Shown here: positions 1-61,058 of the stretch, in pieces | Numbering within the stretch: position 1 is the stretch's first letter | How the letters are laid out: every line of letters begins with the position of its first letter | From: an uncultured Akkermansia sp. | Lineage (GTDB): Bacteria; Verrucomicrobiota; Verrucomicrobiia; Limisphaerales; UBA9464 | Direction of reading: 5' to 3' | Assembly (NCBI GenBank): GCA_964386625.1 | Contig: CAYLTF010000001.1 | Location: forward strand, 1-61,058 | DNA: 61,058 bases | Made by a program: the position numbers and the translations under genes | The notes under the pieces: generated by a model | Databases searched by the model: none | Told to the model about the DNA's origin: nothing | The model's input: the letters and a program-made list of their open reading frames with translations, nothing else

Positions 1-203
1 TGCGACACGCACTGGGTGGTGGCGGCTCGCCGCTTGGCCCCGGCCAGGGCCGGCAGGATGAGCCCGGCCAGGATTGCGATGATGGCGACGACCACCAGGA
101 GCTCGATCAGCGTGAACCCGGCCGAGCTGGATCGCACCGGCCACCGGTGCCGCCCTGGGGAATGGATCGACCGGATGCTCGTGGGGTCGCTGGGGAGTGC
201 CAT
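1..203 (-). CDS. Prepilin-type N-terminal cleavage/methylation domain protein (partial; C-terminus lies beyond the window edge)
   Basis: This ORF is not in the track because it has no stop in the window. My minus-strand translation from ATG at 203 reads [67 protein letters not shown]. The [10 protein letters not shown] motif plus hydrophobic helix is the classic type IV pilin / T2SS pseudopilin N-terminus, which is abundant in PVC bacteria. Confidence 0.75.
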
Positions 204-231
204 GTCCGGAGATCCAGGGGATTGAGCCGGC

Positions 232-756
232 TCAATGGGCCTGGATTCGAGAGTCATCGTGGCCGTCTTGTCGAAGATCCGGGAATGACGGTCCCGACCG
301 GGATCGACGCAGAAAAACGAGGCTGCCAGCGAGCAGGTAACCCAGGACTCCGAGCAGGAGCCACGAGGCCTGGGAATCCGACAAACCGATCCGCTCGGCC
401 AGGTCGCCCAGGCATTTGCAGGTCGCTGGGGCCCCGATGATCCAAAGGCCGACCCGGTACAGCAGGAAATTGATGCACAGCCACAGCAGCGATCCCCGCT
501 TGATCGACGGAGACACCTTGGAGATCAGCAGGAGCGCCACGCCCATCTCCAGGGCTCCCACGAGGAGCAGGAGTTCACGGTTCTTGAGGACCCAGAAGAT
601 GGGGTCGGACTTGTCGAGGATGCTCTGGGAACCGAAGGCGCTGATGCCTTTGGCCACGGCGGTCAGGGAGAGGATCGCAACAGCCGACTGATGGAAACGG
701 GTTTCCAAGAGGGCGGATCGGTCGTCACGAGACGTCGGAGTCCGAGGGTTCATCAA
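232..756 (-). CDS. Integral membrane protein with about 4 TM segments, possibly MauE/DoxX-like
   Basis: 174-aa ORF with four hydrophobic stretches ([71 protein letters not shown]) and a CKCLG motif. It sits directly upstream of the prepilin-like gene on the same strand. The family assignment is weak. Confidence 0.55.
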
Positions 757-890
757 GGGCGTATCGGCATGATTCCGACGGGACTTGAGAGTTTTTTTGA
801 GGAACTCCTTCGCCGGGGCGGAAATGCGGAGGCTCTTCGGTCCGAGGTTCGGCCTTCCGTCGGGCGCGGCGATGCCTACCCTCCGAGTCC

Positions 891-1193
891 ATGACGCGAC
901 ATTGTCATCATTGTGGATGGCTCTGGACCCTTCGGGATGCTCCGGGCCGCAGCGAGAGTTGCCCCCAATGCCGGGCCGATTTGCGGGTCTGCCTCAACTG
1001 CCGCTTCCATGATCGACAGGCGGCGCACCAGTGCCGGGAACGCCGGGCGGAACCCGTGGCCGAGAAGGATTCGGCGAATTTCTGCGAGTACTTCGACTTC
1101 CAGCTGCGCGAGTGGCAGGGAGCCTCCTCCGGCACCGGCTCCCGCGAAGATCAGGCCCGGGCCGAATTGAAGCGGTTGCTGGGTGGGGATTGA
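891..1193 (+). CDS. Small Cys/His-rich (zinc-ribbon-like) protein of unknown function
   Basis: 100 aa with motifs HCHHCGW, CPQC, CLNC, HQC and FCEYF. Third-position GC bias is good. It is convergent with the FtsX permease gene. Confidence 0.6.
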   Translation: MTRHCHHCGWLWTLRDAPGRSESCPQCRADLRVCLNCRFHDRQAAHQCRERRAEPVAEKDSANFCEYFDFQLREWQGASSGTGSREDQARAELKRLLGGD

Positions 1194-1202
1194 CTTCGAG
1201 GC

Positions 1203-4200
1203 CTATTCGCCGCGCAGCGCGGCCAGGAGTTCGCCTCGGCAGGCCTGTCGGGTGGCCATCCAGGTCCAGAGGAGTCCGTTCATGAAGACGGCCCCCAGGA
1301 TCCCTGCCAGCGAGGCCCAGGGCAGTTGTCGGGCGTCGGTGGTCCAGACCGGGGCCGCCGCCAGGGACGAGGCCAGCACGCCCAGCAGGAGTCCCCGCGT
1401 CAGCAGCCGCAGGTGCTCGGACAGGATCATGGATCGGATCCGGGCCTTGGAGAATCCGACGGCGGCCAGCAGGGCCAGTTCACCCCGCCGCTCCAGGACG
1501 TTCCGCTGCACGACCAACCCCAGCCCCACGCTGCCGAGCAGCAGGCCGAGACCACCCAGCCATTGGAAGGTGTTGAGATAGGTGTTCTGGACGGCGTTGA
1601 AACGGTTCAAGCGGTCCTCGGTGGTCGTGGTCTCGAGGCCGAGATCGCCCATGCTCCGGGTCAGGGCCTCCGCGACGGGCCGGGAGGGTCCCTCGGTGTC
1701 GATGAGGAAGGCCCGGTAGCCGTTCTCACCCGGGAAACGTCGAATGAATTCCGCCTCGGAGATCAACAACTGCCCCTGGAGGATCGAGTTCGCCACGGCC
1801 CCGACCAGTCGGACCCGGAACGGGCGGCCGCGTTCGTCGACGTAGTCGAGCGTGTCGCCGATCTTCTTGCCGAGCGCCCACTGGATGGAGTTGGCATCGC
1901 CGATGGCCGGGATCGGCTCGTCGTCCGAGGCCTTCGAGACGAGCCCCATCCAGGGATGATCCTCGGGGACGCCTGCCGCCCGCGACTGGAAGGTGAAGGC
2001 CTTGCGGGCGTCCAGGAGTTCCGGGCGGACTCCGAGCAGGCGGGGCCGCTGGGCCCGGTTGAGGTTGAGGCAACTGGCGTCGTCCCCCTCGCGGACTCGC
2101 ATCGGCACCACCGACATGCCTCTCAAGACCTGCGGGTCCAGCCCCAGTCGTTCCTGGCCTCGCGGGGTGTCGAGGTCCTCGATCACCGGCATCGAGGACA
2201 CCGCCCAGAGACTGAAACCACCGGTGCCCGACCCGCGGTTTCGGGCATCGCGCGAAGCGTCGAGACGGTTGGCCGCCACGGCCACGATCAGGAACACCGC
2301 CACTGCCAGCAGGCTGATGACGGCGGCCGAGCGGTTGGGTTGGCGGGCCGGAGCCCGGGAGTGGAGCTCGGATCGCGTGGCGGCCACCGACCCGGTCCCG
2401 GATCGCCGGAGGCGCCGCCGTTGGAACAGCAGGGCTGCCGTCAGCAACAGGGCCCCGGCTCCGAAACAATGGCCCGGGCGCACGGCCGCGTCGGCCTTCC
2501 AGGCGAGGAAGGTCAGGGCCGCCGACCCCGACAGGGCCGACATCGGCCAGAATGCCGAGATCGACCGCCCCAGGCCGGCGCCCACGGCGGCTCCGTCGTG
2601 GAGAAGTTCGCGGGGACTGCGCCGCACGAGTTGCCGCAGGGCCCGCCGTTGGGTCCAGCCGACCATCAGCACGGCGGCCAGCCAGCCCCCGGCCATCGAG
2701 GCGGGAGCCGGATGGAACTCCAGGGAGGCTCCGGCCACGGCGTCTTTCCAGAGGGTGTTCAGCCCCATCAGGACCGCCTGCCCGTAGAGGACTCCGCCGC
2801 CGATCCCGACCGAGGCGCCGAGGACCGCGAGCACGAGTCCCTCCCGGAACAACAGCCCCGAGGTCGCCTTCGGGGTCCAGCCGAGGGCCAGCAGCGTGCC
2901 GACCTCGTGGACCCGCCGTTCGATGCCGAAGCGGAAGACCAGGTTCAAGAGAAGCAGCGCCGACACGATGAGAAAGAAGCTGAACCCGAGGAACAGCCCC
3001 CCGAAGTCCTGCCCGCCCCGGGCCGCGGCCAGCGCCGATGCGGTGAGGGGTTGGAACCGCAGTCCCAGTTCGGCCGGTGGAATCCCTCGCTCCAATCCCT
3101 GGGTGATTCCGCGGGCGAGGGTGGAGGCGTCCCAGAACTCCCCGGTGAACCAGCGGACGCCGGTGGCGTCCCCGAATCGATTGGCCCACATCCGCCGGCC
3201 GGCCGACAGGGTGATGAAGGCCTTGGGGGTGCCTCGCCATCGCTTCCAGTAGGCCTCGTCCTTGTCGCGGATCTGCCGGCTCAATTCGAAGCCTGCATCC
3301 CAGTCCTGGGTGCTCTCGGCCTTGGACAGGCCGGGAAACTCGGGCATCAGGGAACGGTCGGCATGGAGACCTTGCATGGGGACGATGGCTCGCACGCGGA
3401 ACCGGTGGGTCTCCTCCACCAGGCGGGCCCCCGTGTCCACCCGGTACGACAGCACCGACACCAGATCCCCGGGCCGCGCGGAAAGGTCTTCGGCCAGCCA
3501 GGAGTTGAGCAGGATCTCGTCATCGGCCATGCCTTCGGGTGTGAAGGGTGGACCGGCCGCCGTGACCATCGAGTACGGGGTCGATCCGGATCCGGATTCG
3601 ATGGCGTTGGCCAGGTAGGTCAGCACCGGTACCGGCCTGGGGAGCCCGGCAGGCAGGCGGTCCAGCGCCCGGGTGACCACCGGATCGAGGAAGATCCGCC
3701 GACTGACCAGTTCGACCTGCGTGGGAGGGGCCTCGGCGACCCCGGCCGCGGGTGGAGCGGACCGGGCCGGCCGGACCTCGAGTTCGGCATCGGCCAGGCC
3801 GAATCCCTTCTCGACCATCGAGGACAAGCGCTCCGCGGTGAGGGGCGTGCCCGAGGGGCCCAGCAGGGCGAGGTTGGCCCGATCCACCAATCCGGCCGCC
3901 TTGGCCAGGGTGGCATGGGGGATGAAGAGGTTGAACGGCGGCAGCGAGCCGGCCTCGGGCGAGAAATCGCCCCACTCGTCGGCCCTGAGAATGCGAGACA
4001 CCCGGACCCGCAGGGCGGTGCTTGATCCGTCCCGGGGCGAGATGACGGCATCCTGGGACAGCGCCGAGGGCTTGTGGATGCGCAGCACCAGTCCGTCACC
4101 GACGCCGACCGACAATTGCCGGGCCAAGGCTTGGTTCACGGCCACTGCGTCGTCTCCGACTCCGTCCAGGGGAGATGGGCATGGCCGCGGACCGAGGGCC

Positions 4201-4556
4201 CAGAATTCGCGCGGGACGCCGTGCACCCGGACCTGATTGGCCCGGGCGGTGCCATCTTGTCGCGAAACCACGCCCGGCAGGCGGAGGGCGAAGGTCGTCA
4301 AGGCGTTGGACAGCCCGGTCCCGGCCGGCCCGCCGTTGCGGGCGGCGAAGAAGCGGTCCCCGGCATCCAGGATGTGTTCTGCCCGGCCGATGCGATCCAT
4401 CGCGCGGCGGCGGAGGGTCTCCCGCACCGAATCCCCGACGGTGAGGGCCCCGATCAGCACCGTGGCGGCCACGGCGGCCGCCAGCACCACGCCGAGGTGA
4501 TGACGCGCGTGGAAGGCCAGGCTGCGTCGCCGCAGGAGGGCAGGGGTGATCTTCAT
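1203..4556 (-). CDS. Duplicated FtsX-family ABC transporter permease (MacB/YbbP-like), with no adjacent ATPase gene
   Basis: 1117 aa. It has an N-terminal TM helix, a large periplasmic domain and a TM bundle, and then repeats that arrangement. The C-terminus (LELALLAAVGFSKARIRSMILSEHLRLL...) is typical of FtsX domains. No Walker-motif ORF lies on either side. Confidence 0.85.
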   Translation of the reverse strand: MKITPALLRRRSLAFHARHHLGVVLAAAVAATVLIGALTVGDSVRETLRRRAMDRIGRAEHILDAGDRFFAARNGGPAGTGLSNALTTFALRLPGVVSRQDGTARANQVRVHGVPREFWALGPRPCPSPLDGVGDDAVAVNQALARQLSVGVGDGLVLRIHKPSALSQDAVISPRDGSSTALRVRVSRILRADEWGDFSPEAGSLPPFNLFIPHATLAKAAGLVDRANLALLGPSGTPLTAERLSSMVEKGFGLADAELEVRPARSAPPAAGVAEAPPTQVELVSRRIFLDPVVTRALDRLPAGLPRPVPVLTYLANAIESGSGSTPYSMVTAAGPPFTPEGMADDEILLNSWLAEDLSARPGDLVSVLSYRVDTGARLVEETHRFRVRAIVPMQGLHADRSLMPEFPGLSKAESTQDWDAGFELSRQIRDKDEAYWKRWRGTPKAFITLSAGRRMWANRFGDATGVRWFTGEFWDASTLARGITQGLERGIPPAELGLRFQPLTASALAAARGGQDFGGLFLGFSFFLIVSALLLLNLVFRFGIERRVHEVGTLLALGWTPKATSGLLFREGLVLAVLGASVGIGGGVLYGQAVLMGLNTLWKDAVAGASLEFHPAPASMAGGWLAAVLMVGWTQRRALRQLVRRSPRELLHDGAAVGAGLGRSISAFWPMSALSGSAALTFLAWKADAAVRPGHCFGAGALLLTAALLFQRRRLRRSGTGSVAATRSELHSRAPARQPNRSAAVISLLAVAVFLIVAVAANRLDASRDARNRGSGTGGFSLWAVSSMPVIEDLDTPRGQERLGLDPQVLRGMSVVPMRVREGDDASCLNLNRAQRPRLLGVRPELLDARKAFTFQSRAAGVPEDHPWMGLVSKASDDEPIPAIGDANSIQWALGKKIGDTLDYVDERGRPFRVRLVGAVANSILQGQLLISEAEFIRRFPGENGYRAFLIDTEGPSRPVAEALTRSMGDLGLETTTTEDRLNRFNAVQNTYLNTFQWLGGLGLLLGSVGLGLVVQRNVLERRGELALLAAVGFSKARIRSMILSEHLRLLTRGLLLGVLASSLAAAPVWTTDARQLPWASLAGILGAVFMNGLLWTWMATRQACRGELLAALRGE

Positions 4557-4872
4557 GGTTCAGGAGCCCCTGGGGGGCGGCGTCACTAAAGCGGCGAATG
4601 CCGATCCCGGCAATGGCCGTCGCGGGGTGCTCCGGAGGCCTCCATGGCGCCGCGTCCGGTCGGGACCCGGTGCGGTCGCATGACTTGGGCATTTTGACCC
4701 GACCTGACGGTGGGGGCACCGGAACTTCCGTTCCCATGGGGCGGATCCCGGGTTTTCCGAAGCGGCGCGATTGCAGCATGGAGGAAAAATGTGGAAACTA
4801 GTTGCATTGGTTTTGCACTCCGGTTCGTCATCATCGCCGGGACGACGCAAAACGAACGACCGCAACGACCTC

Positions 4873-5595
4873 ATGATCATCTCACTCGGGATTCTCGCCT
4901 CCTCCCAGGGCGGCACCGACCTCGGCTTCATCTGGAACAAGGCCACCCCCGAGGCCAAGGTGATCATCGTCATCCTCGGCATCTTCTCCATCGTGGCCTG
5001 GTCCCTGATGATCCAGAAGTTCTTCCAGATGCGGCGGGCCACCAAGTACAACGGGTTTTTCGAGGCCGAATTCCGCCAGCAAGAGGGCGTCCTGGGCATC
5101 TATGATCGTCGCCTGCCGGTCGAGGGGTGCCCGCTGTTCTCCGTGTACACCGACGGATGCACCGACCTGGATGCCCGGTTGAAGCTGCCCGACGGCTCCC
5201 GTCGCACCCGCCTTTCGATCAAGAGCATCGAACACGTCAAGCGCCAGGTCGAAGGTGCGGTGGCCCGTGAGTCGCTTCGACTGGAGTCGGGCTTGATCCT
5301 CCTGGCGATCGCCGTCAGTGGAGGTCCCTTCATGGGCCTGCTGGGCACGGTCTGGGGCGTCATGGACACCTTCGGCGGCATCGCCAAGGCCGGTCGTGCC
5401 GACCTGACGGCCATGGCCCCCGGCGTTTCGGCCGCGTTGGTCACCACCGTCGCCGGTCTGCTCGTCGCCATCCCCTCCATGTTCGGCTACAACTACCTGG
5501 TGCACACGCTGCGGGTGCTGACCGTCGAGTTGGACAATTTCGCCCAGACCCTGGCGTCGAAGATGGAGACCGAGTTCCTGCCCGATGATGAGTGA
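4873..5595 (+). CDS. tolQ: MotA/TolQ/ExbB proton-channel protein (TolQ by context)
   Basis: Contains GLLGTVWGVMDTFGGIA and ALVTTVAGLLVAIPSMFGYNYL, the signature C-terminal TM helices of the TolQ/ExbB family. Start set at ATG 4873 (MIISLG...) rather than the track start 4771. Confidence 0.85.
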   Translation: MIISLGILASSQGGTDLGFIWNKATPEAKVIIVILGIFSIVAWSLMIQKFFQMRRATKYNGFFEAEFRQQEGVLGIYDRRLPVEGCPLFSVYTDGCTDLDARLKLPDGSRRTRLSIKSIEHVKRQVEGAVARESLRLESGLILLAIAVSGGPFMGLLGTVWGVMDTFGGIAKAGRADLTAMAPGVSAALVTTVAGLLVAIPSMFGYNYLVHTLRVLTVELDNFAQTLASKMETEFLPDDE

Positions 5596-6445
5596 CCGGG
5601 ATTCCCAATCGTCTGCGACCCGGACGGAGGAGACCCCGCAGTCCGCGCGGGGAGTCCTGTGCCCGGATTGCGACCGGTTGAACCCCATCGACCGCGACAC
5701 CTGCAACTATTGCTCGAAGCCTCTGTTCGTCGATTGTCCGTCCTGCGCGGCGACCAACGAACGGGTGCTGACGCTGTGCCGCCGCTGTGGTGGGGCCTTG
5801 GAGAAGGGGTTCCTCTCGGGCCTCCTGGGATCTCGCCCGGCCCCGGAGGTCGCCCCGGCCCCGCGCCGACAGGAGCCCTCGGGACCCATGGGGAAGGGAA
5901 CCCTCTGCTGCAAATGCGAGCGCCTGAACCCATCCGACCTCGAGCGTTGCGAGCGTTGCGGCGAGGCTCTGCATGTCGATTGCCGGCAATGCGGGAAGCG
6001 CAATCCGCGGGTGTTGATGCATTGCACCTCCTGTCGCGGGCGGTTGCATCGCGGCTCGCATCACCATTCCCACCACGGTGCAAGCCATGGCAATCCTGGC
6101 CACTCCCACACCCCCGACCCGGGGCATTCCCCGGTTCCGGCCTCCACCGGTCCCACGGTGTGCGCCAAGTGCACGCATCCGAATCCTCCGGGGCTGCAAC
6201 GGTGTGAGCAGTGTCGCGGACATCTGTTCATCGTGTGCCGCGATTGCGGCTCGACCAACGCCCGTACCGAGCCGCGTTGCTCGAAATGCAACCGGAGACT
6301 GCACCGGTCCATCAACGAGCGGTTGGATCCGCTGGGGGCCAAGGCTGTTTCCATGAAGTGGGTCTATGCGATGGGGGCGGTCCTCCTGCTGGCCCTGGCC
6401 TGGTTCGTCCTGGTCCAATTCTCCGGCCTCCGGATCTTCGAATAA
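5585..6445 (+). CDS. Membrane-anchored protein with three double zinc ribbons (six CxxC...CxxC sites), a His-rich linker and a C-terminal TM helix
   Basis: Three units each contain four CxxC pairs: CPDC/CNYC/CPSC/CRRC, CKC/CERC/CRQC/CTSC and CAKC/CEQC/CRDC/CSKC. There is an HRGSHHHSHHGASHGNPGHSH linker and a C-terminal VYAMGAVLLLALAWFVLVQF helix. Third-position GC bias is strong. The start overlaps the tolQ stop by 11 nt and the stop is 2 nt before the tolR ATG. Confidence 0.75.
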   Translation: MMSDRDSQSSATRTEETPQSARGVLCPDCDRLNPIDRDTCNYCSKPLFVDCPSCAATNERVLTLCRRCGGALEKGFLSGLLGSRPAPEVAPAPRRQEPSGPMGKGTLCCKCERLNPSDLERCERCGEALHVDCRQCGKRNPRVLMHCTSCRGRLHRGSHHHSHHGASHGNPGHSHTPDPGHSPVPASTGPTVCAKCTHPNPPGLQRCEQCRGHLFIVCRDCGSTNARTEPRCSKCNRRLHRSINERLDPLGAKAVSMKWVYAMGAVLLLALAWFVLVQFSGLRIFE

Positions 6446-6447
6446 CC

Positions 6448-6876
6448 ATGCGCCGCTTTTCCCAACGCAATTCGTTGGTCACGCTCAACGAGATCAACGT
6501 CACCCCATTGCTGGACCTGGCGTTCGTGCTGCTGATCATCTTCATCATCACCACGCCGGCGCTGGAGCCCGGCATCAGCATGAAGCTGCCCGTCGGTGGC
6601 GACGCCCGGACCCGCCCCGACACCAACAACGAGGCGACCATCAGTGGATTGGCCGAAGGGCGGTACACCTTCTCGCGGACCGGTTCCCGGGTCTTGAGCG
6701 AGCGGGAGCTGGAGACCGAGTTGTTGAAGGCCTACCGCCAGAATCCGAACCTGGTGCTGGTGCTGCGGGTCGAGGGTTCCGCGCCGTCTCAGGTGCTGGT
6801 CAGCCTCCTCGACATCGCGGGTCGCAACGGCCTCACCCGTTATCGCATCGGAACCCAGCTTCCCAAACGGCGATGA
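6448..6876 (+). CDS. tolR: ExbD/TolR biopolymer transport protein
   Basis: EINVTPLLDLAFVLLIIFIITTP is the N-terminal TM with the conserved Asp, followed by a periplasmic domain (LVLVLRVEGSAPSQVLVSLLDIAGRNGL). Start at internal ATG 6448 of track ORF 6211..6876. Confidence 0.85.
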   Translation: MRRFSQRNSLVTLNEINVTPLLDLAFVLLIIFIITTPALEPGISMKLPVGGDARTRPDTNNEATISGLAEGRYTFSRTGSRVLSERELETELLKAYRQNPNLVLVLRVEGSAPSQVLVSLLDIAGRNGLTRYRIGTQLPKRR

Positions 6877-7859
6877 TCTCCTCGAATTCCAGATATCTTC
6901 TGACCTCCGTGGGCATCCATGCCGCGGCGGTGGGGTTGCTGGTCTTCGCGCCCGCCTTGTCGTCGCGCACCGTCCAGGATGCGCCCAGTCCGATCCTGGA
7001 GATCATTCCTGACAACCTCCGGTTGACCGACGGCAATACCATCGGCGGTGGCAATCCCGAGGCGCGTCCGCCGAAGGGCGGTCCGCAGCAATCCAGCCCG
7101 CAGCCCCCTCCGCCCCAACCCGAGCCGCCCAAGCCGGAGCCTCCAAAGACGGAGCCTCCCAAAACCGAGCCCCAGACGCCGCCCAAGGCCGAGCTGGTGC
7201 AGCCTCCCAAGAAGAGCCTCGCCACCGAGATCCAACGCAGCAGCCCCAACGTGCCCAAGGCCCAGGACGTGGATCCCGCCCTCTCGACCAAGAAGCAGAA
7301 ATCCTCCAAGGCCGACTTCCAATTGGCCGAGGCGCCCAAGAAGCGCTCCAAGAAGGACATCGAGGCCGATCGCAAGGAGGCCGCCGCCGCCGAGGCCGCC
7401 GAGGAGGCGCGCGAAGCCCGCGAACATCAGGCCCGGGTCGCCGCGGCGCGGGAGGCCTGGAACCGGGCGCAGCAAGCCCGGGCCGATGCGGTGCGGGGGG
7501 CTGCTTCGAGTCTCGGCAAGAACCTCTCGGGTTCCACCTCCTTCGAGATGCCCGGTCCCGGCGGGGCCGCCTATGCGCCCTACGGGTCCTACCTGATGGC
7601 CTTCTACAAATTGCGGTGGAAGAAGCCCACGACGCTCAGTGTCGATCATGGCGTGGTCGAGGCCGAGATCACCGTCCAGCGCAACGGCCGTGTCTCGGCG
7701 TTCCGCCTGGTGAATCCCTCCGGGATCCGGGCCTTGGACGACTCGGTCCGCGAAGTGCTCGACCGCAACCGAGACCTCCGGCCCCTGCCCGAGGGCACGA
7801 CCGATCCGGAGCGTCGGATCACCATCCGCTTCGACCTCTCGGCCGCCTCTCCGACCTGA
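6873..7859 (+). CDS. TolA/TonB-family energy transducer (TolA position)
   Basis: N-terminal TM helix (LLTSVGIHAAAVGLLVF), Pro-rich PEPPK-type linker, Lys/Ala/Glu-rich helix, and a TonB_C-like C-terminal domain (VEAEITVQRNGRVSAFRLVNPSGIRALDDSV). Its ATG overlaps the tolR TGA (ATGA). Confidence 0.75.
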   Translation: MISSNSRYLLTSVGIHAAAVGLLVFAPALSSRTVQDAPSPILEIIPDNLRLTDGNTIGGGNPEARPPKGGPQQSSPQPPPPQPEPPKPEPPKTEPPKTEPQTPPKAELVQPPKKSLATEIQRSSPNVPKAQDVDPALSTKKQKSSKADFQLAEAPKKRSKKDIEADRKEAAAAEAAEEAREAREHQARVAAAREAWNRAQQARADAVRGAASSLGKNLSGSTSFEMPGPGGAAYAPYGSYLMAFYKLRWKKPTTLSVDHGVVEAEITVQRNGRVSAFRLVNPSGIRALDDSVREVLDRNRDLRPLPEGTTDPERRITIRFDLSAASPT

Positions 7860-7927
7860 GCCCAAATCCGTCCACCGGATCCCCTCCAACAAGTCTTACG
7901 ATCCCAATCCAAAGCCCCCTTTTCGAT

Positions 7928-9085
7928 ATGCTCCGTCACCGATTCCTCACCCTCGCTCTGGCCCTGGGGATTTCCCTGGGCGCCTCCGCCGCCGAAGTGG
8001 TCGTCAGCGACGTCACCAGCCGCGCCGTTCCCATCCACGTCACAGGTTTTTCCGGGGACGCCAAGACGGTCCTCGAATTCGACCTCTACGTCGCCGGCTT
8101 CGACCTCGTGGCCCCGGGGCAGGCTCAATATTCGCTCAATGGCAAGGCCGCCGCCGCCCTGGAAGGGGTGCTGTCGGATGTCAACAACAAGGCCACCCTT
8201 TTCAATCGGTCCTATCCGGGCGGTTCGGCCCGGGCTCAGGCGCATGCCTTGGCCGACGATGTGGTGCAGGCCATCACCGGCCGCAAAGGCATCTCGAGGA
8301 CCAAACTGGTCTTCAAGGTGCAGAAAGAACGCGTCAGCGAGGTCTACGCCAGTGACTTCGACGGGGCCAATCCGGTCCAGTTGACCGCCGACGGCAACAT
8401 CGTGGCGGCTCCCGCCTGGCGGCCCGGTCGCAAGTCCATCGTGTACACGAGCTACCGAGCCGGGAATGCCGACATCTATTCCCAGGACCTGACCACCGGC
8501 GGTCGCAAGGCGCTGGTGCGCTTCTCCGGCTCCAACATCAGCCCGGCGCCTTCGCCCGACGGTTCCAAGCTGGCCATGATCCTCAGCAAGGCCGGCAGTC
8601 CGGATCTCTGGGTGGGCGATGCCGAGGGGGGGAGCCCCCGCCGGTTGACGACCACCGCGGCCGACGAGTCGTCGCCCTGCTGGTCTCCCGATGGATCCAC
8701 CCTGTGCGTGGTGTCCCGCGAGAGTGGATTCCCGCAGTTGTACACGATTCCCGCCGCGGGGGGCACGATGCGCCGCCTCACCACCGCCGGGGTGCGCAAC
8801 ACGACCGAGCCCGATTGGTCTCCGGACGGCAAGTGGATCGCCTTCACCCGTTCCCGGGGCGATTATTTCGACATCTGCATCGTTCCCGCAGCCGGCGGGG
8901 ATGCGAAAGTGATCACGGAAGGAGAGGATCCCTCCTGGGCCCCGAACTCGCGCACCTTGGTTTTTGCGCGTCGGACCAGCAAGTTCGGCCCTCGCAAACT
9001 GTCGCTGCTTGACTGGCCGACGGGCCACGTCAAGGATATCGCGCAAGTCGCGGGCAGCAGCTCTCAGCCTAGCTGGAGTCGTTGA
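7928..9085 (+). CDS. tolB: Tol-Pal system beta-propeller protein TolB
   Basis: Signal peptide MLRHRFLTLALALGISLGASAA. Repeated PAWRPGRKSIVY / PAPSPDGSKLAM / PCWSPDGSTL / PDWSPDGKWIAF propeller blades. Start at internal ATG 7928. Confidence 0.9.
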   Translation: MLRHRFLTLALALGISLGASAAEVVVSDVTSRAVPIHVTGFSGDAKTVLEFDLYVAGFDLVAPGQAQYSLNGKAAAALEGVLSDVNNKATLFNRSYPGGSARAQAHALADDVVQAITGRKGISRTKLVFKVQKERVSEVYASDFDGANPVQLTADGNIVAAPAWRPGRKSIVYTSYRAGNADIYSQDLTTGGRKALVRFSGSNISPAPSPDGSKLAMILSKAGSPDLWVGDAEGGSPRRLTTTAADESSPCWSPDGSTLCVVSRESGFPQLYTIPAAGGTMRRLTTAGVRNTTEPDWSPDGKWIAFTRSRGDYFDICIVPAAGGDAKVITEGEDPSWAPNSRTLVFARRTSKFGPRKLSLLDWPTGHVKDIAQVAGSSSQPSWSR

Positions 9086-9157
9086 TCCTCCACCCACCGA
9101 TCCCTTTCAGAGTCCCAGATTCCAGTTTTTCAGCCCCAGCCTTTTTCCAATACGCCA

Positions 9158-9808
9158 ATGAAGCCGTTTTCCAAATTGGGTTCCCTTGCCCTCGTGGTCG
9201 TCCTGTCCCTCGCCGCCGGATGCAAGAAGGGGCAGAAGAACTACACCCCGCTGCCGGGTTATTCGGGCACGCCCGGAGCCTCGTCGGGTCTGGGCAAGGG
9301 GCAGCCGATCCTGCCGCCCGCCCGTCCGTTGACCCCCGATGGCGCCGGCTCCAATGGTGCCGATTCGGTCAACCGGGTCGACAATCCCGATGGTCCGAGC
9401 GGTCAGCCGTCGCGGGAAGAGATCGAGGGAATGCTGGCCAATCGCGAGCAGTTCAAGGCCAACACCGTGTATTTCGACTACGACAAGTCTGTGGTGAAGG
9501 CCGAGGGCAAGGCCAACCTCCAGGCCGTGGCCACCTATCTCAAGGCCCACTCCGACAACAAGGTGGCCATCGAGGGCCATTGCGATGAGCGAGGCACCGA
9601 AGAGTACAACCGTGCGTTGGGCGAGCGTCGTGCGCTTTCGGCCCGGGACGCCCTCATCGGTCTGGGCATCGGTGCCGACCGCGTCGTGACGCGCAGTTTC
9701 GGTGAAGACAAGCCGGCGGAACTCGGCCACGACGAGGCGGCCTGGAGCAAGAATCGCCGAGCCGAGTTCATCCTGCTGACCCCGCCTCCCGCGGGTGGCC
9801 TTCGCTGA
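9158..9808 (+). CDS. pal: Peptidoglycan-associated lipoprotein (OmpA-like C-terminal domain)
   Basis: Lipobox LSLAAGC. The OmpA/Pal domain reads VYFDYDKSVV...IEGHCDERGTEEYNRALGERRALSARDAL...NRRAEFIL. Confidence 0.9.
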   Translation: MKPFSKLGSLALVVVLSLAAGCKKGQKNYTPLPGYSGTPGASSGLGKGQPILPPARPLTPDGAGSNGADSVNRVDNPDGPSGQPSREEIEGMLANREQFKANTVYFDYDKSVVKAEGKANLQAVATYLKAHSDNKVAIEGHCDERGTEEYNRALGERRALSARDALIGLGIGADRVVTRSFGEDKPAELGHDEAAWSKNRRAEFILLTPPPAGGLR

Positions 9809-9858
9809 CGCGGGGATCGGGTCAGTGCTGCAATTCAGGGGGAATTGAGTCCCTCCAC

Positions 9859-9890
9859 AAAAAACCCGCCCGGAAATGGGCGGGTTTTTT
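9859..9890. terminator. Bidirectional rho-independent terminator between convergent pal and aceE
   Basis: A-tract, then 8-bp perfect stem acccgccc/gggcgggt with a 6-nt loop, then a T6 tract (aaaaaacccgcccggaaatgggcgggtttttt). Confidence 0.7.
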
Positions 9891-10016
9891 CGCGTTCATC
9901 CATCCGGGCGCTCTGCCGTTGGTTCGGACTCGTGGCCCGGGCTCACCCCGCATCCGTGGATGCGGGGTGACGGGTCTTGGGACGGCCGCAAGTCGTGACT
10001 CGGCCTCGGGGCCGGC

Positions 10017-12809
<2,793 letters not shown>

Positions 12810-12912
12810 TTGGGCCGCACTGCCAAGCGCAGCGTTGGCCGTTTCAAGGGAACGAATCCTGAGAAGAAGCGGGCTTTGGATCGATCTTCGTCGTTCGCGA
12901 TGCCCGGTCTGC

Positions 12913-14223
12913 TCAGGATGCCAGGGGGATCAGGTCGGTGCCCAGGTAGGGTCGCAGCGGTTCCGGCACCCGGATGCTGCCGTCGGACTGCTGATGGGTC
13001 TCCACCAGGGCCACGAACAACCGAGCCAGCGCGGTGCCGGAGCCATTGAGCAGGTGGGGGAAGAGGTTCTGACCGTCCGATTCCCGCTTGAAGCGCAGGT
13101 TCATGCGCCGGGATTGGTAGTCTTCGCAGTTGGAGCAGCTGGACACCTCGAGATAGGTGCCCTGGCCCGGGGCCCAGACCTCGATGTCGTAGGTCTTGGC
13201 CGAGGCGAAGCCCATGTCGCCCGTGCAGAGGTTGATCACCCGGTAGTGCAGCCCGAGCCGCTGCAACACGGTCTCGGCGTTCTGGACCATCTTCTCCAGC
13301 TCCTCGTAGCCCTGGTCGGGATGCACCACTTTGATCAACTCGACCTTGTCGAACTGATGGACCCGGATCATTCCCCGGGTTCCCAGTCCGGCTGCGCCCG
13401 CCTCGGCCCGGAAGCAGGGCGAGTAGGCGCAATAGCGCACCGGCAGCTGCTTCTCGGCGAGGATCTCCTCCCGGTGGATGTTGGCCACCGGGGCCTCGGC
13501 CGTCGGCAGCAGGTAGAGCTTGCCCATCGTCGAGGCGTCGAGGCCTTCCTGCACGGCATAGGCCTGGTCGCGGAACTTCGGGAACTGCCCCACGCCCACC
13601 ATGCAGTGCTCGCCGATGATGTACGGCGGGGCCACTTCGGTGTAGCCATGCTCACGCAGGTGAAGATCCAGCAGGAAGTTGATCAGCGCCCGCTCGAGGC
13701 GCGCACCCCAACCGGTGTAGAGCAGGAAGCCCGATCCGCTGAGCTTGGCCCCGCGGGCGAAGTCGATGAGCCGCAGCTTCTCGCACAGTTCCACATGGTT
13801 GAGCGGCTTGAAGTCGAACTCGGCCTTTCTCCCGTGGACGCGGATCTCGGGATTGTCGGCGGCATCCTTGCCCAGGGCCACGCTGGCGTGGGGCAGGTTG
13901 GGGATCATCAGCAGCAGGGCGTCCCGAGCCGCCTCGGCCTGGGCCGCGGCCTTGTCGAGTTCAGCGATCCGGTCGCCCAGGGTGCGCACCTCGGCCTTCT
14001 TGGCCTCGGCCTCCTCCAGGCGCTTCTGGCCGATGAGTCCCCCGATCTCTTTCGAGGCGCTGTTGCGACGAGCCTTGAGTTGCTCGGCCTCGGCAAGCGC
14101 GGTCCGGCGGGTCTCATCCAGCGCCAGCACCTCGGTCACCTTCGCCTCGTCGCCGGCGTTCCGCGTGGCCAATCGCTCCCGGACGAACTCGGTCCGTTCG
14201 CGCAACAACTTCATGTCGAGCAT
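12913..14223 (-). CDS. serS: Seryl-tRNA synthetase
   Basis: N-terminal coiled coil (MLDMKLLRERTEFVRERL...) and class II core motifs (FRAEAGAAGLGTRGMIRVHQFDKVE, GSGTALARL). Confidence 0.95.
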   Translation of the reverse strand: MLDMKLLRERTEFVRERLATRNAGDEAKVTEVLALDETRRTALAEAEQLKARRNSASKEIGGLIGQKRLEEAEAKKAEVRTLGDRIAELDKAAAQAEAARDALLLMIPNLPHASVALGKDAADNPEIRVHGRKAEFDFKPLNHVELCEKLRLIDFARGAKLSGSGFLLYTGWGARLERALINFLLDLHLREHGYTEVAPPYIIGEHCMVGVGQFPKFRDQAYAVQEGLDASTMGKLYLLPTAEAPVANIHREEILAEKQLPVRYCAYSPCFRAEAGAAGLGTRGMIRVHQFDKVELIKVVHPDQGYEELEKMVQNAETVLQRLGLHYRVINLCTGDMGFASAKTYDIEVWAPGQGTYLEVSSCSNCEDYQSRRMNLRFKRESDGQNLFPHLLNGSGTALARLFVALVETHQQSDGSIRVPEPLRPYLGTDLIPLAS

Positions 14224-14287
14224 GGATGCAGCCTACGAAAGCCTGAGGTCGAAGGAGAACGGAATTCCTCAGGCGGAATCCGCCGCA

Positions 14288-14623
14288 TCAGTTCCCGGGG
14301 GATCCCGAGAAACGCTCGAAGAGCGCCATCGCCTGCGAGGTGTGCACCCTGAATTGGTCGCCGAGGAATCCGGATTCCGGGGTGCGCTGCCGCCAATACA
14401 CGACGCTGTTCTTGACCTCGGTGAGGTGGCGGCACCGGGAAAAGTCGCCGACCACCTCCCGGTAATGCGCCTCGTGGAGGCCGCACCACGGCTTGAGCAA
14501 GGCGGCCCAGAATCTTTGGGAAGGCGTGCGGAGTTCGCGGGCCAGGATCGCCAGGGCCTCGTCCGGAGTGCAACCCCGGGCTTCGCAGATCCGCTGTTCG
14601 AATGTCTTCGGCAAGGCATTCAT
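14288..14623 (-). CDS. Hypothetical protein
   Basis: 111-aa ORF with balanced composition and high third-position GC, upstream of serS on the same strand. The two overlapping minus-strand ORFs are Arg/Pro-rich and look like frame artefacts. No family recognised. Confidence 0.5.
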   Translation of the reverse strand: MNALPKTFEQRICEARGCTPDEALAILARELRTPSQRFWAALLKPWCGLHEAHYREVVGDFSRCRHLTEVKNSVVYWRQRTPESGFLGDQFRVHTSQAMALFERFSGSPGN

Positions 14624-14910
14624 GGACAGAGTGCTTGAAAAACCGAGATGTCTGATCCGGATTGATCAAAACCATCCCGTAACGAGCGACTAGGAGCGGG
14701 GCCGCTCGATCCTTCAGGTGGGTTCATCAGGAATGTTTCTGAAAAGGGTTTCTACACCTTTTATGGCAGTCCGCGATTCAAAAAAGTGCGGCCTGGAAGA
14801 TAAAATTTGTAACAACTCCGTGGTCGCCATCGTCCCTGTAGTGGCTGGGAAAAGTTGCCCAAATCCGTGCTTGCCATGGTCCGGCGATTGGCGATGGCTT
14901 CTTCACAGCC

Positions 14911-15165
14911 ATGGACCCGCAAGGTTCTCCCCCCTCCCGTGTTCCCCCGCCGTTCGTCAACGCCGCGTCACCGCGTCGTCGGCGGTCCGGGTGGGTGCAT
15001 CGTGCCAAGCGGTGGTTCGACAAGATCCCGGATCGCTTGGCCGAGCGGAAGCTCAACGGGTACCAGGTGGTCGTCATGGTCCTGGTCTGCTATGCGGTCT
15101 ACCGCTTCGTGATTCCCATGTTCGACCGGGATTTCGGCGGTGGCGGCGGTGGCGGTGAAGGGTGA
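14911..15165 (+). CDS. Small hypothetical membrane protein (one TM helix, Gly-rich tail)
   Basis: The C-terminal two thirds (AKRWFDKIPDRLAERKLNGYQVVVMVLVCYAVYRFVIPMFDRDFGGGGGGGEG) has good codon bias and a TM helix. The start codon is uncertain. Confidence 0.4.
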   Translation: MDPQGSPPSRVPPPFVNAASPRRRRSGWVHRAKRWFDKIPDRLAERKLNGYQVVVMVLVCYAVYRFVIPMFDRDFGGGGGGGEG

Positions 15166-15284
15166 TGGCCGGGGTGATGGGCATCCCCCGATCGGGGAAC
15201 CCTCGGTCGCAAGCCACGCGGCTCCGTCCGTTTTGATCTTCCCACGCCCGGAAGCCTCGCGTTCACTCGCGTGTCTTTTTCGAC

Positions 15285-16516
<1,232 letters not shown>

Positions 16517-16526
<10 letters not shown>

Positions 16527-17182
16527 TCTCCGGGACTCCCCCCGCTTCTGGATCCGTCCGGGGTCCAGTCGGCGGGGGTGTTCCAATTGATCAGGGCCCG
16601 GTGGTCTTCCGGGCATGCGTCCCAGGGGGCCATCCAGCCGGCCTCGAGGCCTCGGCGGCAGAATTCCTGCACCGAGGCCTTTCTGTTTTCAGGCGGGTGC
16701 TCAAGGTGCGCTCTCGCGAAGGGCCAGGAATGGTTCGGATAGATCGCGGCCAGGGGCTCCAGCCGGCCATCATGACGCGGGACGCATCCCGACCCGGGGC
16801 GGATCCCGGCCATGAGTCGCTGCAGCCAGGCGGACGACATCGCGGGCAGATCGACGGCGAGGAAGAGCGTCCACCCGTCCCCGGGCCCCGGATGAAGTCC
16901 GCGAGCCCATCGGAGTCCGCATTCCACGCCGGCCAGCGGGCCCAGACCGGGCCGGAGGTCCCGGAGCAGCGGGACTCCTTCGGGAGCCGGGGGCAGGGGA
17001 TCGCGATCCGCCGGTCCGGCCGCGATGGCGAGATCCCGGATGCCCGCCGCCGCCAGAAGGCCGAGCTGCCGCAAGAGCAGCGGTTGGCCACCCGCCTCGA
17101 GCCAGGCCTTGTCGCGGCCCATCCGAAGCGAACGCCCCCCGGCGAGGATCACTCCGCTGAGTTGTTCGGGTACCCGGAACAC
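16517..17182 (-). CDS. mobA: Molybdenum cofactor guanylyltransferase
   Basis: [20 protein letters not shown]-terminal motif and LFLAVDLP motif. GTG start at 17182. The 3' end overlaps the argG 3' end by 10 nt (convergent). Confidence 0.8.
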
Positions 17183-17322
17183 CCGTCCAGCCTTTCCCCA
17201 ATCCGGCGGATTGTCACTGGGCGAGCCGGCGAACGTGTCGACCGCTCCGGCCCACCGATGTTCCGGGCCCGGCTTGACGAAGCTCCTTGCCCCCGGGCCG
17301 GGTGCCGGGTTTTCCTCCGCCC

Positions 17323-18066
17323 ATGTCTCAATTGGAAAATCAAGTCGCGGTGGTGACGGGAGCAGGTCGCGGGATCGGTCGGGCCATCGCCCTGCGTTTC
17401 GCCCAGGCGGGTGCCGATGTGGTGGTCGTCTCGCGCACCGCCGAGAACTCCGAGAAGACCGCAGCGGAGATCCGGGCCCTCGGCCGGAAGGCCTGGGCCT
17501 TGGCGGTCGACGTGTCCGATCCGGCCGCGATCGCGACGGCGGCCGAGACCCTCCTGGAGCAGGCAGGGCGGGTGGACATCCTGGTCAACAACGCCGGCGT
17601 GACCAAGGATGGTCTGCTCATGCGCATGAGCGAATCCGACTGGGACACCGTGCTCGACACCAACCTGCGTGGCGCGTTCCTGTTCACCAAGGCGTTGACC
17701 CGCACCTTTCTCAAGCAGCGCTCCGGCAGGATCATCAATCTGGCCAGCGTCATCGGGCTCATCGGCAATGCCGGCCAGGCGAATTATGCGGCCAGCAAGG
17801 CGGGCCTGATCGGGTTCACCAAATCGGTGGCCAAGGAATTCGGTTCCCGTGGGGTGACCTGCAATGCCATCGCCCCCGGGTTCATCGAGACCGACATGAC
17901 GGCCGCGCTGAACGACGCTCAGAAAGAGGCGATCCTCAAGCAGATCCCGCTCGGGTCTCTCGGGCAGGCGTCCGACATCGCCGAAGCGGCCCTGTATCTG
18001 GCCGGTCCTGGGGGACGCTACATCACCGGACAGGTGCTCACCGTCGACGGCGGCATGGTGATGTGA
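17323..18066 (+). CDS. fabG: 3-oxoacyl-[ACP] reductase
   Basis: VTGAGRGIGRAIA, NNAGV, YAASKAG and the SDR fold. Position upstream of acpP-fabF supports the call. Start at ATG 17323. Confidence 0.9.
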   Translation: MSQLENQVAVVTGAGRGIGRAIALRFAQAGADVVVVSRTAENSEKTAAEIRALGRKAWALAVDVSDPAAIATAAETLLEQAGRVDILVNNAGVTKDGLLMRMSESDWDTVLDTNLRGAFLFTKALTRTFLKQRSGRIINLASVIGLIGNAGQANYAASKAGLIGFTKSVAKEFGSRGVTCNAIAPGFIETDMTAALNDAQKEAILKQIPLGSLGQASDIAEAALYLAGPGGRYITGQVLTVDGGMVM

Positions 18067-18079
18067 CCCCTCCCCGGGA

Positions 18080-18565
18080 ATGGCGTCGAGTCAGGGGGAG
18101 TTGACCTTGGGGTGGGGCGGATCCCGGGAACGGGATCCCGCACCCGCTCCCCCGCCCGAGTCCGTGGCGCCGGACGAACCGCTCCCGGATTGGCTTGCCC
18201 GGTTGAGTCCCGACGACCTGCGCCGTGTCGCCAGCCTCGCCCGGGAGCGGCGGCCCCTGGTGTTCCTCGTGGACGCCCGAGCCCGTTGGAATCTGGTGCG
18301 TCCCCGGTTGCCGTTGGCCGGATTCGATGCCGTGGACTTCCACGACCAGGCGGATGGCGATTTCCGGATCATCGCCTTCTCCGACACCGGTCCCCGGGAA
18401 TTGGAGCACCTGATGAAGTGCCTGCGACAGACCCGCCCCCCGCGGGCCGCGGCCTGCGAGCGGATCCGCTGGAGCGGTCCCGAATTGTCTGCGTTGGCCC
18501 GACGCGGGGAACGCGCGGGGTGCGATGCCCCTTCCGTCGTGTCGGTGGCGGAGAAAAATTCCTGA
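18080..18565 (+). CDS. Hypothetical protein inserted between fabG and acpP
   Basis: 161-aa ORF with high third-position GC. No recognisable motif. The antisense ORF 18091..18750 has shadow-like composition. Confidence 0.5.
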   Translation: MASSQGELTLGWGGSRERDPAPAPPPESVAPDEPLPDWLARLSPDDLRRVASLARERRPLVFLVDARARWNLVRPRLPLAGFDAVDFHDQADGDFRIIAFSDTGPRELEHLMKCLRQTRPPRAAACERIRWSGPELSALARRGERAGCDAPSVVSVAEKNS

Positions 18566-18573
18566 ACGGGCGC

Positions 18574-18602
18574 TTGACGGTCGGGAGTCTCACGCCTAGA
18601 CA
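18574..18602 (+). promoter_or_regulatory. Candidate sigma70-type promoter for acpP
   Basis: TTGACG, 17-nt spacer, TAGACA, about 24 nt upstream of the acpP ATG. The -10 box is weak and PVC promoter consensus is poorly defined. Confidence 0.25.
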
Positions 18603-18625
18603 GGCGCCCGAACGAGACATTTACC

Positions 18626-18871
18626 ATGGCTGAAAAAACCATCGAGCAGCGGATCAAGGACATCATCATCGAGCAACTGGGCGTGACCGCCGACCAGGTG
18701 ACTCCCGAGGCCAAGTTCATCGAGGACTTGGGCGCTGACTCCCTCGACACCGTCGAGTTGGTGATGGCCCTGGAGGAGGAATTCGGTCTGGAGATCCCGG
18801 ACGACGAGGCTGAGAAGCTTCAGAGCGTTGGCGACGTCATCAAGCACGTCGAGGACTCCCAGGCCAAGTAA
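18626..18871 (+). CDS. acpP: Acyl carrier protein
   Basis: 81 aa with the [19 protein letters not shown] phosphopantetheine-attachment motif. Confidence 0.95.
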
Positions 18872-18891
18872 GCCCGCGATCCCTTCCCAAC

Positions 18892-18924
18892 AGGGCAGCC
18901 CGTCCTTCGGAGCTGCCCTTTTTC
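18892..18924 (+). terminator. Rho-independent terminator/attenuator after acpP
   Basis: 8-bp stem agggcagc/gctgccct enclosing a small inner stem, followed by TTTTT. Confidence 0.6.
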
Positions 18925-19011
18925 ATTGCAATCACTCCGTAAACAGGAGTCCGCACCCGGGTTGACGCAAGCTTGTCTGTGCCCGACGGGTGGATACCCT
19001 GTCCCCGAATT

Positions 19012-20271
19012 ATGTCGAATGCTTGGTCTGAACGCCGCGTGGTCGTGACCGGTCTGGGTTGTGCCTCCCCGCTGGGGCTCGATGCCGACACCGTCTGGAA
19101 GAACATCCTTGCCGGGAAGTGCGGCGTGGGCCGGGTGGGGGCCTTCGACATCTCCGCCTACGACTGCCAGATCGCCGCCGAGGTGCGGGATTTCGACCCG
19201 GTGCCGGCGTTCCCGAGCCCCAAGGAGGTCCGCCGTTCCGACCGCTTCACCCACTTCGGCGTCTATGCCGGTTGGGGCGCCCTCAAGGACTCCGGCCTGA
19301 ACCTGGAGTCCGAGAACCGGGACGATATCGGCGTCTACATCGGTTCGGGCATCGGCGGTCTGCACACCACCGAGGAACAGCACAAGATCCTGTTGGCCAA
19401 GGGGCCTGGGCGCGTCAGCCCGTTCATGATCCCGATGCTGATCCTGAACATGTCGTCGGGCCTGTTCGCCCTCTACAACAACCTCCGCGGTCCCAATTTC
19501 GCCACCTGCTCGGCCTGTGCGACCAGCAATCACGCGATCGGCGAGGCCTGGTGGGCCATCAAACGGGGCGACGCCTCGGTCATGTTCGCCGGGGGCACCG
19601 AGGCCACCATCGTGCCGCTGGGCATGAGCGGCTTCGCGGCCATGAAGGCCATGTCCACCCGGAACGAGGACCCTCAGCACGCCAGCCGCCCGTTCGACCG
19701 CGATCGCGACGGGTTTGTCATGGGCGAGGGCGCGGCGGTGCTGGTGCTCGAGGAATTGGAGCATGCCAAGAAGCGCGGTGCCCGCATCTACTGCGAGATC
19801 GTGGGCTACGGCAACACCTGTGACGCGAACCACATGACCTCGCCGGATCCGGAGGGGGCTGGTGCGGCCCGGGCCATCCAGATGGGCCTCAAGCACGCGC
19901 GGATGCGTCCCGAGGAGATCGATTACGTCAACGCGCACGCCACCAGCACGCCGGTCGGCGACGTCTGCGAGACCCAGGCCATCAAGCGGGTCTTCGGCGA
20001 TCATGCCCGGAAGCTGGCGATCAGCTCCACCAAGGGGGCGACGGGCCACATGCTCGGCGCCGCCGGCGGCATCGAGTCGCTGCTTTGCTGCAAGGCGCTC
20101 GAGGCCCAGGTGGCCCCGCCGACCATCAATCTCGAGAATCCGGACCCGCAGTGCGATCTGGACTACATCCCGCACACCCCGCGCCCGATGAAGATCGACG
20201 CCTTCCTGAACAATTCGTTCGGGTTCGGAGGCCACAATGCGATCGTGATCGGAAAGCGGTTCGTGGGCTGA
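19012..20271 (+). CDS. fabF: 3-oxoacyl-[ACP] synthase II
   Basis: RVVVTGLG, active-site ATCSACATS, HATSTPVGD and NSFGFGGHNA motifs. Start at ATG 19012. Confidence 0.95.
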   Translation: MSNAWSERRVVVTGLGCASPLGLDADTVWKNILAGKCGVGRVGAFDISAYDCQIAAEVRDFDPVPAFPSPKEVRRSDRFTHFGVYAGWGALKDSGLNLESENRDDIGVYIGSGIGGLHTTEEQHKILLAKGPGRVSPFMIPMLILNMSSGLFALYNNLRGPNFATCSACATSNHAIGEAWWAIKRGDASVMFAGGTEATIVPLGMSGFAAMKAMSTRNEDPQHASRPFDRDRDGFVMGEGAAVLVLEELEHAKKRGARIYCEIVGYGNTCDANHMTSPDPEGAGAARAIQMGLKHARMRPEEIDYVNAHATSTPVGDVCETQAIKRVFGDHARKLAISSTKGATGHMLGAAGGIESLLCCKALEAQVAPPTINLENPDPQCDLDYIPHTPRPMKIDAFLNNSFGFGGHNAIVIGKRFVG

Positions 20272-20359
20272 CGGTTCCATCCCGGTGGCCGCGGCCGGCC
20301 TGGTCCGGGATCTCTCTCCATGCTTCCACGGGGCTCCGGGTCCGTTCAGTCTCCGGGGC

Positions 20360-23092
20360 ATGATTCCTCCATCCTTCCTCAGGGCATCACTGTCGGTCTG
20401 TCTGAGGGTCTGCCTGATCCTGGCAGCGGGACTTGGCCATGGGGCGGAGGCGCCGCCCCTCAATGTGGTGCTGATGGTGGCCGACGACCTGGGGGCCCAT
20501 GATCTGGCCCTGACCGGCAGCCGGTTCCACGAGACCCCGCATCTCGACCGGTTGGCCCGCGAAGGGGTCCGGTTCACGCGGGCCTACTCGGCCTGCACGG
20601 TCTGTTCGCCGACGCGGGCCGCGTTGATGACGGGCAAATACCCGGCCCGACTCAAGATCACCGACTGGATCGCCGGCCACGATGCCCCCAAGGCCAAGCT
20701 CCGTCCGCCGGCCGACTGGGTGAAGGCGCTGCCGTTGTCGGAACTGACCCTTGCCGAACGGGCCAAGGCCTCGGGACGGGCCACGGCCCACATCGGCAAA
20801 TGGCACCTGGGTGGGGAAGGGTTCGGTCCGCTCGAGCAAGGCTTCGAGGTCAACCTGGGCGGAGATCACCGCGGTCAGCCGCCCTCCTATTTTTCCCCCT
20901 ATGGGCTGCCCAGACTCGCGGACGGGCCGCGCGGCGAATACCTCACCGACCGCGAAGGGACCGAGGCGGCGGCCTTCATCCGGGGACATCGTGAGCGCCC
21001 CTTCTTCCTCCAGGTCGCCTTCCACTCGGTGCACACGCCGCTGCAGGCCAAGGCCGAGTTGGTGGACAAGTATCGCCGCAAGGCCGCCCGCATGGGTGGC
21101 ACCCAGACCAATGCGGTCTACGCCGCGATGCTGGAGAGCCTCGACGCCGCCGTGGGACAGGTGCTCAAGGCGCTCGACGAGGGCGGTCTCGCCGAGCGCA
21201 CCGTGGTGATCTTCACCTCCGACAATGGCGGGCTGGTCCTGGGGCAGAACCCACCGACCTCCAATGCTCCGCTGCGCTCCGGCAAGGGGTCCCCCCACGA
21301 AGGCGGGATCCGTGTGCCGCTGCTGGTCCGATGGCCGGGGGTCGCGGTGCCCGAGGCTCGCGTGGAGGAGCCGGTGATCTCCATGGACGTGGCCGCCACG
21401 GTGGCGGCGGCGATGGCCGGTCAGGCGACGCCCTCGCTGGAAGACGGGTTGAACCTCTTGCCGCTGCTGAAGGATCCGGGTGCGCGCCTCCCCCGCGAGG
21501 TCCTCGGCTGGCACTACCCTCATTACCATCCCGGTGGGGCCACCCCGTATTCCGCCATCCGCTCGGGCGACTGGAAGCTCATCCAATACTACGAGGACGG
21601 TCGGCACGAACTGTACGACTTGGCGCAGGATCCCGGTGAGACCCGCGACCTGGCCGCATCGCAGCCGGAGCGCGTGATGGCCCTGGCCCGCCGCTTGGCC
21701 GACTGGCAGGGCAAAGTCGGGGCGCAGTGGCCGATGGCCAACCCGGAATACCAGGCCAAGCCCCTGGCTCCCCTGGCCGACGGCACGGTGCTGCTGCACT
21801 CTCGCTCCGCCTCGGTGCACGGAACGGTCCTGCGGTATGAGCCCATGCCCTTCAAGGATACCCTCGGTTGGTGGGCCCGCGGCGAAGATTGGGCCGACTG
21901 GAGCTTCGAGATCCCTCGGGGCGGATCCTTCGAGATCGAATTGACGCAGGGGTGCGGCCGAGGTTCGGCGGGGAGTCGTGTGGAATTGCGCGTCGGCGAT
22001 CAGGTGATTCCCTGGACCGTCGAGGAGACCGGTCATTTTCAGAACTTCGTGGTCCGTCACCTGGGGCGCATCACGCTCCCGGCGGGGCGTCATGCGATGG
22101 CGGTCCGGCCCGTCCAGAAAGTCGGCGGCGCGGTCATGGACCTGCGCCAGATCCGCCTTGTGCCGGCGCGCGGCGAGGCCTTGCCGACCGAGGCCTCGCG
22201 CATGGTGCGCTCGGCCTCCCGTATCGTGGTGCTTGGCGACAGCATCACTTATGGCGGCGATTGGGTGGAGTTCCTCGAGGCCGGGCTTCGGCGGATCCAG
22301 CCAGATCACCGGCCCGAGATCCTCAACCTGGGGCTGCCCAGCGAGACGGCCTCGGGCCTGTCCGAGGAGGGGCATGCGGGCGGGGCTTTTCCGCGTCCCG
22401 ATGTGCATGAGCGGTTGGGTCGAGTCCTGAGCCGCCTGAAGCCCGACCTGATCCTGGCATGCTACGGGATGAACGACGGGATCTATTTCCCGCTCGAGGA
22501 ATCCCGCTTCTCCAAATTCCGCGACGGAATCCGACGCCTGCATGAGGCTGCCGCCCACGAGGGGGTCCGGGTGATCCATCTCACGCCGCCCCCGTTCGAT
22601 CCCCAGCCGTTGAAGGGCAGGACTCTCCCGGCAGGTCTCCGGGCTTATCCCCAGCCTTACGAGGGGTACGATTCGGTTCTCACGGCCTATTCGCAGTGGT
22701 TGGTGGAGCAGCGTGCCCAGGGGTGGCAGGTGGTGGATCTTCATGGGCCGATGCGTCGCTTCTTGGAGGATGCGCGTACCCGAAATCCGGCCTTCTCCCT
22801 GTCCGGAGATGGGGTCCATGCCAATCGACAGGGCCATTGGCTCATGGCCCGGGAAGTCCTGCGCGCCCTCGGAGCCTCCGGAGCCTGGTCCGAATCCCCG
22901 GATCCGGACCTCTGCATCGGCTCGGCGTCGGCCCAACGCGATCCGTGGCCTCTGATCCAGCGTCGTCAGCGTCTTCTCAAGGATGCGGCACTCGGATTCG
23001 TGGGGCACCGCAGACCGGGGATGGCCGCCGGAAAACCTTGGGAACAAGCGGTGTCGGAAGCCCGTGAAATCACCGCTCAAATGGACCGTTGA
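20360..23092 (+). CDS. Secreted tri-modular enzyme: arylsulfatase-family sulfatase, then a beta-sandwich (CBM-like) module, then an SGNH/GDSL hydrolase
   Basis: Signal peptide. The sulfatase signature CTVCSPTRAALMTGKYP carries the formylglycine CxPxR motif, with LMVADDLG and SDNGG. The middle module spans roughly 21720-22200 (WSFEIPRGGSFEIELTQG...MDLRQIRLVP). The C-terminal module starts with RIVVLGDSITYGG (SGNH block I) and later has GDGVHAN (block V). Confidence 0.85.
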   Translation: MIPPSFLRASLSVCLRVCLILAAGLGHGAEAPPLNVVLMVADDLGAHDLALTGSRFHETPHLDRLAREGVRFTRAYSACTVCSPTRAALMTGKYPARLKITDWIAGHDAPKAKLRPPADWVKALPLSELTLAERAKASGRATAHIGKWHLGGEGFGPLEQGFEVNLGGDHRGQPPSYFSPYGLPRLADGPRGEYLTDREGTEAAAFIRGHRERPFFLQVAFHSVHTPLQAKAELVDKYRRKAARMGGTQTNAVYAAMLESLDAAVGQVLKALDEGGLAERTVVIFTSDNGGLVLGQNPPTSNAPLRSGKGSPHEGGIRVPLLVRWPGVAVPEARVEEPVISMDVAATVAAAMAGQATPSLEDGLNLLPLLKDPGARLPREVLGWHYPHYHPGGATPYSAIRSGDWKLIQYYEDGRHELYDLAQDPGETRDLAASQPERVMALARRLADWQGKVGAQWPMANPEYQAKPLAPLADGTVLLHSRSASVHGTVLRYEPMPFKDTLGWWARGEDWADWSFEIPRGGSFEIELTQGCGRGSAGSRVELRVGDQVIPWTVEETGHFQNFVVRHLGRITLPAGRHAMAVRPVQKVGGAVMDLRQIRLVPARGEALPTEASRMVRSASRIVVLGDSITYGGDWVEFLEAGLRRIQPDHRPEILNLGLPSETASGLSEEGHAGGAFPRPDVHERLGRVLSRLKPDLILACYGMNDGIYFPLEESRFSKFRDGIRRLHEAAAHEGVRVIHLTPPPFDPQPLKGRTLPAGLRAYPQPYEGYDSVLTAYSQWLVEQRAQGWQVVDLHGPMRRFLEDARTRNPAFSLSGDGVHANRQGHWLMAREVLRALGASGAWSESPDPDLCIGSASAQRDPWPLIQRRQRLLKDAALGFVGHRRPGMAAGKPWEQAVSEAREITAQMDR

Positions 23093-23145
23093 GCCCCGCA
23101 TTCGGGAACCCCGAGATCGGCTCCAAAATATTTTGAAGGCCCCGC

Positions 23146-23174
23146 TTGACCTAATGGATGACTTTGAGCATAAC
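23146..23174 (+). promoter_or_regulatory. Candidate sigma70-type promoter for the PEP-CTERM gene
   Basis: TTGACC, 17-nt spacer, CATAAC, in a locally AT-richer stretch about 64 nt upstream of ATG 23238. Confidence 0.35.
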
Positions 23175-23237
23175 AGTTTCAAAAGGACGGGTCACAAAGA
23201 GGGCTCTCCTCCGTCACAACATAACCATTATCTGACT

Positions 23238-23945
23238 ATGATTCAGCGTTCGATCCTTGCTGCAGCCGCAGCTCTCGCCCTCGCAGCGTCGTCGGCGTTC
23301 GCCGGTACCATCTATTCCACCTCCGGAACCGGAAACGAGTTCTACGGTGTGGGAACGAGCATCTCCAACGGCCACCGTGGTTACGAGTACGGTGACCAGA
23401 TCACCCTGCCGTCCGAGGGCTACACGTTGTCGACGTTGTCCTTCGACTACTACTCCGCCTCGCTCGGTGGTTCCATGAACCTGAACATCTACGCCAACGA
23501 TGGTGCGTTGATCAACGGGGCCACGTTGCCGGGAACCAAGCTCCTCTCGATCCCGAACATCGGCATTTCTTCCGGTGTCAACACGGCCACCTTCGACTAC
23601 GCTCCGTACGTCGCCCAGTTCGGTGATCTCAAGCTCCCCAAGAACTTCACGGTCACCGTGAGCTTCTCGGGTGCCACGTCCGCGGCTGACAAGGGCCTGA
23701 TCATCGGTGGAGCGTCCTCCACCTCCGGTCAGCCCCACTTGAATGTCGGCACCTCGAGCGACGATTTCTGGCAGAAGACCGGTCCGGGCGCCAGCGATTG
23801 GGCTTTGCGCAAGCTCGACAACGCTCAGGCCGACAACTTCAAGATCACCGTGACGGCCAACGTCCCTGAGCCCACCACGGTGGCGCTCGGTGTGGTCGGT
23901 GCCGCGTTCTTGGGCGCCGCCGCCCTCCGCCGCAACCGCCGCTGA
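23238..23945 (+). CDS. PEP-CTERM sorting-domain secreted protein
   Basis: Signal peptide MIQRSILAAAAALALAASSAFA. The C-terminal VPEPTTVALGVVGAAFLGAAALRRNRR is the PEP motif plus TM helix plus basic tail. Start at internal ATG 23238. Confidence 0.85.
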   Translation: MIQRSILAAAAALALAASSAFAGTIYSTSGTGNEFYGVGTSISNGHRGYEYGDQITLPSEGYTLSTLSFDYYSASLGGSMNLNIYANDGALINGATLPGTKLLSIPNIGISSGVNTATFDYAPYVAQFGDLKLPKNFTVTVSFSGATSAADKGLIIGGASSTSGQPHLNVGTSSDDFWQKTGPGASDWALRKLDNAQADNFKITVTANVPEPTTVALGVVGAAFLGAAALRRNRR

Positions 23946-23971
23946 TCGGTTCCTCTTAGGTCTTTCGTTTC

Positions 23972-24009
23972 AGGCGCGATGGGTGATCCCATCGCGCCTT
24001 TTTGTTTTT
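23972..24009 (+). terminator. Rho-independent terminator after the PEP-CTERM gene
   Basis: Perfect 12-bp stem aggcgcgatggg/cccatcgcgcct, 4-nt loop, then TTTTTGTTTTT. Confidence 0.8.
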
Positions 24010-24220
24010 GGCGGTCGAGTCCAACCGAAGGACGGCCCGACTCTGTTCATTTCGCGGCGTCCGGTCGACTGCCATGGCCCCGGGGCTGGGATCCGGTCAC
24101 CACGGCCTCCGATGCTGTTCGGCCGAGGTCGGGGTTCACTCCCTTTCGGCGACAGGGTGCACCTCCGCCGGAACGGCGGAATCATTGGACAACCCGGTGG
24201 GTGTCACCTTTGATTCCTCC

Positions 24221-26350
24221 ATGCGCTGGATCGGATGGTTGCTCTCGCTCTGCTGGATGGCTGGGCAATGGGAAATTCGAGCGGAATCCGCCACCCGGGT
24301 CGAACTATGGACCGAGCAATCGATCGCTCGTCCGGGCTCGACCGTGATGGCGGCCATCCGCCTGCAAATGGCGGACGGGTGGCATGTCTATTGGCGCAAT
24401 CCAGGGGATGAGGTGGGCCGCGCAACCCAGGTCCAGTGGACCTTGCCGCCGGGCCTTTCCGCCGGAGCGATCCAATGGCCCCTTCCCGCCAAGACTTCCG
24501 AGAAAGAGTTCGAGACCCTGACCTACTCCGGGACGGTGCTCTTGCTCGTCCCGATCGAGATCCCCGTTGGTCAAAGTCCCGGGAATCTCACCCTTCAGGC
24601 CAAGGTCCGATGGCTGGAATGCCATGAGGAATGCGTGCCGGGTTCCGCCACGGTCGAGACCACTCTCCGGATCGATTCCGTCGTGGAGCCCTCGGCCCAC
24701 GCGGCCGAGATCCAAGCCGCCCGGGGGCGGGTGCCCCGCAAGGTCGCCGACCTCCCGATCCGGGCCGCTTGGGAGACTGCTGGGGAGGGCGATCCCCGGA
24801 AGTTGGTCCTCTCCTGGAAGCCGGCGGCCGGGATCTCTGGTTTCGATGTGTACCCCTTCGAGTCGGGGATGGGTGCGACGAAGGTATCCGTCAAGACCGA
24901 GGGGATGTCCCCGGAGGACGGCTTCCTGCGCATCCGCAAGAGCGTTCCGGCCGGGGAATCGGGCTGGCCCGAGCGCCTCGCGGGGCTCCTGGTTCCGGTG
25001 GGGCAGGGCGCAGCGGCTGAGCCGGTGGAATTCAGCATTCCCATCGAGTCGGCCCCGGCCGGGGGGACGAAGGCGGTCCAGGTGGCGGCCGAGCCGGTTT
25101 CCTTGGCCGAGTTGCTCATCAAGCTCCTCTCGGCCTTCGTGGGTGGTCTGATCCTGAATGTGATGCCCTGCGTGCTGCCGGTGCTGGCGTTGAAAGTGCT
25201 GGGATTCGTCCAGCAGGCCAAAGAGGAGCCCGGGCGGGTGCGCACCCTGGGCCTGGTCTACGGTGCCGGTGTGTTGGCGTCGTTCCTGGTGCTGGCCGGC
25301 GTGGCGTTGGCGGTCCAGGCGGCCGGTGGCACGGCCAGTTGGAGCGCCCCGTTCCAGAATCCGATCTTCCGGGTCCTCATCACCGTGCTGATCACCCTGG
25401 TCGCCCTGAATCTCTTCGGGGTGTTCGAGTTGACCCTCGGAGGTTCGGCCATGCAGAAGGCTTCCGACCTGTCTTCAAAGGAGGGCTGGAGCGGCGCGTT
25501 CTTCAACGGCGTCTTGGCGGCCGTGCTGGCGACCCCGTGCACCGCACCGTTCCTCGCCTCGGCTCTGGCCTTCGCCTTCCTGCAGCCGCCGCTGGTCATC
25601 GTGTTGTTCTTCATCGCCATCGGCGCGGGCTTGGCCATGCCCTTCGTGGCTCTGTGCTGGCAGCCTGCCTGGCTGCGATTCCTGCCGCGCCCCGGCGTCT
25701 GGATGGTCCGCTTCAAGGTGGCCATGGGCTTCCCCATGCTGGCCACGGCCATGTGGCTGTTCTGGTTCACCGCGGGGCGCTTGGGCGAGGGTGGCAGCGG
25801 GGTGCTTTGGTTTGGGTTGTTCCTGGTGGTGCTGGCCGCGGCGGCGTGGGTCTGGGGCGAGTTCGTGCAGCGTTCGACCCGAGGTCGGGGCTGGGCACGC
25901 TTCGCCACGGTGGCGCTGATCGTCGCCGGGTACTTCGGCCTGCTGGAGCGGCAGTTGGATTGGCGCACGCCTGCGACCGCCAAGAAAGCCAAGGGACTGG
26001 ATTGGCAGAGGTGGAGTCCGGCGGCCGTCGATCAGGCTCGCCGTGAGGGACACCCGGTGCTGGTCGATTTCACGGCCGACAGCTGCCTCAACTGCAAGTG
26101 GAACAAGGCGACGGCCATCGAGATCGACTCGACCCGGGAGCGGATCAAGGCGTTGGGAGTCCGGGTTTTCGAGGGGGATTTCACCGATGGAGACCCGGTC
26201 ATCGCCGAGGAACTGAAGAAGCACGGTCGCAGGGGAGTGCCGCTGGTCCTGATCTATTCTCCGGAACCATCCCGGGATCCGGAGGTCCTGCCCGTGGTGT
26301 TGACGCCGAGCCTGGTGGATGAGGCCCTGCGCCGTGCCGCCGGGAAATGA
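24221..26350 (+). CDS. DsbD-family thiol:disulfide interchange protein (N-terminal DsbD-alpha-like domain, CcdA-type TM core, C-terminal thioredoxin-like domain)
   Basis: The N-terminal domain reads WHVYWRNPGD...WPLP. The TM core has NVMPCVLPVLALK and ATPCTAPFL, the two conserved Cys-Pro helices. The C-terminal domain reads VLVDFTADSCLNCKWNK, which contains a CxxC. Start at ATG 24221. Confidence 0.85.
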   Translation: MRWIGWLLSLCWMAGQWEIRAESATRVELWTEQSIARPGSTVMAAIRLQMADGWHVYWRNPGDEVGRATQVQWTLPPGLSAGAIQWPLPAKTSEKEFETLTYSGTVLLLVPIEIPVGQSPGNLTLQAKVRWLECHEECVPGSATVETTLRIDSVVEPSAHAAEIQAARGRVPRKVADLPIRAAWETAGEGDPRKLVLSWKPAAGISGFDVYPFESGMGATKVSVKTEGMSPEDGFLRIRKSVPAGESGWPERLAGLLVPVGQGAAAEPVEFSIPIESAPAGGTKAVQVAAEPVSLAELLIKLLSAFVGGLILNVMPCVLPVLALKVLGFVQQAKEEPGRVRTLGLVYGAGVLASFLVLAGVALAVQAAGGTASWSAPFQNPIFRVLITVLITLVALNLFGVFELTLGGSAMQKASDLSSKEGWSGAFFNGVLAAVLATPCTAPFLASALAFAFLQPPLVIVLFFIAIGAGLAMPFVALCWQPAWLRFLPRPGVWMVRFKVAMGFPMLATAMWLFWFTAGRLGEGGSGVLWFGLFLVVLAAAAWVWGEFVQRSTRGRGWARFATVALIVAGYFGLLERQLDWRTPATAKKAKGLDWQRWSPAAVDQARREGHPVLVDFTADSCLNCKWNKATAIEIDSTRERIKALGVRVFEGDFTDGDPVIAEELKKHGRRGVPLVLIYSPEPSRDPEVLPVVLTPSLVDEALRRAAGK

Positions 26351-26436
26351 TCCGCCGGCCGGCGCACTCCGGTCCGTTCTCCGGGCCTTGAATTGCGGGC
26401 TGGGTTTGTCGCTGGGGCCAGTCCAAGATCGGGCTC

Positions 26437-29400
26437 GTGAATTCTCCGGCTTGGGATTCCCTGCGATGGGCCTCGACGGCATTGGCCGTGGTCGGGGTTT
26501 GCCTGGGGGCCGAACCGACTTCGGCTCCCAAGACCCGGGTCAGTTATTCCGAGGCCTACGGCAAGACCGACAAGGCGACTCGCGTGGATCCTGGCGAGTT
26601 GCAGCGATTTCCTCCGGTGCCTGCCGATCGTGCTCTGGAGACGTTCCGGATCCGGAAGGGGTTCCACCTGGAACTGGCGGCGAGCGAGCCCCTGGTGGCC
26701 AGCCCGGTGACCATGGCCTTCGACGAGGACGGCCGTGCCTTTGTCGCCGAGATGATCGACTACTCCGAGCGGCGTGATGAGACGCCGCATGCCGGACGGA
26801 TCCGGATGCTGGAGGACGTGGACGGCGACGGGCGCTTCGATCGGTCGACCGTCTTCGCCGACGACCTCCCATGGCCGACGGCCCTGATCTGCTCCAAGGG
26901 CGGTCTCTATGTCGGTGCCTCTCCCGACCTCCTGTGGTTGAAGGACACCACCGGCGACGGCAAGGCCGACGAGCGGCGTGTCGTGGTGAGCGGTTTCGGC
27001 AGCGGAGTGGCCCGGCTCAATGTCCAGGCGCTCCTGAACTCATTCAACTGGGGGCTCGACCATCGCCTGTATGGCGCGACCGGTCCCAACGGGGGGCAGC
27101 GCGTGGCGAAGCCGGGGGCGGACGGTCCGGGACTCGATCTGCGCGGGTTGGATTTCAGCCTCGACCCGTTGACGGAGACGATCCGTCCGGAGACCGGTGG
27201 CGGGCAGTACGGGTTGAGCTTCGACTCGGCGGGCAACCGTTTCGTGTGCAGCAACAGCGACCACCTCCAGTGGATGGCCTACGATCGGGTCCATGCCACG
27301 CGCAATCCTTGGGTCTCGTTGCCATCCCCGCGCGTCAGCATCGCCGCCGACGGACCCGCGGCCGAGGTGTTCAGGATCAGCCCCGACGAGCCGTGGCGGA
27401 TCGTCCGGACGCGTTGGCGCATCAGCGGTGTCGTGCCGGGCATGGTCGAGGGAGGCGGACGGGTGTCGGGCTATTTCACCGGGGCGACCGGGGCGACCGT
27501 GTACCGCGGCGACGCTCTCGGGCCGGAATTCGCCGACAACGTCTTCGTGGGCGACGCCGGCGGCAACCTCGTGCACCGCAAGGTGTTGCACGCCGACGGT
27601 GCCGGGTGGGTGGCACGGCGTCCGGCCGACGAGCGGGACGTGGAGTTCCTCGCCTCGCGCGACACCTGGTTCCGGCCGGTGCATTTCCAGAACGGCCCCG
27701 ACGGTTGCCTCTACATCGTCGACATGTACCGCGAGGTGATTGAACACCCGTGGTCCATCCCCGAGGCCATCAAGCAGCACCTCGACCTCAATAGCGGCCA
27801 GGACCGCGGACGCCTCTGGCGGGTGGTTCCCGAGAACTTCCGACGCCCACCGGCGCGTCGATGGAGCCGGGCCTCGACCTCGGATCTGGTTGCCGCCCTG
27901 GAGAGCCCCAATGGCTGGGTGCGTGAGACCGCAGCCCGCCTGATCCATGAGCGCCAAGACCGGTCCGCGGTGCCCGGGCTGGCGAGGCTGCTCCAACGCT
28001 CGACCGTGCCGTTGGCCCGACTCCACGCCTTGTACTCGCTCGACGGGTTGGGCGCCCTCGACACGGTCGACCTTCTGCAGGCCGCGCTGGCCGATCCGGA
28101 TGAGCGCGTCCGCGGACAGGCCGTGGCCCTGGCGGAGCTTCGCGTGGGTGGCTCCGATCGTGACGCGCTCGGCCTTCGGGAAACCCTCCTGGCCCGGGTG
28201 ACCGATCCATCGTCGCGGGTGCGCTACCGGTTGGCCTTCGCCCTGGGCGCCTGGAATGGTCCAGGACGAAACGAGGCCCTGGCCCGTCTTTTGGCCCGGG
28301 ACGGGCAACAGCCGTGGTTCCAGGCGGCCGTCCTGAGCAGCCTGGCCAACGGAGCCGGCGAGGTGTTGCAAGCCGTGGTCGCCGATCCGGGATTCCTGCG
28401 GCAATCGCGGGCCGGCGATTGCCTGGAATCGATCGCCACCCTCATGGGGGCCCAGGCCGACCTTGCCGAGGTGGACCGGTTCGTCGACCAGGTGGTCCGA
28501 GTCGAGGCGTCGTCGACACACGCGCCGCGGATGGTGCGGGCGTTCCTGGAGGCCGCCGCGCGGTCGAGCGAGCCGGGGGCTTTCCGCCGCGCGGAGGATC
28601 GCTTGAAGGGGGTGTTCCGCGCCGCGCTCGATCGAGCGGCCTCGGACCGCGGGAACGAAGCGGACCGCGTCCGCGCCGTGGAACTGCTGGCGCATGGGCG
28701 TCCGGCCGAGGTGTCCGAGACCCTGGAGCGCCTGCTGGGGGCCGCATCGCCCCGGATTCGCACGGCGGCCATCCAGTCGCTGGGGCGCCTGACCGATCCC
28801 GGTGTGGCTGACCGCCTTCTCAAGCCTTGGAAAGGATATGGCCCCGAGGATCGCGTCGCCGTGGTCGCCCAGCTGGCCGGTCGTGTCGAGCGGGCCCAGG
28901 CGTTGTTGGCCGCGGTGGAGCGCGGTGAGGTGGGGGCCGCCGACATCCCGGCGGCCGCCGTCCGGAGCCTCCAGGCCCATGCCGTTCCGGCCATCGCCCA
29001 GGCCGCCCTGCGGTGTCTTCCGAAGGAGCCCTCCGCCGCCGACACCCTGGCGGCTCTTCAACCGGCCATCGACTTGGTCGGCTCCGCCGATCGGGGAATC
29101 CGCCTCTACCGGGAGCGGTGCGCCTCCTGCCACCGGGCCGGTGCCGAAGGCCATGCGGTGGGCCCGGACCTGGTGACCCTCCGCACGGCCGGCAAGGCCC
29201 GGTTGCTGACGAGCATCGCGCAGCCTCATCTCGAAGTGGCTCCCCAGTACATCGCCTTCGCGGTGGAGACGGCCGATGGCGAGACCCACTCGGCCCTGAT
29301 CGCCCGCGAGACACCCACTCAGGTGACCCTGCGCCTCGGTGGGGGGCAGGAACTCACCCTGGAGCGGCGTGCCGTGCGCTCGATGCGCAGTTCCGGACAG

Positions 29401-29511
29401 TCCCTCATGCCCGAGGGATTGCTCTCCGGATGGTCACCGGAGTCGGTGGCCGACTTGCTGGCGTTCGTGGCCCGAGCCCCGGCCCCGGCATCCTCCGATC
29501 CAAAGCCATGA
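26437..29511 (+). CDS. PVC-type putative membrane-bound dehydrogenase domain, HEAT repeats and a C-terminal c-type haem (CxxCH) domain
   Basis: The N-terminal region (FHLELAASEPLVASPVTMAFDEDGRAFVAEM...DGDGRFD...GDGKAD...WFRPV...GPDGCLYIVDMYREVIEHP) matches the Pirellula/Verrucomicrobium N-terminal dehydrogenase domain. HEAT-like repeats follow (NGWVRETAARLI, DERVRGQAV, SSRVRYRLA, SPRIRTAAI). The C-terminal domain has CASCHRAG and a later SLMPEG. Confidence 0.8.
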   Translation: MNSPAWDSLRWASTALAVVGVCLGAEPTSAPKTRVSYSEAYGKTDKATRVDPGELQRFPPVPADRALETFRIRKGFHLELAASEPLVASPVTMAFDEDGRAFVAEMIDYSERRDETPHAGRIRMLEDVDGDGRFDRSTVFADDLPWPTALICSKGGLYVGASPDLLWLKDTTGDGKADERRVVVSGFGSGVARLNVQALLNSFNWGLDHRLYGATGPNGGQRVAKPGADGPGLDLRGLDFSLDPLTETIRPETGGGQYGLSFDSAGNRFVCSNSDHLQWMAYDRVHATRNPWVSLPSPRVSIAADGPAAEVFRISPDEPWRIVRTRWRISGVVPGMVEGGGRVSGYFTGATGATVYRGDALGPEFADNVFVGDAGGNLVHRKVLHADGAGWVARRPADERDVEFLASRDTWFRPVHFQNGPDGCLYIVDMYREVIEHPWSIPEAIKQHLDLNSGQDRGRLWRVVPENFRRPPARRWSRASTSDLVAALESPNGWVRETAARLIHERQDRSAVPGLARLLQRSTVPLARLHALYSLDGLGALDTVDLLQAALADPDERVRGQAVALAELRVGGSDRDALGLRETLLARVTDPSSRVRYRLAFALGAWNGPGRNEALARLLARDGQQPWFQAAVLSSLANGAGEVLQAVVADPGFLRQSRAGDCLESIATLMGAQADLAEVDRFVDQVVRVEASSTHAPRMVRAFLEAAARSSEPGAFRRAEDRLKGVFRAALDRAASDRGNEADRVRAVELLAHGRPAEVSETLERLLGAASPRIRTAAIQSLGRLTDPGVADRLLKPWKGYGPEDRVAVVAQLAGRVERAQALLAAVERGEVGAADIPAAAVRSLQAHAVPAIAQAALRCLPKEPSAADTLAALQPAIDLVGSADRGIRLYRERCASCHRAGAEGHAVGPDLVTLRTAGKARLLTSIAQPHLEVAPQYIAFAVETADGETHSALIARETPTQVTLRLGGGQELTLERRAVRSMRSSGQSLMPEGLLSGWSPESVADLLAFVARAPAPASSDPKP

Positions 29512-31718
29512 ATTCCGGCGGTTCGCGTTCGGTCGATCTTCTGTTTCCCATGCCCTGGAACCTGCGATTCCTGGCGATCCTCGGATCGCTCCTCCACATC
29601 CACGCCATGGCCGGTGCCGCCGATCCCGATTGGCTCCTCGATCCGTCGCCGTACCGGGCCCGGATCACGGAGCGATCCGATCGCCCGGAACTGGTCCTCG
29701 ACAACGGATTGCTGCGCCGCGTCATCCGCATCGCTCCCAACGCGGCCACCGTGTCCCTGGAGCACGGGGTCACCGGCGAGTCGTTGATCCGGGGAGTGAA
29801 GCCCGAGGCCGTGGTGGAGATCGACGGACAGCGCCTGGAGGTCGGTGGACTGCAGGGTCAGCCCAACTACGCCTTCCTGAGGCCCGAGTGGGAATCGCAA
29901 CTGAAGGCCCGGCCCGGGGCCTTCCGCTACGTGGGGCACCAGGTCGGCGTGCCTCAGGAACGCATGACCTGGAAACGGGTCCGTCATCATGCGCCCGGGG
30001 CCCACTGGCCACCGCGGGGCGCCACCCTGAGGCTCGATTTCGAGGCGCCGCCGTCGCCCGGTTCCGGGCCGTCGCTTCAGGGTCTCCGCATCTCGGTGCA
30101 TTACGAGCTGTATGACGGACTCCCCTGCTACTCCAAATGGCTGACCCTCAGCAACGGGACCGACCGCGCGGTGACGCTCAATCGGTTCTCCAGCGAGGTG
30201 CTGGCGGCGGTCGAGCGGGTGTCCGAGGTGGATGAACTGACTGTCGGACTCACGCCCCCGAACTTCCATGTCGAGACCGACTTGTCCTTTGGCGGGATGA
30301 CCGCGGCCGGGGCAAACCGGCGCTCCTACCGCTGGCTGCCCGACCCGGAGTTCCAATCGCAGGTCAACTACGAGAAGAAGACCCCGTGCCTGCTGGAGGT
30401 GGGCCCCGACCTCGGTCCGGCCCGGTCGCTGGCGCCGGGAGCGACCTTCGAGAGTTGCCGCGCCTGGATCCTGCCGCAGGACAGCACCGACCGGGAGCGC
30501 TGCGGCCTGGCGGTCCGGCGCATGGTCCGGACGGTGGCCCCCTGGGTGACCGAGAATCCGCTGATGATGCACCTGGTCTCGTCGCACGGACCGACGGTCA
30601 CCAATGCCATCGACCAATGCGCGGCGACGGGCTTCGAGATGCTCATCCTCAGCTTCGGCAGTGGTTTCGACATGGAGAACGAGCGTCCCGAGACCTTGCA
30701 GAAGGCCCGGTCCTTCGCCGCCTACGCGCGGAGCCGGGGCGTGGAGATCGGCAGCTATTCGCTCCTGGCCTCGCGCAGCGTCGGCGGCGGTCACGATGTG
30801 GTCATGCCGCCGGGGCTCAAGCCGGTGTTCGGCAACTCGCCCTGCCTCCAGAGCCGGTGGGGCACGAACTACTTCCGCCGCCTCTACGACTTCCACCGAC
30901 AGAGCGGGTTCACCCTGCTGGAGCACGACGGATCCTATCCCGGCGATCCCTGCGCCGCCACCGACCACCCGGGGCACCGCGGGTTGGAGGACTCCCGCTG
31001 GAACCAATGGGTGGAGATCCGCGATTTCTATCGCTGGTGCCGGGCCGAGGGCATCTACCTGAATGTCCCCGACCACTATTTCATGGCGGGTTCCACCAAG
31101 ACCGGGATGGGCTACCGCGAGGTCAACTGGTCGTTGCCGCGGGAGCAGCAGGTCATCCACACCCGGCAGAACATCTACGACGGCACCTGGGAGAAGAGCC
31201 CCAGCATGGGGTGGATGTTCGTGCCGCTCACCGAGTACCAGGGAGGCGGGGCGGCGGCGACGATCGAGCCCTTGTCGGAGCATCTCGACCACTATCGGCG
31301 CATGCTCGAGAGCAACCTCGCCCTGGGCGTTCAGGCCTGCTACCGCGGCCCGCGCCTGTTCGACAGCGAGGCCACCCGGGTGATGGTCAAGTCCCAGGTG
31401 GACTGGTTCAAGGCACACCGCGACATCCTCGAGAGCGACCTCATCCATGGTCGGCGTGCCGATGCCCGGGACCTCGATTGGATGCTCCATGTGAATCCCG
31501 GCTTGAAAGAAAAGGGATTGCTGGTGGTGTTCAACCCGTTGAACGAACCCGTGCGCAAGGTCCTGAAGCCCAACCTTTACTACACCGGGTTGACCCGCAC
31601 GGCGCGGGTGTCCGAGCGCGGGGGCAAGGCCCGGCGCCTGGAGGTGGGACGGGACGGGCGGATCGAGTTGATCGTGGAGGTCCCGGCCCAGGGCATGAAC
31701 TGGTGGGTGATCCAATGA
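29508..31718 (+). CDS. Secreted hypothetical protein with glycoside-hydrolase-like (TIM-barrel, GH36/melibiase-like) architecture
   Basis: Signal peptide. The N-terminal beta-domain (LVLDNGLLRRVIRIAPNAATVSLEH) is followed by a central region (GFEMLILSFGSGFDMEN...LLEHDGSYPGD...) and a C-terminal beta-sandwich. The family call is inference only. Its ATG overlaps the upstream TGA (ATGA). Confidence 0.65.
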   Translation: MNSGGSRSVDLLFPMPWNLRFLAILGSLLHIHAMAGAADPDWLLDPSPYRARITERSDRPELVLDNGLLRRVIRIAPNAATVSLEHGVTGESLIRGVKPEAVVEIDGQRLEVGGLQGQPNYAFLRPEWESQLKARPGAFRYVGHQVGVPQERMTWKRVRHHAPGAHWPPRGATLRLDFEAPPSPGSGPSLQGLRISVHYELYDGLPCYSKWLTLSNGTDRAVTLNRFSSEVLAAVERVSEVDELTVGLTPPNFHVETDLSFGGMTAAGANRRSYRWLPDPEFQSQVNYEKKTPCLLEVGPDLGPARSLAPGATFESCRAWILPQDSTDRERCGLAVRRMVRTVAPWVTENPLMMHLVSSHGPTVTNAIDQCAATGFEMLILSFGSGFDMENERPETLQKARSFAAYARSRGVEIGSYSLLASRSVGGGHDVVMPPGLKPVFGNSPCLQSRWGTNYFRRLYDFHRQSGFTLLEHDGSYPGDPCAATDHPGHRGLEDSRWNQWVEIRDFYRWCRAEGIYLNVPDHYFMAGSTKTGMGYREVNWSLPREQQVIHTRQNIYDGTWEKSPSMGWMFVPLTEYQGGGAAATIEPLSEHLDHYRRMLESNLALGVQACYRGPRLFDSEATRVMVKSQVDWFKAHRDILESDLIHGRRADARDLDWMLHVNPGLKEKGLLVVFNPLNEPVRKVLKPNLYYTGLTRTARVSERGGKARRLEVGRDGRIELIVEVPAQGMNWWVIQ

Positions 31719-33427
31719 ATGATCGCAGATGGAACAATCCGGGCGGTTCCCGATGGTTTCGGCGTCCGGGAGTCTGGGGTGGTATCGCGTGGGTTCTGAT
31801 GAGCCTGTCGCTGGTGGCCCAGAGTCCGTCCACTCCGACCGCGCCACCGTCCGCGCCGGCTTCCTCGGATGCCGCCGCCTCCCGAGGGCGGGACCTGTAC
31901 CTGAAGAACTGCTTCGCCTGCCATCAGATGCGGGGGCAGGGGATTCCCGGGGTGTTTCCCCCCTTGGCCGGATCCGATTACCTCTTGGCCGATATCGACC
32001 GGGCGATCCGCATCGTCTGCGAGGGATTGAGCGGCGAGATCACGGTCAATGGGCGTCGCTACGCCGGCGTGATGCCACCGGCCGTGCTGGAAGACGAAGA
32101 GGTGGCCCTGGTCTTGAACCATGTCCTTCGCAACTGGGGCAATTCCGGGCCCGAGGTGACGGCGGATCAGGTCAAGAAGGTGAGGGCCACCACGGCCTAC
32201 CCGACGATCGAGGCCCTGCGGCAGGCCAATCGATATCCGCCCCTGCCGAAGGCCCCCGAGGGTTTTCGCTTGAGGGAGGTCGCCCGCCTTCCGTTCCGCC
32301 CAGTGCGCCTGGCCAGCGAAGGGCGAGGCAAGGGGCTTTATGTGCTCACCGAGCAGGGGGACGTCTGGTCGTTGGATCCCTCCAATGCCGCGCTGAAGCA
32401 GATCCTGCCGGCCAACCGCTACCTGGAGCGTCGCCCGGATGACATCGGTGGACCGCTCTTCGTGCTGGGCATGACCTTCGACCGGCAGAAGCGGCTCTAC
32501 ATCGCCTCCAACCAGCAGAACAAGGCGACCCGGCCCTACCAGAACATCGTCACGATCTATCGCAGCACCGGTGTGTCCAACGGATACCCCACCGACCTCA
32601 AGCCCTGGTTCCAGACCAACTACCCGGGCAGTCCGGCCTACATCCATGGCGTGGAGCACATCGCCTTCGGACCGGATGGGCATCTCTACGTCGGCAATGG
32701 CGGACGGACCGATGGCGGTTTGACCGGTGCCGATTCCGAATGGTACGGCGGCGGTGAGACGCCGATCACCGGTTGCCTGTGGCGCATCAAGACCGACGTG
32801 GAACCGCCGACCCTCGAGGTGTACGCCCGCGGGATGCGCAACGCCTACGGGTTCTGCTGGAACGACGCGGGCGAGATGTTCGCCACCGAGAACGGACCCG
32901 ATGCCGATGCCCCCGAGGAACTCAACCACATCGAGGAAGGTCGCCACTACGGCTTCCCGTATCGGTTCGCGGACTGGACGAAGAAGGCCTACCCGACGAG
33001 CCCCGAGCCGCCGGCCGGACAGACCTTCACCTTGCCGGTGGCCAACCTGGGCCCCGACGGCGGGTTCGCCGGCACCCCGATGTTCACCTTCGATCCGCAT
33101 TCGGGCCCGGGCGGCATCGTGTTCCTGGGCAAGGACTTTCCGGAAGGGTACCGGGGGACGTTCCTGCTGACCCGGTTCGGGAATTTCATCCGGTCCCCCA
33201 AGGAGAACTCCGGCTTCGATGTGCTGCGCGCCACCCTGCGCCGCAATGCCGAGGGTCGCTACGAAGGGCACTTCCACACCGTGCTGTCGGGCTTGGGGCG
33301 TCCCATCGACATCCATCAGGGCGCCCCCGGAAAGCTCTACATCGCCGAGTACTCCCGGGCCACCAACAGCAGCGATTCCTACGGACCGTCGGGCCGGATC
33401 CTCGAACTGTCAGTGGCGGGGCGGTGA
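31715..33427 (+). CDS. Cytochrome c domain fused to a PQQ-dependent (soluble glucose/sorbosone dehydrogenase-like) beta-propeller
   Basis: The N-terminal domain has CFACHQMRGQG...VMPP. The propeller has HGVEHIAFGPDGHLYVGNGGRTDGG and RGMRNAYGFCWNDAGEMFATENGPDADAPEELNHIEEGRHYGFPY, typical of the GSDH family. Its ATG overlaps the upstream TGA (ATGA). Confidence 0.8.
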   Translation: MNDRRWNNPGGSRWFRRPGVWGGIAWVLMSLSLVAQSPSTPTAPPSAPASSDAAASRGRDLYLKNCFACHQMRGQGIPGVFPPLAGSDYLLADIDRAIRIVCEGLSGEITVNGRRYAGVMPPAVLEDEEVALVLNHVLRNWGNSGPEVTADQVKKVRATTAYPTIEALRQANRYPPLPKAPEGFRLREVARLPFRPVRLASEGRGKGLYVLTEQGDVWSLDPSNAALKQILPANRYLERRPDDIGGPLFVLGMTFDRQKRLYIASNQQNKATRPYQNIVTIYRSTGVSNGYPTDLKPWFQTNYPGSPAYIHGVEHIAFGPDGHLYVGNGGRTDGGLTGADSEWYGGGETPITGCLWRIKTDVEPPTLEVYARGMRNAYGFCWNDAGEMFATENGPDADAPEELNHIEEGRHYGFPYRFADWTKKAYPTSPEPPAGQTFTLPVANLGPDGGFAGTPMFTFDPHSGPGGIVFLGKDFPEGYRGTFLLTRFGNFIRSPKENSGFDVLRATLRRNAEGRYEGHFHTVLSGLGRPIDIHQGAPGKLYIAEYSRATNSSDSYGPSGRILELSVAGR

Positions 33428-33446
33428 GGAAATCCCGGGCCGGGGT

Positions 33447-34169
33447 TCAGGCCGGCCGGGTCGCATCGATGTCGATGGCGGGCAAGCGACGACGCTGGTA
33501 CCAGGCCATGCCCACCAGGTCGAAGATCCCCCGCCCGAGACGGTTCCACACCCCGTATTTGGAGACGCCGGCCGTGCGGGGCCGGTGCTTCACCGGCACC
33601 TCGAGCACCTTGCTCCCGTTGCCGGCCACCAGGATGGGCAGGAATCGATGCAGTCCGTTGAACGGAAAGACTCCCGCCAGGCTGCTGCGCTTGAACGCCC
33701 TCAGGGCGCAGCCGGTGTCGGCGAAATCCCAGCCCAGGCTCCACGACCGGACGCTCCGTGCCACCCGTGATGACAATTTGCGGACGAACGAATCTTGCCG
33801 GGCGACGCGGTGGCCGCAGACGAAGTCGGCGCGGTCGAGCATCTGGAGCATCCGGGGCAGCTCCGACGGATCATTCTGGAGGTCGCCGTCGAGCGTGCAG
33901 AGGAAGGGGGTGTCCGTCCGGGAGATGCCCGTCCAGATGGCGGCGCTTTGGCCCGCGTTCTTGCGGTGACGAAGTCCGACGACCCTTGGATCCAAGGCCT
34001 GTTGGGCGCGGATCGCCTCCCAGGTGCCGTCGGTGGAGGCGTCATCGACCAGCACCAGTTGCCAGGGCCGGGTCTCGGCACGGAACACCTGTGCGATCTC
34101 GGTCACCAACGGAACGATGTTGGCTTCCTCGTTGAAGACGGGGACGACGATGGCGATCTGCGGAACCAC
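33447..34169 (-). CDS. Family 2 glycosyltransferase (polyprenol-phosphate glycosyltransferase-like)
   Basis: IVVPVFNEEANI, LVDDASTDGT and LDGDLQNDP (DxD region), typical of GT2 DPM1/ArnC-like enzymes. Confidence 0.85.
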   Translation of the reverse strand: MVPQIAIVVPVFNEEANIVPLVTEIAQVFRAETRPWQLVLVDDASTDGTWEAIRAQQALDPRVVGLRHRKNAGQSAAIWTGISRTDTPFLCTLDGDLQNDPSELPRMLQMLDRADFVCGHRVARQDSFVRKLSSRVARSVRSWSLGWDFADTGCALRAFKRSSLAGVFPFNGLHRFLPILVAGNGSKVLEVPVKHRPRTAGVSKYGVWNRLGRGIFDLVGMAWYQRRRLPAIDIDATRPA

Positions 34170-34281
34170 GGACGGAGCCTAGGGAGTCCCCGGCCCGGGA
34201 ACCAGCCGTGTTTGCGGGCTCGGGACGCCCCGGACACCGTGTCCGATTGGTGTGCGTCGCAAGACGGGCTAGTCTGGCCGC

Positions 34282-35124
34282 ATGCCGGAATTGCCAGAAG
34301 TGGAGGCCTTCGGTCGGTGGCTGCTGCCCCGGGTCCGTGGGCGTCATCTCACCGGGGTCGAGGTGTTGAAGCCTCGGTTGGTGCGCCCGTTGACACCGGC
34401 GCGATTCCGCTCGGCCCTGGCCGCGTGTCGACTCCGCGACCTGGGCCGCCGCGCCAAATGCCTGCTCTGGGACTGGGTCCGCCCGGATGGCGAGTCGTTG
34501 CTGATGGTGAGTCACCTGGGCATGACCGGTTCCTGGGAGATCCCGGCGGGCGGAGATCCGTTGCCGCGCCATGCGGCGGTGGTGCTCCAGTTCGACGACC
34601 TGCGCGTGGTGCTGGACGATCCGCGTCAGTTCGGTTGGTTGCGCCTGGGGACCGGATCGATGCCGATCTCGGGTCCGGAGCCGTTGGAGCCGGCCTTCAC
34701 GCCGGAGGTCCTCGCCGGGGCGCTGGCCCGCGATCGTCGACCGATCAAGGTGTGCCTGATGGACCCGGCCCGTCTCGCCGGGGTCGGCAATCTCTATGCC
34801 AGCGAGGCCCTGTTCCTGGCCGGGTTGGATCCGGCCCGACCCGGCCGGTCTCTCGTGCCGGAGGAGTTCCATCGGCTGCACGGCGTGCTGGTGAAGCTCC
34901 TCAAGGCGGCGGTGGAACGGAACCTCCGCGCGCTCGAGGCCGGTCGTCCCATGCTGTATCAGCAGGATGGGGTGCCGGAGTCGCCCGAAGAGGGCGGCCT
35001 CTGGGTCTACGACCGCGAGGGTGAGCCGTGTCGGCGTTGCGGGACGGCGATCGTCCGGTTCACCCAGTCGGGACGATCCACCTACCAGTGTCCCCGGTGT
35101 CAGCATGCCCGGGTCGAAGCCTGA
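34282..35124 (+). CDS. mutM: Formamidopyrimidine-DNA glycosylase
   Basis: The MPELPEVE N-terminus carries the catalytic Pro2/Glu3. H2TH region. C-terminal zinc finger CRRCG...YQCPRCQ. Confidence 0.9.
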   Translation: MPELPEVEAFGRWLLPRVRGRHLTGVEVLKPRLVRPLTPARFRSALAACRLRDLGRRAKCLLWDWVRPDGESLLMVSHLGMTGSWEIPAGGDPLPRHAAVVLQFDDLRVVLDDPRQFGWLRLGTGSMPISGPEPLEPAFTPEVLAGALARDRRPIKVCLMDPARLAGVGNLYASEALFLAGLDPARPGRSLVPEEFHRLHGVLVKLLKAAVERNLRALEAGRPMLYQQDGVPESPEEGGLWVYDREGEPCRRCGTAIVRFTQSGRSTYQCPRCQHARVEA

Positions 35125-35239
35125 GGCTTCGGGGTTTCGCCGTCGGCCCTCGGCACCGTTGCGGACTGCGGCGTGGGAGCGATGCGAGCCTGCGTTGAGG
35201 GATTGTCAGGAGGGCCGTCGGCGGTGCTGAATCCCCGCC

Positions 35240-35710
35240 GTGAACCGCCATCCGGATGCACGGAGCCGATGTCGACGGGAGTGGGCGCCGACCAGGACGC
35301 CCTTCCTCTGCTTGTCGTTCGTGGCGCTGGTGGTCGCGCTCTCCGGTTGCGCCTCCGGTTCAGCCGCCGGAGCCCCGAAGCCCAAGCCCGGGGCCCCGAA
35401 CACGGTGCCGCCACAGTGGTTGCGGACGGAGCTGCACTTGGCCGCTGTCGACACCGAAGATTGGGAGGTCTTCATGGCGGAGCGAATCACCCCGCGTTTT
35501 CCGGGCGGGTTCACCGTTTCCGATGTCCTGGACCAATGGCGCACGCCGCAAGGCGAGGTCCGTCGCATCCCGACCAAGTTGCTTGTGATCCTGCATCCGC
35601 CGACCCACGAGGCCGAGCAGGCCATCGAGGCCATCCGCAACGAATACCGGAACGCCTTCGGGTTGGCGTCGGTCCTTCGCACCACCACCCCGGCCCTTGT
35701 CTCCTTCTGA
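35240..35710 (+). CDS. DUF3574-family lipoprotein
   Basis: Lipobox LSGC. ITPRFPGGFTVSDVLDQWRTPQGEVRRIPTKLLVILH...IEAIRNEYRNAF resembles the DUF3574 core. GTG start, uncertain. Confidence 0.6.
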   Translation: MNRHPDARSRCRREWAPTRTPFLCLSFVALVVALSGCASGSAAGAPKPKPGAPNTVPPQWLRTELHLAAVDTEDWEVFMAERITPRFPGGFTVSDVLDQWRTPQGEVRRIPTKLLVILHPPTHEAEQAIEAIRNEYRNAFGLASVLRTTTPALVSF

Positions 35711-35715
35711 TCGGC

Positions 35716-36330
35716 ATGAACCCGCTGCCCCTCATCCTGGCCTCGGCCTCTCCCCGGCGCGTCGAGTTGCTGCGCTCCCTGATCGCGGAATTCCAGGTGG
35801 TCCCGAGCGATGCCACCGAGATCCACGATGCCGCCCTGGGGGTTCGCCCACTCTGCGAGCTCAACGCGCGCCTCAAGGCCGAGCCCGTGGCCAGACGGTA
35901 TCCGGGGCATCTGGTCCTGGGGGCCGACACGCTGGTGTGGCTGGAGGGACGCCCGCTGGGCAAACCGGCCGACCTCGCCGAGGCCCGCGCCATGCTCGAG
36001 GGCCTGTCGGGCAAGGGGCACGAGGTGGTCACCGGAGTGTGTCTGATGCATGCCGGTTCAGGACGCACCGAGGTGTTCTCCGACGTGACCCGGGTGGTTT
36101 TCCGAACCCTCGACGCTGGGGTGATCGACCGCTACCTGAGGGCGGTCCCGACGCTCGACAAGGCCGGTGGCTACGCCCTCCAGCAGCACGGCGATTGGCT
36201 GGTGGAGTCGGTGACCGGTTCACCGTCGAATGTCATCGGCCTGCCGGTGGAGGCCCTGCGGAAGGTCCTGGCGGATTGGGGGTGCCCCCTCAAGGATGCG
36301 CTGGACGCCGCAGGCGCGCCGGGGCGCTGA
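35716..36330 (+). CDS. maf: Maf-family nucleoside triphosphate pyrophosphatase
   Basis: LILASASPRR, GADTLV, KAGGYALQ and NVIGLP motifs. Start at ATG 35716. Confidence 0.9.
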   Translation: MNPLPLILASASPRRVELLRSLIAEFQVVPSDATEIHDAALGVRPLCELNARLKAEPVARRYPGHLVLGADTLVWLEGRPLGKPADLAEARAMLEGLSGKGHEVVTGVCLMHAGSGRTEVFSDVTRVVFRTLDAGVIDRYLRAVPTLDKAGGYALQQHGDWLVESVTGSPSNVIGLPVEALRKVLADWGCPLKDALDAAGAPGR

Positions 36331-37603
36331 CGGCGACCGCCCAGAACAACAGGGCGACGTTGAAGATCACGAGCCTCTGGACCACCCGCTCCAGTCCCTC
36401 GGCCGGAGTGCCTTGGAGGAGGGTTTCCCGGAAGCCCCAGAGACTCCCGCCGTAGATGGTGGCCAGGACCAGAGCACCGGGGACGAACCGGAAGTCGCCA
36501 TGGGCCATCCGGTCGCTGAAGAACACGTTGGCCAGTGTGAACGCCAGCATGCCCCAGGCGAACCAGGGCACCAGCGGGGCCGACAACTCGGTGGGGATGC
36601 CCGGCAGCAGGATCTTGACCGGGAGCCACGGCAACGCGGTGCAGCCCAGGGCCGCCAGTCCGCCCAGGGTGGCCGTCGCCAGCAGGGTCCAGCGGAAGGC
36701 CTGGTGCCCGTCGCCCCCGGCGGCGCTGCGGGCGACCTTGGGGAACATGACCAGCGCCAGGGGCACGGTGAATTGGCTGAGGGCGAACCCGATCTGGGCA
36801 CCGGGCGAGTACCGCGAGCCGACCTCCTGTTGCCAGCGTTCCGGGATGGCCGACTGCAGGAAGAGGTTGTCGAGTTGCCCCAGGGCCTGAAGGGCCGCTG
36901 CACCGAGGAAGAGGGACCAGAATCCGGTGCCCCGATCAGTGGACACCCGGTCAGTGGGTGACTGGGTCGCGGTCGGGTCGGTCGGCCGGTCGGTCGCCGG
37001 ACGCAGGGCCCGGAATCCGGCCGCCATCGCGACCAACGTGCCCATCAGGGCTCCGCCGATGGCCCCGGAGGCTCCACCGCCGATCCAGGTGAGGATCCCC
37101 ACCACCGCGGCGAATCGCCCCAACCCGTCGGCGATGGACATGAGGCCCAGGCCCGCGAAGTCCTGCCTTCCCTGAAGGACGCCCCGCTGCAGTGCCGCCA
37201 GCAATGAGGCCAGGATGAGTCCCCAGGTGATCCAGAGCGGCAGGACCGAGGGGAGCTTCAGTTGGGCCGCCAGCCATGGCCCGCCGGGGATCAGCGCCAC
37301 CCCGACCGCGGACATCCCCCAGGCGACGGTCCCGGCGATGCGCCTCAGGCGGTGCCGTGTCGCCTCGTCGGCCTCGGGCGTCAGCGCCATGGCCGTCTGC
37401 CGGGCCGCGAGGGTCCAGAGGGCTCCCTGGGCCGCCCCCACGACGTAGAAGATCGCCAACAGAGACTTGAACTGGAAGTAGACCTGGGCACCGCCGAGCT
37501 TGGAGACCGATCCGTGGACCAGGGCCATGCCGGCCCCGCCCCCGAGCGTGGCGGCGATCATCCAGAGGCTCTGCCGGAAGAACCGGGATTTGGATTCGCT
37601 CAT
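36290..37603 (-). CDS. Polytopic membrane protein, oligosaccharide flippase-like (MOP/Wzx-MurJ superfamily)
   Basis: About 437 aa with around 12 hydrophobic segments, starting MSESKSRFFRQSLWMIAATLGGG. Its start overlaps the rluD stop by 4 nt. The 3' end overlaps the convergent maf gene by 41 nt. The family call is inference. Confidence 0.6.
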   Translation of the reverse strand: MSESKSRFFRQSLWMIAATLGGGAGMALVHGSVSKLGGAQVYFQFKSLLAIFYVVGAAQGALWTLAARQTAMALTPEADEATRHRLRRIAGTVAWGMSAVGVALIPGGPWLAAQLKLPSVLPLWITWGLILASLLAALQRGVLQGRQDFAGLGLMSIADGLGRFAAVVGILTWIGGGASGAIGGALMGTLVAMAAGFRALRPATDRPTDPTATQSPTDRVSTDRGTGFWSLFLGAAALQALGQLDNLFLQSAIPERWQQEVGSRYSPGAQIGFALSQFTVPLALVMFPKVARSAAGGDGHQAFRWTLLATATLGGLAALGCTALPWLPVKILLPGIPTELSAPLVPWFAWGMLAFTLANVFFSDRMAHGDFRFVPGALVLATIYGGSLWGFRETLLQGTPAEGLERVVQRLVIFNVALLFWAVAVSAPARLRRPAHP

Positions 37604-38592
37604 GGTCGGCTCCGGGGCGGTGGCGCGGTCGGCGATGCCTTCGGTGCGGCCTCGCCCCGCAGTCGTTCCAGGCAGTCCGACATGTCGGCTGGCAGCGGGG
37701 CCTCGAAGGCGACGGGTTGACCCGTGCGTGGGTGCAGGAAGGCCAACCGTGCGGCATGCAGCATCTGGCGCGGAGCCTTCCAGCGGTGTTCCTGGAAGAA
37801 TCGGGCGTTGGCCCGCTCGCCGTAGACCACGTCTCCGAGCAGCGGGAAGCCCAGGTGCGAGAGATGGACGCGGATCTGGTGTGTCCGGCCGGTGTGCAGG
37901 CGGCATTCGACCCGGGAAGTGTCGCCGAAGGTCTCCAGGCAGCGGTATTCGGTCCAGGCCTCGCGCCCGGCCCCGGCCGTCGTCACCGCCATCTTCTTGC
38001 GCTGGACCGGGTGGCGGGCGAGGGGAGCTCGGATGTCGCCGGCGGCCGGGTGGACCTTGCCGATGACCAGCGCCAGGTAGGTCTTCTCGACGGTGCGTCC
38101 GGCGAACTGCTCCGAGAGGTGCACGTGCGCCGCATCGGTCTTGGCCACCACGATGCAACCGCTGGTGCCCAGGTCCAGCCGGTGGACGATGCCCGGCCGC
38201 TCGACGCCGCCGATGCCGCTCAAACGACCCCGGCAATGGTGCAACAGGGCATGCACCAATGTGCCTGAGTCATGGCCGGCGGCCGGGTGGACCACCAGGT
38301 CGGCCGGCTTGTCCACCACGAGCAGGTCGTCGTCTTCGTGCAGGACGGACAAGGGTATTTCTTCCGGCAGCACCTCGCTGGGGATCGCCTCCGGCCAGCG
38401 CACCTGGATCCTGTCTCCCACCCGGGGGTGGTCGGTCGATTTCGGGACCGAGCCGTTCACCAGCACCGCCCCCTCGGAGATCAGTTGCTGGAACCGCCCC
38501 CGGGAGGTCTCCGGGAAACGCTCCGCGAGCCAGCGGTCCAAGCGGAGCCCCGGGCGGCTTTCGCTGATCTCGATATCGATGGGTTCGGGCAT
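37600..38592 (-). CDS. rluD: 23S rRNA pseudouridine synthase, RluA/RluD family
   Basis: S4-like N-terminus (RLDRWLAERF...), active-site HRLDLGTSG, and HQIRVHL. Start at internal ATG 38592. Confidence 0.9.
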   Translation of the reverse strand: MPEPIDIEISESRPGLRLDRWLAERFPETSRGRFQQLISEGAVLVNGSVPKSTDHPRVGDRIQVRWPEAIPSEVLPEEIPLSVLHEDDDLLVVDKPADLVVHPAAGHDSGTLVHALLHHCRGRLSGIGGVERPGIVHRLDLGTSGCIVVAKTDAAHVHLSEQFAGRTVEKTYLALVIGKVHPAAGDIRAPLARHPVQRKKMAVTTAGAGREAWTEYRCLETFGDTSRVECRLHTGRTHQIRVHLSHLGFPLLGDVVYGERANARFFQEHRWKAPRQMLHAARLAFLHPRTGQPVAFEAPLPADMSDCLERLRGEAAPKASPTAPPPRSRP

Positions 38593-38764
38593 GGTTCGAC
38601 CGAATGTCGGGTCCGGTCCGCGCGAGCCTAGGGGGGCGGCCTCTCGAATGCGACCGCCAATCGGCCTCGCCGCCGGTCCGATCTGGGGGGTGTCCCCGGC
38701 AATCGGAGCCTGCGGGTGGTTCCCCGCTTGCCGCGACCTCCGGAGGGTCCGTAGATTGTCAGGC

Positions 38765-41644
38765 GTGGCGACCAAAGAGCGGACAGAAGAATCCAGCAGG
38801 GACCGGATCTGGGTCGACAGCCAGGGCATGCTGCTGATCCTGGTGGCGGTGGTGCTCTCCGCGGCGATGATCTCCTACGATCGCCTCGACCTGGGGGTGA
38901 ACACCACGGAGCCCAACGCCGCCATCCGCAATTGGATGGGGCGTTTCGGTGCGTGGATGGTCTACGAGCTGCAGCTGATGCTGGGCATCGGCATCTGGGT
39001 CCTGCCGGTGCTGTTGCTGGGTTTCGGGTGCGCCTCCTTCATCCCTTCGCTGCGGTACCTCCGCCGCTGGCGCTCGTTGATCGCCTCGGTGGGGTTGTTG
39101 ATCGCCTGCGTCGGCGTGCTCGACCTGTGCGAGCGATGGATTCCCGGTGTCCAGTTCCGCAAGAACAGCGGGCCGGGGCCCGGGGGGTTGCTGGGACATC
39201 AGATCAACAATGCGTGGGTCGAATACTCGGTCGGTCGCATGGGGGCCGCGGTGACCTACGTGATCATCTACCTGGCCAGCCTGCTCTTCCTCACCGACCA
39301 CCAGCTGCTGGTGTGGGTCCGCCAGCTCTGGGTGCGCGTGCCCAGGACGCCCGAGGAGAAGCTGGCCGCGGAAGAAGCGGCGATCGCCAAGAAGGCCAAG
39401 GCGTTGGAAAAGAAGGCCCGGGAACTGGCCAAGCAGGCGACCGAGGAGCCGGAGACCCCGGCCCCGGCCGCGGTGCCCGCCAAGGCGTCCAGGGCCAAGG
39501 CGGCGCAAGCCGCGGCCCTCTCTTCCGCCGAGGGTGAGCCGGAACCCTCCGGGCTGGGGGCCGACCTGCGCCCGGTTCCCGAGGTGACCATCCGCGACCT
39601 GAGCATTCCCCAGCCGCGCGAGGCCCGCCCCGTCCAAAGCGGCGATGTCATCAAGGCCGACGAGATCGCGGCCGTGGCCACCCCTGCGGTGCCTGATCGA
39701 GACCAGCCTGCGAGGTCGCGGAAGACCCCGTCGGTGGCCGAGCGGATCCTGGGCCGACGTCCGGGGGTCGACCTCGATGAGGCCGAGACCGACACCGGCG
39801 AGGATCAGTCGCCGGAGGAGGACCCGACGAATCCGTTCGCCCGGCGCGGTGACCCGGAGCCTCCCGGCGACACCGAAGACGAGGACGCCCCGCCTTGGGA
39901 CCGCCCCGAGGACGCGGTCCAGGCCCAGGTCCCCGCCGAATCGCTCCCCGTGGCGACGCCTCCGCAGGCCCCGGCTCCCGCCCGGCCGCGCGGGGCGATG
40001 CAGACCCGCAAAGCCAAGCCGATCACGGTGGCCATGGCCCCGGTCATCGGCAATTACCGCCTGCCTTCCATCGATCTCCTGAGCCTTCCGGACACCACGG
40101 TCAAGCCGACCGAGACCAAGGAGGAGCTCATGTCCAATGCCCGGCTGATGGTCCAGACGCTGGCCCAGTTCGGCATCGAGGTCGCCCCCGGCGACATCAC
40201 CAAGGGCCCGACCATCACGCGCTACGAATTGCACCCGGCCCCGGGGGTGAAGCTCGAGAAGATCGCCGGCCTGACCAACAACATCGCCGCGGCCCTGAAG
40301 GCCGAGCGCTTGAACATCCTGGCGCCGATTCCCGGCAAATCGTCGGTGGGTGTCGAGGTGCCCAATGCGGTCAAGACCAAGGTCATCATGCGGGACCTGC
40401 TCGAGGCCCCGGAGTGGCAGACCAGCAAGGCCCGCATCCCGCTGGCCCTGGGCAAGGACGTCTACGGCAACCCGATCATCGCCGACCTGGCCGAGATGCC
40501 CCACGTGCTCATCGCCGGCAGCACCGGCTCGGGCAAATCGGTCTGCATCAACACCATCATCGCCTCGCTGGTGTACCGCTTCAGCCCGGACCAGCTCCGG
40601 TTCGTGATGATCGATCCGAAGGTGGTGGAGTTGCAGCAGTACAATGCGTTGCCGCACCTGGTGGTGCCCGTGGTGACCGACCCCAAGAAGGTCATCCTCG
40701 CCCTGCGCTGGGTGGTCAACGAGATGGAGAAGCGCTACCAGATCTTCGCCCGGGTCGGGGTGCGCAACATCAAGTCGTTCAACGAGCGCCCGAAGGAGAA
40801 GCCGCTGCCGCCCCAGGAGCCGGAATTGCCGCTGACGTCCCGCAAGGAGCGGGTCGAGCCCGGGGCCGACGGGTTCGCCGTCGAGATCGACGAGCAGATC
40901 GTCGTCCCGCGCGACGAGGACATCGTCATCCCCGAGAAGCTCTCCTACATCGTGGTGATCATCGACGAGCTGGCCGACCTGATGCTCGTGGCCCCGGCCG
41001 ATGTCGAGATGGCCATCGCCCGCATCACGCAGATGGCCCGCGCCGCGGGCATTCATTGCATCGTGGCGACCCAGCGGCCGTCGGTGGACGTGATCACCGG
41101 CGTCATCAAGGCCAACATCCCGGCGCGCATCGCGTTCCAGGTGGCGGCGAAGGTCGACTCCCGCACCATCCTGGACCAGATGGGCGCCGACAAGCTCCTC
41201 GGCAAGGGCGACATGCTCTACCTGCCGCCCGGGTCGGGGCGGTTGATCCGTGCGCAAGGCGCGCTGATCACCGACGCCGAGATCGAGGCCGTGATGAACC
41301 ACATCAGCGTGCAGGGCAAGCCGAGCTACGAGCCCGAGATCCATCAGGCCCTGCAGAAGGCCCAGAGCAGCATGGGTTCCTTGCCGCTCGATCCGGACGA
41401 CGAGGGGGGCAGCGAGGACGACGAGCTCATCCAGAAGTGCATCGATGTCATCCGGACCGAGAAGAAGGCGAGCGTGTCGTTGCTCCAGCGCCGCCTCAAG
41501 CTGGGTTATGGGCGGGCCGCGCGGATGATGGACGAACTCGAGGACCGTGGTGTGGTCGGGCCGAGCAAAGGGGCCGAGCCCCGGGACATCCTCATCGACC
41601 TCGACGGTGAGGGTTACGACGGCGGCGGCCAACGTCTGGTCTGA
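38765..41644 (+). CDS. ftsK: DNA translocase FtsK/SpoIIIE
   Basis: N-terminal TM helices, a long Pro/Ala/Glu linker, a motor domain with Walker A (GSTGSGKSV), VIIDELADLM and ATQRPSVDVITG, and a C-terminal gamma winged helix (SVSLLQRRLKLGYGRAARMMDELE). The start is ambiguous: GTG 38765 is preferred, and ATG 38828 is the alternative. Confidence 0.9.
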   Translation: MATKERTEESSRDRIWVDSQGMLLILVAVVLSAAMISYDRLDLGVNTTEPNAAIRNWMGRFGAWMVYELQLMLGIGIWVLPVLLLGFGCASFIPSLRYLRRWRSLIASVGLLIACVGVLDLCERWIPGVQFRKNSGPGPGGLLGHQINNAWVEYSVGRMGAAVTYVIIYLASLLFLTDHQLLVWVRQLWVRVPRTPEEKLAAEEAAIAKKAKALEKKARELAKQATEEPETPAPAAVPAKASRAKAAQAAALSSAEGEPEPSGLGADLRPVPEVTIRDLSIPQPREARPVQSGDVIKADEIAAVATPAVPDRDQPARSRKTPSVAERILGRRPGVDLDEAETDTGEDQSPEEDPTNPFARRGDPEPPGDTEDEDAPPWDRPEDAVQAQVPAESLPVATPPQAPAPARPRGAMQTRKAKPITVAMAPVIGNYRLPSIDLLSLPDTTVKPTETKEELMSNARLMVQTLAQFGIEVAPGDITKGPTITRYELHPAPGVKLEKIAGLTNNIAAALKAERLNILAPIPGKSSVGVEVPNAVKTKVIMRDLLEAPEWQTSKARIPLALGKDVYGNPIIADLAEMPHVLIAGSTGSGKSVCINTIIASLVYRFSPDQLRFVMIDPKVVELQQYNALPHLVVPVVTDPKKVILALRWVVNEMEKRYQIFARVGVRNIKSFNERPKEKPLPPQEPELPLTSRKERVEPGADGFAVEIDEQIVVPRDEDIVIPEKLSYIVVIIDELADLMLVAPADVEMAIARITQMARAAGIHCIVATQRPSVDVITGVIKANIPARIAFQVAAKVDSRTILDQMGADKLLGKGDMLYLPPGSGRLIRAQGALITDAEIEAVMNHISVQGKPSYEPEIHQALQKAQSSMGSLPLDPDDEGGSEDDELIQKCIDVIRTEKKASVSLLQRRLKLGYGRAARMMDELEDRGVVGPSKGAEPRDILIDLDGEGYDGGGQRLV

Positions 41645-41818
41645 GCGCCGAGTTCGCGGGGCGGGGGGATCCTGGGCCTCGGGCGGCCGTGGGGCCGCAA
41701 CCAGCGCACGCGGGTGCTCCTCCTCCTCCGGAGGGGGCAGTGCTCGTGTGCGGGCGCATCTCACCTTGAGAAAGCTCTGGCGCGGAACTATGAAAGGGGA
41801 AAACAAGGTTCTCCCAGC

Positions 41819-43114
41819 ATGCCTCTCCCCCGACCTTCCTCATTCAACGGCGACACCCTCAGCATCATCATGGGCGGGGGGCAGGGAACCCGGCTCTTTC
41901 CGCTGACCCGCGACCGAGCCAAGCCGGCCGTGCCGTTGGCGGGCAAGTATCGCCTGGTGGACATCCCCATCTCGAACTGCATCAACAGCGGGCTCCGTCG
42001 CATCTACCTGCTGACGCAGTTCAACTCGGCCTCGCTTCATCGGCATGTTTCGCAGAGCTACAAGTTCGACCACTTCAGCGGCGGGTTCGTCGAGTTGCTG
42101 GCGGCGGAGCAGAGCTTCTCAAGCACCAGTTGGTACCAGGGCACGGCCGACGCGGTCCGCAAGAACCTTCAGCACTTCAAGAACAACGACTTCGAATACG
42201 CGCTGATCCTCTCGGGCGACCAGTTGTACCAGATGGATTTCCAGGCGGTCCTCCGCGCCCACATCGAGCATTCGGCCGACCTCACCGTGGCGACCATCCC
42301 GGTCGCGGCCCGCGAGGCTTCCGCGCTGGGGATCATGCAGGTCAATGCGGAGAATCGGATCACCCGATTCGTCGAGAAGCCCAAGGATCCCGCCGTCCTG
42401 GAGTCCATGAAGCTGGATCGGGAGAGCTACCCCAAGTTCGGCATCCGGCGCGACGAGGATCTGTACCTCGCGTCCATGGGCATCTATGTCTTCAACCGCG
42501 AGGTGCTTTTCGACCTGCTGAACAACAACCACACCGACTTCGGCAAGCACATCATCCCCGGGGCCATCGAGAATCACCGGGTGTACTCCTACATCTTCCA
42601 GGGATACTGGGAGGACATCGGGACCATCCGGAATTTCTTCGAGGCCAGCCTCGACCAGACCAACGACCGTCCCCAGTTCGACTTCTTCAACCCCACGGTC
42701 TTCACGCGGCCCCGCTATCTCCCGGCAACCCGCATCGAGAGCGCGGCCATCGACCATGCGGTGATCGCCGATGGTTGCACCATCGACCACGCCCAGTTGC
42801 GCCACGCGGTGGTGGGCATCCGGTCTATCCTCGATGCGGGCAGTTCCCTCCACCGGGTGGTCATGATGGGGGCTGATTTCTACGACAGTGCGGAGAAGCG
42901 CAACCGGCCTGAGAACCAGGGGATCCCCATCGGGGTGGGCCGTGGAACCCGCATCGACAACGCGATCATCGACAAGAACGCGCGCATCGGTCGCAATTGC
43001 ATCCTGTCCCCCGAAGGCAAGCCGGCCGACGTGGATCATCCGCTGTACTACATCCGGGATGGGGTCTTGGTGATTCCGAAGGGTGCGGTGATCCCGGACA
43101 AGACGGTCATTTGA
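41819..43114 (+). CDS. glgC: Glucose-1-phosphate adenylyltransferase
   Basis: IMGGGQGTRLFPLTRDRAKPAVPLAGKYRLVDIPISNCINSG, WYQGTADAV, FVEKP, and a C-terminal left-handed beta-helix. Start at ATG 41819. Confidence 0.9.
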   Translation: MPLPRPSSFNGDTLSIIMGGGQGTRLFPLTRDRAKPAVPLAGKYRLVDIPISNCINSGLRRIYLLTQFNSASLHRHVSQSYKFDHFSGGFVELLAAEQSFSSTSWYQGTADAVRKNLQHFKNNDFEYALILSGDQLYQMDFQAVLRAHIEHSADLTVATIPVAAREASALGIMQVNAENRITRFVEKPKDPAVLESMKLDRESYPKFGIRRDEDLYLASMGIYVFNREVLFDLLNNNHTDFGKHIIPGAIENHRVYSYIFQGYWEDIGTIRNFFEASLDQTNDRPQFDFFNPTVFTRPRYLPATRIESAAIDHAVIADGCTIDHAQLRHAVVGIRSILDAGSSLHRVVMMGADFYDSAEKRNRPENQGIPIGVGRGTRIDNAIIDKNARIGRNCILSPEGKPADVDHPLYYIRDGVLVIPKGAVIPDKTVI

Positions 43115-43241
43115 CCCGGGGTTCTCAAGGGCTGTCGGCCGCAGGTCGGCTGGTTGCCTGTTCCAAGACTGGAACTGGATCGGTTTGCAAAATGATCGCT
43201 TGCCTCACCGGAAGGATAGCCATTAGGATCCTCCTTCCTTT

Positions 43242-43270
43242 AAGGTAATCGGCCCAAAGGTAATTGGCCC
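43242..43270 (+). repeat. Tandem 14-nt direct repeat upstream of rpsP
   Basis: aaggtaatcggccc, one spacer a, then aaggtaattggccc (one mismatch). It ends 27 nt before the rpsP ATG, inside a locally AT-richer leader. Confidence 0.6.
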
Positions 43271-43297
43271 GAGAACCGGGCAAGAACACACATTTCT

Positions 43298-43549
43298 ATG
43301 GTTCGTATTCGTCTGAAGCGCGGCGGCAACAAGAACAACCCGGTGTACCGGATCGTGGTGGCCGATGGACGCAGTCCCCGGGACGGCAAGTTCATCGAAG
43401 AAATCGGCACCTACAATCCGAAGGTCAAGGGTAACAACTACACCTTGAACCTCGATCGCGCCCAGTACTGGGTCGGTGTCGGTGCGCAACCGAGCGAGAC
43501 GGTGGCTTCCTTCATCAAGAAGTCTGCCAAGGTGGCCGCTGCCGCCTGA
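43298..43549 (+). CDS. rpsP: 30S ribosomal protein S16
   Basis: MVRIRLKRGGNKNNPVYRIVVADGRSPRDGKFIEEIGTYNP is canonical S16. Confidence 0.95.
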   Translation: MVRIRLKRGGNKNNPVYRIVVADGRSPRDGKFIEEIGTYNPKVKGNNYTLNLDRAQYWVGVGAQPSETVASFIKKSAKVAAAA

Positions 43550-43578
43550 TTCCCTGCCGTTCCTGACCCGTTGTCGCC

Positions 43579-43815
43579 ATGCAGGCCTTCCTCGAGTTTG
43601 TGGTGAAGGAGTTGGTGGATGAACCGGAAGCGGTCTCCGTCACTCCCGTCGAACGTGGAGGCCTTACGGTGTACGAGGTCCGAGTGGCCCGCCCGGATGC
43701 CGGCAAAATCATCGGCCGGCGGGGAGGCACCATCCAGGCGATCCGATCGGTGCTTCAAGTGGGGGCTGCCAAGGCGGGGCGCCGTTGCACGGTCGACCTC
43801 GTCGAAGACGAATAG
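43579..43815 (+). CDS. KH-domain RNA-binding protein (YlqC/UPF0109 family)
   Basis: 78 aa with the GKIIGRRGGTIQAIRSVL GxxG KH motif. It occupies the conserved position after rpsP. Confidence 0.85.
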   Translation: MQAFLEFVVKELVDEPEAVSVTPVERGGLTVYEVRVARPDAGKIIGRRGGTIQAIRSVLQVGAAKAGRRCTVDLVEDE

Positions 43816-44366
43816 TCGGCCCGTTGTCCGCCGGGGATTCCTGGTCGGACATCATGCGGTTCCATCGAGACCGTTTCCGTCGGTTCCTCCCGGAAGTTTC
43901 AACCCGGGCTCGGGATCGTGCCGGACGGGGCTGTGGATTCCGAAACCGAGCCTCCAGGTCGGTGGGGCTTCACTGGCGTCTTCAACTCGCAATGGTCCCG
44001 AGATCCCGAGATCCCGGCTTTGTCGGCGGTAACCGGTCTGCGGCTGGCGTTGGCGGGGCGGTCTTTGGCGCGGATCGAACCGTGGGCATTTGGCCTTGGG
44101 TCTTCGGAGACCTCGACCTTCATCGCCGCGGTTGGGGGAGACTCACCTCCTGCCCCATGGCGATGGAGTACGCCGATGGTTGGGGGTTGCCCGAAATCCT
44201 GAGGTGGGTGGGTATCCTGGGCCGGTCGGTTCGCGAATGCGCGCGAGAAAGCTCATCCGTCGCCGGGAAACTGAACTTTCAGCCGACGCCCTCTTGGGGT
44301 TGCCCCCCGGAGCGGGAAGCAAGAATGCGGGGACGCCGATTTCCGGGTGTCGGGAGAGCCAAATGA
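43785..44366 (+). CDS. ORF occupying the rimM position; coding status doubtful (divergent or decayed RimM?)
   Basis: This 193-aa ORF exactly fills the gap between the KH-protein gene and trmD, and it ends in an ATGA overlap with the trmD start. However, it is Arg/Trp/Gly-rich, its third-position GC is clearly lower than in neighbouring genes, and only faint RimM-like strings are visible (HRDRFRRF; [24 protein letters not shown]). Confidence 0.3.
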
Positions 44367-45058
44367 AGGTCGATATCTTAACCCTGTTTCCGGAGATGTT
44401 CTCAGGTCCCCTGGACGAGAGCATCGTGGGGAGGGCGCGCAAGTCTGGGATCCTGGATCTCAAGATCCACCATCTCCGGGATTGGGCCCATGACCGGCAC
44501 AAAACGGTCGACGACCGACCGTTCGGTGGCGGGCCAGGGATGGTCCTCAAGCCGGAACCGATCTTTGAAGCAGTGGAGTCCCTTCGGGGACCGGAGACGC
44601 GGGTGATCCTCACCGCGCCCGGCGGTCGTCCGTTCAACCAGGCCGTGGCCGGTGAGATGGCGAACCTCGGGCATGTGATCCTCATCTGCGGGAGTTACGA
44701 GGGGTTCGACGAGCGGATCTGGGAGCACCTCGCCGACGATGCCTTGAGCATCGGCGACTACGTGCTGACCAACGGAGCCTTGCCCGCGATGGTCATCGTG
44801 GACACCGTGACGCGCCTGTTGCCCGGAGCCCTGGGCGACGCCATGAGCGCCTCCGAGGAATCTCATGGTGACGGATTGCTGGAATACCCTCACTATACCC
44901 GGCCTGCGGAATTCCGCGGTTGGTCGGTGCCCGAGGTGTTGATGTCCGGGAACCACGCCGACATCGCGCGCTGGCGGCAACGCGAGTCGATGAGAAGGAC
45001 GGCCGAACGTCGTCCCGACCTTTGGGAAAAGTACCGCTGGCGAAAACCGGGGAAATAG
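44363..45058 (+). CDS. trmD: tRNA (guanine37-N1)-methyltransferase
   Basis: [45 protein letters not shown] and YPHYTRP motifs. Start at ATG 44363. Confidence 0.95.
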
Positions 45059-45289
45059 CCCAAGCTGTCGGTTCTCCCGATTCGGAGAGGGACAGGATGC
45101 TGAGGAACAGCGGCCTGGAAGTCCCCGGCGATCGGGTGGAATCACGCGAAAACGGAGAGATTGATCGAGAACAGAGCAACAAGGCAGCACGGATCTGAAT
45201 CGGGGAAACCGCCCGCGTTCGGGAGAAGGGGCTCGAAGGAGTTCGGTCTGCAGAAGAATTTCAGGAGAATTTTTTAAGAGAACATAGCC

Positions 45290-45658
45290 ATGAACAAGGC
45301 CGCATTGTTTGACAAAATCGAGGGCGAGCAGTTCCGCAAGGAAGCCGCGAAATTCAACGTGGGCGACAGCGTCCGGGTGCACACCAAGGTCGTCGAAGGC
45401 GACAAGGAGCGCATCCAGATCTTCGCGGGTGTGGTGATCGGAGTCCGCGGTCGCGGCTTGAACCAGACCTTCACCGTCCGCCGCATCAGCTACGGCGAGG
45501 GCGTCGAGCGCATTTTCCCGACCCATTCCCCCCGCGTGGAGAAGATCGAGGTCGAGCGTCAGGGCTCGGTCCGTCGCGCCAAGCTGACCTACCTTCGCGG
45601 CCGCATCGGCAAGGGAGCCATGGCGGTCAAGGAAAAGGACACGCTGCTCGCCGCCTGA
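45290..45658 (+). CDS. rplS: 50S ribosomal protein L19
   Basis: [60 protein letters not shown] is canonical L19. Confidence 0.95.
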
Positions 45659-45706
45659 ACGGGCGTCGACGGTCATTGCGCCCCTCGTTCCGGGGGGCTG
45701 CCGAGA

Positions 45707-45740
45707 GGTCCGGTGCGTCATGCACCGGGCCTTTTGTTTT
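45707..45740 (+). terminator. Rho-independent terminator after rplS
   Basis: 10-bp stem ggtccggtgc/gcaccgggcc (one G-U pair), 5-nt loop, then TTTTGTTTT. Confidence 0.6.
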
Positions 45741-45946
45741 GGGTGCGCCCGGCGGGGCCCCCACCAACGCAAGGATCCCGACCGGGGGGGATTCCGTGGT
45801 CCGGGAGGGCGTCCGTGCGACCTCGCGAAAGGTCCTGAAAACGGCCGCCGGCAGGATCGTGGTGTCCGCCGGAAAAACCGGGGGCTTGGGGGTTGACACC
45901 CACCGGTTTTTGAAGTGCTGTGGGACTTCACAATCCCCTCACTTCG

Positions 45947-47308
45947 GTGCTCACGATCCTGGGTCCAAAAAACTCGTCCTGCGGCTTCTGCGACGGCGTG
46001 TCGCGGCGCGGATTCTTGCGCGTCGGCGCGCTGGGCATGGGCGGCTTGGGGTTGTCGTCCCTGCTTCGTGCCGAGGCCTCCGCCGGTCTTCGCCCGGCGG
46101 GCCGCTCCCACAAGGCGGTGATCCTCGTTTTCCTGCCTGGCGGCCCTAGCCACCAGGACATGTTCGACCTGAAGCTCGATGCGCCCGCCGAGATCCGGGG
46201 TGAGTTCAATCCGATCCCCACTTCGGTGCCCGGGTTGCAGATCTGCGAACACCTTCCGCGCATGGCCCGGGTGATGCATCACTGCACGGTGATCCGGTCC
46301 ATGGTGGGCATGGAAGACCGTCACGAGGCGTTCCAGACCTACACCGGGCGACTCAATCGCAACCAACCGCCCGGTGGTTGGCCATCCATGGGGTCCTTGT
46401 TGGCCAAGCTCCAGGGATCGGGCGACCCGGCCATCCCGGCCTCGATCGGATTGGCTCCGAAGATGGGCCATGCCCCGTGGTCCGACAATGGTGTGGCCGG
46501 TTACCTGGGCGCCGCCTACGCGCCGTTCGAGATCAACAAAGGCGGCGGCAAGGACGACATGGTGCTCAACGGCATCACGCTCGACCGCCTGGCCGACCGT
46601 CGGGCGCTGCTGGCCTCGCTCGACGGGTTTCGGCGCGAGGTCGATGCGAGTGGCCAGGTGGCCGGGGCCGACGCCTACACCCGCCAGGCCTTCGGGATCC
46701 TCACGTCCAGTCGGCTGATGACCGCGCTGGACCTCAAGAACGAGGACCCCAAGGTGGTCGAGCGGTACGGCAAGGGCGATCCGCGCAATCGCGACGACGG
46801 CGCACCCAAGCTGATGGAGCAGTTCCTGGTGGCCCGGCGTCTGGTGGAGGCGGGTGCCCGTTGCGTGACACTGGCGTTCAGTCGATGGGACCATCACGGC
46901 GACAACTTCGGTGCGCTCCGCCAAGACCTCCCGTTGCTGGACCAGGGACTCAGCGCGCTCATCACCGATCTTCATGAGCGGGGGCTCGATCGCGACGTGT
47001 CGGTGCTCGTCGCGGGCGAGTTTGGCCGGACCCCCACCATCAACAAAGATGGCGGCCGCGATCACTGGCCTCGGGTGGGCTTCTCGCTCCTGGCCGGTGG
47101 TGGACTCCGACATGGCCAAGTGATCGGTTCGACCGACCGATTGGGCGGCGAGGCCGATTCTCGCCCCACCACCTTTGGCGAGGTCCACGCGACCTTGTAC
47201 CACGCCTTGGGTTTGGACGTGAACAAGGTCACCGTGCCGGACCTGACGGGCCGGCCGCAGTTCCTGGTCGATCCCGGGGTTCAACCGATGAAGGAGCTCG
47301 TCGGATGA
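45947..47308 (+). CDS. DUF1501 domain protein (Tat-signal, sulfatase/phosphatase-superfamily-like), copy 1
   Basis: SRRGFLRVGALGMGG twin-arginine signal, then VFLPGGPSHQDMFDLK, WDHHGDNF and GEFGRTPTINKDGGRDHWP, the typical DUF1501 blocks. GTG 45947 is chosen by alignment with the N-terminus of the paralog. GTG 45920 is the alternative. Confidence 0.85.
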   Translation: MLTILGPKNSSCGFCDGVSRRGFLRVGALGMGGLGLSSLLRAEASAGLRPAGRSHKAVILVFLPGGPSHQDMFDLKLDAPAEIRGEFNPIPTSVPGLQICEHLPRMARVMHHCTVIRSMVGMEDRHEAFQTYTGRLNRNQPPGGWPSMGSLLAKLQGSGDPAIPASIGLAPKMGHAPWSDNGVAGYLGAAYAPFEINKGGGKDDMVLNGITLDRLADRRALLASLDGFRREVDASGQVAGADAYTRQAFGILTSSRLMTALDLKNEDPKVVERYGKGDPRNRDDGAPKLMEQFLVARRLVEAGARCVTLAFSRWDHHGDNFGALRQDLPLLDQGLSALITDLHERGLDRDVSVLVAGEFGRTPTINKDGGRDHWPRVGFSLLAGGGLRHGQVIGSTDRLGGEADSRPTTFGEVHATLYHALGLDVNKVTVPDLTGRPQFLVDPGVQPMKELVG

Positions 47309-47381
47309 CTGCCCATCTCCATTCATCGGGAGCGCCGCTTTTCCGTGAACACGACGGGCTCCTCTCGACGTCTGCCTAGCC

Positions 47382-48728
47382 ATGCTCACCCTCAAAGGAC
47401 CCTCCAGCCGTTTTTGTGACGGGGTTTCCCGACGGAGCTTCCTCCGCATCGGTGGCCTGGGCCTGGGGGCCTTGGGGGGCTTGAGCCTCCCGCAGCTGCT
47501 TCGGGCCGAGGCCGCCTCCGGACTCCGCTCCAACCACAAGGCGGTCATCATGGTGTACCTTCCCGGTGGACCGCCCCACCAGGACACCTTCGATCTGAAG
47601 ATGGACGCTCCGGCGGAGATCCGGGGCGAATTCCGTCCGATCCCGACCACCGTCCCCGGTTTCCAGGTCTGCGAGCACCTGCCGCTCCTGGCCAAGCAGG
47701 CCCAGCGCTATGCCGTGATCCGGTCGATCAGCGACGCCATCGACGATCATTCCGACTTCATGTGCCTGACCGGCCGTCGGAAGGCCAGCCAGCCTCCCGG
47801 GGGATGGCCCACCTTCGGTGCCACCGTCTCACGGGTCCTGGGGGCGGCCAGCGATGCGGTGCCGGCCTTCGTGGGACTCGAACCGCGGATGCAGCACCGG
47901 CCCTACAACGCGGCCAACGCGGGCTATGCCGGGGTCTCGCATGACGCCTTCCGTCCGGCCGCCGACGCCAAGTCGGACATGGTCCTCAACGGCATCACCA
48001 CCGACCGCCTGGCCGACCGGCGTGCGCTGCTGGCCTCGTTCGACCGATTCCGGCGGGAGGTCGATGCCAGCGGGCTCATGTCCGGGGTCGATGGTTTCAA
48101 CCAGCAGGCCTTCGGCATGCTGACCTCGAGCCGGTTGCTCGAGGCCTTGAATGTCGAGAAGGAGCCCGCCGCCGTGCGGGAACGCTACGGCAAGGGCGAT
48201 GCCAAGGTGCATGGTGATGCGGCCCCGATGCTCAACGAGCAGTTCCTGGTCGCCCGTCGACTGGTCGAGGCCGGGGCCCGCTTCGTGACCGTGGCCTACG
48301 GTTTCTGGGATTATCACGGCAACAATTTCGGCAATGCCCGCAATGATCTTCCGCTGCTGGATCAGGGCTTGAGCGCCCTGATCGCCGACCTGCATGACCG
48401 GGGCCTCCAGAACGACGTGAGCGTCATCGCCTGGGGCGAGTTCGGCCGTTCGCCCACGATCAACAAGGACGGCGGTCGCGATCACTGGCCCCGCGCCAAC
48501 TGCGCGCTCTTGGCCGGTGGCGGCATGAAGGTGGGGCAGGTCATCGGGGCCACCGACCGTCTGGGGGGCGAACCCAGCGAGCGCCCTGTCCAGTTCGGCG
48601 AGGTCTTCGCCACGCTCTACCAGAACCTGGGGATCGACGTGAACAAGGTCACCTTGCCCGACCTGACCGGCCGTCCCCAGTTCCTGGTGCCTGAGGGGTG
48701 CCAACCGATGCGCGAGTTGGTGGGTTGA
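47382..48728 (+). CDS. DUF1501 domain protein, copy 2 (tandem paralog)
   Basis: Collinear with copy 1 over its whole length. By eye, roughly two thirds of residues are identical, and there are long identical blocks such as DMVLNGIT.DRLADRRALLAS, EQFLVARRLVEAGAR, LPLLDQGLSALI and TINKDGGRDHWPR. Confidence 0.9.
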   Translation: MLTLKGPSSRFCDGVSRRSFLRIGGLGLGALGGLSLPQLLRAEAASGLRSNHKAVIMVYLPGGPPHQDTFDLKMDAPAEIRGEFRPIPTTVPGFQVCEHLPLLAKQAQRYAVIRSISDAIDDHSDFMCLTGRRKASQPPGGWPTFGATVSRVLGAASDAVPAFVGLEPRMQHRPYNAANAGYAGVSHDAFRPAADAKSDMVLNGITTDRLADRRALLASFDRFRREVDASGLMSGVDGFNQQAFGMLTSSRLLEALNVEKEPAAVRERYGKGDAKVHGDAAPMLNEQFLVARRLVEAGARFVTVAYGFWDYHGNNFGNARNDLPLLDQGLSALIADLHDRGLQNDVSVIAWGEFGRSPTINKDGGRDHWPRANCALLAGGGMKVGQVIGATDRLGGEPSERPVQFGEVFATLYQNLGIDVNKVTLPDLTGRPQFLVPEGCQPMRELVG

Positions 48729-48747
48729 AACCGGGTTGAAGGAAACG

Positions 48748-51321
48748 ATGCCTATGTCCTCTTCACAGCATTCCACGCAATCACCCGGTGCGACCCTGGG
48801 TGTGACGTCCGCACTCACCGGCGGCACCTCGGGCAAGGCTCGGGCGCTTGCGTTGGCCGGGGTTTTGGCCACCGCATTGGCCGGGTTCTGCGGGGTCTCG
48901 GCTGCGACCCTCGAGATCCATTACCGGAATGGGGCTGGCGAGCTGGTCCTCGATTCCCAGGATGCCCGCCAACAGTTGCTGGCGACCGTCGATGGCCACC
49001 GGGATGTGACCCGCGAGGTGAGTTGGTCTTCGGAGCCTGCCGGGGTGGTGCGGCTCGATGCGTCCGGACGGGTCATTCCCGTGGCCGATGGTTCCGCGGT
49101 GATCTCGGCCAAGGGCCGTGACGGCGCGACGGCGAGATTGCCCGTCCGGGTGGTGCATGCGGGGCAGCCCGCGCCGCTGCACTTCGCCAATCAGATCGTC
49201 CCCATCTTCACCAAGAACGGCTGCAATGGCGGAGGCTGCCACGGCAAGGCCGCGGGTCAGAACGGTTTTCGACTCTCGCTCCTCGGGTTCGAGCCCGACG
49301 AGGATTACGAGCACCTGGTTCGCGAGGCCCGGGGGCGGCGGTTGTTCCCGGCGGATCCGCCTCGCAGCCTCCTGGTGACCAAGGGAACGGCGGAGATGCC
49401 GCATGGCGGGGGCAAGCGCCTGGAGATCGGTTCCGACGATTACCGTCGACTGGTGCGCTGGATTTCCCAGGGGATGCCGGTGGGCAAGACCAACGCGCCG
49501 ACCGTCCAACGGGTGGAAGTGTTCCCCTCGGCCCGGACGCTGGCGCTCAATGGCGAACAGCAGTTGGTGGTGACGGCGCATTACACCGACGGATCCACCG
49601 AAGACGTCACCCGCAGTTCTCTCTTCGAGCCCAACGACAAGGACATGGCCTCGGCCGATGCCAATGGTCTGATCAAGATCTTCAATCAGCCGGGAGAGTT
49701 CGCGGTGATGGTCCGCTACCAGGGGCAGGTCGCGACCTTCCGGGCGACCATTCCGCTGGGGGCCCCCGTGGACCGGTTGCCGCCGGCCAAGAACTTCGTC
49801 GATGAGCTGGTCTTCAAGCAGCTCAAGCAGGTCGGGATGCCGCCCAGCGAGGTCTCCGACAAGTCGACGTTCCTGCGCCGGGTCACGCTCGACATCGCCG
49901 GTCGACTTCCCAGTCCCGAAGAGGTCCGAGCCTTCGAGGCCGACACGGCTCCGGGCGACCGGGATCGCGTGATCGATCGACTGGTGGCCTCGACCGACTA
50001 CGCCGACTACTTCGCCGGCAAATGGGCGGCGCTGCTCCGCAACAAGCGCACCGAGCCGAAGCAGGCCCGGGGCACCATCGCCTTCCATGCCTGGGTGCGG
50101 GACAGTCTGGCCGTCAACAAGCCCTACGACCGGTTCGTCCGCGACCTGCTGACCGCCTCGGGCGAGGTCTCGGAGAATCCGCCCGTGGCCTGGTACCGGC
50201 AGGTGCGGACCGTCCAGACCCAGCTCGAGGATGTCTCGCAGTTGTTCCTCGGCCAGCGGATGCAGTGCGCCCAGTGCCACCATCATCCGTATGAGAAGTG
50301 GAGCCAGGCCGATTACTGGAGTTTCGGTGCCGCGTTTTCCCAGGTCGGCTACAAGCCCGGGGCCCAGCCCGGGGAGGAGATCGTCGTGCACCGCCGGGGC
50401 GAGGCCAAGGCGACCAACAAGAAGAACGGTCAGGCCGTGAAGCCGGCGGCGTTGGGCCAGTCCGCCTTCGAGCTGGAGGTCGATGACGATCCCCGGGTGT
50501 TCCTGGCCGACTGGATGACCTCCCCGAAGAACCCCTGGTTCGCCAAAGCGCTGGTCAACCGCTACTGGAAGCATTTCTTCGGGCGTGGCCTCGTCGATCC
50601 CGAAGACGACATGCGCGACACCAATCCCCCGAGCAATCCCGAGCTGCTCGATGCCTTGGCGGCGCACTTCGTTGCCAGCGGTTTCGACCTCAAGGACCTG
50701 GTGCGGACCCTGGCCCGCAGCACCACCTACCAGTTGAGCGCGATCCCCAACGCCCACAACGCCAAGGATCGCCATCACTTCTCGAGGTTCTACCCCCGCC
50801 GCCTCCCTGCCGAGGTGCTGCTCGACTCGGTCAACACGCTCACCGGCGGACGCAGCCAGTTCGAGGGCTTGCCCGCCGGCACCCGGGCCGTCTGCCTCCC
50901 GGACAACAGCTTCAATGCCCAGAGCTACTTCCTGACGGTGTTCGGTCGGCCCGAGGGCAGCAGCGCCTGCGAGTGCGAGCGGAGCATGGAGGCCTCGCTC
51001 AGCCAGAGTCTTCACCTGCTCAATTCCAAGGACATCCAGGCACGCCTCAGCGCCGACGACGCGCGTCCGGCCCGGATCCATTCCGACTCCCGGCCCGACT
51101 CGGTGAAGCTGGCCGAGCTGTATCAGTTGGCCTACTCGCGCCCGCCGTCGGCGGATGAGGTGCGGCAGGCCTCGGAGTACCTGGCACGCAAGGCGGCGGC
51201 TTCCAAGCCGGGCAAGGATGCGGCCGAGACCGAGACCCTGAAGGCCAAGGCCCGCCGCGAGGCCTGGGAAGACCTCACCTGGGCGCTCCTCAACACCAAG
51301 GAGTTCCTCTTCAACCACTGA
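48748..51321 (+). CDS. Big_2-like Ig domain, DUF1549 and DUF1553 protein
   Basis: Signal/anchor, then an Ig-like domain (VTREVSWSSEPAGVVRLDASGRVIPVADGSAVISA), then a GCNGGGCHG motif. The DUF1549 block reads FVDELVFKQLKQVGMPPSEVSDKSTFLRRVTLDIAGRLPSPEEV. QCAQCHHHPYEKW follows. The DUF1553-type C-terminus reads CECERS...SQSLHLLN. ATG 48748 (preceded by aagga) is preferred over TTG 48736. Confidence 0.85.
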   Translation: MPMSSSQHSTQSPGATLGVTSALTGGTSGKARALALAGVLATALAGFCGVSAATLEIHYRNGAGELVLDSQDARQQLLATVDGHRDVTREVSWSSEPAGVVRLDASGRVIPVADGSAVISAKGRDGATARLPVRVVHAGQPAPLHFANQIVPIFTKNGCNGGGCHGKAAGQNGFRLSLLGFEPDEDYEHLVREARGRRLFPADPPRSLLVTKGTAEMPHGGGKRLEIGSDDYRRLVRWISQGMPVGKTNAPTVQRVEVFPSARTLALNGEQQLVVTAHYTDGSTEDVTRSSLFEPNDKDMASADANGLIKIFNQPGEFAVMVRYQGQVATFRATIPLGAPVDRLPPAKNFVDELVFKQLKQVGMPPSEVSDKSTFLRRVTLDIAGRLPSPEEVRAFEADTAPGDRDRVIDRLVASTDYADYFAGKWAALLRNKRTEPKQARGTIAFHAWVRDSLAVNKPYDRFVRDLLTASGEVSENPPVAWYRQVRTVQTQLEDVSQLFLGQRMQCAQCHHHPYEKWSQADYWSFGAAFSQVGYKPGAQPGEEIVVHRRGEAKATNKKNGQAVKPAALGQSAFELEVDDDPRVFLADWMTSPKNPWFAKALVNRYWKHFFGRGLVDPEDDMRDTNPPSNPELLDALAAHFVASGFDLKDLVRTLARSTTYQLSAIPNAHNAKDRHHFSRFYPRRLPAEVLLDSVNTLTGGRSQFEGLPAGTRAVCLPDNSFNAQSYFLTVFGRPEGSSACECERSMEASLSQSLHLLNSKDIQARLSADDARPARIHSDSRPDSVKLAELYQLAYSRPPSADEVRQASEYLARKAAASKPGKDAAETETLKAKARREAWEDLTWALLNTKEFLFNH

Positions 51322-51324
51322 CGC

Positions 51325-53697
51325 ATGCCGCCCGATTCCTGGGTCCTTCGGATCGCCCTCGGATGGGTCATGGTCGCGACGGCCTGTGCCCAGTTGCCCA
51401 TGGCCCGCCTGATGTCGGTGTTCCCGCCGGGCGGCGCATCCGGTTCCTCGGTCGAGGTGACGGTGGGCGGCTCCGACCTCGACGAGGCGGTCGGCCTCGT
51501 GTTTTCCGATCCGCGCGTTTCCGGTGCGCCCATCCCGGGTGCCACCGACCGCTTCCGGGTCGCCTTGCCGCCCGGACTGCCCGAGGGCCTGATCGATGTG
51601 CGCGTGCTCGGGCGCTACGGCGTCTCCAACCCGAGGGCGTTCTCGGTCGGGCCGGCGATGCCTGAACTCGCATGGAAGCAGTCGCCGTCGTCCCCGGCGC
51701 AGGCCTTCGATCTTCCCCTTGAGACCCTCGTGCAGGGGCGTTTGGGGGCGCAGGAGGTTCTCTGGTTCCGCTTCCAGGGCGAGGCGGGCCAGGCTCTCGG
51801 AGCCCGCGTCGAGGCCCGTGACCTCGACTCCCGCCTCGTGCCCGATCTCGCGCTCACCGACGCGTCCGGCAACGAACTGGCCCGGGTGCGCCGGCGCGAG
51901 TGGTTCGATTTCCGGCTGCCCGCCCGGGGTACCTATCTGCTGCGTCTGAACGACTCGCTCTACCAGGGCGGCGATACCCATGGATTCCGCCTGCGGATCA
52001 CCGCCCGCCCGCGCGTGGCCTTCGCGGTGCCGACGGTGTTGCAAGCGGGTCGTCCTCAGAAGGTGACCCTTTACGGCCGCAGACTGCCTGGCGGCGCCCC
52101 CTCGACGGTGCTCGGCCCCGACGGAGAGGCCTGGGAGCAGCGCGAACTGGAGATCGTCGCACCGGGCGAACCCGACCCCTCGTCGGCCTCCGTGGTGCCC
52201 CTTGCCGCACCGGCGTCCACACCGCTGGCGTCGAGTGCCTGGTTGTGGCGCGGTTCCGTCGCTTCGGAGTCGCAGCCGGCGGTCGCACCCCTCGAGCCCG
52301 TGGCTTGGGCGCTGTCCTCGTTGCCGGTGATCGCGGCCGCTCCCACAGGCCTGGTCTCGGTGGTTCCTCCCTGCGAGTTCTCGAGCCTGTTCCCGCTTCG
52401 GGGGCGCGCCAGCGGGGTCGTTTTCGAGGCGAAGGCCGGCGAGGTCTTCTGGGTCGAATTGACCTCCGAGCGCTGGGGCTTTCCGGTCGACCCCATGGCG
52501 GTGGTCCAACGGGCCAAGCAGGGCGGGTCTCCGGGCGATTCCGTGGCCTGGGTCGACGTCCTGGAGTTGGGGGACACCGATCAGAATCTCGGCGACCGGG
52601 AGTTCCGCACCGTGCATCGGGACGCTGCGGCCCGTTGGAAGGTCGCCGATGATGGGCGTTATCGCATCGTGGTCCGCGACGGCTTCCGGCGCGGGGACGG
52701 CCAGGCCCAGTTCCCGTACCGGCTGAGCCTCCGACGTGAGTCCCCGGATTTCCAGTTGGCGGTCTTCCCGATGCCACCGCCCCGGGCGGGCGAGGATCGC
52801 AGCATCGCGGTGGTTCCACCGGCGCTGCGGCGCGACCAGACCGTCGCGTTTCGGGTGGTCGCCTTCCGGCAGGACGGTTTCGACGGAGACATCGAACTGG
52901 GTGCGACCGACCTGCCGACCGGAGTGAGTGCTTCCACCACGCGCATCGCCGCCGGGCAGAACACCGGTGTGATCCTGCTGAGCGCCGACTCCCGGGCCAC
53001 GGGCGCCGCCCCGTGGCGGGTGACGGGCAAGGCGACCCTCGGATCCGGGACGCTGACCCGCACCGCTTCGCCAGCCTCGGTGATCTGGCCTGTCGCCGAC
53101 TACAACAATGAGAATCCGGTGGTGCGTCGTTCCCGCGGTGCCTCGCTGGCCGTGGTGACCCAGGAGTCGGCCCCGGTGACACTCCGAGTGGGAACCGTCG
53201 CGCCCTCGGCCGACGGGAGCGTCTTCAAGCTCCCGCTGCACCTCGAGCGGCGGGGCGAATTCCAAGGGGCTTTCAACCTCAAGGCCGGGGGCCATGCCGC
53301 CCTCGAGAAGGCCAAGGAAATCAACGTCCCCGAGAAGGTCACGAATCTGGTGGTGGAGTTGTCGCTGGGGGAGGCGCGCCTGCCCGTGGGAGCCCACACG
53401 CTCTGGTTGCAGGGCAGCGTGGCCGGCAAGTACCGGCAGGCGCTCGAAACCCTGGCGTCCGCCGAGGCCGGTCTGAAGGCGGCCGAGCAGGCCCTGGCTT
53501 CGGCCGGAGCGGGAGACAAGACCGCGGCCGAGGCTCGGAAGAAAGAGGCCGAAGCCCGCAAGAAAGCTGCCGAGGAGAAGGCCAAACCTCGGGATGTCAC
53601 CGTCGTCGTCTGGTCCGAGCCTTTCACCGTCACGGTCGGTGCGACCAACGCCCCGGGCACCCGTGGGGGATCCCCCGCGAAGGAGACCAAGCCATGA
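51325..53697 (+). CDS. Secreted multi-domain protein (pre-peptidase-C-terminal/Ig-like beta-sandwich repeats) with a Lys/Ala/Glu-rich C-terminal helix
   Basis: 790 aa with a signal peptide and high third-position GC. Repeated beta-rich modules are present (e.g. VEVTVGGSDLD...; WFRFQGEAGQALGARVEARDLDSRLVPDLALTD...GTYLLRLND resembles PPC domains). The C-terminus contains AEARKKEAEARKKAAEEKAKPRD. Domain naming is inference. Confidence 0.7.
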   Translation: MPPDSWVLRIALGWVMVATACAQLPMARLMSVFPPGGASGSSVEVTVGGSDLDEAVGLVFSDPRVSGAPIPGATDRFRVALPPGLPEGLIDVRVLGRYGVSNPRAFSVGPAMPELAWKQSPSSPAQAFDLPLETLVQGRLGAQEVLWFRFQGEAGQALGARVEARDLDSRLVPDLALTDASGNELARVRRREWFDFRLPARGTYLLRLNDSLYQGGDTHGFRLRITARPRVAFAVPTVLQAGRPQKVTLYGRRLPGGAPSTVLGPDGEAWEQRELEIVAPGEPDPSSASVVPLAAPASTPLASSAWLWRGSVASESQPAVAPLEPVAWALSSLPVIAAAPTGLVSVVPPCEFSSLFPLRGRASGVVFEAKAGEVFWVELTSERWGFPVDPMAVVQRAKQGGSPGDSVAWVDVLELGDTDQNLGDREFRTVHRDAAARWKVADDGRYRIVVRDGFRRGDGQAQFPYRLSLRRESPDFQLAVFPMPPPRAGEDRSIAVVPPALRRDQTVAFRVVAFRQDGFDGDIELGATDLPTGVSASTTRIAAGQNTGVILLSADSRATGAAPWRVTGKATLGSGTLTRTASPASVIWPVADYNNENPVVRRSRGASLAVVTQESAPVTLRVGTVAPSADGSVFKLPLHLERRGEFQGAFNLKAGGHAALEKAKEINVPEKVTNLVVELSLGEARLPVGAHTLWLQGSVAGKYRQALETLASAEAGLKAAEQALASAGAGDKTAAEARKKEAEARKKAAEEKAKPRDVTVVVWSEPFTVTVGATNAPGTRGGSPAKETKP

Positions 53698-56600
53698 TGT
53701 GCCGAATTGTTTCATCCCGTCGCCCGGTTTGCTTCCCATGGGTACGGACCCTCGGGTTTGCCGCGGCGTTTTTCGCGATCTCCGGCGGGTCTTTCACTGC
53801 TCTCGCGGCCGTCACCCCATTGGCCATTGACCGCCAGGCGACCGGCGCTCCGCAGACGGTGGGTTTCCAGAAGGACATCCTCCCGATGTTCCAGGCCAAC
53901 TGCCTCCCTTGCCACAACCAGACCCGGGCCAAGGCCGGCCTGAACCTGGAGACGCCGGCGACCCTCCTCCGCGGGGGCGATACCGGGCCCGGCGCGGTCG
54001 CCGGAAAACCGGCGGAGAGTCTCGTCCTCAAATCCGCCGCGCATCAGGTGGAAGACCTGGTCATGCCGCCGGCGGGCAACAAGTCCAATGCCCGCAACCT
54101 GACCCCCCAGGAACTCGGCCTGCTCTGGCGCTGGATCGAGCAGGGAGCCAAGGCCGATCAGGCCGTCGTGGTGGAGCCCGCCTGGAAACCCATCTCCCCG
54201 GACTGGAAATCCTGCTTCGCCGTGGCTCTCGACTCGGAGGGTGGCACCGTGGCCGTCGCACGGGCCAACCGTGTCAGCGTGCTCGAGTTGGCCACGGGCC
54301 GTACGCTGGGTCGGCTCGAAGACCCCGCGCTCGACGGAGCCACCCAGCGGGATGTGGTCGGGGCCCTGGCGTTCAGCCCCGATGACCAGTGGTTGGCGAC
54401 CGCGGGGTTCCGCGAGGTGCGCCTTTGGCAGCGCCGGCCGGTGACGGTCGAGCCGGTGCTTTCCATTCCGCCCAAGGCGGCCTGGGTGGCCGCGGCCTTT
54501 TCGCCGGACGGCTCGGTATTGGCCTCCGTGACCGCCTCGGGACAGCTCGAGATCCGATCGAATCCGCTGGCCCGGTTGCAGGGGGCTTGGGCCTTGAAGC
54601 TCGCCTCTCCGGCCGGTTCGGCTCCGGTTGTCCGTTTCCTCTGGTCCACGGACTCCCGTCGGCTGGCGGTCTCATCCGGTCGCGAGTGGTGGAACGTCTC
54701 GACGACCGATCCCCGGTTCTCGCTGGCCAAGGCCCCACCGCTGCCGGCGGAACCGACCGGAATGACCTGGGTGCCGGGTGACGACCACTGGTGCATCACC
54801 TACGGCACGAACCATCCACCCCAGCGGATGCGCAGCACGGGCGGTGGCGCCCGCGGCGAGGACTGGGTCCTGGAGCCTGCACCCGAAATCCCGGCGACCG
54901 CGAAGGTCTTGGCTGCGGATCCCTCGGTGCTCGGATCCGTCTGGGGCGCGGATGGGCAGGGGGCGGTCCAACGGTGGGGCAAGGCTGCGGCCGGTCCCCG
55001 GGAGCTTTCGTCGCCGGTGCGTGCGTTGCTCTGGGACCGCTCCGGATCCAACGGAGTCGCGGTCCTGAACGACGGCTCGGCCAAGGCGTTCTTCGGTGAT
55101 CGCGCGCCCACCCATGGTCCCCGCCTGGCGGGCGATCCACGACTCGCGGCGGATGCCGCCCGTGAGGAACTGGAACTGGCCCGGGCCCGACTCGAGTCCA
55201 CGTTGGCCGCCAACCGCATCCAGGAGGCCCTCGGAGCAGTGACCAATGCACAGTCCGCGCTGGGCAAGGCCCGCGAGAAACGCGACCAGGCCGGCAAGGC
55301 CCTGGCGGAGCGTCAGAAGGAATGGGCCGATCAGGAGGCCCTGGTCGCTTCGGCCACCCGAGATCGGGATGCCGCCGCCGCCGAATTGGCCAAGGCCCAG
55401 GCCGAGGCCAAATCCGCGGGCGAGGCGGTGCAGCAGGCCGCCGCCGTCGCCAAGTCCTCGCCCGAGGCCGCCTTGAAGGCCGTCGACGATCTCCTGGCCA
55501 AGTCCGAGGCGCTGGGGCGGCGCAAGTCCGCCCTCGAGCGCGCCGAGGCCGAGGTGACGCCCCGCCGCAAGAAGGCCGAGGAGCAGTTGGCTGCGGCGCA
55601 GAAGAAATCCGGGGAACTCAAGGGGCCGCTCGAGAAGGCCCGTGTGCTGGCCGAAGGCGCCGCCCAGGATGTCATCCTGTCGGAAAAGGCTGTCGCCGCG
55701 GCCACCGATGCGGTGGCTTCGGCCCAGGCCGAGGAACGCCAGGCCGCCGAACGGAGCGCCCGTTCCGAGGCCCGCCTTTCGGCCGCCCGTTCGGCGCGCG
55801 ACCGTTCCGCATCCCGCGCTTTCCGGGTCGCCGCGTTGTCCGCTTCCGGGGCATCCCTGCTGACGGTGGGGGAAGACGGCCTCTGGACCCGCTGGCATCC
55901 TGCCATCGGCCGGGCCGTCGAGACCTTCGCCGTGGGCGGGGGCGAACCCCTGGCACTCGTGGCCCTTGGAGACGACGAATTCCTCGCGGCCTTCCCCAAC
56001 GGCGTCAGCCGCATCCGGACGACCCGCCCCTGGTTCCTGCGGCAACGGATCGCGGGCACCGCGGCCGCGCCCGCCTTCGCCGACCGCATCAACGCCCTGG
56101 CCTTCAGCCCGGATGGCACGCTCCTGGCCACCGGCGGCGGCGAACCTTCACGCTCCGGGGAACTCAAGCTGTGGAAGCTGCCCGAAGGCACGCCGGCCCT
56201 GGACCTGGGTGCGCTCCACAGCGATGCGGTCACGGCCGTGGCCTTCTCGCCACGCGGCGACCGGTTGGCATCGGCGGGTGCCGACCGCTTCGCCCGCATC
56301 ACGGGCCTGCAGACCAACGCAGCGCGCTTCAACCTGGAGGGCCACACCCATCATGTGATCGGGGTGGCCTGGTCCCCGGATGGCGGCGTCCTTGCGACCG
56401 CCGGGGCCGAAGGCACCGTCAAGCTCTGGAATCCCCGGACGGGCGAACGGCGCAAGAATGTCGACGGCTTCGGCAAGGAGGTCACCGGGCTCCAGCCGGG
56501 GGGACAAGCCCTGCGGTTCGTGGCCATGAGCGGCACCGGCAAGGGACGAGTGTTCAAGGCCGATGGCGAGGCGGTCCGGGATCTGGCCTCCGTGCCCGAC

Positions 56601-56720
56601 TACCTCCAGGCCCTCGCGGTGAGCCGCGACGGCCGCCGGGTCGTGGGCGGCGATGACCGGGGCATCGTTCGTGTCTGGGATGCCGAGAGCGGTCAATTGC
56701 TCCAGAGCTGGGAGCCGTGA
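53694..56720 (+). CDS. Planctomycete-type cytochrome c (PSCyt1) domain, WD40 repeats, a long coiled coil, and a second WD40 propeller
   Basis: Signal peptide. FQKDILPMFQANCLPCHNQTRAKAGLNLET...LTPQELGLLWRWIEQGA is the PSCyt1 signature with CxxCH. WD40-like blades occur before and after an Ala/Glu/Lys/Arg-rich segment of about 230 aa. The C-terminal blades are clear (AFSPDGTLLATGG, AFSPRGDRLASAG, AWSPDGGVLATAG, VRVWDAESGQ). Its ATG overlaps the upstream TGA. Confidence 0.85.
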   Translation: MMCRIVSSRRPVCFPWVRTLGFAAAFFAISGGSFTALAAVTPLAIDRQATGAPQTVGFQKDILPMFQANCLPCHNQTRAKAGLNLETPATLLRGGDTGPGAVAGKPAESLVLKSAAHQVEDLVMPPAGNKSNARNLTPQELGLLWRWIEQGAKADQAVVVEPAWKPISPDWKSCFAVALDSEGGTVAVARANRVSVLELATGRTLGRLEDPALDGATQRDVVGALAFSPDDQWLATAGFREVRLWQRRPVTVEPVLSIPPKAAWVAAAFSPDGSVLASVTASGQLEIRSNPLARLQGAWALKLASPAGSAPVVRFLWSTDSRRLAVSSGREWWNVSTTDPRFSLAKAPPLPAEPTGMTWVPGDDHWCITYGTNHPPQRMRSTGGGARGEDWVLEPAPEIPATAKVLAADPSVLGSVWGADGQGAVQRWGKAAAGPRELSSPVRALLWDRSGSNGVAVLNDGSAKAFFGDRAPTHGPRLAGDPRLAADAAREELELARARLESTLAANRIQEALGAVTNAQSALGKAREKRDQAGKALAERQKEWADQEALVASATRDRDAAAAELAKAQAEAKSAGEAVQQAAAVAKSSPEAALKAVDDLLAKSEALGRRKSALERAEAEVTPRRKKAEEQLAAAQKKSGELKGPLEKARVLAEGAAQDVILSEKAVAAATDAVASAQAEERQAAERSARSEARLSAARSARDRSASRAFRVAALSASGASLLTVGEDGLWTRWHPAIGRAVETFAVGGGEPLALVALGDDEFLAAFPNGVSRIRTTRPWFLRQRIAGTAAAPAFADRINALAFSPDGTLLATGGGEPSRSGELKLWKLPEGTPALDLGALHSDAVTAVAFSPRGDRLASAGADRFARITGLQTNAARFNLEGHTHHVIGVAWSPDGGVLATAGAEGTVKLWNPRTGERRKNVDGFGKEVTGLQPGGQALRFVAMSGTGKGRVFKADGEAVRDLASVPDYLQALAVSRDGRRVVGGDDRGIVRVWDAESGQLLQSWEP

Positions 56721-56830
56721 GCCCTCCCGGATGTCGGGTCGGGGACCGCCCATCCGGGGTATGGGAGACCGTGCTTCGACCCTTGCTTTGACCCGCTCCG
56801 CCGGATCTGCATCCTCACGGTCATCTCCTC

Positions 56831-57598
56831 ATGCACCTTGCCGAAATGACCTCGCCGCAGCTGGCCGCGCTGCCTCGCGAGACACCGATCGTGTTCCCCA
56901 TCGCCGCGGTGGAGCAGCACGGCGCCCATCTGCCGGTGGTGACCGACACCCGCCTCGTGGGCGAGGTGGCCCGCCGGGCCGAGGCGGCGCTCTCGCGACA
57001 GGTGGTCTTCGCCCCGGTTCTCTGGCTGGGCAACTCCGACCACCATCTGGATTTCCCAGGCACCCTGTCGGCGCCACCCCGTGCCTACCTCGATTTGCTC
57101 GGTGGGCTCGCCGACAACGTGCTGCGGCACGGCTTCAAGCGGGTGGTGTTTCTCAATGGTCATGGAGGCAATGATGTCCCAGGCCGGCAGGCGGTCTTCG
57201 AGTTGCGCCAACGCCACCGGGATGCCGACGGCCTGCTGCTCCTCTTCGCGACCTATTGGAGCCTCGGGGGCAGGCCTGCCGACCGTCCTGTGGCCGGCGG
57301 ATGGGTCCAACACGAGATGGGCCACGCCTGCGAGTGGGAGACCTCGATGATGCTGAGGCTCGATCCCGGCAAGGTCGGTCCTTTTGCCGGATTGCCATCG
57401 GTCGATGCCGCTCCGCCATTCCATCCGGCCCATCGCGGATGGGTCACCCGCGAACGCACTCCGACCGGGCACATCGGTCATCCCCAGGCCGCGTCCGCCG
57501 AAAAGGGCGAGGTGCTCTTCGAGGTCTTCTCCTCCGATGTGATCGGGTTGCTGGAGCGTGTCCGGCGGTGGGACGGTGTCTCCTGGTCCGAGGCCTGA
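56831..57598 (+). CDS. Creatininase-family amidohydrolase
   Basis: PIAAVEQHGAHLP and VFLNGHGGN metal-binding motifs, with HACEWETS later. These are typical of the creatinine amidohydrolase family. Confidence 0.85.
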   Translation: MHLAEMTSPQLAALPRETPIVFPIAAVEQHGAHLPVVTDTRLVGEVARRAEAALSRQVVFAPVLWLGNSDHHLDFPGTLSAPPRAYLDLLGGLADNVLRHGFKRVVFLNGHGGNDVPGRQAVFELRQRHRDADGLLLLFATYWSLGGRPADRPVAGGWVQHEMGHACEWETSMMLRLDPGKVGPFAGLPSVDAAPPFHPAHRGWVTRERTPTGHIGHPQAASAEKGEVLFEVFSSDVIGLLERVRRWDGVSWSEA

Positions 57599-57617
57599 GC
57601 GATTCGATTTCCACCCC

Positions 57618-58898
57618 ATGATCTCCCCCCTTCCATCCGGTTCACGTGGTTCGGTCTGGAAGTGGTCGGTGTGCGGGATGCTGTTGCTGGCCTCGGCCAT
57701 CAACTACATGGATCGGCAGACCCTGTCCGGACTCTCGGTGCGGATCACCCAGGAGTTCGGCATGACCAAGACCCAGTACGGGCAGGTCGAGGCCGTGTTC
57801 GGTTATGCCTTCGCGGCCGGTTCGGTGGTCTTCGGTTGGATGGCCGATCGATTCTCCGTGCATCGGGTCTATGCCTCCGTGCTGGCGCTCTGGTCGCTGG
57901 TCGGCATGGCCACGGGGTGGGCCCAGGATCATCAGGGATTGCTGGTGTTCCGGGGCTTGTTGGGCTTCTTCGAGGCCGGTCACTGGCCATGCGCGGTCCG
58001 TATCACCCGGTCGTTGCTGGATGAGCGGCAGCGCTCGCTGGGCAACGGGCTTCTCCAGAGCGGCGCCACCGTCGGGGCCATCCTCACGCCGTTGTTGTTG
58101 CCGATGCTGCTCGGATCGGGATCCGCCGACGGATCGGGGGCGTGGCGCCCCCCGTTCTTCGTGCTGGGAGGCGTCGGCCTCTTGTGGTTGATCCCGTGGT
58201 TCTGGTTGGTCCGCACCGGCGACCTGCACCCCGGCCATCCGGCGGATGGGACGGACCCGAAGGCGGTCGCCGCAAACGTCGGTCGCCCCTTCCTGGAGGT
58301 GCTTTTCAGCGGTCGCATGCTGGCGGTGATCGCGGTGGTGGCCTGCATCAACACCACCTGGCAGGTGCTGCGGGCCTGGTTGCCGATGTTCCTCCAGAAA
58401 GGGCGTGGCTACAGCGAGACCGAGGCCCTGCATTTCAACTCCGCATTCTTCGCCGCGGCCGATGTCGGGTGCCTGGCGGCGGGCGCCCTTGCCGTCGCGC
58501 TCGCCCGGCGCGGACGGACTCCTTCCGGGGCTCGATTCGCGGTGTTCGCCGGCTGTGCCTTGCTGTGTTGCGGCACGTTGGCGGCCCCGTGGTTGGGGCG
58601 CGGACCCTTGCTTCTGGCGGTGTTGTTGGCCATCGCGGCCGGGGCGCTCGGGGTGTTTCCCCTGTACCACACCTTCACCCAGGATCTCTCCGACCATCAC
58701 CAGGGCAAGATCACCGGGGCTGCGGGTGTCGCCGCCTGGATCCTGCCGGCCAAGGCCCAGATGCTCTTCGGCCTGTCGGCCGATCGCCTCGGGACCATGG
58801 ACCCGGGTTTCGCCCTGGCCGGCGTCCTGCCGCTCCTGGCGCTGCCGCCCCTTTGGTATCTCCACCGCATCAGGACCAAAACCCCAGCCACCCCATGA
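57618..58898 (+). CDS. MFS transporter (anion:cation symporter / hexuronate-transporter-like)
   Basis: About 12 TM segments. N-terminal INYMDRQTLS and GWMADRF motifs are typical of the ACS/ExuT subgroup. Start at ATG 57618. Confidence 0.85.
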   Translation: MISPLPSGSRGSVWKWSVCGMLLLASAINYMDRQTLSGLSVRITQEFGMTKTQYGQVEAVFGYAFAAGSVVFGWMADRFSVHRVYASVLALWSLVGMATGWAQDHQGLLVFRGLLGFFEAGHWPCAVRITRSLLDERQRSLGNGLLQSGATVGAILTPLLLPMLLGSGSADGSGAWRPPFFVLGGVGLLWLIPWFWLVRTGDLHPGHPADGTDPKAVAANVGRPFLEVLFSGRMLAVIAVVACINTTWQVLRAWLPMFLQKGRGYSETEALHFNSAFFAAADVGCLAAGALAVALARRGRTPSGARFAVFAGCALLCCGTLAAPWLGRGPLLLAVLLAIAAGALGVFPLYHTFTQDLSDHHQGKITGAAGVAAWILPAKAQMLFGLSADRLGTMDPGFALAGVLPLLALPPLWYLHRIRTKTPATP

Positions 58899-60172
58899 AC
58901 GCATTCGCCTCCCGCAGACAGTTCCTCGCCACCGCCGGCACCGTGGCTGGCATGACCGCATTCGCCCCGTCGGCGTGGGCCCTGAAGCGCCCGGCACCCG
59001 CCCGCAAGAAGATCGCGCTGATCGCCACCGAGGTGCGCCTGCACTCCCATGCGCAGCATTTCATCGATCGGTTCCTGGTGGGTTATGCCTGGGAAGGGGG
59101 GTGGCGGAAGCCGGAGGTCGACTTGGTGTCGCTGTACGTGGACCAGTTCCCTGAAAACGACCTGGCCCGCGGCACGGCGGCGCGCCACGGGGTGCCGATC
59201 CATGCGTCCATCGCCGAGGCGCTGACCCTTGGCACCGGTCGATTGGCCGTCGACGGTGTTGTGATCATCGGCGAGCACGGGAAGTACCCGAAAACCGAAC
59301 GGGGCCAGACCCTCTATCCACGGTACCGGTTCTTCAAGGAGGTCGTCCGCGTGTTCGAGGCCTCCGGAAGGAGCGTGCCGGTCTTCAACGACAAGCACCT
59401 GTCCACCGACTGGCGGGAATGCGTGGAGATGGTGGAGGACTCACGGCGCCTGGGTTTCCCGTTCCAGGCCGGCTCGTCGCTGCCGGTCACCAAGCGCATG
59501 CCCGCATTCGAGATGCCCCTGGGCACTCCGCTGTCGGAGAGCCTCTGCGCGGCCTATGGCGGGCCCGACAGTTACGACATCCACGGGCTCGAGACTGCGC
59601 AGTGCATGTCGGAACGACGGAAGGGCGGCGAGGTCGGGATCCAGCGGGTGCATGCGCTCCGGGGCGCGGCGTTCTGGGACGCATTGGCCCGACGCGATTC
59701 CACCGTGCGGCTGCTCGAAGCCGCCCTGTCGCGCAGCCACAACCTGCCTGTCAAGGATGGGTACCCGACGGCCCCGGTGGGTCTGGGTTGGGCCCGCGAA
59801 GTCTTCCCCGACGCCTGGGGCTACTTCATCGACCACCGCGACGGTTTCCGGACCACCCTGGCGATGCTGGCCATCCGCGACTTCAACTACGCGGGCTTGG
59901 ATTCCCGCACCGGCCGCATCCACTCCTGCCAGATGTACCTGCCGATGCCGACCCACGGCTCGTCCACGGCTGATTTCTTCAATCCGCAGATCCGCCATAT
60001 CGAGCGGATGGTGGTGGCACGTCGCCAACCCTACCCGCTGGAGCGCACCCTGTTGACCTCCGGGATGACCTTGGCCGGCGTGGAGTCCCTCCATCGGGGG
60101 CGACCGGTCGAGACGCCGGAGATGGCGGTCCGGTACCGGGTCGGTTCCGAGTCGTTCTTCTGGCAGGGGTGA
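58895..60172 (+). CDS. Tat-signal periplasmic protein with Gfo/Idh/MocA-like layout but no obvious GxGxxG dinucleotide motif
   Basis: SRRQFLATAGTVAGMTAF twin-arginine signal. KKIALIATEVRLHSHAQHF sits where the Rossmann glycine motif would be expected. Its ATG overlaps the MFS gene TGA (ATGA). The family assignment is inference. Confidence 0.65.
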   Translation: MNAFASRRQFLATAGTVAGMTAFAPSAWALKRPAPARKKIALIATEVRLHSHAQHFIDRFLVGYAWEGGWRKPEVDLVSLYVDQFPENDLARGTAARHGVPIHASIAEALTLGTGRLAVDGVVIIGEHGKYPKTERGQTLYPRYRFFKEVVRVFEASGRSVPVFNDKHLSTDWRECVEMVEDSRRLGFPFQAGSSLPVTKRMPAFEMPLGTPLSESLCAAYGGPDSYDIHGLETAQCMSERRKGGEVGIQRVHALRGAAFWDALARRDSTVRLLEAALSRSHNLPVKDGYPTAPVGLGWAREVFPDAWGYFIDHRDGFRTTLAMLAIRDFNYAGLDSRTGRIHSCQMYLPMPTHGSSTADFFNPQIRHIERMVVARRQPYPLERTLLTSGMTLAGVESLHRGRPVETPEMAVRYRVGSESFFWQG

Positions 60173-60401
60173 GCTCCGGGTCGAGGGAACGATCCGCTCC
60201 ATGCCCCGGCGTCCGGTTTTGATGCGCCTTCGGGTGCCGTCTTCCCGTCGTGGCTCCGCAGGTGACTCCGGTCACCGGTAATGCCACAGTTCCACGACAG
60301 CAAGGTGGGGTTTGCACGGAAGCTGCTAAGCTGCGGCCGAGCCTTGTTGAGTTGTCTCCGTCCTGCCCTTCCGGAGGGTGCGATGGGGCATACCTTTCAT
60401 C

Positions 60402-61058
60402 ATGAACTGGAATTCCCGAACTGGAGCGACCGTGGGTCGCTGGGTGTTGATGGCGATCTTGACCCTGCTGCCGGCCCGTGCCGGCAGCCTCCTGCGGGAG
60501 GTCTACAGTGGCATCCCCGGGGTGACCATCGACGCGCTGACCAACAGCCCGGCCTACCCGAATTCGCCCTCGTCCACGAACCTGATCACCGACCTCTTCG
60601 AGGCTCCGACCGATGTGGCCGACAATTACGGGCAACGCCTGCGGGGCATCCTCACGGCCCCGCTGACCGGCAAGTACACGTTCTGGATCGCCGGCGATGA
60701 TTACGCCTCGTTGTATCTGAGCACCGATGCCAGCCCGGAGAAGCGCCAATGGATCGCCGGCGTCCCCGGTTGGACCAGTTCCCGGGAGTGGGGCAAGTTC
60801 CCTGAACAGCAGAGCGCCCCGATCTCCCTGGTGGCCGGTTCACGATACTACATCGAGGCGCTCCAGAAAGAGGAGGGCGGCGGCGACAACCTCGCGGTGC
60901 GCTGGGTGCGCCCCGATGGCGTCGATGAGGGACCGATCCCCCTGGATTCCTTCGTCGCCTGGGGCCTCAAGCCCGAGGCTCCGCGGATCTCGCTCCAACC
61001 CGTCCCGGTGACGGTCGACGAACGGGGTGCCGCCACCTTCACGGTCGGATACGACAAT
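60402..61058 (+). CDS. PA14 domain-containing secreted protein (partial; continues beyond the window)
   Basis: This ORF is not in the track because it has no stop in the window. My translation from ATG 60402 reads MNWNSRTGATVGRWVLMAILTLLPARAGSLLREVYSGIPGVTIDALTNSPAYPNSPSSTNLITDLFEAPTDVADNYGQRLRGILTAPLTGKYTFWIAGDDYASLYLSTDASPEKRQWIAGVPGWTSSREWGKFPEQQSAPISLVAGSRYYIEALQKEEGGGDNLAVRWVRPDG... The YGQRLRG...TGKYTFWIAGDD...L..G..Y.IE....E..G.D...V.W pattern is the PA14 fold signature. Confidence 0.8.
   Translation, partial: MNWNSRTGATVGRWVLMAILTLLPARAGSLLREVYSGIPGVTIDALTNSPAYPNSPSSTNLITDLFEAPTDVADNYGQRLRGILTAPLTGKYTFWIAGDDYASLYLSTDASPEKRQWIAGVPGWTSSREWGKFPEQQSAPISLVAGSRYYIEALQKEEGGGDNLAVRWVRPDGVDEGPIPLDSFVAWGLKPEAPRISLQPVPVTVDERGAATFTVGYDN

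Follow-up and report, generated by a model that had tools for sequence, protein, structure and literature searches.

A gene for a predicted tail-anchored double-zinc-ribbon protein lies between tolQ and tolR in one order of Verrucomicrobiota

The window, by which we mean the whole 61,058-nucleotide stretch of uncultured Akkermansia sp. DNA that was analyzed, carries an operon in the order tolQ-X-tolR-tolA-tolB-pal, where gene X is an additional open reading frame (Table 1). The Tol-Pal operon of E. coli is laid out tolQ-tolR-tolA-tolB-pal, and the operon in the window has the same five core genes in the same order and from the same families, including a tolA with an N-terminal transmembrane (TM) segment and a TonB_C-type end, but differs from the canonical system by the extra gene between tolQ and tolR. 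TolQ matched Pfam MotA_ExbB (E 6.4e-29), with TIGR02796 tolQ (E 5.4e-43) as its best NCBIfam match, while the best NCBIfam match of TolR was TIGR02801 tolR (E 6.3e-16) and the TolA-like protein matched both Pfam TonB_2 (E 3.4e-10) and TIGR02794 tolA_full (E 7e-14). Since these NCBIfam scores all fall short of the equivalog cut-offs, the names tolQ, tolR, and tolA rest on the make-up of the operon. The hairpin and T-run 3' of pal probably mark the end of the operon, and no cpoB/ybgF candidate in the genome attained its model cut-off.

Table 1. Genes of the operon and segments of protein X, in window coordinates.
Feature	Position	Strand	Details
tolQ, Tol motor proton-channel subunit	4873..5595	+	240 aa from ATG 4873
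Gene X, predicted tail-anchored triple double-zinc-ribbon protein	5585..6445	+	ORF, 286 aa from ATG
Double zinc ribbon 1	5654..5806	+	aa 24-74; 4 CxxC; best Pfam DZR stretch 26-69
Linker 1	5807..5896	+	aa 75-104; Pro/Gly-rich, predicted disordered
Double zinc ribbon 2	5897..6055	+	aa 105-157; 4 CxxC and one extra Cys
His-rich linker 2	6056..6151	+	aa 158-189; disordered, unconserved
Double zinc ribbon 3	6152..6310	+	aa 190-242; ends in conserved L-H-R-S motif
Juxtamembrane segment and TM helix	6311..6427	+	aa 243-258, then TM about aa 259-281
tolR	6448..6876	+	142 aa; Pfam ExbD E 7e-18
tolA-like transducer	6873..7859	+	328 aa; N-terminal TM, Pro/Lys-rich middle, TonB_C-type end
tolB (beta-propeller)	7931..9085	+	Pfam PD40 repeats, E 4.7e-36, 5 stretches
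pal (OmpA-type lipoprotein)	9158..9808	+	Pfam OmpA E 3.1e-19
Terminator-like hairpin and T-run 3' of pal	9868..9895	+	Consensus scan, pattern match only

Gene X is packed tightly between its neighbors. Read from the ATG at 5585, it overlaps tolQ, whose stop codon occupies 5593-5595, by 11 nt, and only 2 nt separate its own stop codon (6443-6445) from the tolR ATG at 6448. A second ATG at 5588 gives a protein of 285 aa and an 8-nt overlap with tolQ, as in 17 of 19 same-genus loci, and because the orthologs all open with M-S-D, this is the likelier start. Three intervals, 5467-5618 (across the tolQ/X junction), 5589-5677, and 5934-6091, are matched without differences by metatranscriptome contigs, although these contigs are short and such libraries may contain DNA, so that they give only a weak hint of expression; the stretches of gene X without a contig (5688-5835 and 6132-6353) carry no evidential weight.

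The protein encoded by gene X, referred to here as protein X, contains 25 Cys, 12 CxxC motifs, and 15 His, and its gene has a GC3 of 0.79. It matched Pfam DZR (PF12773) over three stretches with an E-value of 1.2e-13 and a score of 51.4 bits (cut-off 27.3), and a scan of the window's own genome recovered all three units. The 12 CxxC motifs fall into these units as four apiece, and each unit scores above the Pfam gathering threshold. Unit 1 shares 45% of its residues with unit 2 and 29% with unit 3; across the three units, identity at the protein level is 29-45%, and no tandem repeat underlying them was found at the DNA level. In the AF2 model of protein X, the ribbons and the TM helix are predicted with confidence, and the linkers between them are disordered. 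Ribbon 1 was modeled with a pLDDT of about 77-86 and ribbon 2, with CxxC motifs at 108, 122, 133, and 147, at about 83-88, while pLDDT fell below 50 at residues 74-103 in linker 1 and residues 156-187 in linker 2. The second linker holds nine His within aa 157-189, but this His run is missing or different in orthologs. Structure searches did not place the protein further: a Foldseek search of the PDB that used the full model returned nothing at E<=1e-3, its top rows being generic zinc modules, VIA-align in wide mode with a single-unit model returned helix matches only (Z<=3.9), and the ESM Atlas held nothing but unnamed verrucomicrobial DZR clusters. The closest solved chain by sequence was DZANK1, whose double ribbon is matched by the family profile with an E-value of 4.4e-7.

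Comparison with relatives established that gene X is a genuine protein-coding gene under purifying selection. Against its closest orthologue, gene X had a dN/dS of 0.16 over its whole length and of 0.07 over the third ribbon together with the TM helix, compared to 0.055 for tolQ, and all 24 of the 24 core Cys were invariant in 12 aligned orthologs that were 37-76% identical. The linkers evolve faster, with linker 1 showing a dN/dS above that of the ribbons in most pairs and linker 2 giving values of 0.24-0.9 or saturation.

By profile comparison, protein X is a variant of a family of ~110-aa proteins in which a single DZR is followed by a basic stretch and a tail-anchoring TM. A family HMM gathered 401 representative clusters (E<=1e-10); a word-based homolog search with a single-unit protein retrieved only 2 proteins. 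Four CxxC motifs are present in 123 of 125 single-unit relatives, and the number of ribbon units per family member varies (1, 2, 3, 5, or 8). Protein X itself shows the features that define the family, namely a DZR, a basic juxtamembrane stretch, a C-terminal TM, and a short tail. The best match to the single-unit profile is its third unit with the TM helix (E 2.2e-36), ribbon 3 being the ancestral unit, and the AF2 model of a single-unit relative has a ribbon pLDDT of about 95. On these sequence comparisons, the triplication and the His-rich linker are specific to the window's genus, the ancestral form having one double ribbon.

Pfam and NCBIfam gave zinc-ribbon matches only, so protein X does not belong to the Tol-Pal core families (TolQ, TolR, TolA, TolB, Pal), and no fusions to TolQ or TolR occurred among the 150 best HMM matches or 12 longer homologs. 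Stator channels of the MotA/ExbB type with a fused zinc ribbon were likewise looked for and not found, either in the window's genome or in four long MotA_ExbB ORFs of genome G444. We rejected a TolA/TonB-type force transducer, as the TM of protein X is C-terminal, its Pfam matches include no TonB_C, and a separate tolA lies 3' of tolR. Pfam DZR is a domain without an assigned function, and protein X is set apart within it by its basic stretch, its C-terminal TM, and its position in the tolQ-tolR slot. Literature searches retrieved no paper describing a zinc-ribbon protein between tolQ and tolR, and the combination of DZR, basic stretch, and C-terminal TM in this slot is not a described family.

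Protein X is predicted to be tail-anchored with its ribbons in the cytoplasm. It has a single hydrophobic stretch (19-aa windows starting at 253-268), and the AF2 helix spans residues 249-285 of 286, leaving about 5 residues beyond the TM. The same arrangement recurs in the family: a C-terminal TM is present in 124 of 125 single-unit relatives, the preceding stretch has a median of 8 K/R versus 1 D/E, and the tail is short, its median length past the 19-aa hydrophobic core being 9 residues. Because the juxtamembrane stretch is basic, the positive-inside rule would place the ribbons in the cytoplasm; hydropathy, AF2 helix, and charge pattern all fit the tail-anchored class, an assignment by prediction only. 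The TM helix has no residues conserved across the family, which makes it less likely that it packs in a specific way onto TolQ, itself highly conserved. Much of what an earlier note had read from the letters alone is borne out here: a real coding ORF with three DZR units and their CxxC pairs, its 11-nt and 2-nt junctions (with 5588 now preferred as the start), a single C-terminal TM seen by hydropathy and AF2, ribbons that would face the cytoplasm, and an architecture for which the literature searches turned up no described Tol-Pal accessory. The six-ribbon array and the His-rich linker that it pointed out are not general features, the array being genus-specific and the linker unconserved even within the genus.

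In our searches, the family turned up in no group other than the verrucomicrobial order to which the window belongs. Of 301 genomes sampled across the phylum, 32 gave matches (E<=1e-5), all of them weak except the window's own; the 12 of their loci that were inspected encode other DZR architectures, and none adjoins tolQ. Within the genus, gene X was matched in 21 of 23 genomes, and its absence from the other two (G013 and G016) is uninformative because their tolQ ortholog is unassembled. The order tolQ-X-tolR-tolA was found in all 19 fetched same-genus loci, across which TolQ is 84-97% identical. The arrangement extends beyond the genus: of 56 genomes that could be evaluated, taken from different families of the order, 13 have a DZR+TM ORF in the tolQ-tolR slot. 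In a 200-genome sample of the order, 48 genomes were family-positive, and in 40 of these a copy directly followed tolQ. The slot is the sole recurring context of the gene; none other recurs among 16 paralog loci. The tight packing also persists, as the start overlaps the 3' end of tolQ by 4-17 nt in 28 of 32 rows (8 of 12 among other families, the remaining 20 rows coming from one genus), and the stop lies 2-36 nt 5' of the tolR ATG in 31 of 32.

Gene X is specific to tolQ and does not accompany exbB paralogs. None of the other ExbB-ExbD loci in the window's genome has such a gene alongside, and among 32 MotA_ExbB matches in five multi-paralog genomes, only the tolQ ortholog adjoins gene X.

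At the same time, gene X is patchy and dispensable. A sister genus has an intact tolQ-tolR-tolA without gene X, and in one congener the gene is decaying, with an in-frame stop and two further Cys ligands lost. On a TolQ+TolR tree, 12 changes are required to account for the 16 rows that have the gene (shuffled mean, 14.3), which implies many losses or gains. Moreover, about 32 full-length family copies lie in unrelated contexts away from tolQR, and 8 of the 48 positive genomes have dispersed copies only, with tolQ directly beside tolR in the two of them that were checked. The family tree, from which two embedded copies (L085 and L095) were omitted, mixes embedded with dispersed copies and requires 10 changes; the dispersed copies in one family (f49) resemble recent duplicates of the embedded copy. 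In one family the tolQ-tolR junction is taken up by an unrelated 23S_rRNA_IVP gene, and in a second by a look-alike ORF. We also asked whether TolQ or TolR residues track the presence of gene X, but the best of 1226 tests (p=2.3e-4) was non-significant after correction, and the top columns, in the C-terminal tail of TolQ, are trivial because their codons overlap the downstream start codon. The linkage to tolQR that the earlier note's proposal relies on is upheld for the slot, which recurs within the genus and in other families, but not for the dispersed copies, and the loss of the gene from relatives with intact tolQ-tolR, which that note had named as counter-evidence, occurs in part, in the sister genus and the decaying congener.

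We lean, with roughly balanced confidence, toward gene X encoding a lineage-specific, non-essential accessory of the Tol-Pal inner-membrane motor, and the operon is a Tol-Pal variant carrying a probable cytoplasmic adaptor. Protein X would share its transcript with TolQ and TolR, probably with coupled translation, and would insert through its lone C-terminal helix, leaving few residues in the periplasm. A zinc-stabilized double ribbon, or three in the window's genus, would then be held at the cytoplasmic face of the membrane beside the TolQ cytoplasmic domain, where it would most likely serve as a protein-protein adaptor that either links a cytoplasmic partner to the TolQR stator or modulates stator assembly or activity, and its valency or reach would depend on how many ribbons its flexible linkers join. 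We infer the contact with TolQ/TolR, the cytoplasmic partner, and the effect on the motor.

Two proteins are precedents, by analogy, for zinc ribbons as membrane-proximal adaptors. GltJ, of the Myxococcus Agl-Glt gliding machinery, is described as a single-pass protein that works with a TolQR-like motor and has a cytoplasmic Cys4 ribbon that acts as an interaction module or switch, and the same paper reports that the ZitP ribbon binds PopZ (PMC11135422). Protein X resembles GltJ in being single-pass, in its TolQR-type motor context, and in its predicted cytoplasmic Cys4 zinc ribbons, whereas GltJ is large, carries a single ZitP-like ribbon, and has its cytoplasmic part, of ZnR-linker-GYF layout, N-terminal of the TM. 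Protein X has no GYF, no periplasmic domain, and a C-terminal TM, and the likeness is one of features; a GltJ-like ZnR-linker-GYF switch was rejected, GYF being absent from its Pfam matches (E<=1). The second precedent is CdpC of Haloferax, a membrane anchor of FtsZ1 whose zinc ribbon is reported to bind FtsZ1 (bioRxiv 10.64898/2026.07.16.738847). CdpC is, like protein X, membrane-attached and fast-evolving and combines ribbons with a disordered linker, its ribbon making a protein contact, although CdpC is archaeal, uses an amphipathic-helix anchor, and has no Tol-Pal link; the comparison is one of features.

The principal alternative, which we regard as possible but hold only tentatively, is that protein X is a generic tail-anchored zinc-ribbon protein with an unrelated job (envelope, lipid, or nucleic-acid) whose gene settled in a permissive junction of a well-expressed operon and spread by duplication. 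The miscellaneous neighbors of the dispersed copies, the genomes with such copies only, their interspersion with embedded copies on the family tree, the frequent loss of the gene, the unrelated 23S_rRNA_IVP gene at the same junction, and the unconserved TM sequence all fit this explanation. However, of roughly 72 gene copies, about 40 sit in the tolQ-tolR slot, in dozens of families, the start that overlaps tolQ and the stop close to tolR have been kept, and gene X never sits beside exbB paralogs. In addition, the f49 dispersed copies look recently duplicated from the embedded one, and the membrane-proximal unit is under purifying selection as strong as that of tolQ.

In model bacteria, Tol-Pal does its work where the cell divides, and model Proteobacteria gain recruitment or control of the machine by other means. 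A bolder form of the accessory explanation, which we consider unlikely, is that protein X is a cytoplasmic Tol motor subunit whose ribbons bind a polymer or divisome component, e.g. FtsZ, as a direct recruitment or control input, with copy number (1 to 8) tuning avidity. Similarly improbable is a tether in which the ribbons would bind FtsZ, the divisome, or a cytoskeletal protein and hold TolQR at the septum, as CdpC or ZitP might suggest by analogy. The division-site role of Tol-Pal, the partner binding and fast evolution reported for CdpC, the partner binding reported for ZitP, and a ribbon number that varies in a way suited to polymer binding are consistent with a tether. Nevertheless, the argument is pure analogy with CdpC, ZitP, and GltJ, and no anchor is obviously missing, since FtsA is present in the window's genome. 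It is very unlikely that protein X is a metal or redox sensor in which zinc occupancy or Cys4 oxidation, aided by the His-rich linker, switches TolQR: eight invariant Cys per unit, the His-rich linker in the window's genome, and a paralog in another family adjoining a heavy-metal P-type ATPase and a hemerythrin would fit, but that neighborhood was met only once in the 18 dispersed loci inspected, zinc in ribbons of the CxxC-x-CxxC type usually has a structural role, and a His-based form of the metal sensing raised by the earlier note is unsupported because the ancestral form has a single double ribbon and lacks the His run, and the linker is unconserved among same-genus orthologs.

Tol-Pal is a conserved envelope machine, and to our knowledge its accessory proteins are all periplasmic or lipid-metabolic. 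If protein X is a passenger only, the finding is an ordinary one and adds one more uncharacterized zinc-ribbon protein of uncultured freshwater Verrucomicrobiota. If it is instead the accessory that we favor, a conserved, cytoplasm-facing protein whose translation is coupled to that of the motor subunits would raise the question of whether a dedicated adaptor can recruit or regulate the TolQR stator from the cytoplasmic side, as happens with flagellar and gliding motors. The family offers a natural series open to experiment, with proteins of 1, 2, 3, 5, and 8 ribbon units, lineages that have lost the gene, and dispersed paralogs.

The 286-aa ORF that the earlier note had placed between tolQ and tolR (hereafter X) lies there exactly as described in coordinates, strand and length, and the tight packing reported for it was also correct: counted from the first ATG, the overlap between X and the tolQ stop amounts to 11 nt, and the X stop is 2 nt before the tolR ATG. 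Since every X orthologue begins with M-S-D, translation more likely starts at the second ATG (5588), which gives an overlap of 8 nt. The protein contains 25 Cys, 15 His and 12 CxxC motifs, and Pfam recovered the proposed zinc ribbons as three stretches of DZR (double zinc ribbon, PF12773; E 1.2e-13, 51.4 bits versus a cut-off of 27.3); an NCBIfam scan of X returned only weak zinc-ribbon look-alikes.

Features of the window and of the other loci discussed in the text
Sequence	Feature	Coordinates	Strand	Remarks
Window	FtsX-like permease	1203-4556	-	1117 aa, two FtsX domains; upstream of and divergent from tolQ
Window	tolQ	4873-5595	+	MotA_ExbB match; tolQ best among all NCBIfam models
Window	metatranscriptome contig match	5467-5618		spans tolQ/X junction
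Window	X, zinc-ribbon gene	5585..6445	+	286 aa ORF
Window	metatranscriptome contig match	5589-5677
Window	metatranscriptome contig match	5934-6091
Window	tolR	6448-6876	+	ExbD and tolR matches
Window	tolA			after tolR; TonB_C-type
Window	tolB			after tolA; PD40
Window	pal			after tolB; OmpA-type
Window	terminator-like hairpin			3' of pal
L053 (G060)	23S_rRNA_IVP gene	983-1417	-	145 aa; PF05635, E 6.6e-34
L025 (G030:C16)	dispersed copy	3224-3589	-	between heavy-metal P-type ATPase (HMBD, YHS, E1-E2) and hemerythrin-domain genes
L128 (G073)	second copy	7050-7457	-	about 3 kb upstream of tolQ
G444:C12	second copy	103356-103625		upstream of tolQ
G493:C188	second copy	1324-1599		upstream of tolQ
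L121	paralogue	2831-4093	+	periplasmic extension
L122	paralogue	2482-3657	-	periplasmic extension

Judged by its conservation, X is a real gene, as the earlier note had supposed, and is under selection. Twelve orthologues, with 37-76% identity to the protein of the window, keep all 24 core Cys. Measured against the closest orthologue, dN/dS is 0.16 for the whole protein and 0.07 in the third ribbon with the TM helix, compared with 0.055 in tolQ and 0.038 in tolR; substitution is much faster in the linkers than in the ribbons. An AlphaFold2 model folds the three ribbons separately (pLDDT about 77-88), leaves residues 74-103 and 156-187 as disordered linkers and ends in a helix at 249-285. The last unit alone, modelled with a family alignment, reached a mean pLDDT of 85 (about 95 in both the ribbon and the TM helix). 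A hint of expression comes from metatranscriptomes, where short contigs match the window exactly, although such libraries may contain DNA.

The three ribbons share 29-45% pairwise identity, with no repeat behind them at the DNA level. Where other families of the order carry a slot protein, it measures 98-152 aa: a single DZR is accompanied by the conserved L-H-R-S motif, a strongly basic segment and a TM at the C-terminus. A profile of such single-unit relatives found 401 matches at E<=1e-10 among 1.84 billion representative proteins. Among the best 150 of these, 125 were 95-140 aa long, with four CxxC motifs in 123/125, a C-terminal TM in 124/125, a median of 8 K/R versus 1 D/E in the pre-TM segment and a median tail of 9 residues beyond the hydrophobic core. 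The positive-inside rule predicts a tail-anchored protein with its ribbons in the cytoplasm, which agrees with the topology considered in the earlier note.

Family proteins have one ribbon (the commonest form), two, three, five (448 aa) or eight (591 aa). Ribbon number appears to change between near-identical proteins, as members of one cluster at >=90% identity (P0004) are 591, 563, 438 and 314 aa long. A one-unit form in two species of the window's genus nests inside the three-unit clade; units have therefore been lost as well. In databases the relatives, which come from Verrucomicrobiota MAGs, go by no other name than "hypothetical" or "zinc ribbon domain-containing protein". Two public MAG records titled "Akkermansia muciniphila" (L061, L063) hold close X orthologues in a freshwater-type tol locus of 67% GC, and this title looks like a mis-assignment. 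Some paralogues (loci L121 and L122; proteins P0110 and P0115) extend about 190 aa into the periplasm after the TM; the extension had no Pfam match, and PVC-type DUF1501/DUF1552/PSD genes adjoin them.

The neighbourhood survey that had been proposed showed the position to recur. An X match was present in 21 of 23 genomes of the window's genus, the two others also lacking an assembled tolQ orthologue, and all 19 fetched loci of the genus had the order tolQ-X-tolR-tolA. Across the order at one genome per family (57/60 non-window genomes examined, 56 evaluable), 13/56 had an X-type gene in the slot, and in 41/56 tolQ and tolR were 0-170 nt apart. One genome (L053) had a 23S_rRNA_IVP gene there instead, and another, of a second family (L051, G034), a partly N-masked look-alike ORF, judged by eye. 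In a 200-genome order sample, 48 genomes matched the family at E<=1e-10, and by coordinates 40 of them had a copy directly after tolQ; presence was consistent within families (4/4 and 4/4 in two, for example, and 0/4 in many others). X overlapped tolQ by 4-17 nt in 28/32 rows (8/12 in the other families, one genus supplying 20 of the 32) and stopped 2-36 nt before tolR in 31/32. X is specific to the Tol motor: the other ExbB-ExbD loci of the window's genome lack an X-type gene, and in five genomes with 32 MotA_ExbB matches in total, X adjoins the tolQ orthologue and no other. Outside the order, a 301-genome sample of the phylum gave weak matches only; twelve loci that were inspected encoded different DZR proteins, with 0/12 beside tolQ.

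This linkage is not exclusive, and X may instead be a passenger gene whose role is unrelated to Tol, a reading that we consider possible but somewhat unlikely. The recurrent slot stands against it; for it, about 32 further full-length copies lie outside the slot in the same sample, and 8/48 positive genomes have dispersed copies only (tolQ was directly beside tolR in 2/2 checked). Neighbours of 16 dispersed copies had no common theme, including alcohol dehydrogenase, aminotransferase, O-antigen ligase, M48 peptidase, LpxC/LpxA, Lnt and seryl-tRNA synthetase with glycogen synthase, among others; a further dispersed copy, that of L025 beside the heavy-metal ATPase, is a single case. Embedded and dispersed copies intersperse on the 37-row family tree (10 changes), and in one family the dispersed copies look like recent duplications of the embedded gene. 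On the TolQ+TolR tree, the 16 rows with the gene in the slot require 12 changes, against a mean of 14.3 after shuffling, which implies repeated loss or relocation. In a sister genus of the same family, tolQ is followed after a 77-nt gap by tolR and then tolA, and X is absent. One congener copy between tolQ and tolR (L027, G012) has an in-frame TGA exactly at a zinc-ligand Cys codon of its orthologues, with one more Cys lost in each of units 2 and 3; it is a decaying copy or possibly reflects MAG sequence errors. The family's TM helix has no conserved residue. No TolQ or TolR residues tracked X presence except codons overlapping its start, and no fusion to either was found.

Two side cases concern individual copies. 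A one-unit copy on a 5.6-kb contig (L026, G010:C127), amid a transposase fragment and broken genes, pairs on the tree with another family's copy (support 96/86), and its contig is probably foreign or mis-binned. In one family, a second copy lies about 3 kb upstream of tolQ (G073 and, judged by coordinates, also G444 and G493); in G073 this copy and the start of a gene for an 860-aa hybrid histidine kinase (3 REC, HisKA, HATPase, Hpt) overlap, a hint of a connection to signalling in that lineage.

The best-supported reading, to which we give roughly even chances, makes X an accessory to the Tol motor that cells can do without. The analysis establishes a real gene with a defined architecture, a predicted topology and a conserved position; stator contact and the identity of the partner are what we infer. 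Expression of X would accompany that of TolQ and TolR, the protein would be anchored in the membrane beside both, its cytoplasmic ribbons would serve as an interaction module, and ribbon copy number on flexible linkers may tune reach or avidity. Zinc ribbons do this kind of work in GltJ, part of the Agl-Glt motor, which resembles TolQR (PMC11135422), and in CdpC, whose ribbon binds FtsZ1 (bioRxiv 10.64898/2026.07.16.738847); both are precedents by analogy. X as a division-site tether, a special case of this adaptor idea that CdpC would illustrate, seems improbable. The metal- or redox-sensor role raised in the earlier note is very improbable, being weakened by the His-rich linker, which is not a family feature and varies even within the genus.

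In openly accessible full-text articles, we found no paper tying a zinc ribbon or zinc finger to the TolQ-TolR operon, and a term search showed that the word "zinc" does not occur in a paper of 2025 that surveys the force transducers of Tol and Ton systems (PMC12204202). What is new is the presence in a Tol-Pal operon of a tail-anchored zinc-ribbon gene that is restricted to one lineage and has no earlier description.

Follow-up and report, generated by a model that had tools for sequence, protein, structure and literature searches.

A five-gene cluster of an uncultured Akkermansia sp. corresponds in domain content to the four-gene DUF1501 module described from Planctomycetes and Verrucomicrobia

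In the Planctomycetes and Verrucomicrobia, phyla that are abundant in soil and water, few uncharacterised gene families are as large as DUF1501, PSCyt and PSD. The closest described system is the 'most complex' four-gene DUF1501 module that Kamneva et al. (2012, Genome Biol Evol, PMC3542564) reported from PVC genomes, which is conserved in both phyla, has Verrucomicrobium spinosum as its type example and consists of a Tat-exported DUF1501 protein, a PPC protein with a signal peptide, a PSCyt1/Big_2/PSCyt2/PSD1 protein and a PSCyt1/WD40 protein. More distantly similar are operons of DUF1800 and DUF1501 genes, found in Proteobacteria and others and noted beside bacterial chitin synthases (PMC5122149). 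In these, a Tat-type DUF1501 protein is likewise paired with a large uncharacterised protein. The partner, the helical DUF1800, belongs to another family, however, with no CxxCH motif reported and no accompanying PPC or WD40 genes. Searching the literature on DUF1501, DUF1549, DUF1553, PSCyt, DUF1800 and DUF1552 retrieved no functional study, in line with an earlier note on this DNA, which held that no biochemical function had been established for the DUF1549–DUF1553/DUF1501 proteins.

The locus studied here lies at positions 45920–56720 on the plus strand of a 61,058-nt stretch of genomic DNA (the window), where five ORFs are present, all with a coding-type composition (GC3 of 0.82–0.86). The genes are designated g1 to g5, and the families that they represent A (copies A1 and A2), B, C and D, respectively (Table 1). 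They are closely packed, with 73 nt between g1 and g2, 3 nt between g3 and g4 and an ATGA overlap of g4 and g5, while the gap between g2 and g3 amounts to 7, 19 or 25 nt depending on whether g3 starts at TTG 48736, ATG 48748 or ATG 48754; one of the two ATG codons is probably the true start. For g1, translation probably begins at GTG 45947, giving a protein of 453 aa, since this start agrees with g2, its paralog, and with orthologs in three related loci (L001, L084 and L085) whose gene calls are also 453 aa long. The five genes probably form one operon. A hairpin resembling a terminator downstream of rplS probably marks the upstream edge of the transcription unit, and the terminator scan revealed no hairpin of comparable strength within the cluster. 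No sigma-70-type promoter was found in the scan, a result that is uninformative in this phylum. The flanking genes encode L19, TrmD, GlgC and FtsK upstream and creatininase-family and MFS proteins downstream. None of the five proteins had a match in NCBIfam. The ORFs, gaps and Pfam domains agree with the five tightly spaced same-strand genes and the architectures listed in the earlier note, but its description of the cluster as built entirely from PVC-specific domains was overstated, as Big_2, WD40 and PPC-like domains also occur outside PVC bacteria.

Table 1 Features of the cluster and its surroundings (positions in the window; motif positions by translation)
Feature	Position	Strand	Description
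g1 (A1)	45920–47308	+	Tat-signal DUF1501, Pfam E=1e-85
g2 (A2)	47382–48728	+	second Tat-signal DUF1501, Pfam E=3e-82
g3 (B)	48736–51321	+	Pfam: Big_2, PSCyt2 (DUF1549), PSD1 (DUF1553)
g4 (C)	51325–53697	+	790 aa, secreted, beta-sandwich chain; no Pfam family
g5 (D)	53694–56720	+	Pfam: PSCyt1 aa 70–128, WD40 in aa 150–480 and aa 795–1005
Terminator-like hairpin	45702..45736	+	16-pair stem, then T-run, 3' of rplS
SRRGFL	46001–46018	+	Tat motif of g1
SRRSFL	47427–47444	+	Tat motif of g2
CNGGGCH	49222–49242	+	g3, aa 163–169
CAQCH	50266–50280	+	g3 PSCyt2, aa 511–515
CLPCH	53901–53915	+	g5 PSCyt1, aa 70–74
rplS	45290–45658		upstream of the cluster
Nearest sulfatase	20285–23092		about 23 kb from the cluster

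Both g1 and g2 belong to the DUF1501 family PF07394 and share 64% identity. The two arginines of their Tat motifs (R29 and R30) were invariant among 25 relatives. The positional orthology of the two copies is kept across orders, the first gene of two-copy loci being the g1 ortholog, and the lineages are separated by 26 fixed differences, including S77P and H325Y within conserved motifs. The g1 protein carries the conserved motifs GGPSHQD, WDHHG and GRDHW, whereas the g2 lineage is fixed for GGPPHQD and WDYHG. Judged from these alignments, g1 and g2 are paralogs of ancient origin that have kept their positions and have become fixed for different residues in conserved motifs. By Pfam clan membership, DUF1501 is presumably placed with the alkaline-phosphatase superfamily (sulfatases, nucleotide pyrophosphatases/phosphodiesterases), and the Asp/His motifs WDHHG and GRDHW resemble metal-ligand motifs of this superfamily. 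All matches were sub-significant, however: Phosphodiest (PF01663) was matched weakly by both paralogs (E=0.003–0.005, below the cutoff), and an hhalign comparison of DUF1501 with the window's own sulfatase matched the C-terminal half of the latter without significance (E=0.078). Moreover, neither phmmer nor profile searches of the PDB found a homolog of solved structure for DUF1501, and the CxPxR formylglycine motif of sulfatases is absent from the DUF1501 sequences.

The g3 product is composed of a signal segment, a Big_2 domain, a PSCyt1-like domain containing CNGGGCH, a second Big_2 domain, PSCyt2 and PSD1, in this order. The second Big_2 domain was recovered by the predicted structure and a PDB match, while the PSCyt1-like domain, which Pfam does not call, was recognised by hhalign, where aa 147–219 align with the PSCyt1 domain of g5 (E=1.3e-4, probability 54%). 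All 50 B orthologs carry CN[GSA]GGCH, a CX4CH motif, as well as CA[QRE]CHHHP, which corresponds to the CAQCH of the g3 PSCyt2 domain and its extension CAQCHHHP. Also invariant are the CECER motif in PSD1 and P222-H223-G224, the latter a candidate for the distal axial ligand of a haem; at the motif, the pLDDT of the AlphaFold2 model is <50. The confidence of this model is lowest at the three Cys motifs (aa 163–184, 511–519 and 737–750). Sequence and profile searches of the PDB yielded only Ig-like and marginal ApcE-like matches to g3, and in Foldseek only the Big_2 domains were matched, the helical PSCyt2/PSD1 part being covered by none of the 50 matches listed.

For g4, which the earlier note had read as a chain of beta-sandwich repeats, a confident AlphaFold2 model (pLDDT 91.2, pTM 0.88) confirms this reading, displaying all-beta sandwich domains, two of them PPC-like, and a C-terminal helical hairpin (aa 707–752). 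No catalytic domain was detected in g4. Although g4 itself has no significant Pfam match, many of its orthologs carry PF04151 (PPC), and the model resembles a PPC domain of known structure, 5sv5 (TM-score 0.69 on the target). The family is a large one (904 cluster representatives at E≤1e-30), and no Pfam model is dedicated to it. Foldseek returned only generic beta-sandwich chains (alpha-2-macroglobulin, TEP1 and C3/C5) at TM-scores of 0.1–0.16; a macroglobulin or thioester kinship was rejected on account of these low scores, the presence of only two cysteines and the lack of CxEQ.

In the g5 product, a signal segment is followed by PSCyt1 (PF07635, 52 bits), a first WD40 region, a coiled-coil-like region and a second WD40 propeller (PF00400, 105 bits, with WD40 also in the N-terminal half). 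The coiled-coil-like region (approximately aa 480–720) is long, helical and rich in Ala, Glu and Lys, and the length of this spacer varies among orthologs. The CxxCH motif is kept in 60 of 62 D orthologs, and an MPP motif about 50 residues further on is conserved as well. Redox enzymes that combine a cytochrome c domain with a beta-propeller include cytochrome cd1 nitrite reductase and the quinohaemoprotein alcohol dehydrogenases. Like these, g5 would be exported and fuses a c-type cytochrome-like domain to beta-propellers, but its propellers are canonical scaffold-type WD40 domains with a spacer of about 240 aa between them, and a Pfam search detected no d1-haem or PQQ signature; the likeness is one of architecture only.

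All five products are predicted to be exported, the DUF1501 pair by Tat and the other three by Sec-type signals, given the Tat motifs of g1 and g2 and the N-terminal hydrophobic signal-like segments seen by inspection in g3, g4 and g5. The export signals claimed for all five products in the earlier note were thereby found, and the CLPCH, CAQCH and CNGGGCH motifs that it had pointed out were verified by translation; these motifs of CxxCH type are strictly conserved among orthologs. Since the cluster is co-conserved and packed and combines export signals with conserved CxxCH-type motifs, an exported multiprotein assembly is a reasonable reading of the sequences.

When compared with the module of Kamneva et al., the locus contains all four families. 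The DUF1501 proteins g1 and g2 carry Tat motifs, g4 agrees with the PPC protein by its signal-like helix, the PF04151 domains of its orthologs and the match to 5sv5, g3 has the PSCyt1 domain through the hhalign match, g5 is a PSCyt1/WD40 protein, and the genes are co-located across PVC bacteria. The locus differs in having two DUF1501 genes, and Pfam misses PSCyt1 in g3 and PPC in g4. As each domain of the published set has its counterpart here, the locus is, by its domain content, an instance of the four-gene DUF1501 module and has already been described by comparative genomics (PMC3542564). The proposal of the earlier note that this was an undescribed system does not hold, and the features that it considered unusual, namely the leading, duplicated DUF1501 genes, the Ig-like domain and the coupled downstream genes, are the norm for this type of cluster. 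Generic DUF1501 and PSCyt1/PSCyt2/PSD1 (DUF1549/DUF1553) pairs, which have multiplied to dozens per genome in Planctomycetes and Verrucomicrobia, share with the locus the core pairing of A and B, the Tat signal of DUF1501 and the CxxCH motif of PSCyt2. In contrast to these pairs, the place of CBM-type domains in the present B protein is taken by two Big_2 domains and a variant PSCyt1 with an invariant CX4CH, and the A and B subfamily is unusually conserved and linked to C and D.

The conservation of this arrangement was assessed in 81 distinct related loci from several orders of Verrucomicrobiota and from Pirellulales, obtained by scanning a genome collection with a narrowed g4 alignment. All four families were present in 26 of the 43 fully flanked loci, and 18 of the 43 displayed the exact order A, A, B, C, D. 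The co-conservation that the earlier note had suggested checking is thus borne out, and the linkage kept in relatives extends beyond the generic DUF1553/DUF1501 pair. Most often, a locus had two DUF1501 copies (20 of 37 loci). D follows directly after C in 62 of 68 loci, with the stop codon of C overlapping the start of D by 4 nt in 37 of 65, and B lies directly before C in 46 of 62, the gap being exactly 3 nt in 21 of 52. A and B retain 54–70% identity across orders and phyla; between phyla, B is 54–60% identical, compared with 32–37% for C. The A and B orthologs linked to C and D constitute one distinct, highly conserved subfamily with the invariant CX4CH. Nevertheless, the cluster can be divided into the pairs A+B and C+D: C and D occur without A and B in 11 of the 43 fully flanked loci (for example L002 and L003), A and B without C and D in L085, two opposite-strand genes part B from C in L084, and several Pirellulales loci have B and C without D or A nearby. 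This separability means that a single obligatory four-part machine is not proven. A heptahaem cytochrome–TPR gene was rejected as a fifth partner, as it was found upstream of B and C in one Pirellulales locus only.

The reading that we favour, with a probability of roughly 0.55, is that the module is one operon encoding an exported, probably periplasmic, metallo-hydrolase-like complex with haem-motif partners, the mechanism being inferred. The two DUF1501 proteins would be metalloenzymes resembling the alkaline-phosphatase superfamily that fold and acquire their metal in the cytoplasm before export by Tat. They may form a heteromer in which A1 is catalytic and A2 degenerate or altered, as proposed from the retention of GGPSHQD and WDHHG in A1 and the fixed Pro and Tyr at these motifs in A2; this presupposes that S77 and H325 are active-site residues. 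B, with its two Ig-like domains, PSCyt1-like CX4CH site, PSCyt2 CxxCHHH site and helical PSD1 domain, would act as the dedicated partner of DUF1501, as in the generic pairs, docking the enzyme and carrying one or two redox or metal centres. C and D would constitute a second, translationally coupled pair serving as scaffold and as electron or ligand relay. Given the very strong conservation of A and B and the housekeeping nature of the neighbouring genes, we favour a constant, core substrate of the periplasm or envelope rather than a nutrient polymer that varies.

Several alternatives to such a complex deserve consideration. That the separability of the pairs reflects two independent, often neighbouring systems, a DUF1501 plus PSCyt2/PSD1 pair and a PPC-protein plus PSCyt1/WD40 pair without joint function, agrees with the loci holding either pair alone, with the insertion in L084 and with the incomplete Pirellulales loci. 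It appears rather unlikely, considering that B is mostly found directly upstream of C over two phyla, often at 3 nt, that the A and B proteins linked to C and D are of one distinct subfamily with the invariant CX4CH, and that genes which stay adjacent across such distances are as a rule functionally coupled. The polysaccharide or sulfated-substrate link raised by the earlier note, in which the module would capture and degrade complex or sulfated polysaccharides with DUF1501 acting like a sulfatase, is quite improbable and unsupported at this locus. He et al. (2017, PMC5615132) suggested such a role for PSCyt genes in general, some of which carry CBMs and lie near sulfatases. Polymers are also possible ligands of PPC and Ig-like domains. 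The locus, however, has no CBM, Big_2 and WD40 being its only accessory domains, its neighbours are housekeeping genes, and GH and sulfatase genes are absent from the surrounding 20 kb or so. The missing CxPxR motif likewise speaks against a sulfatase, and A and B are much more conserved than would be expected for substrate-specific catabolic paralogs.

It is also conceivable, although unlikely, that the Cys/His motifs have no redox role and instead bind a structural or catalytic metal or form disulfides, in which case the proteins would make up a hydrolytic, binding or structural envelope complex, possibly with the role in the PVC cell plan considered by Kamneva et al. The literature contains no demonstration of haem attachment to a PSCyt domain, the CX4CH motif departs from the canonical form, CHHHP and CECER resemble metal sites, and AlphaFold2 is unconfident at the Cys motifs of g3. 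The correlation of 0.852 with intracellular membranes reported by Kamneva et al. (PMC3542564) points in the same direction, but may simply track phylogeny. Against this, the nearly universal CxxCH of the g5 orthologs is canonical and is followed by the conserved MPP, which would fit a Met sixth ligand, the N-terminal domain of g3 is homologous to the PSCyt1 of g5, and all proteins appear to be exported, as c-type haem attachment requires. Returning to the favoured metallo-hydrolase-like complex, a bolder version of it, possible but doubtful, would make A1/A2–B–C–D the conserved core representative of the DUF1501/PSCyt/PSD expansion: an enzyme complex without characterised analogue, in which a heteromer of an active and a degenerate subunit of alkaline-phosphatase fold is obligatorily coupled to c-type haem centres, including CX4CH, on a beta-sandwich/WD40/coiled-coil scaffold and acts on a constant envelope or periplasmic substrate.

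The locus adds no system of a new kind, but its comparison with related loci can help in the choice of targets. The details that are new here are the invariant CX4CH and CAxCHHHP motifs, the fixed differences between A1 and A2, the two separable pairs and the large g4 family without a Pfam model. Its invariant Cys/His motifs and the identity that B retains across phyla make the four-family cluster the most constrained of all members of the expansion, and solving its chemistry would probably explain the paralogous pairs, of which there are dozens to hundreds per genome. Its defined set of subunits suggests a stoichiometry, and the asymmetry between A1 and A2 is testable by mutation.

The cluster between positions 45920 and 56720 of the window is real. 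Long spurious ORFs are common in this DNA, which has a GC content of approximately 66–70%, but the five plus-strand ORFs g1 to g5 all have a coding-type codon composition (GC3 0.82–0.86), and strong family matches were obtained (see table). They are spaced as the earlier note had described, with 73 nt between g1 and g2, 7–25 nt between g2 and g3 depending on the choice of the g3 start, 3 nt between g3 and g4, and an ATGA overlap joining g4 and g5. The motifs claimed were all recovered as well, namely the twin-arginine motifs SRRGFL (g1) and SRRSFL (g2), CNGGGCH and CAQCH in g3, and CLPCH in g5. The start of g1 is probably GTG 45947, since the resulting 453-aa product resembles the paralog g2 and orthologs in other assemblies. 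The flanking genes are housekeeping genes unrelated to the cluster (FtsK, GlgC, TrmD and ribosomal protein L19 upstream; a creatininase-family gene and an MFS transporter gene downstream). A strong terminator-like hairpin lies 3' of rplS, and no hairpin of comparable strength was found inside the cluster.

Features of the window and of loci from relatives
Feature	Location	Strand	Description
g1	45920–47308	+	DUF1501 (Pfam, E=1e-85)
g2	47382–48728	+	DUF1501 (Pfam, E=3e-82)
g3	48736–51321	+	Big_2, PSCyt2/DUF1549, PSD1/DUF1553 (Pfam)
ApcE-like segment of g3	49882–50076		aa 383–447
g4	51325–53697	+	no Pfam family matched
g5	53694–56720	+	PSCyt1; WD40 repeats in both halves (Pfam)
Hairpin	45702–45736		terminator-like
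Sulfatase	20285–23092	+	935 aa; PF00884 + SGSH_C fused to GDSL lipase/acylhydrolase domain
Thiol:disulfide interchange protein	24002–26350	+	DsbD-type (DsbD_N, DsbD_TM, thioredoxin-like)
DUF7133/HEAT gene	26437–29511	+	1024 aa; DUF7133 + HEAT repeats
Overlapping ORF	29013–31718	+	901 aa; good GC3, no Pfam family
PA14-domain protein	60351–61058	+	truncated by window end
Third DUF1501 paralog	L057 15133–16527
Third DUF1501 paralog	L063 14696–16099
Third DUF1501 paralog	L060 3621–5000
Third DUF1501 paralog	L067 6944–8344
Third DUF1501 paralog	L073 8610–10013
Heptahaem protein	L074 5271–7172		seven CxxCH + TPR repeats
PDDEXK_3 small ORF	L001 5255–5671		nuclease fold
PDDEXK_3 small ORF	L084 6131–6574		nuclease fold

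The proposal that these genes form an undescribed system did not hold, as the same four-family module appears in the analysis of DUF1501 neighbourhoods by Kamneva et al. 2012 (PMC3542564). Its members are a DUF1501 protein, in some cases with a twin-arginine signal, a PSCyt1/Big_2/PSCyt2/PSD1 protein, a protein with a signal peptide and weak PPC domains, and a PSCyt1/WD40 protein. The locus is thus an instance of a described module, an identification made with high confidence. Electron transport and membrane targeting were proposed for the module, with its function left unknown (PMC3542564), and He et al. 2017, who catalogued PSCyt genes in freshwater Verrucomicrobia, regarded the function of these genes as wholly unknown (PMC5615132). 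Later papers citing the module added no biochemistry. Since the module has been described and no functional study of these families was found in the literature, the type of system is already known and its function is not. The locus in itself will not surprise a PVC specialist; the role of these families is an old and real question, to which the cluster is the best-constrained entry point.

The genes are co-conserved in relatives, so the lack of co-conservation that the earlier note had named as a refutation was not seen. When one genome per species was scanned, at least 446 relatives of g4 were found, and the 80 loci fetched, together with three earlier ones, gave 81 distinct loci, in which genes were identified by tblastn and ORF extraction. 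With the families designated A (DUF1501; A1 g1-type, A2 g2-type), B (g3), C (g4) and D (g5), D lies immediately 3' of C at 62 of the 68 loci with enough flank, and a B ortholog (identity ≥50%) immediately 5' of C at 46 of 62. Upstream of B, two DUF1501 copies occur at 20 of 37 loci, one at nine, three at one and none at seven. All four families are present at 26 of 43 fully flanked loci, 18 of which have the exact A,A,B,C,D order, while 11 of the 43 hold C+D alone. The gene junctions are conserved too: C and D share a 4-nt stop/start overlap at 37/65 loci, and B is separated from C by exactly 3 nt at 21/52. The loci come from Limisphaerales/Pedosphaera-type, Chthoniobacterales and Verrucomicrobiaceae genomes and from Pirellulales. 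B-anchored look-ups recovered the full gene set at one locus (L084) and A+B without C or D at another (L085). On the junctions, the synteny counts and these two loci taken together, the most fitting description of the cluster is a combination of two conserved pairs, A(+A)+B and C+D, usually fused in one array.

Between the window and Chthoniobacterales or Pirellulales, identity is 57–70% for A and 54–60% for B, against only 32–43% for C and D over the same distances. CN[GSA]GGCH and CA[QRE]CHHHP are kept in 50/50 B orthologs, CECER is invariant in a 46-sequence B alignment, and the single CxxCH of D, followed by a conserved MPP, is kept in 60/62 orthologs. g1 and g2 are ancient positional paralogs; where two copies are kept, position 1 is always g1-like and position 2 always g2-like, and 26 lineage-fixed differences separate the two types (window 45920–48728, loci L001–L083). 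Two of these fall inside conserved motifs (S77P, GGPSHQD to GGPPHQD; H325Y, WDHHG to WDYHG), and the fixed substitutions suggest that one paralog is catalytically altered or dead. A third, more distant DUF1501 paralog (38–41% identity) is found in Chthoniobacterales and Verrucomicrobiaceae loci, where it either separates B from C or comes directly after D.

Relatives of g3 number thousands, with identity of at least 64% throughout the best 120. Its model (pLDDT 76) contains two Ig-like domains and 500 helical C-terminal residues, for which no PDB match was present among the matches listed, and the three Cys motifs fall exactly where the model is least confident. The CNGGGCH region aligns with the PSCyt1 domain of g5 (hhalign E=1.3e-4), which together with the two Ig-like domains gives the architecture Big_2/PSCyt1-like(CX4CH)/Big_2/PSCyt2/PSD1. 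One segment gave marginal phmmer matches (E 0.02–0.2) to ApcE, the core-membrane linker of the phycobilisome. A 2026 paper noted the same resemblance for DUF1800 proteins (PMC12981691), which may point to a helical motif common to PSCyt2 and DUF1800.

The g4 family is large and has no Pfam model of its own. Among the matches listed, at least 103 homologs were found, all from Verrucomicrobia and Planctomycetes-type metagenomes and many with a faint PPC (PF04151) match, and when 1.84 billion cluster representatives were searched exhaustively, 904 relatives passed E≤1e-30 and 4726 passed E≤1e-3. The AlphaFold2 model, built from a 76-sequence alignment, is confident (pLDDT 91.2, pTM 0.88) and shows beta-sandwich domains arranged in a chain, with a helical hairpin in the C-terminal part. 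Foldseek matched it only to multi-beta-sandwich proteins at low TM and to one solved PPC domain; no catalytic domain was evident from the model or the Foldseek search.

It is established that export signals and conserved Cys/His motifs are present, that C and D have multi-domain scaffold architectures, and that gene order is conserved with overlapping or near-abutting junctions. Confidence in a mechanism as a whole is low. Weak matches, along with the Pfam clan placement of DUF1501, point to a possible alkaline-phosphatase-fold metalloenzyme. A1 and A2 could form a heteromer of one catalytic and one degenerate subunit, B would dock the enzyme and bear putative haem or metal centres, and C–D might serve as a scaffold or relay, possibly via helical segments of both. 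With high conservation, no CBM and housekeeping genes on either side, the substrate would more likely be constant than a variable glycan.

Elsewhere in the window lies a gene of the DsbD family, a source of periplasmic reductant used in cytochrome c maturation. Gene boundaries at 26437–31718 are provisional and need checking. Among the relatives, the heptahaem gene of L074 (Pirellulales) lies directly upstream of a B–C pair with neither A nor D nearby, and turned up at none of the other fetched loci. The PDDEXK_3 ORF between the DUF1501 genes of L001 and L084 appears to be a selfish or mobile element inserted in the operon. A few contigs with the cluster (L014, P0153) carry the names Kapaibacterium, Limnocylindria or Akkermansia muciniphila. 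In view of the 50–90% identity to Verrucomicrobia (Limisphaerales-type) orthologs, these MAG contigs have probably been mis-binned or mislabelled.
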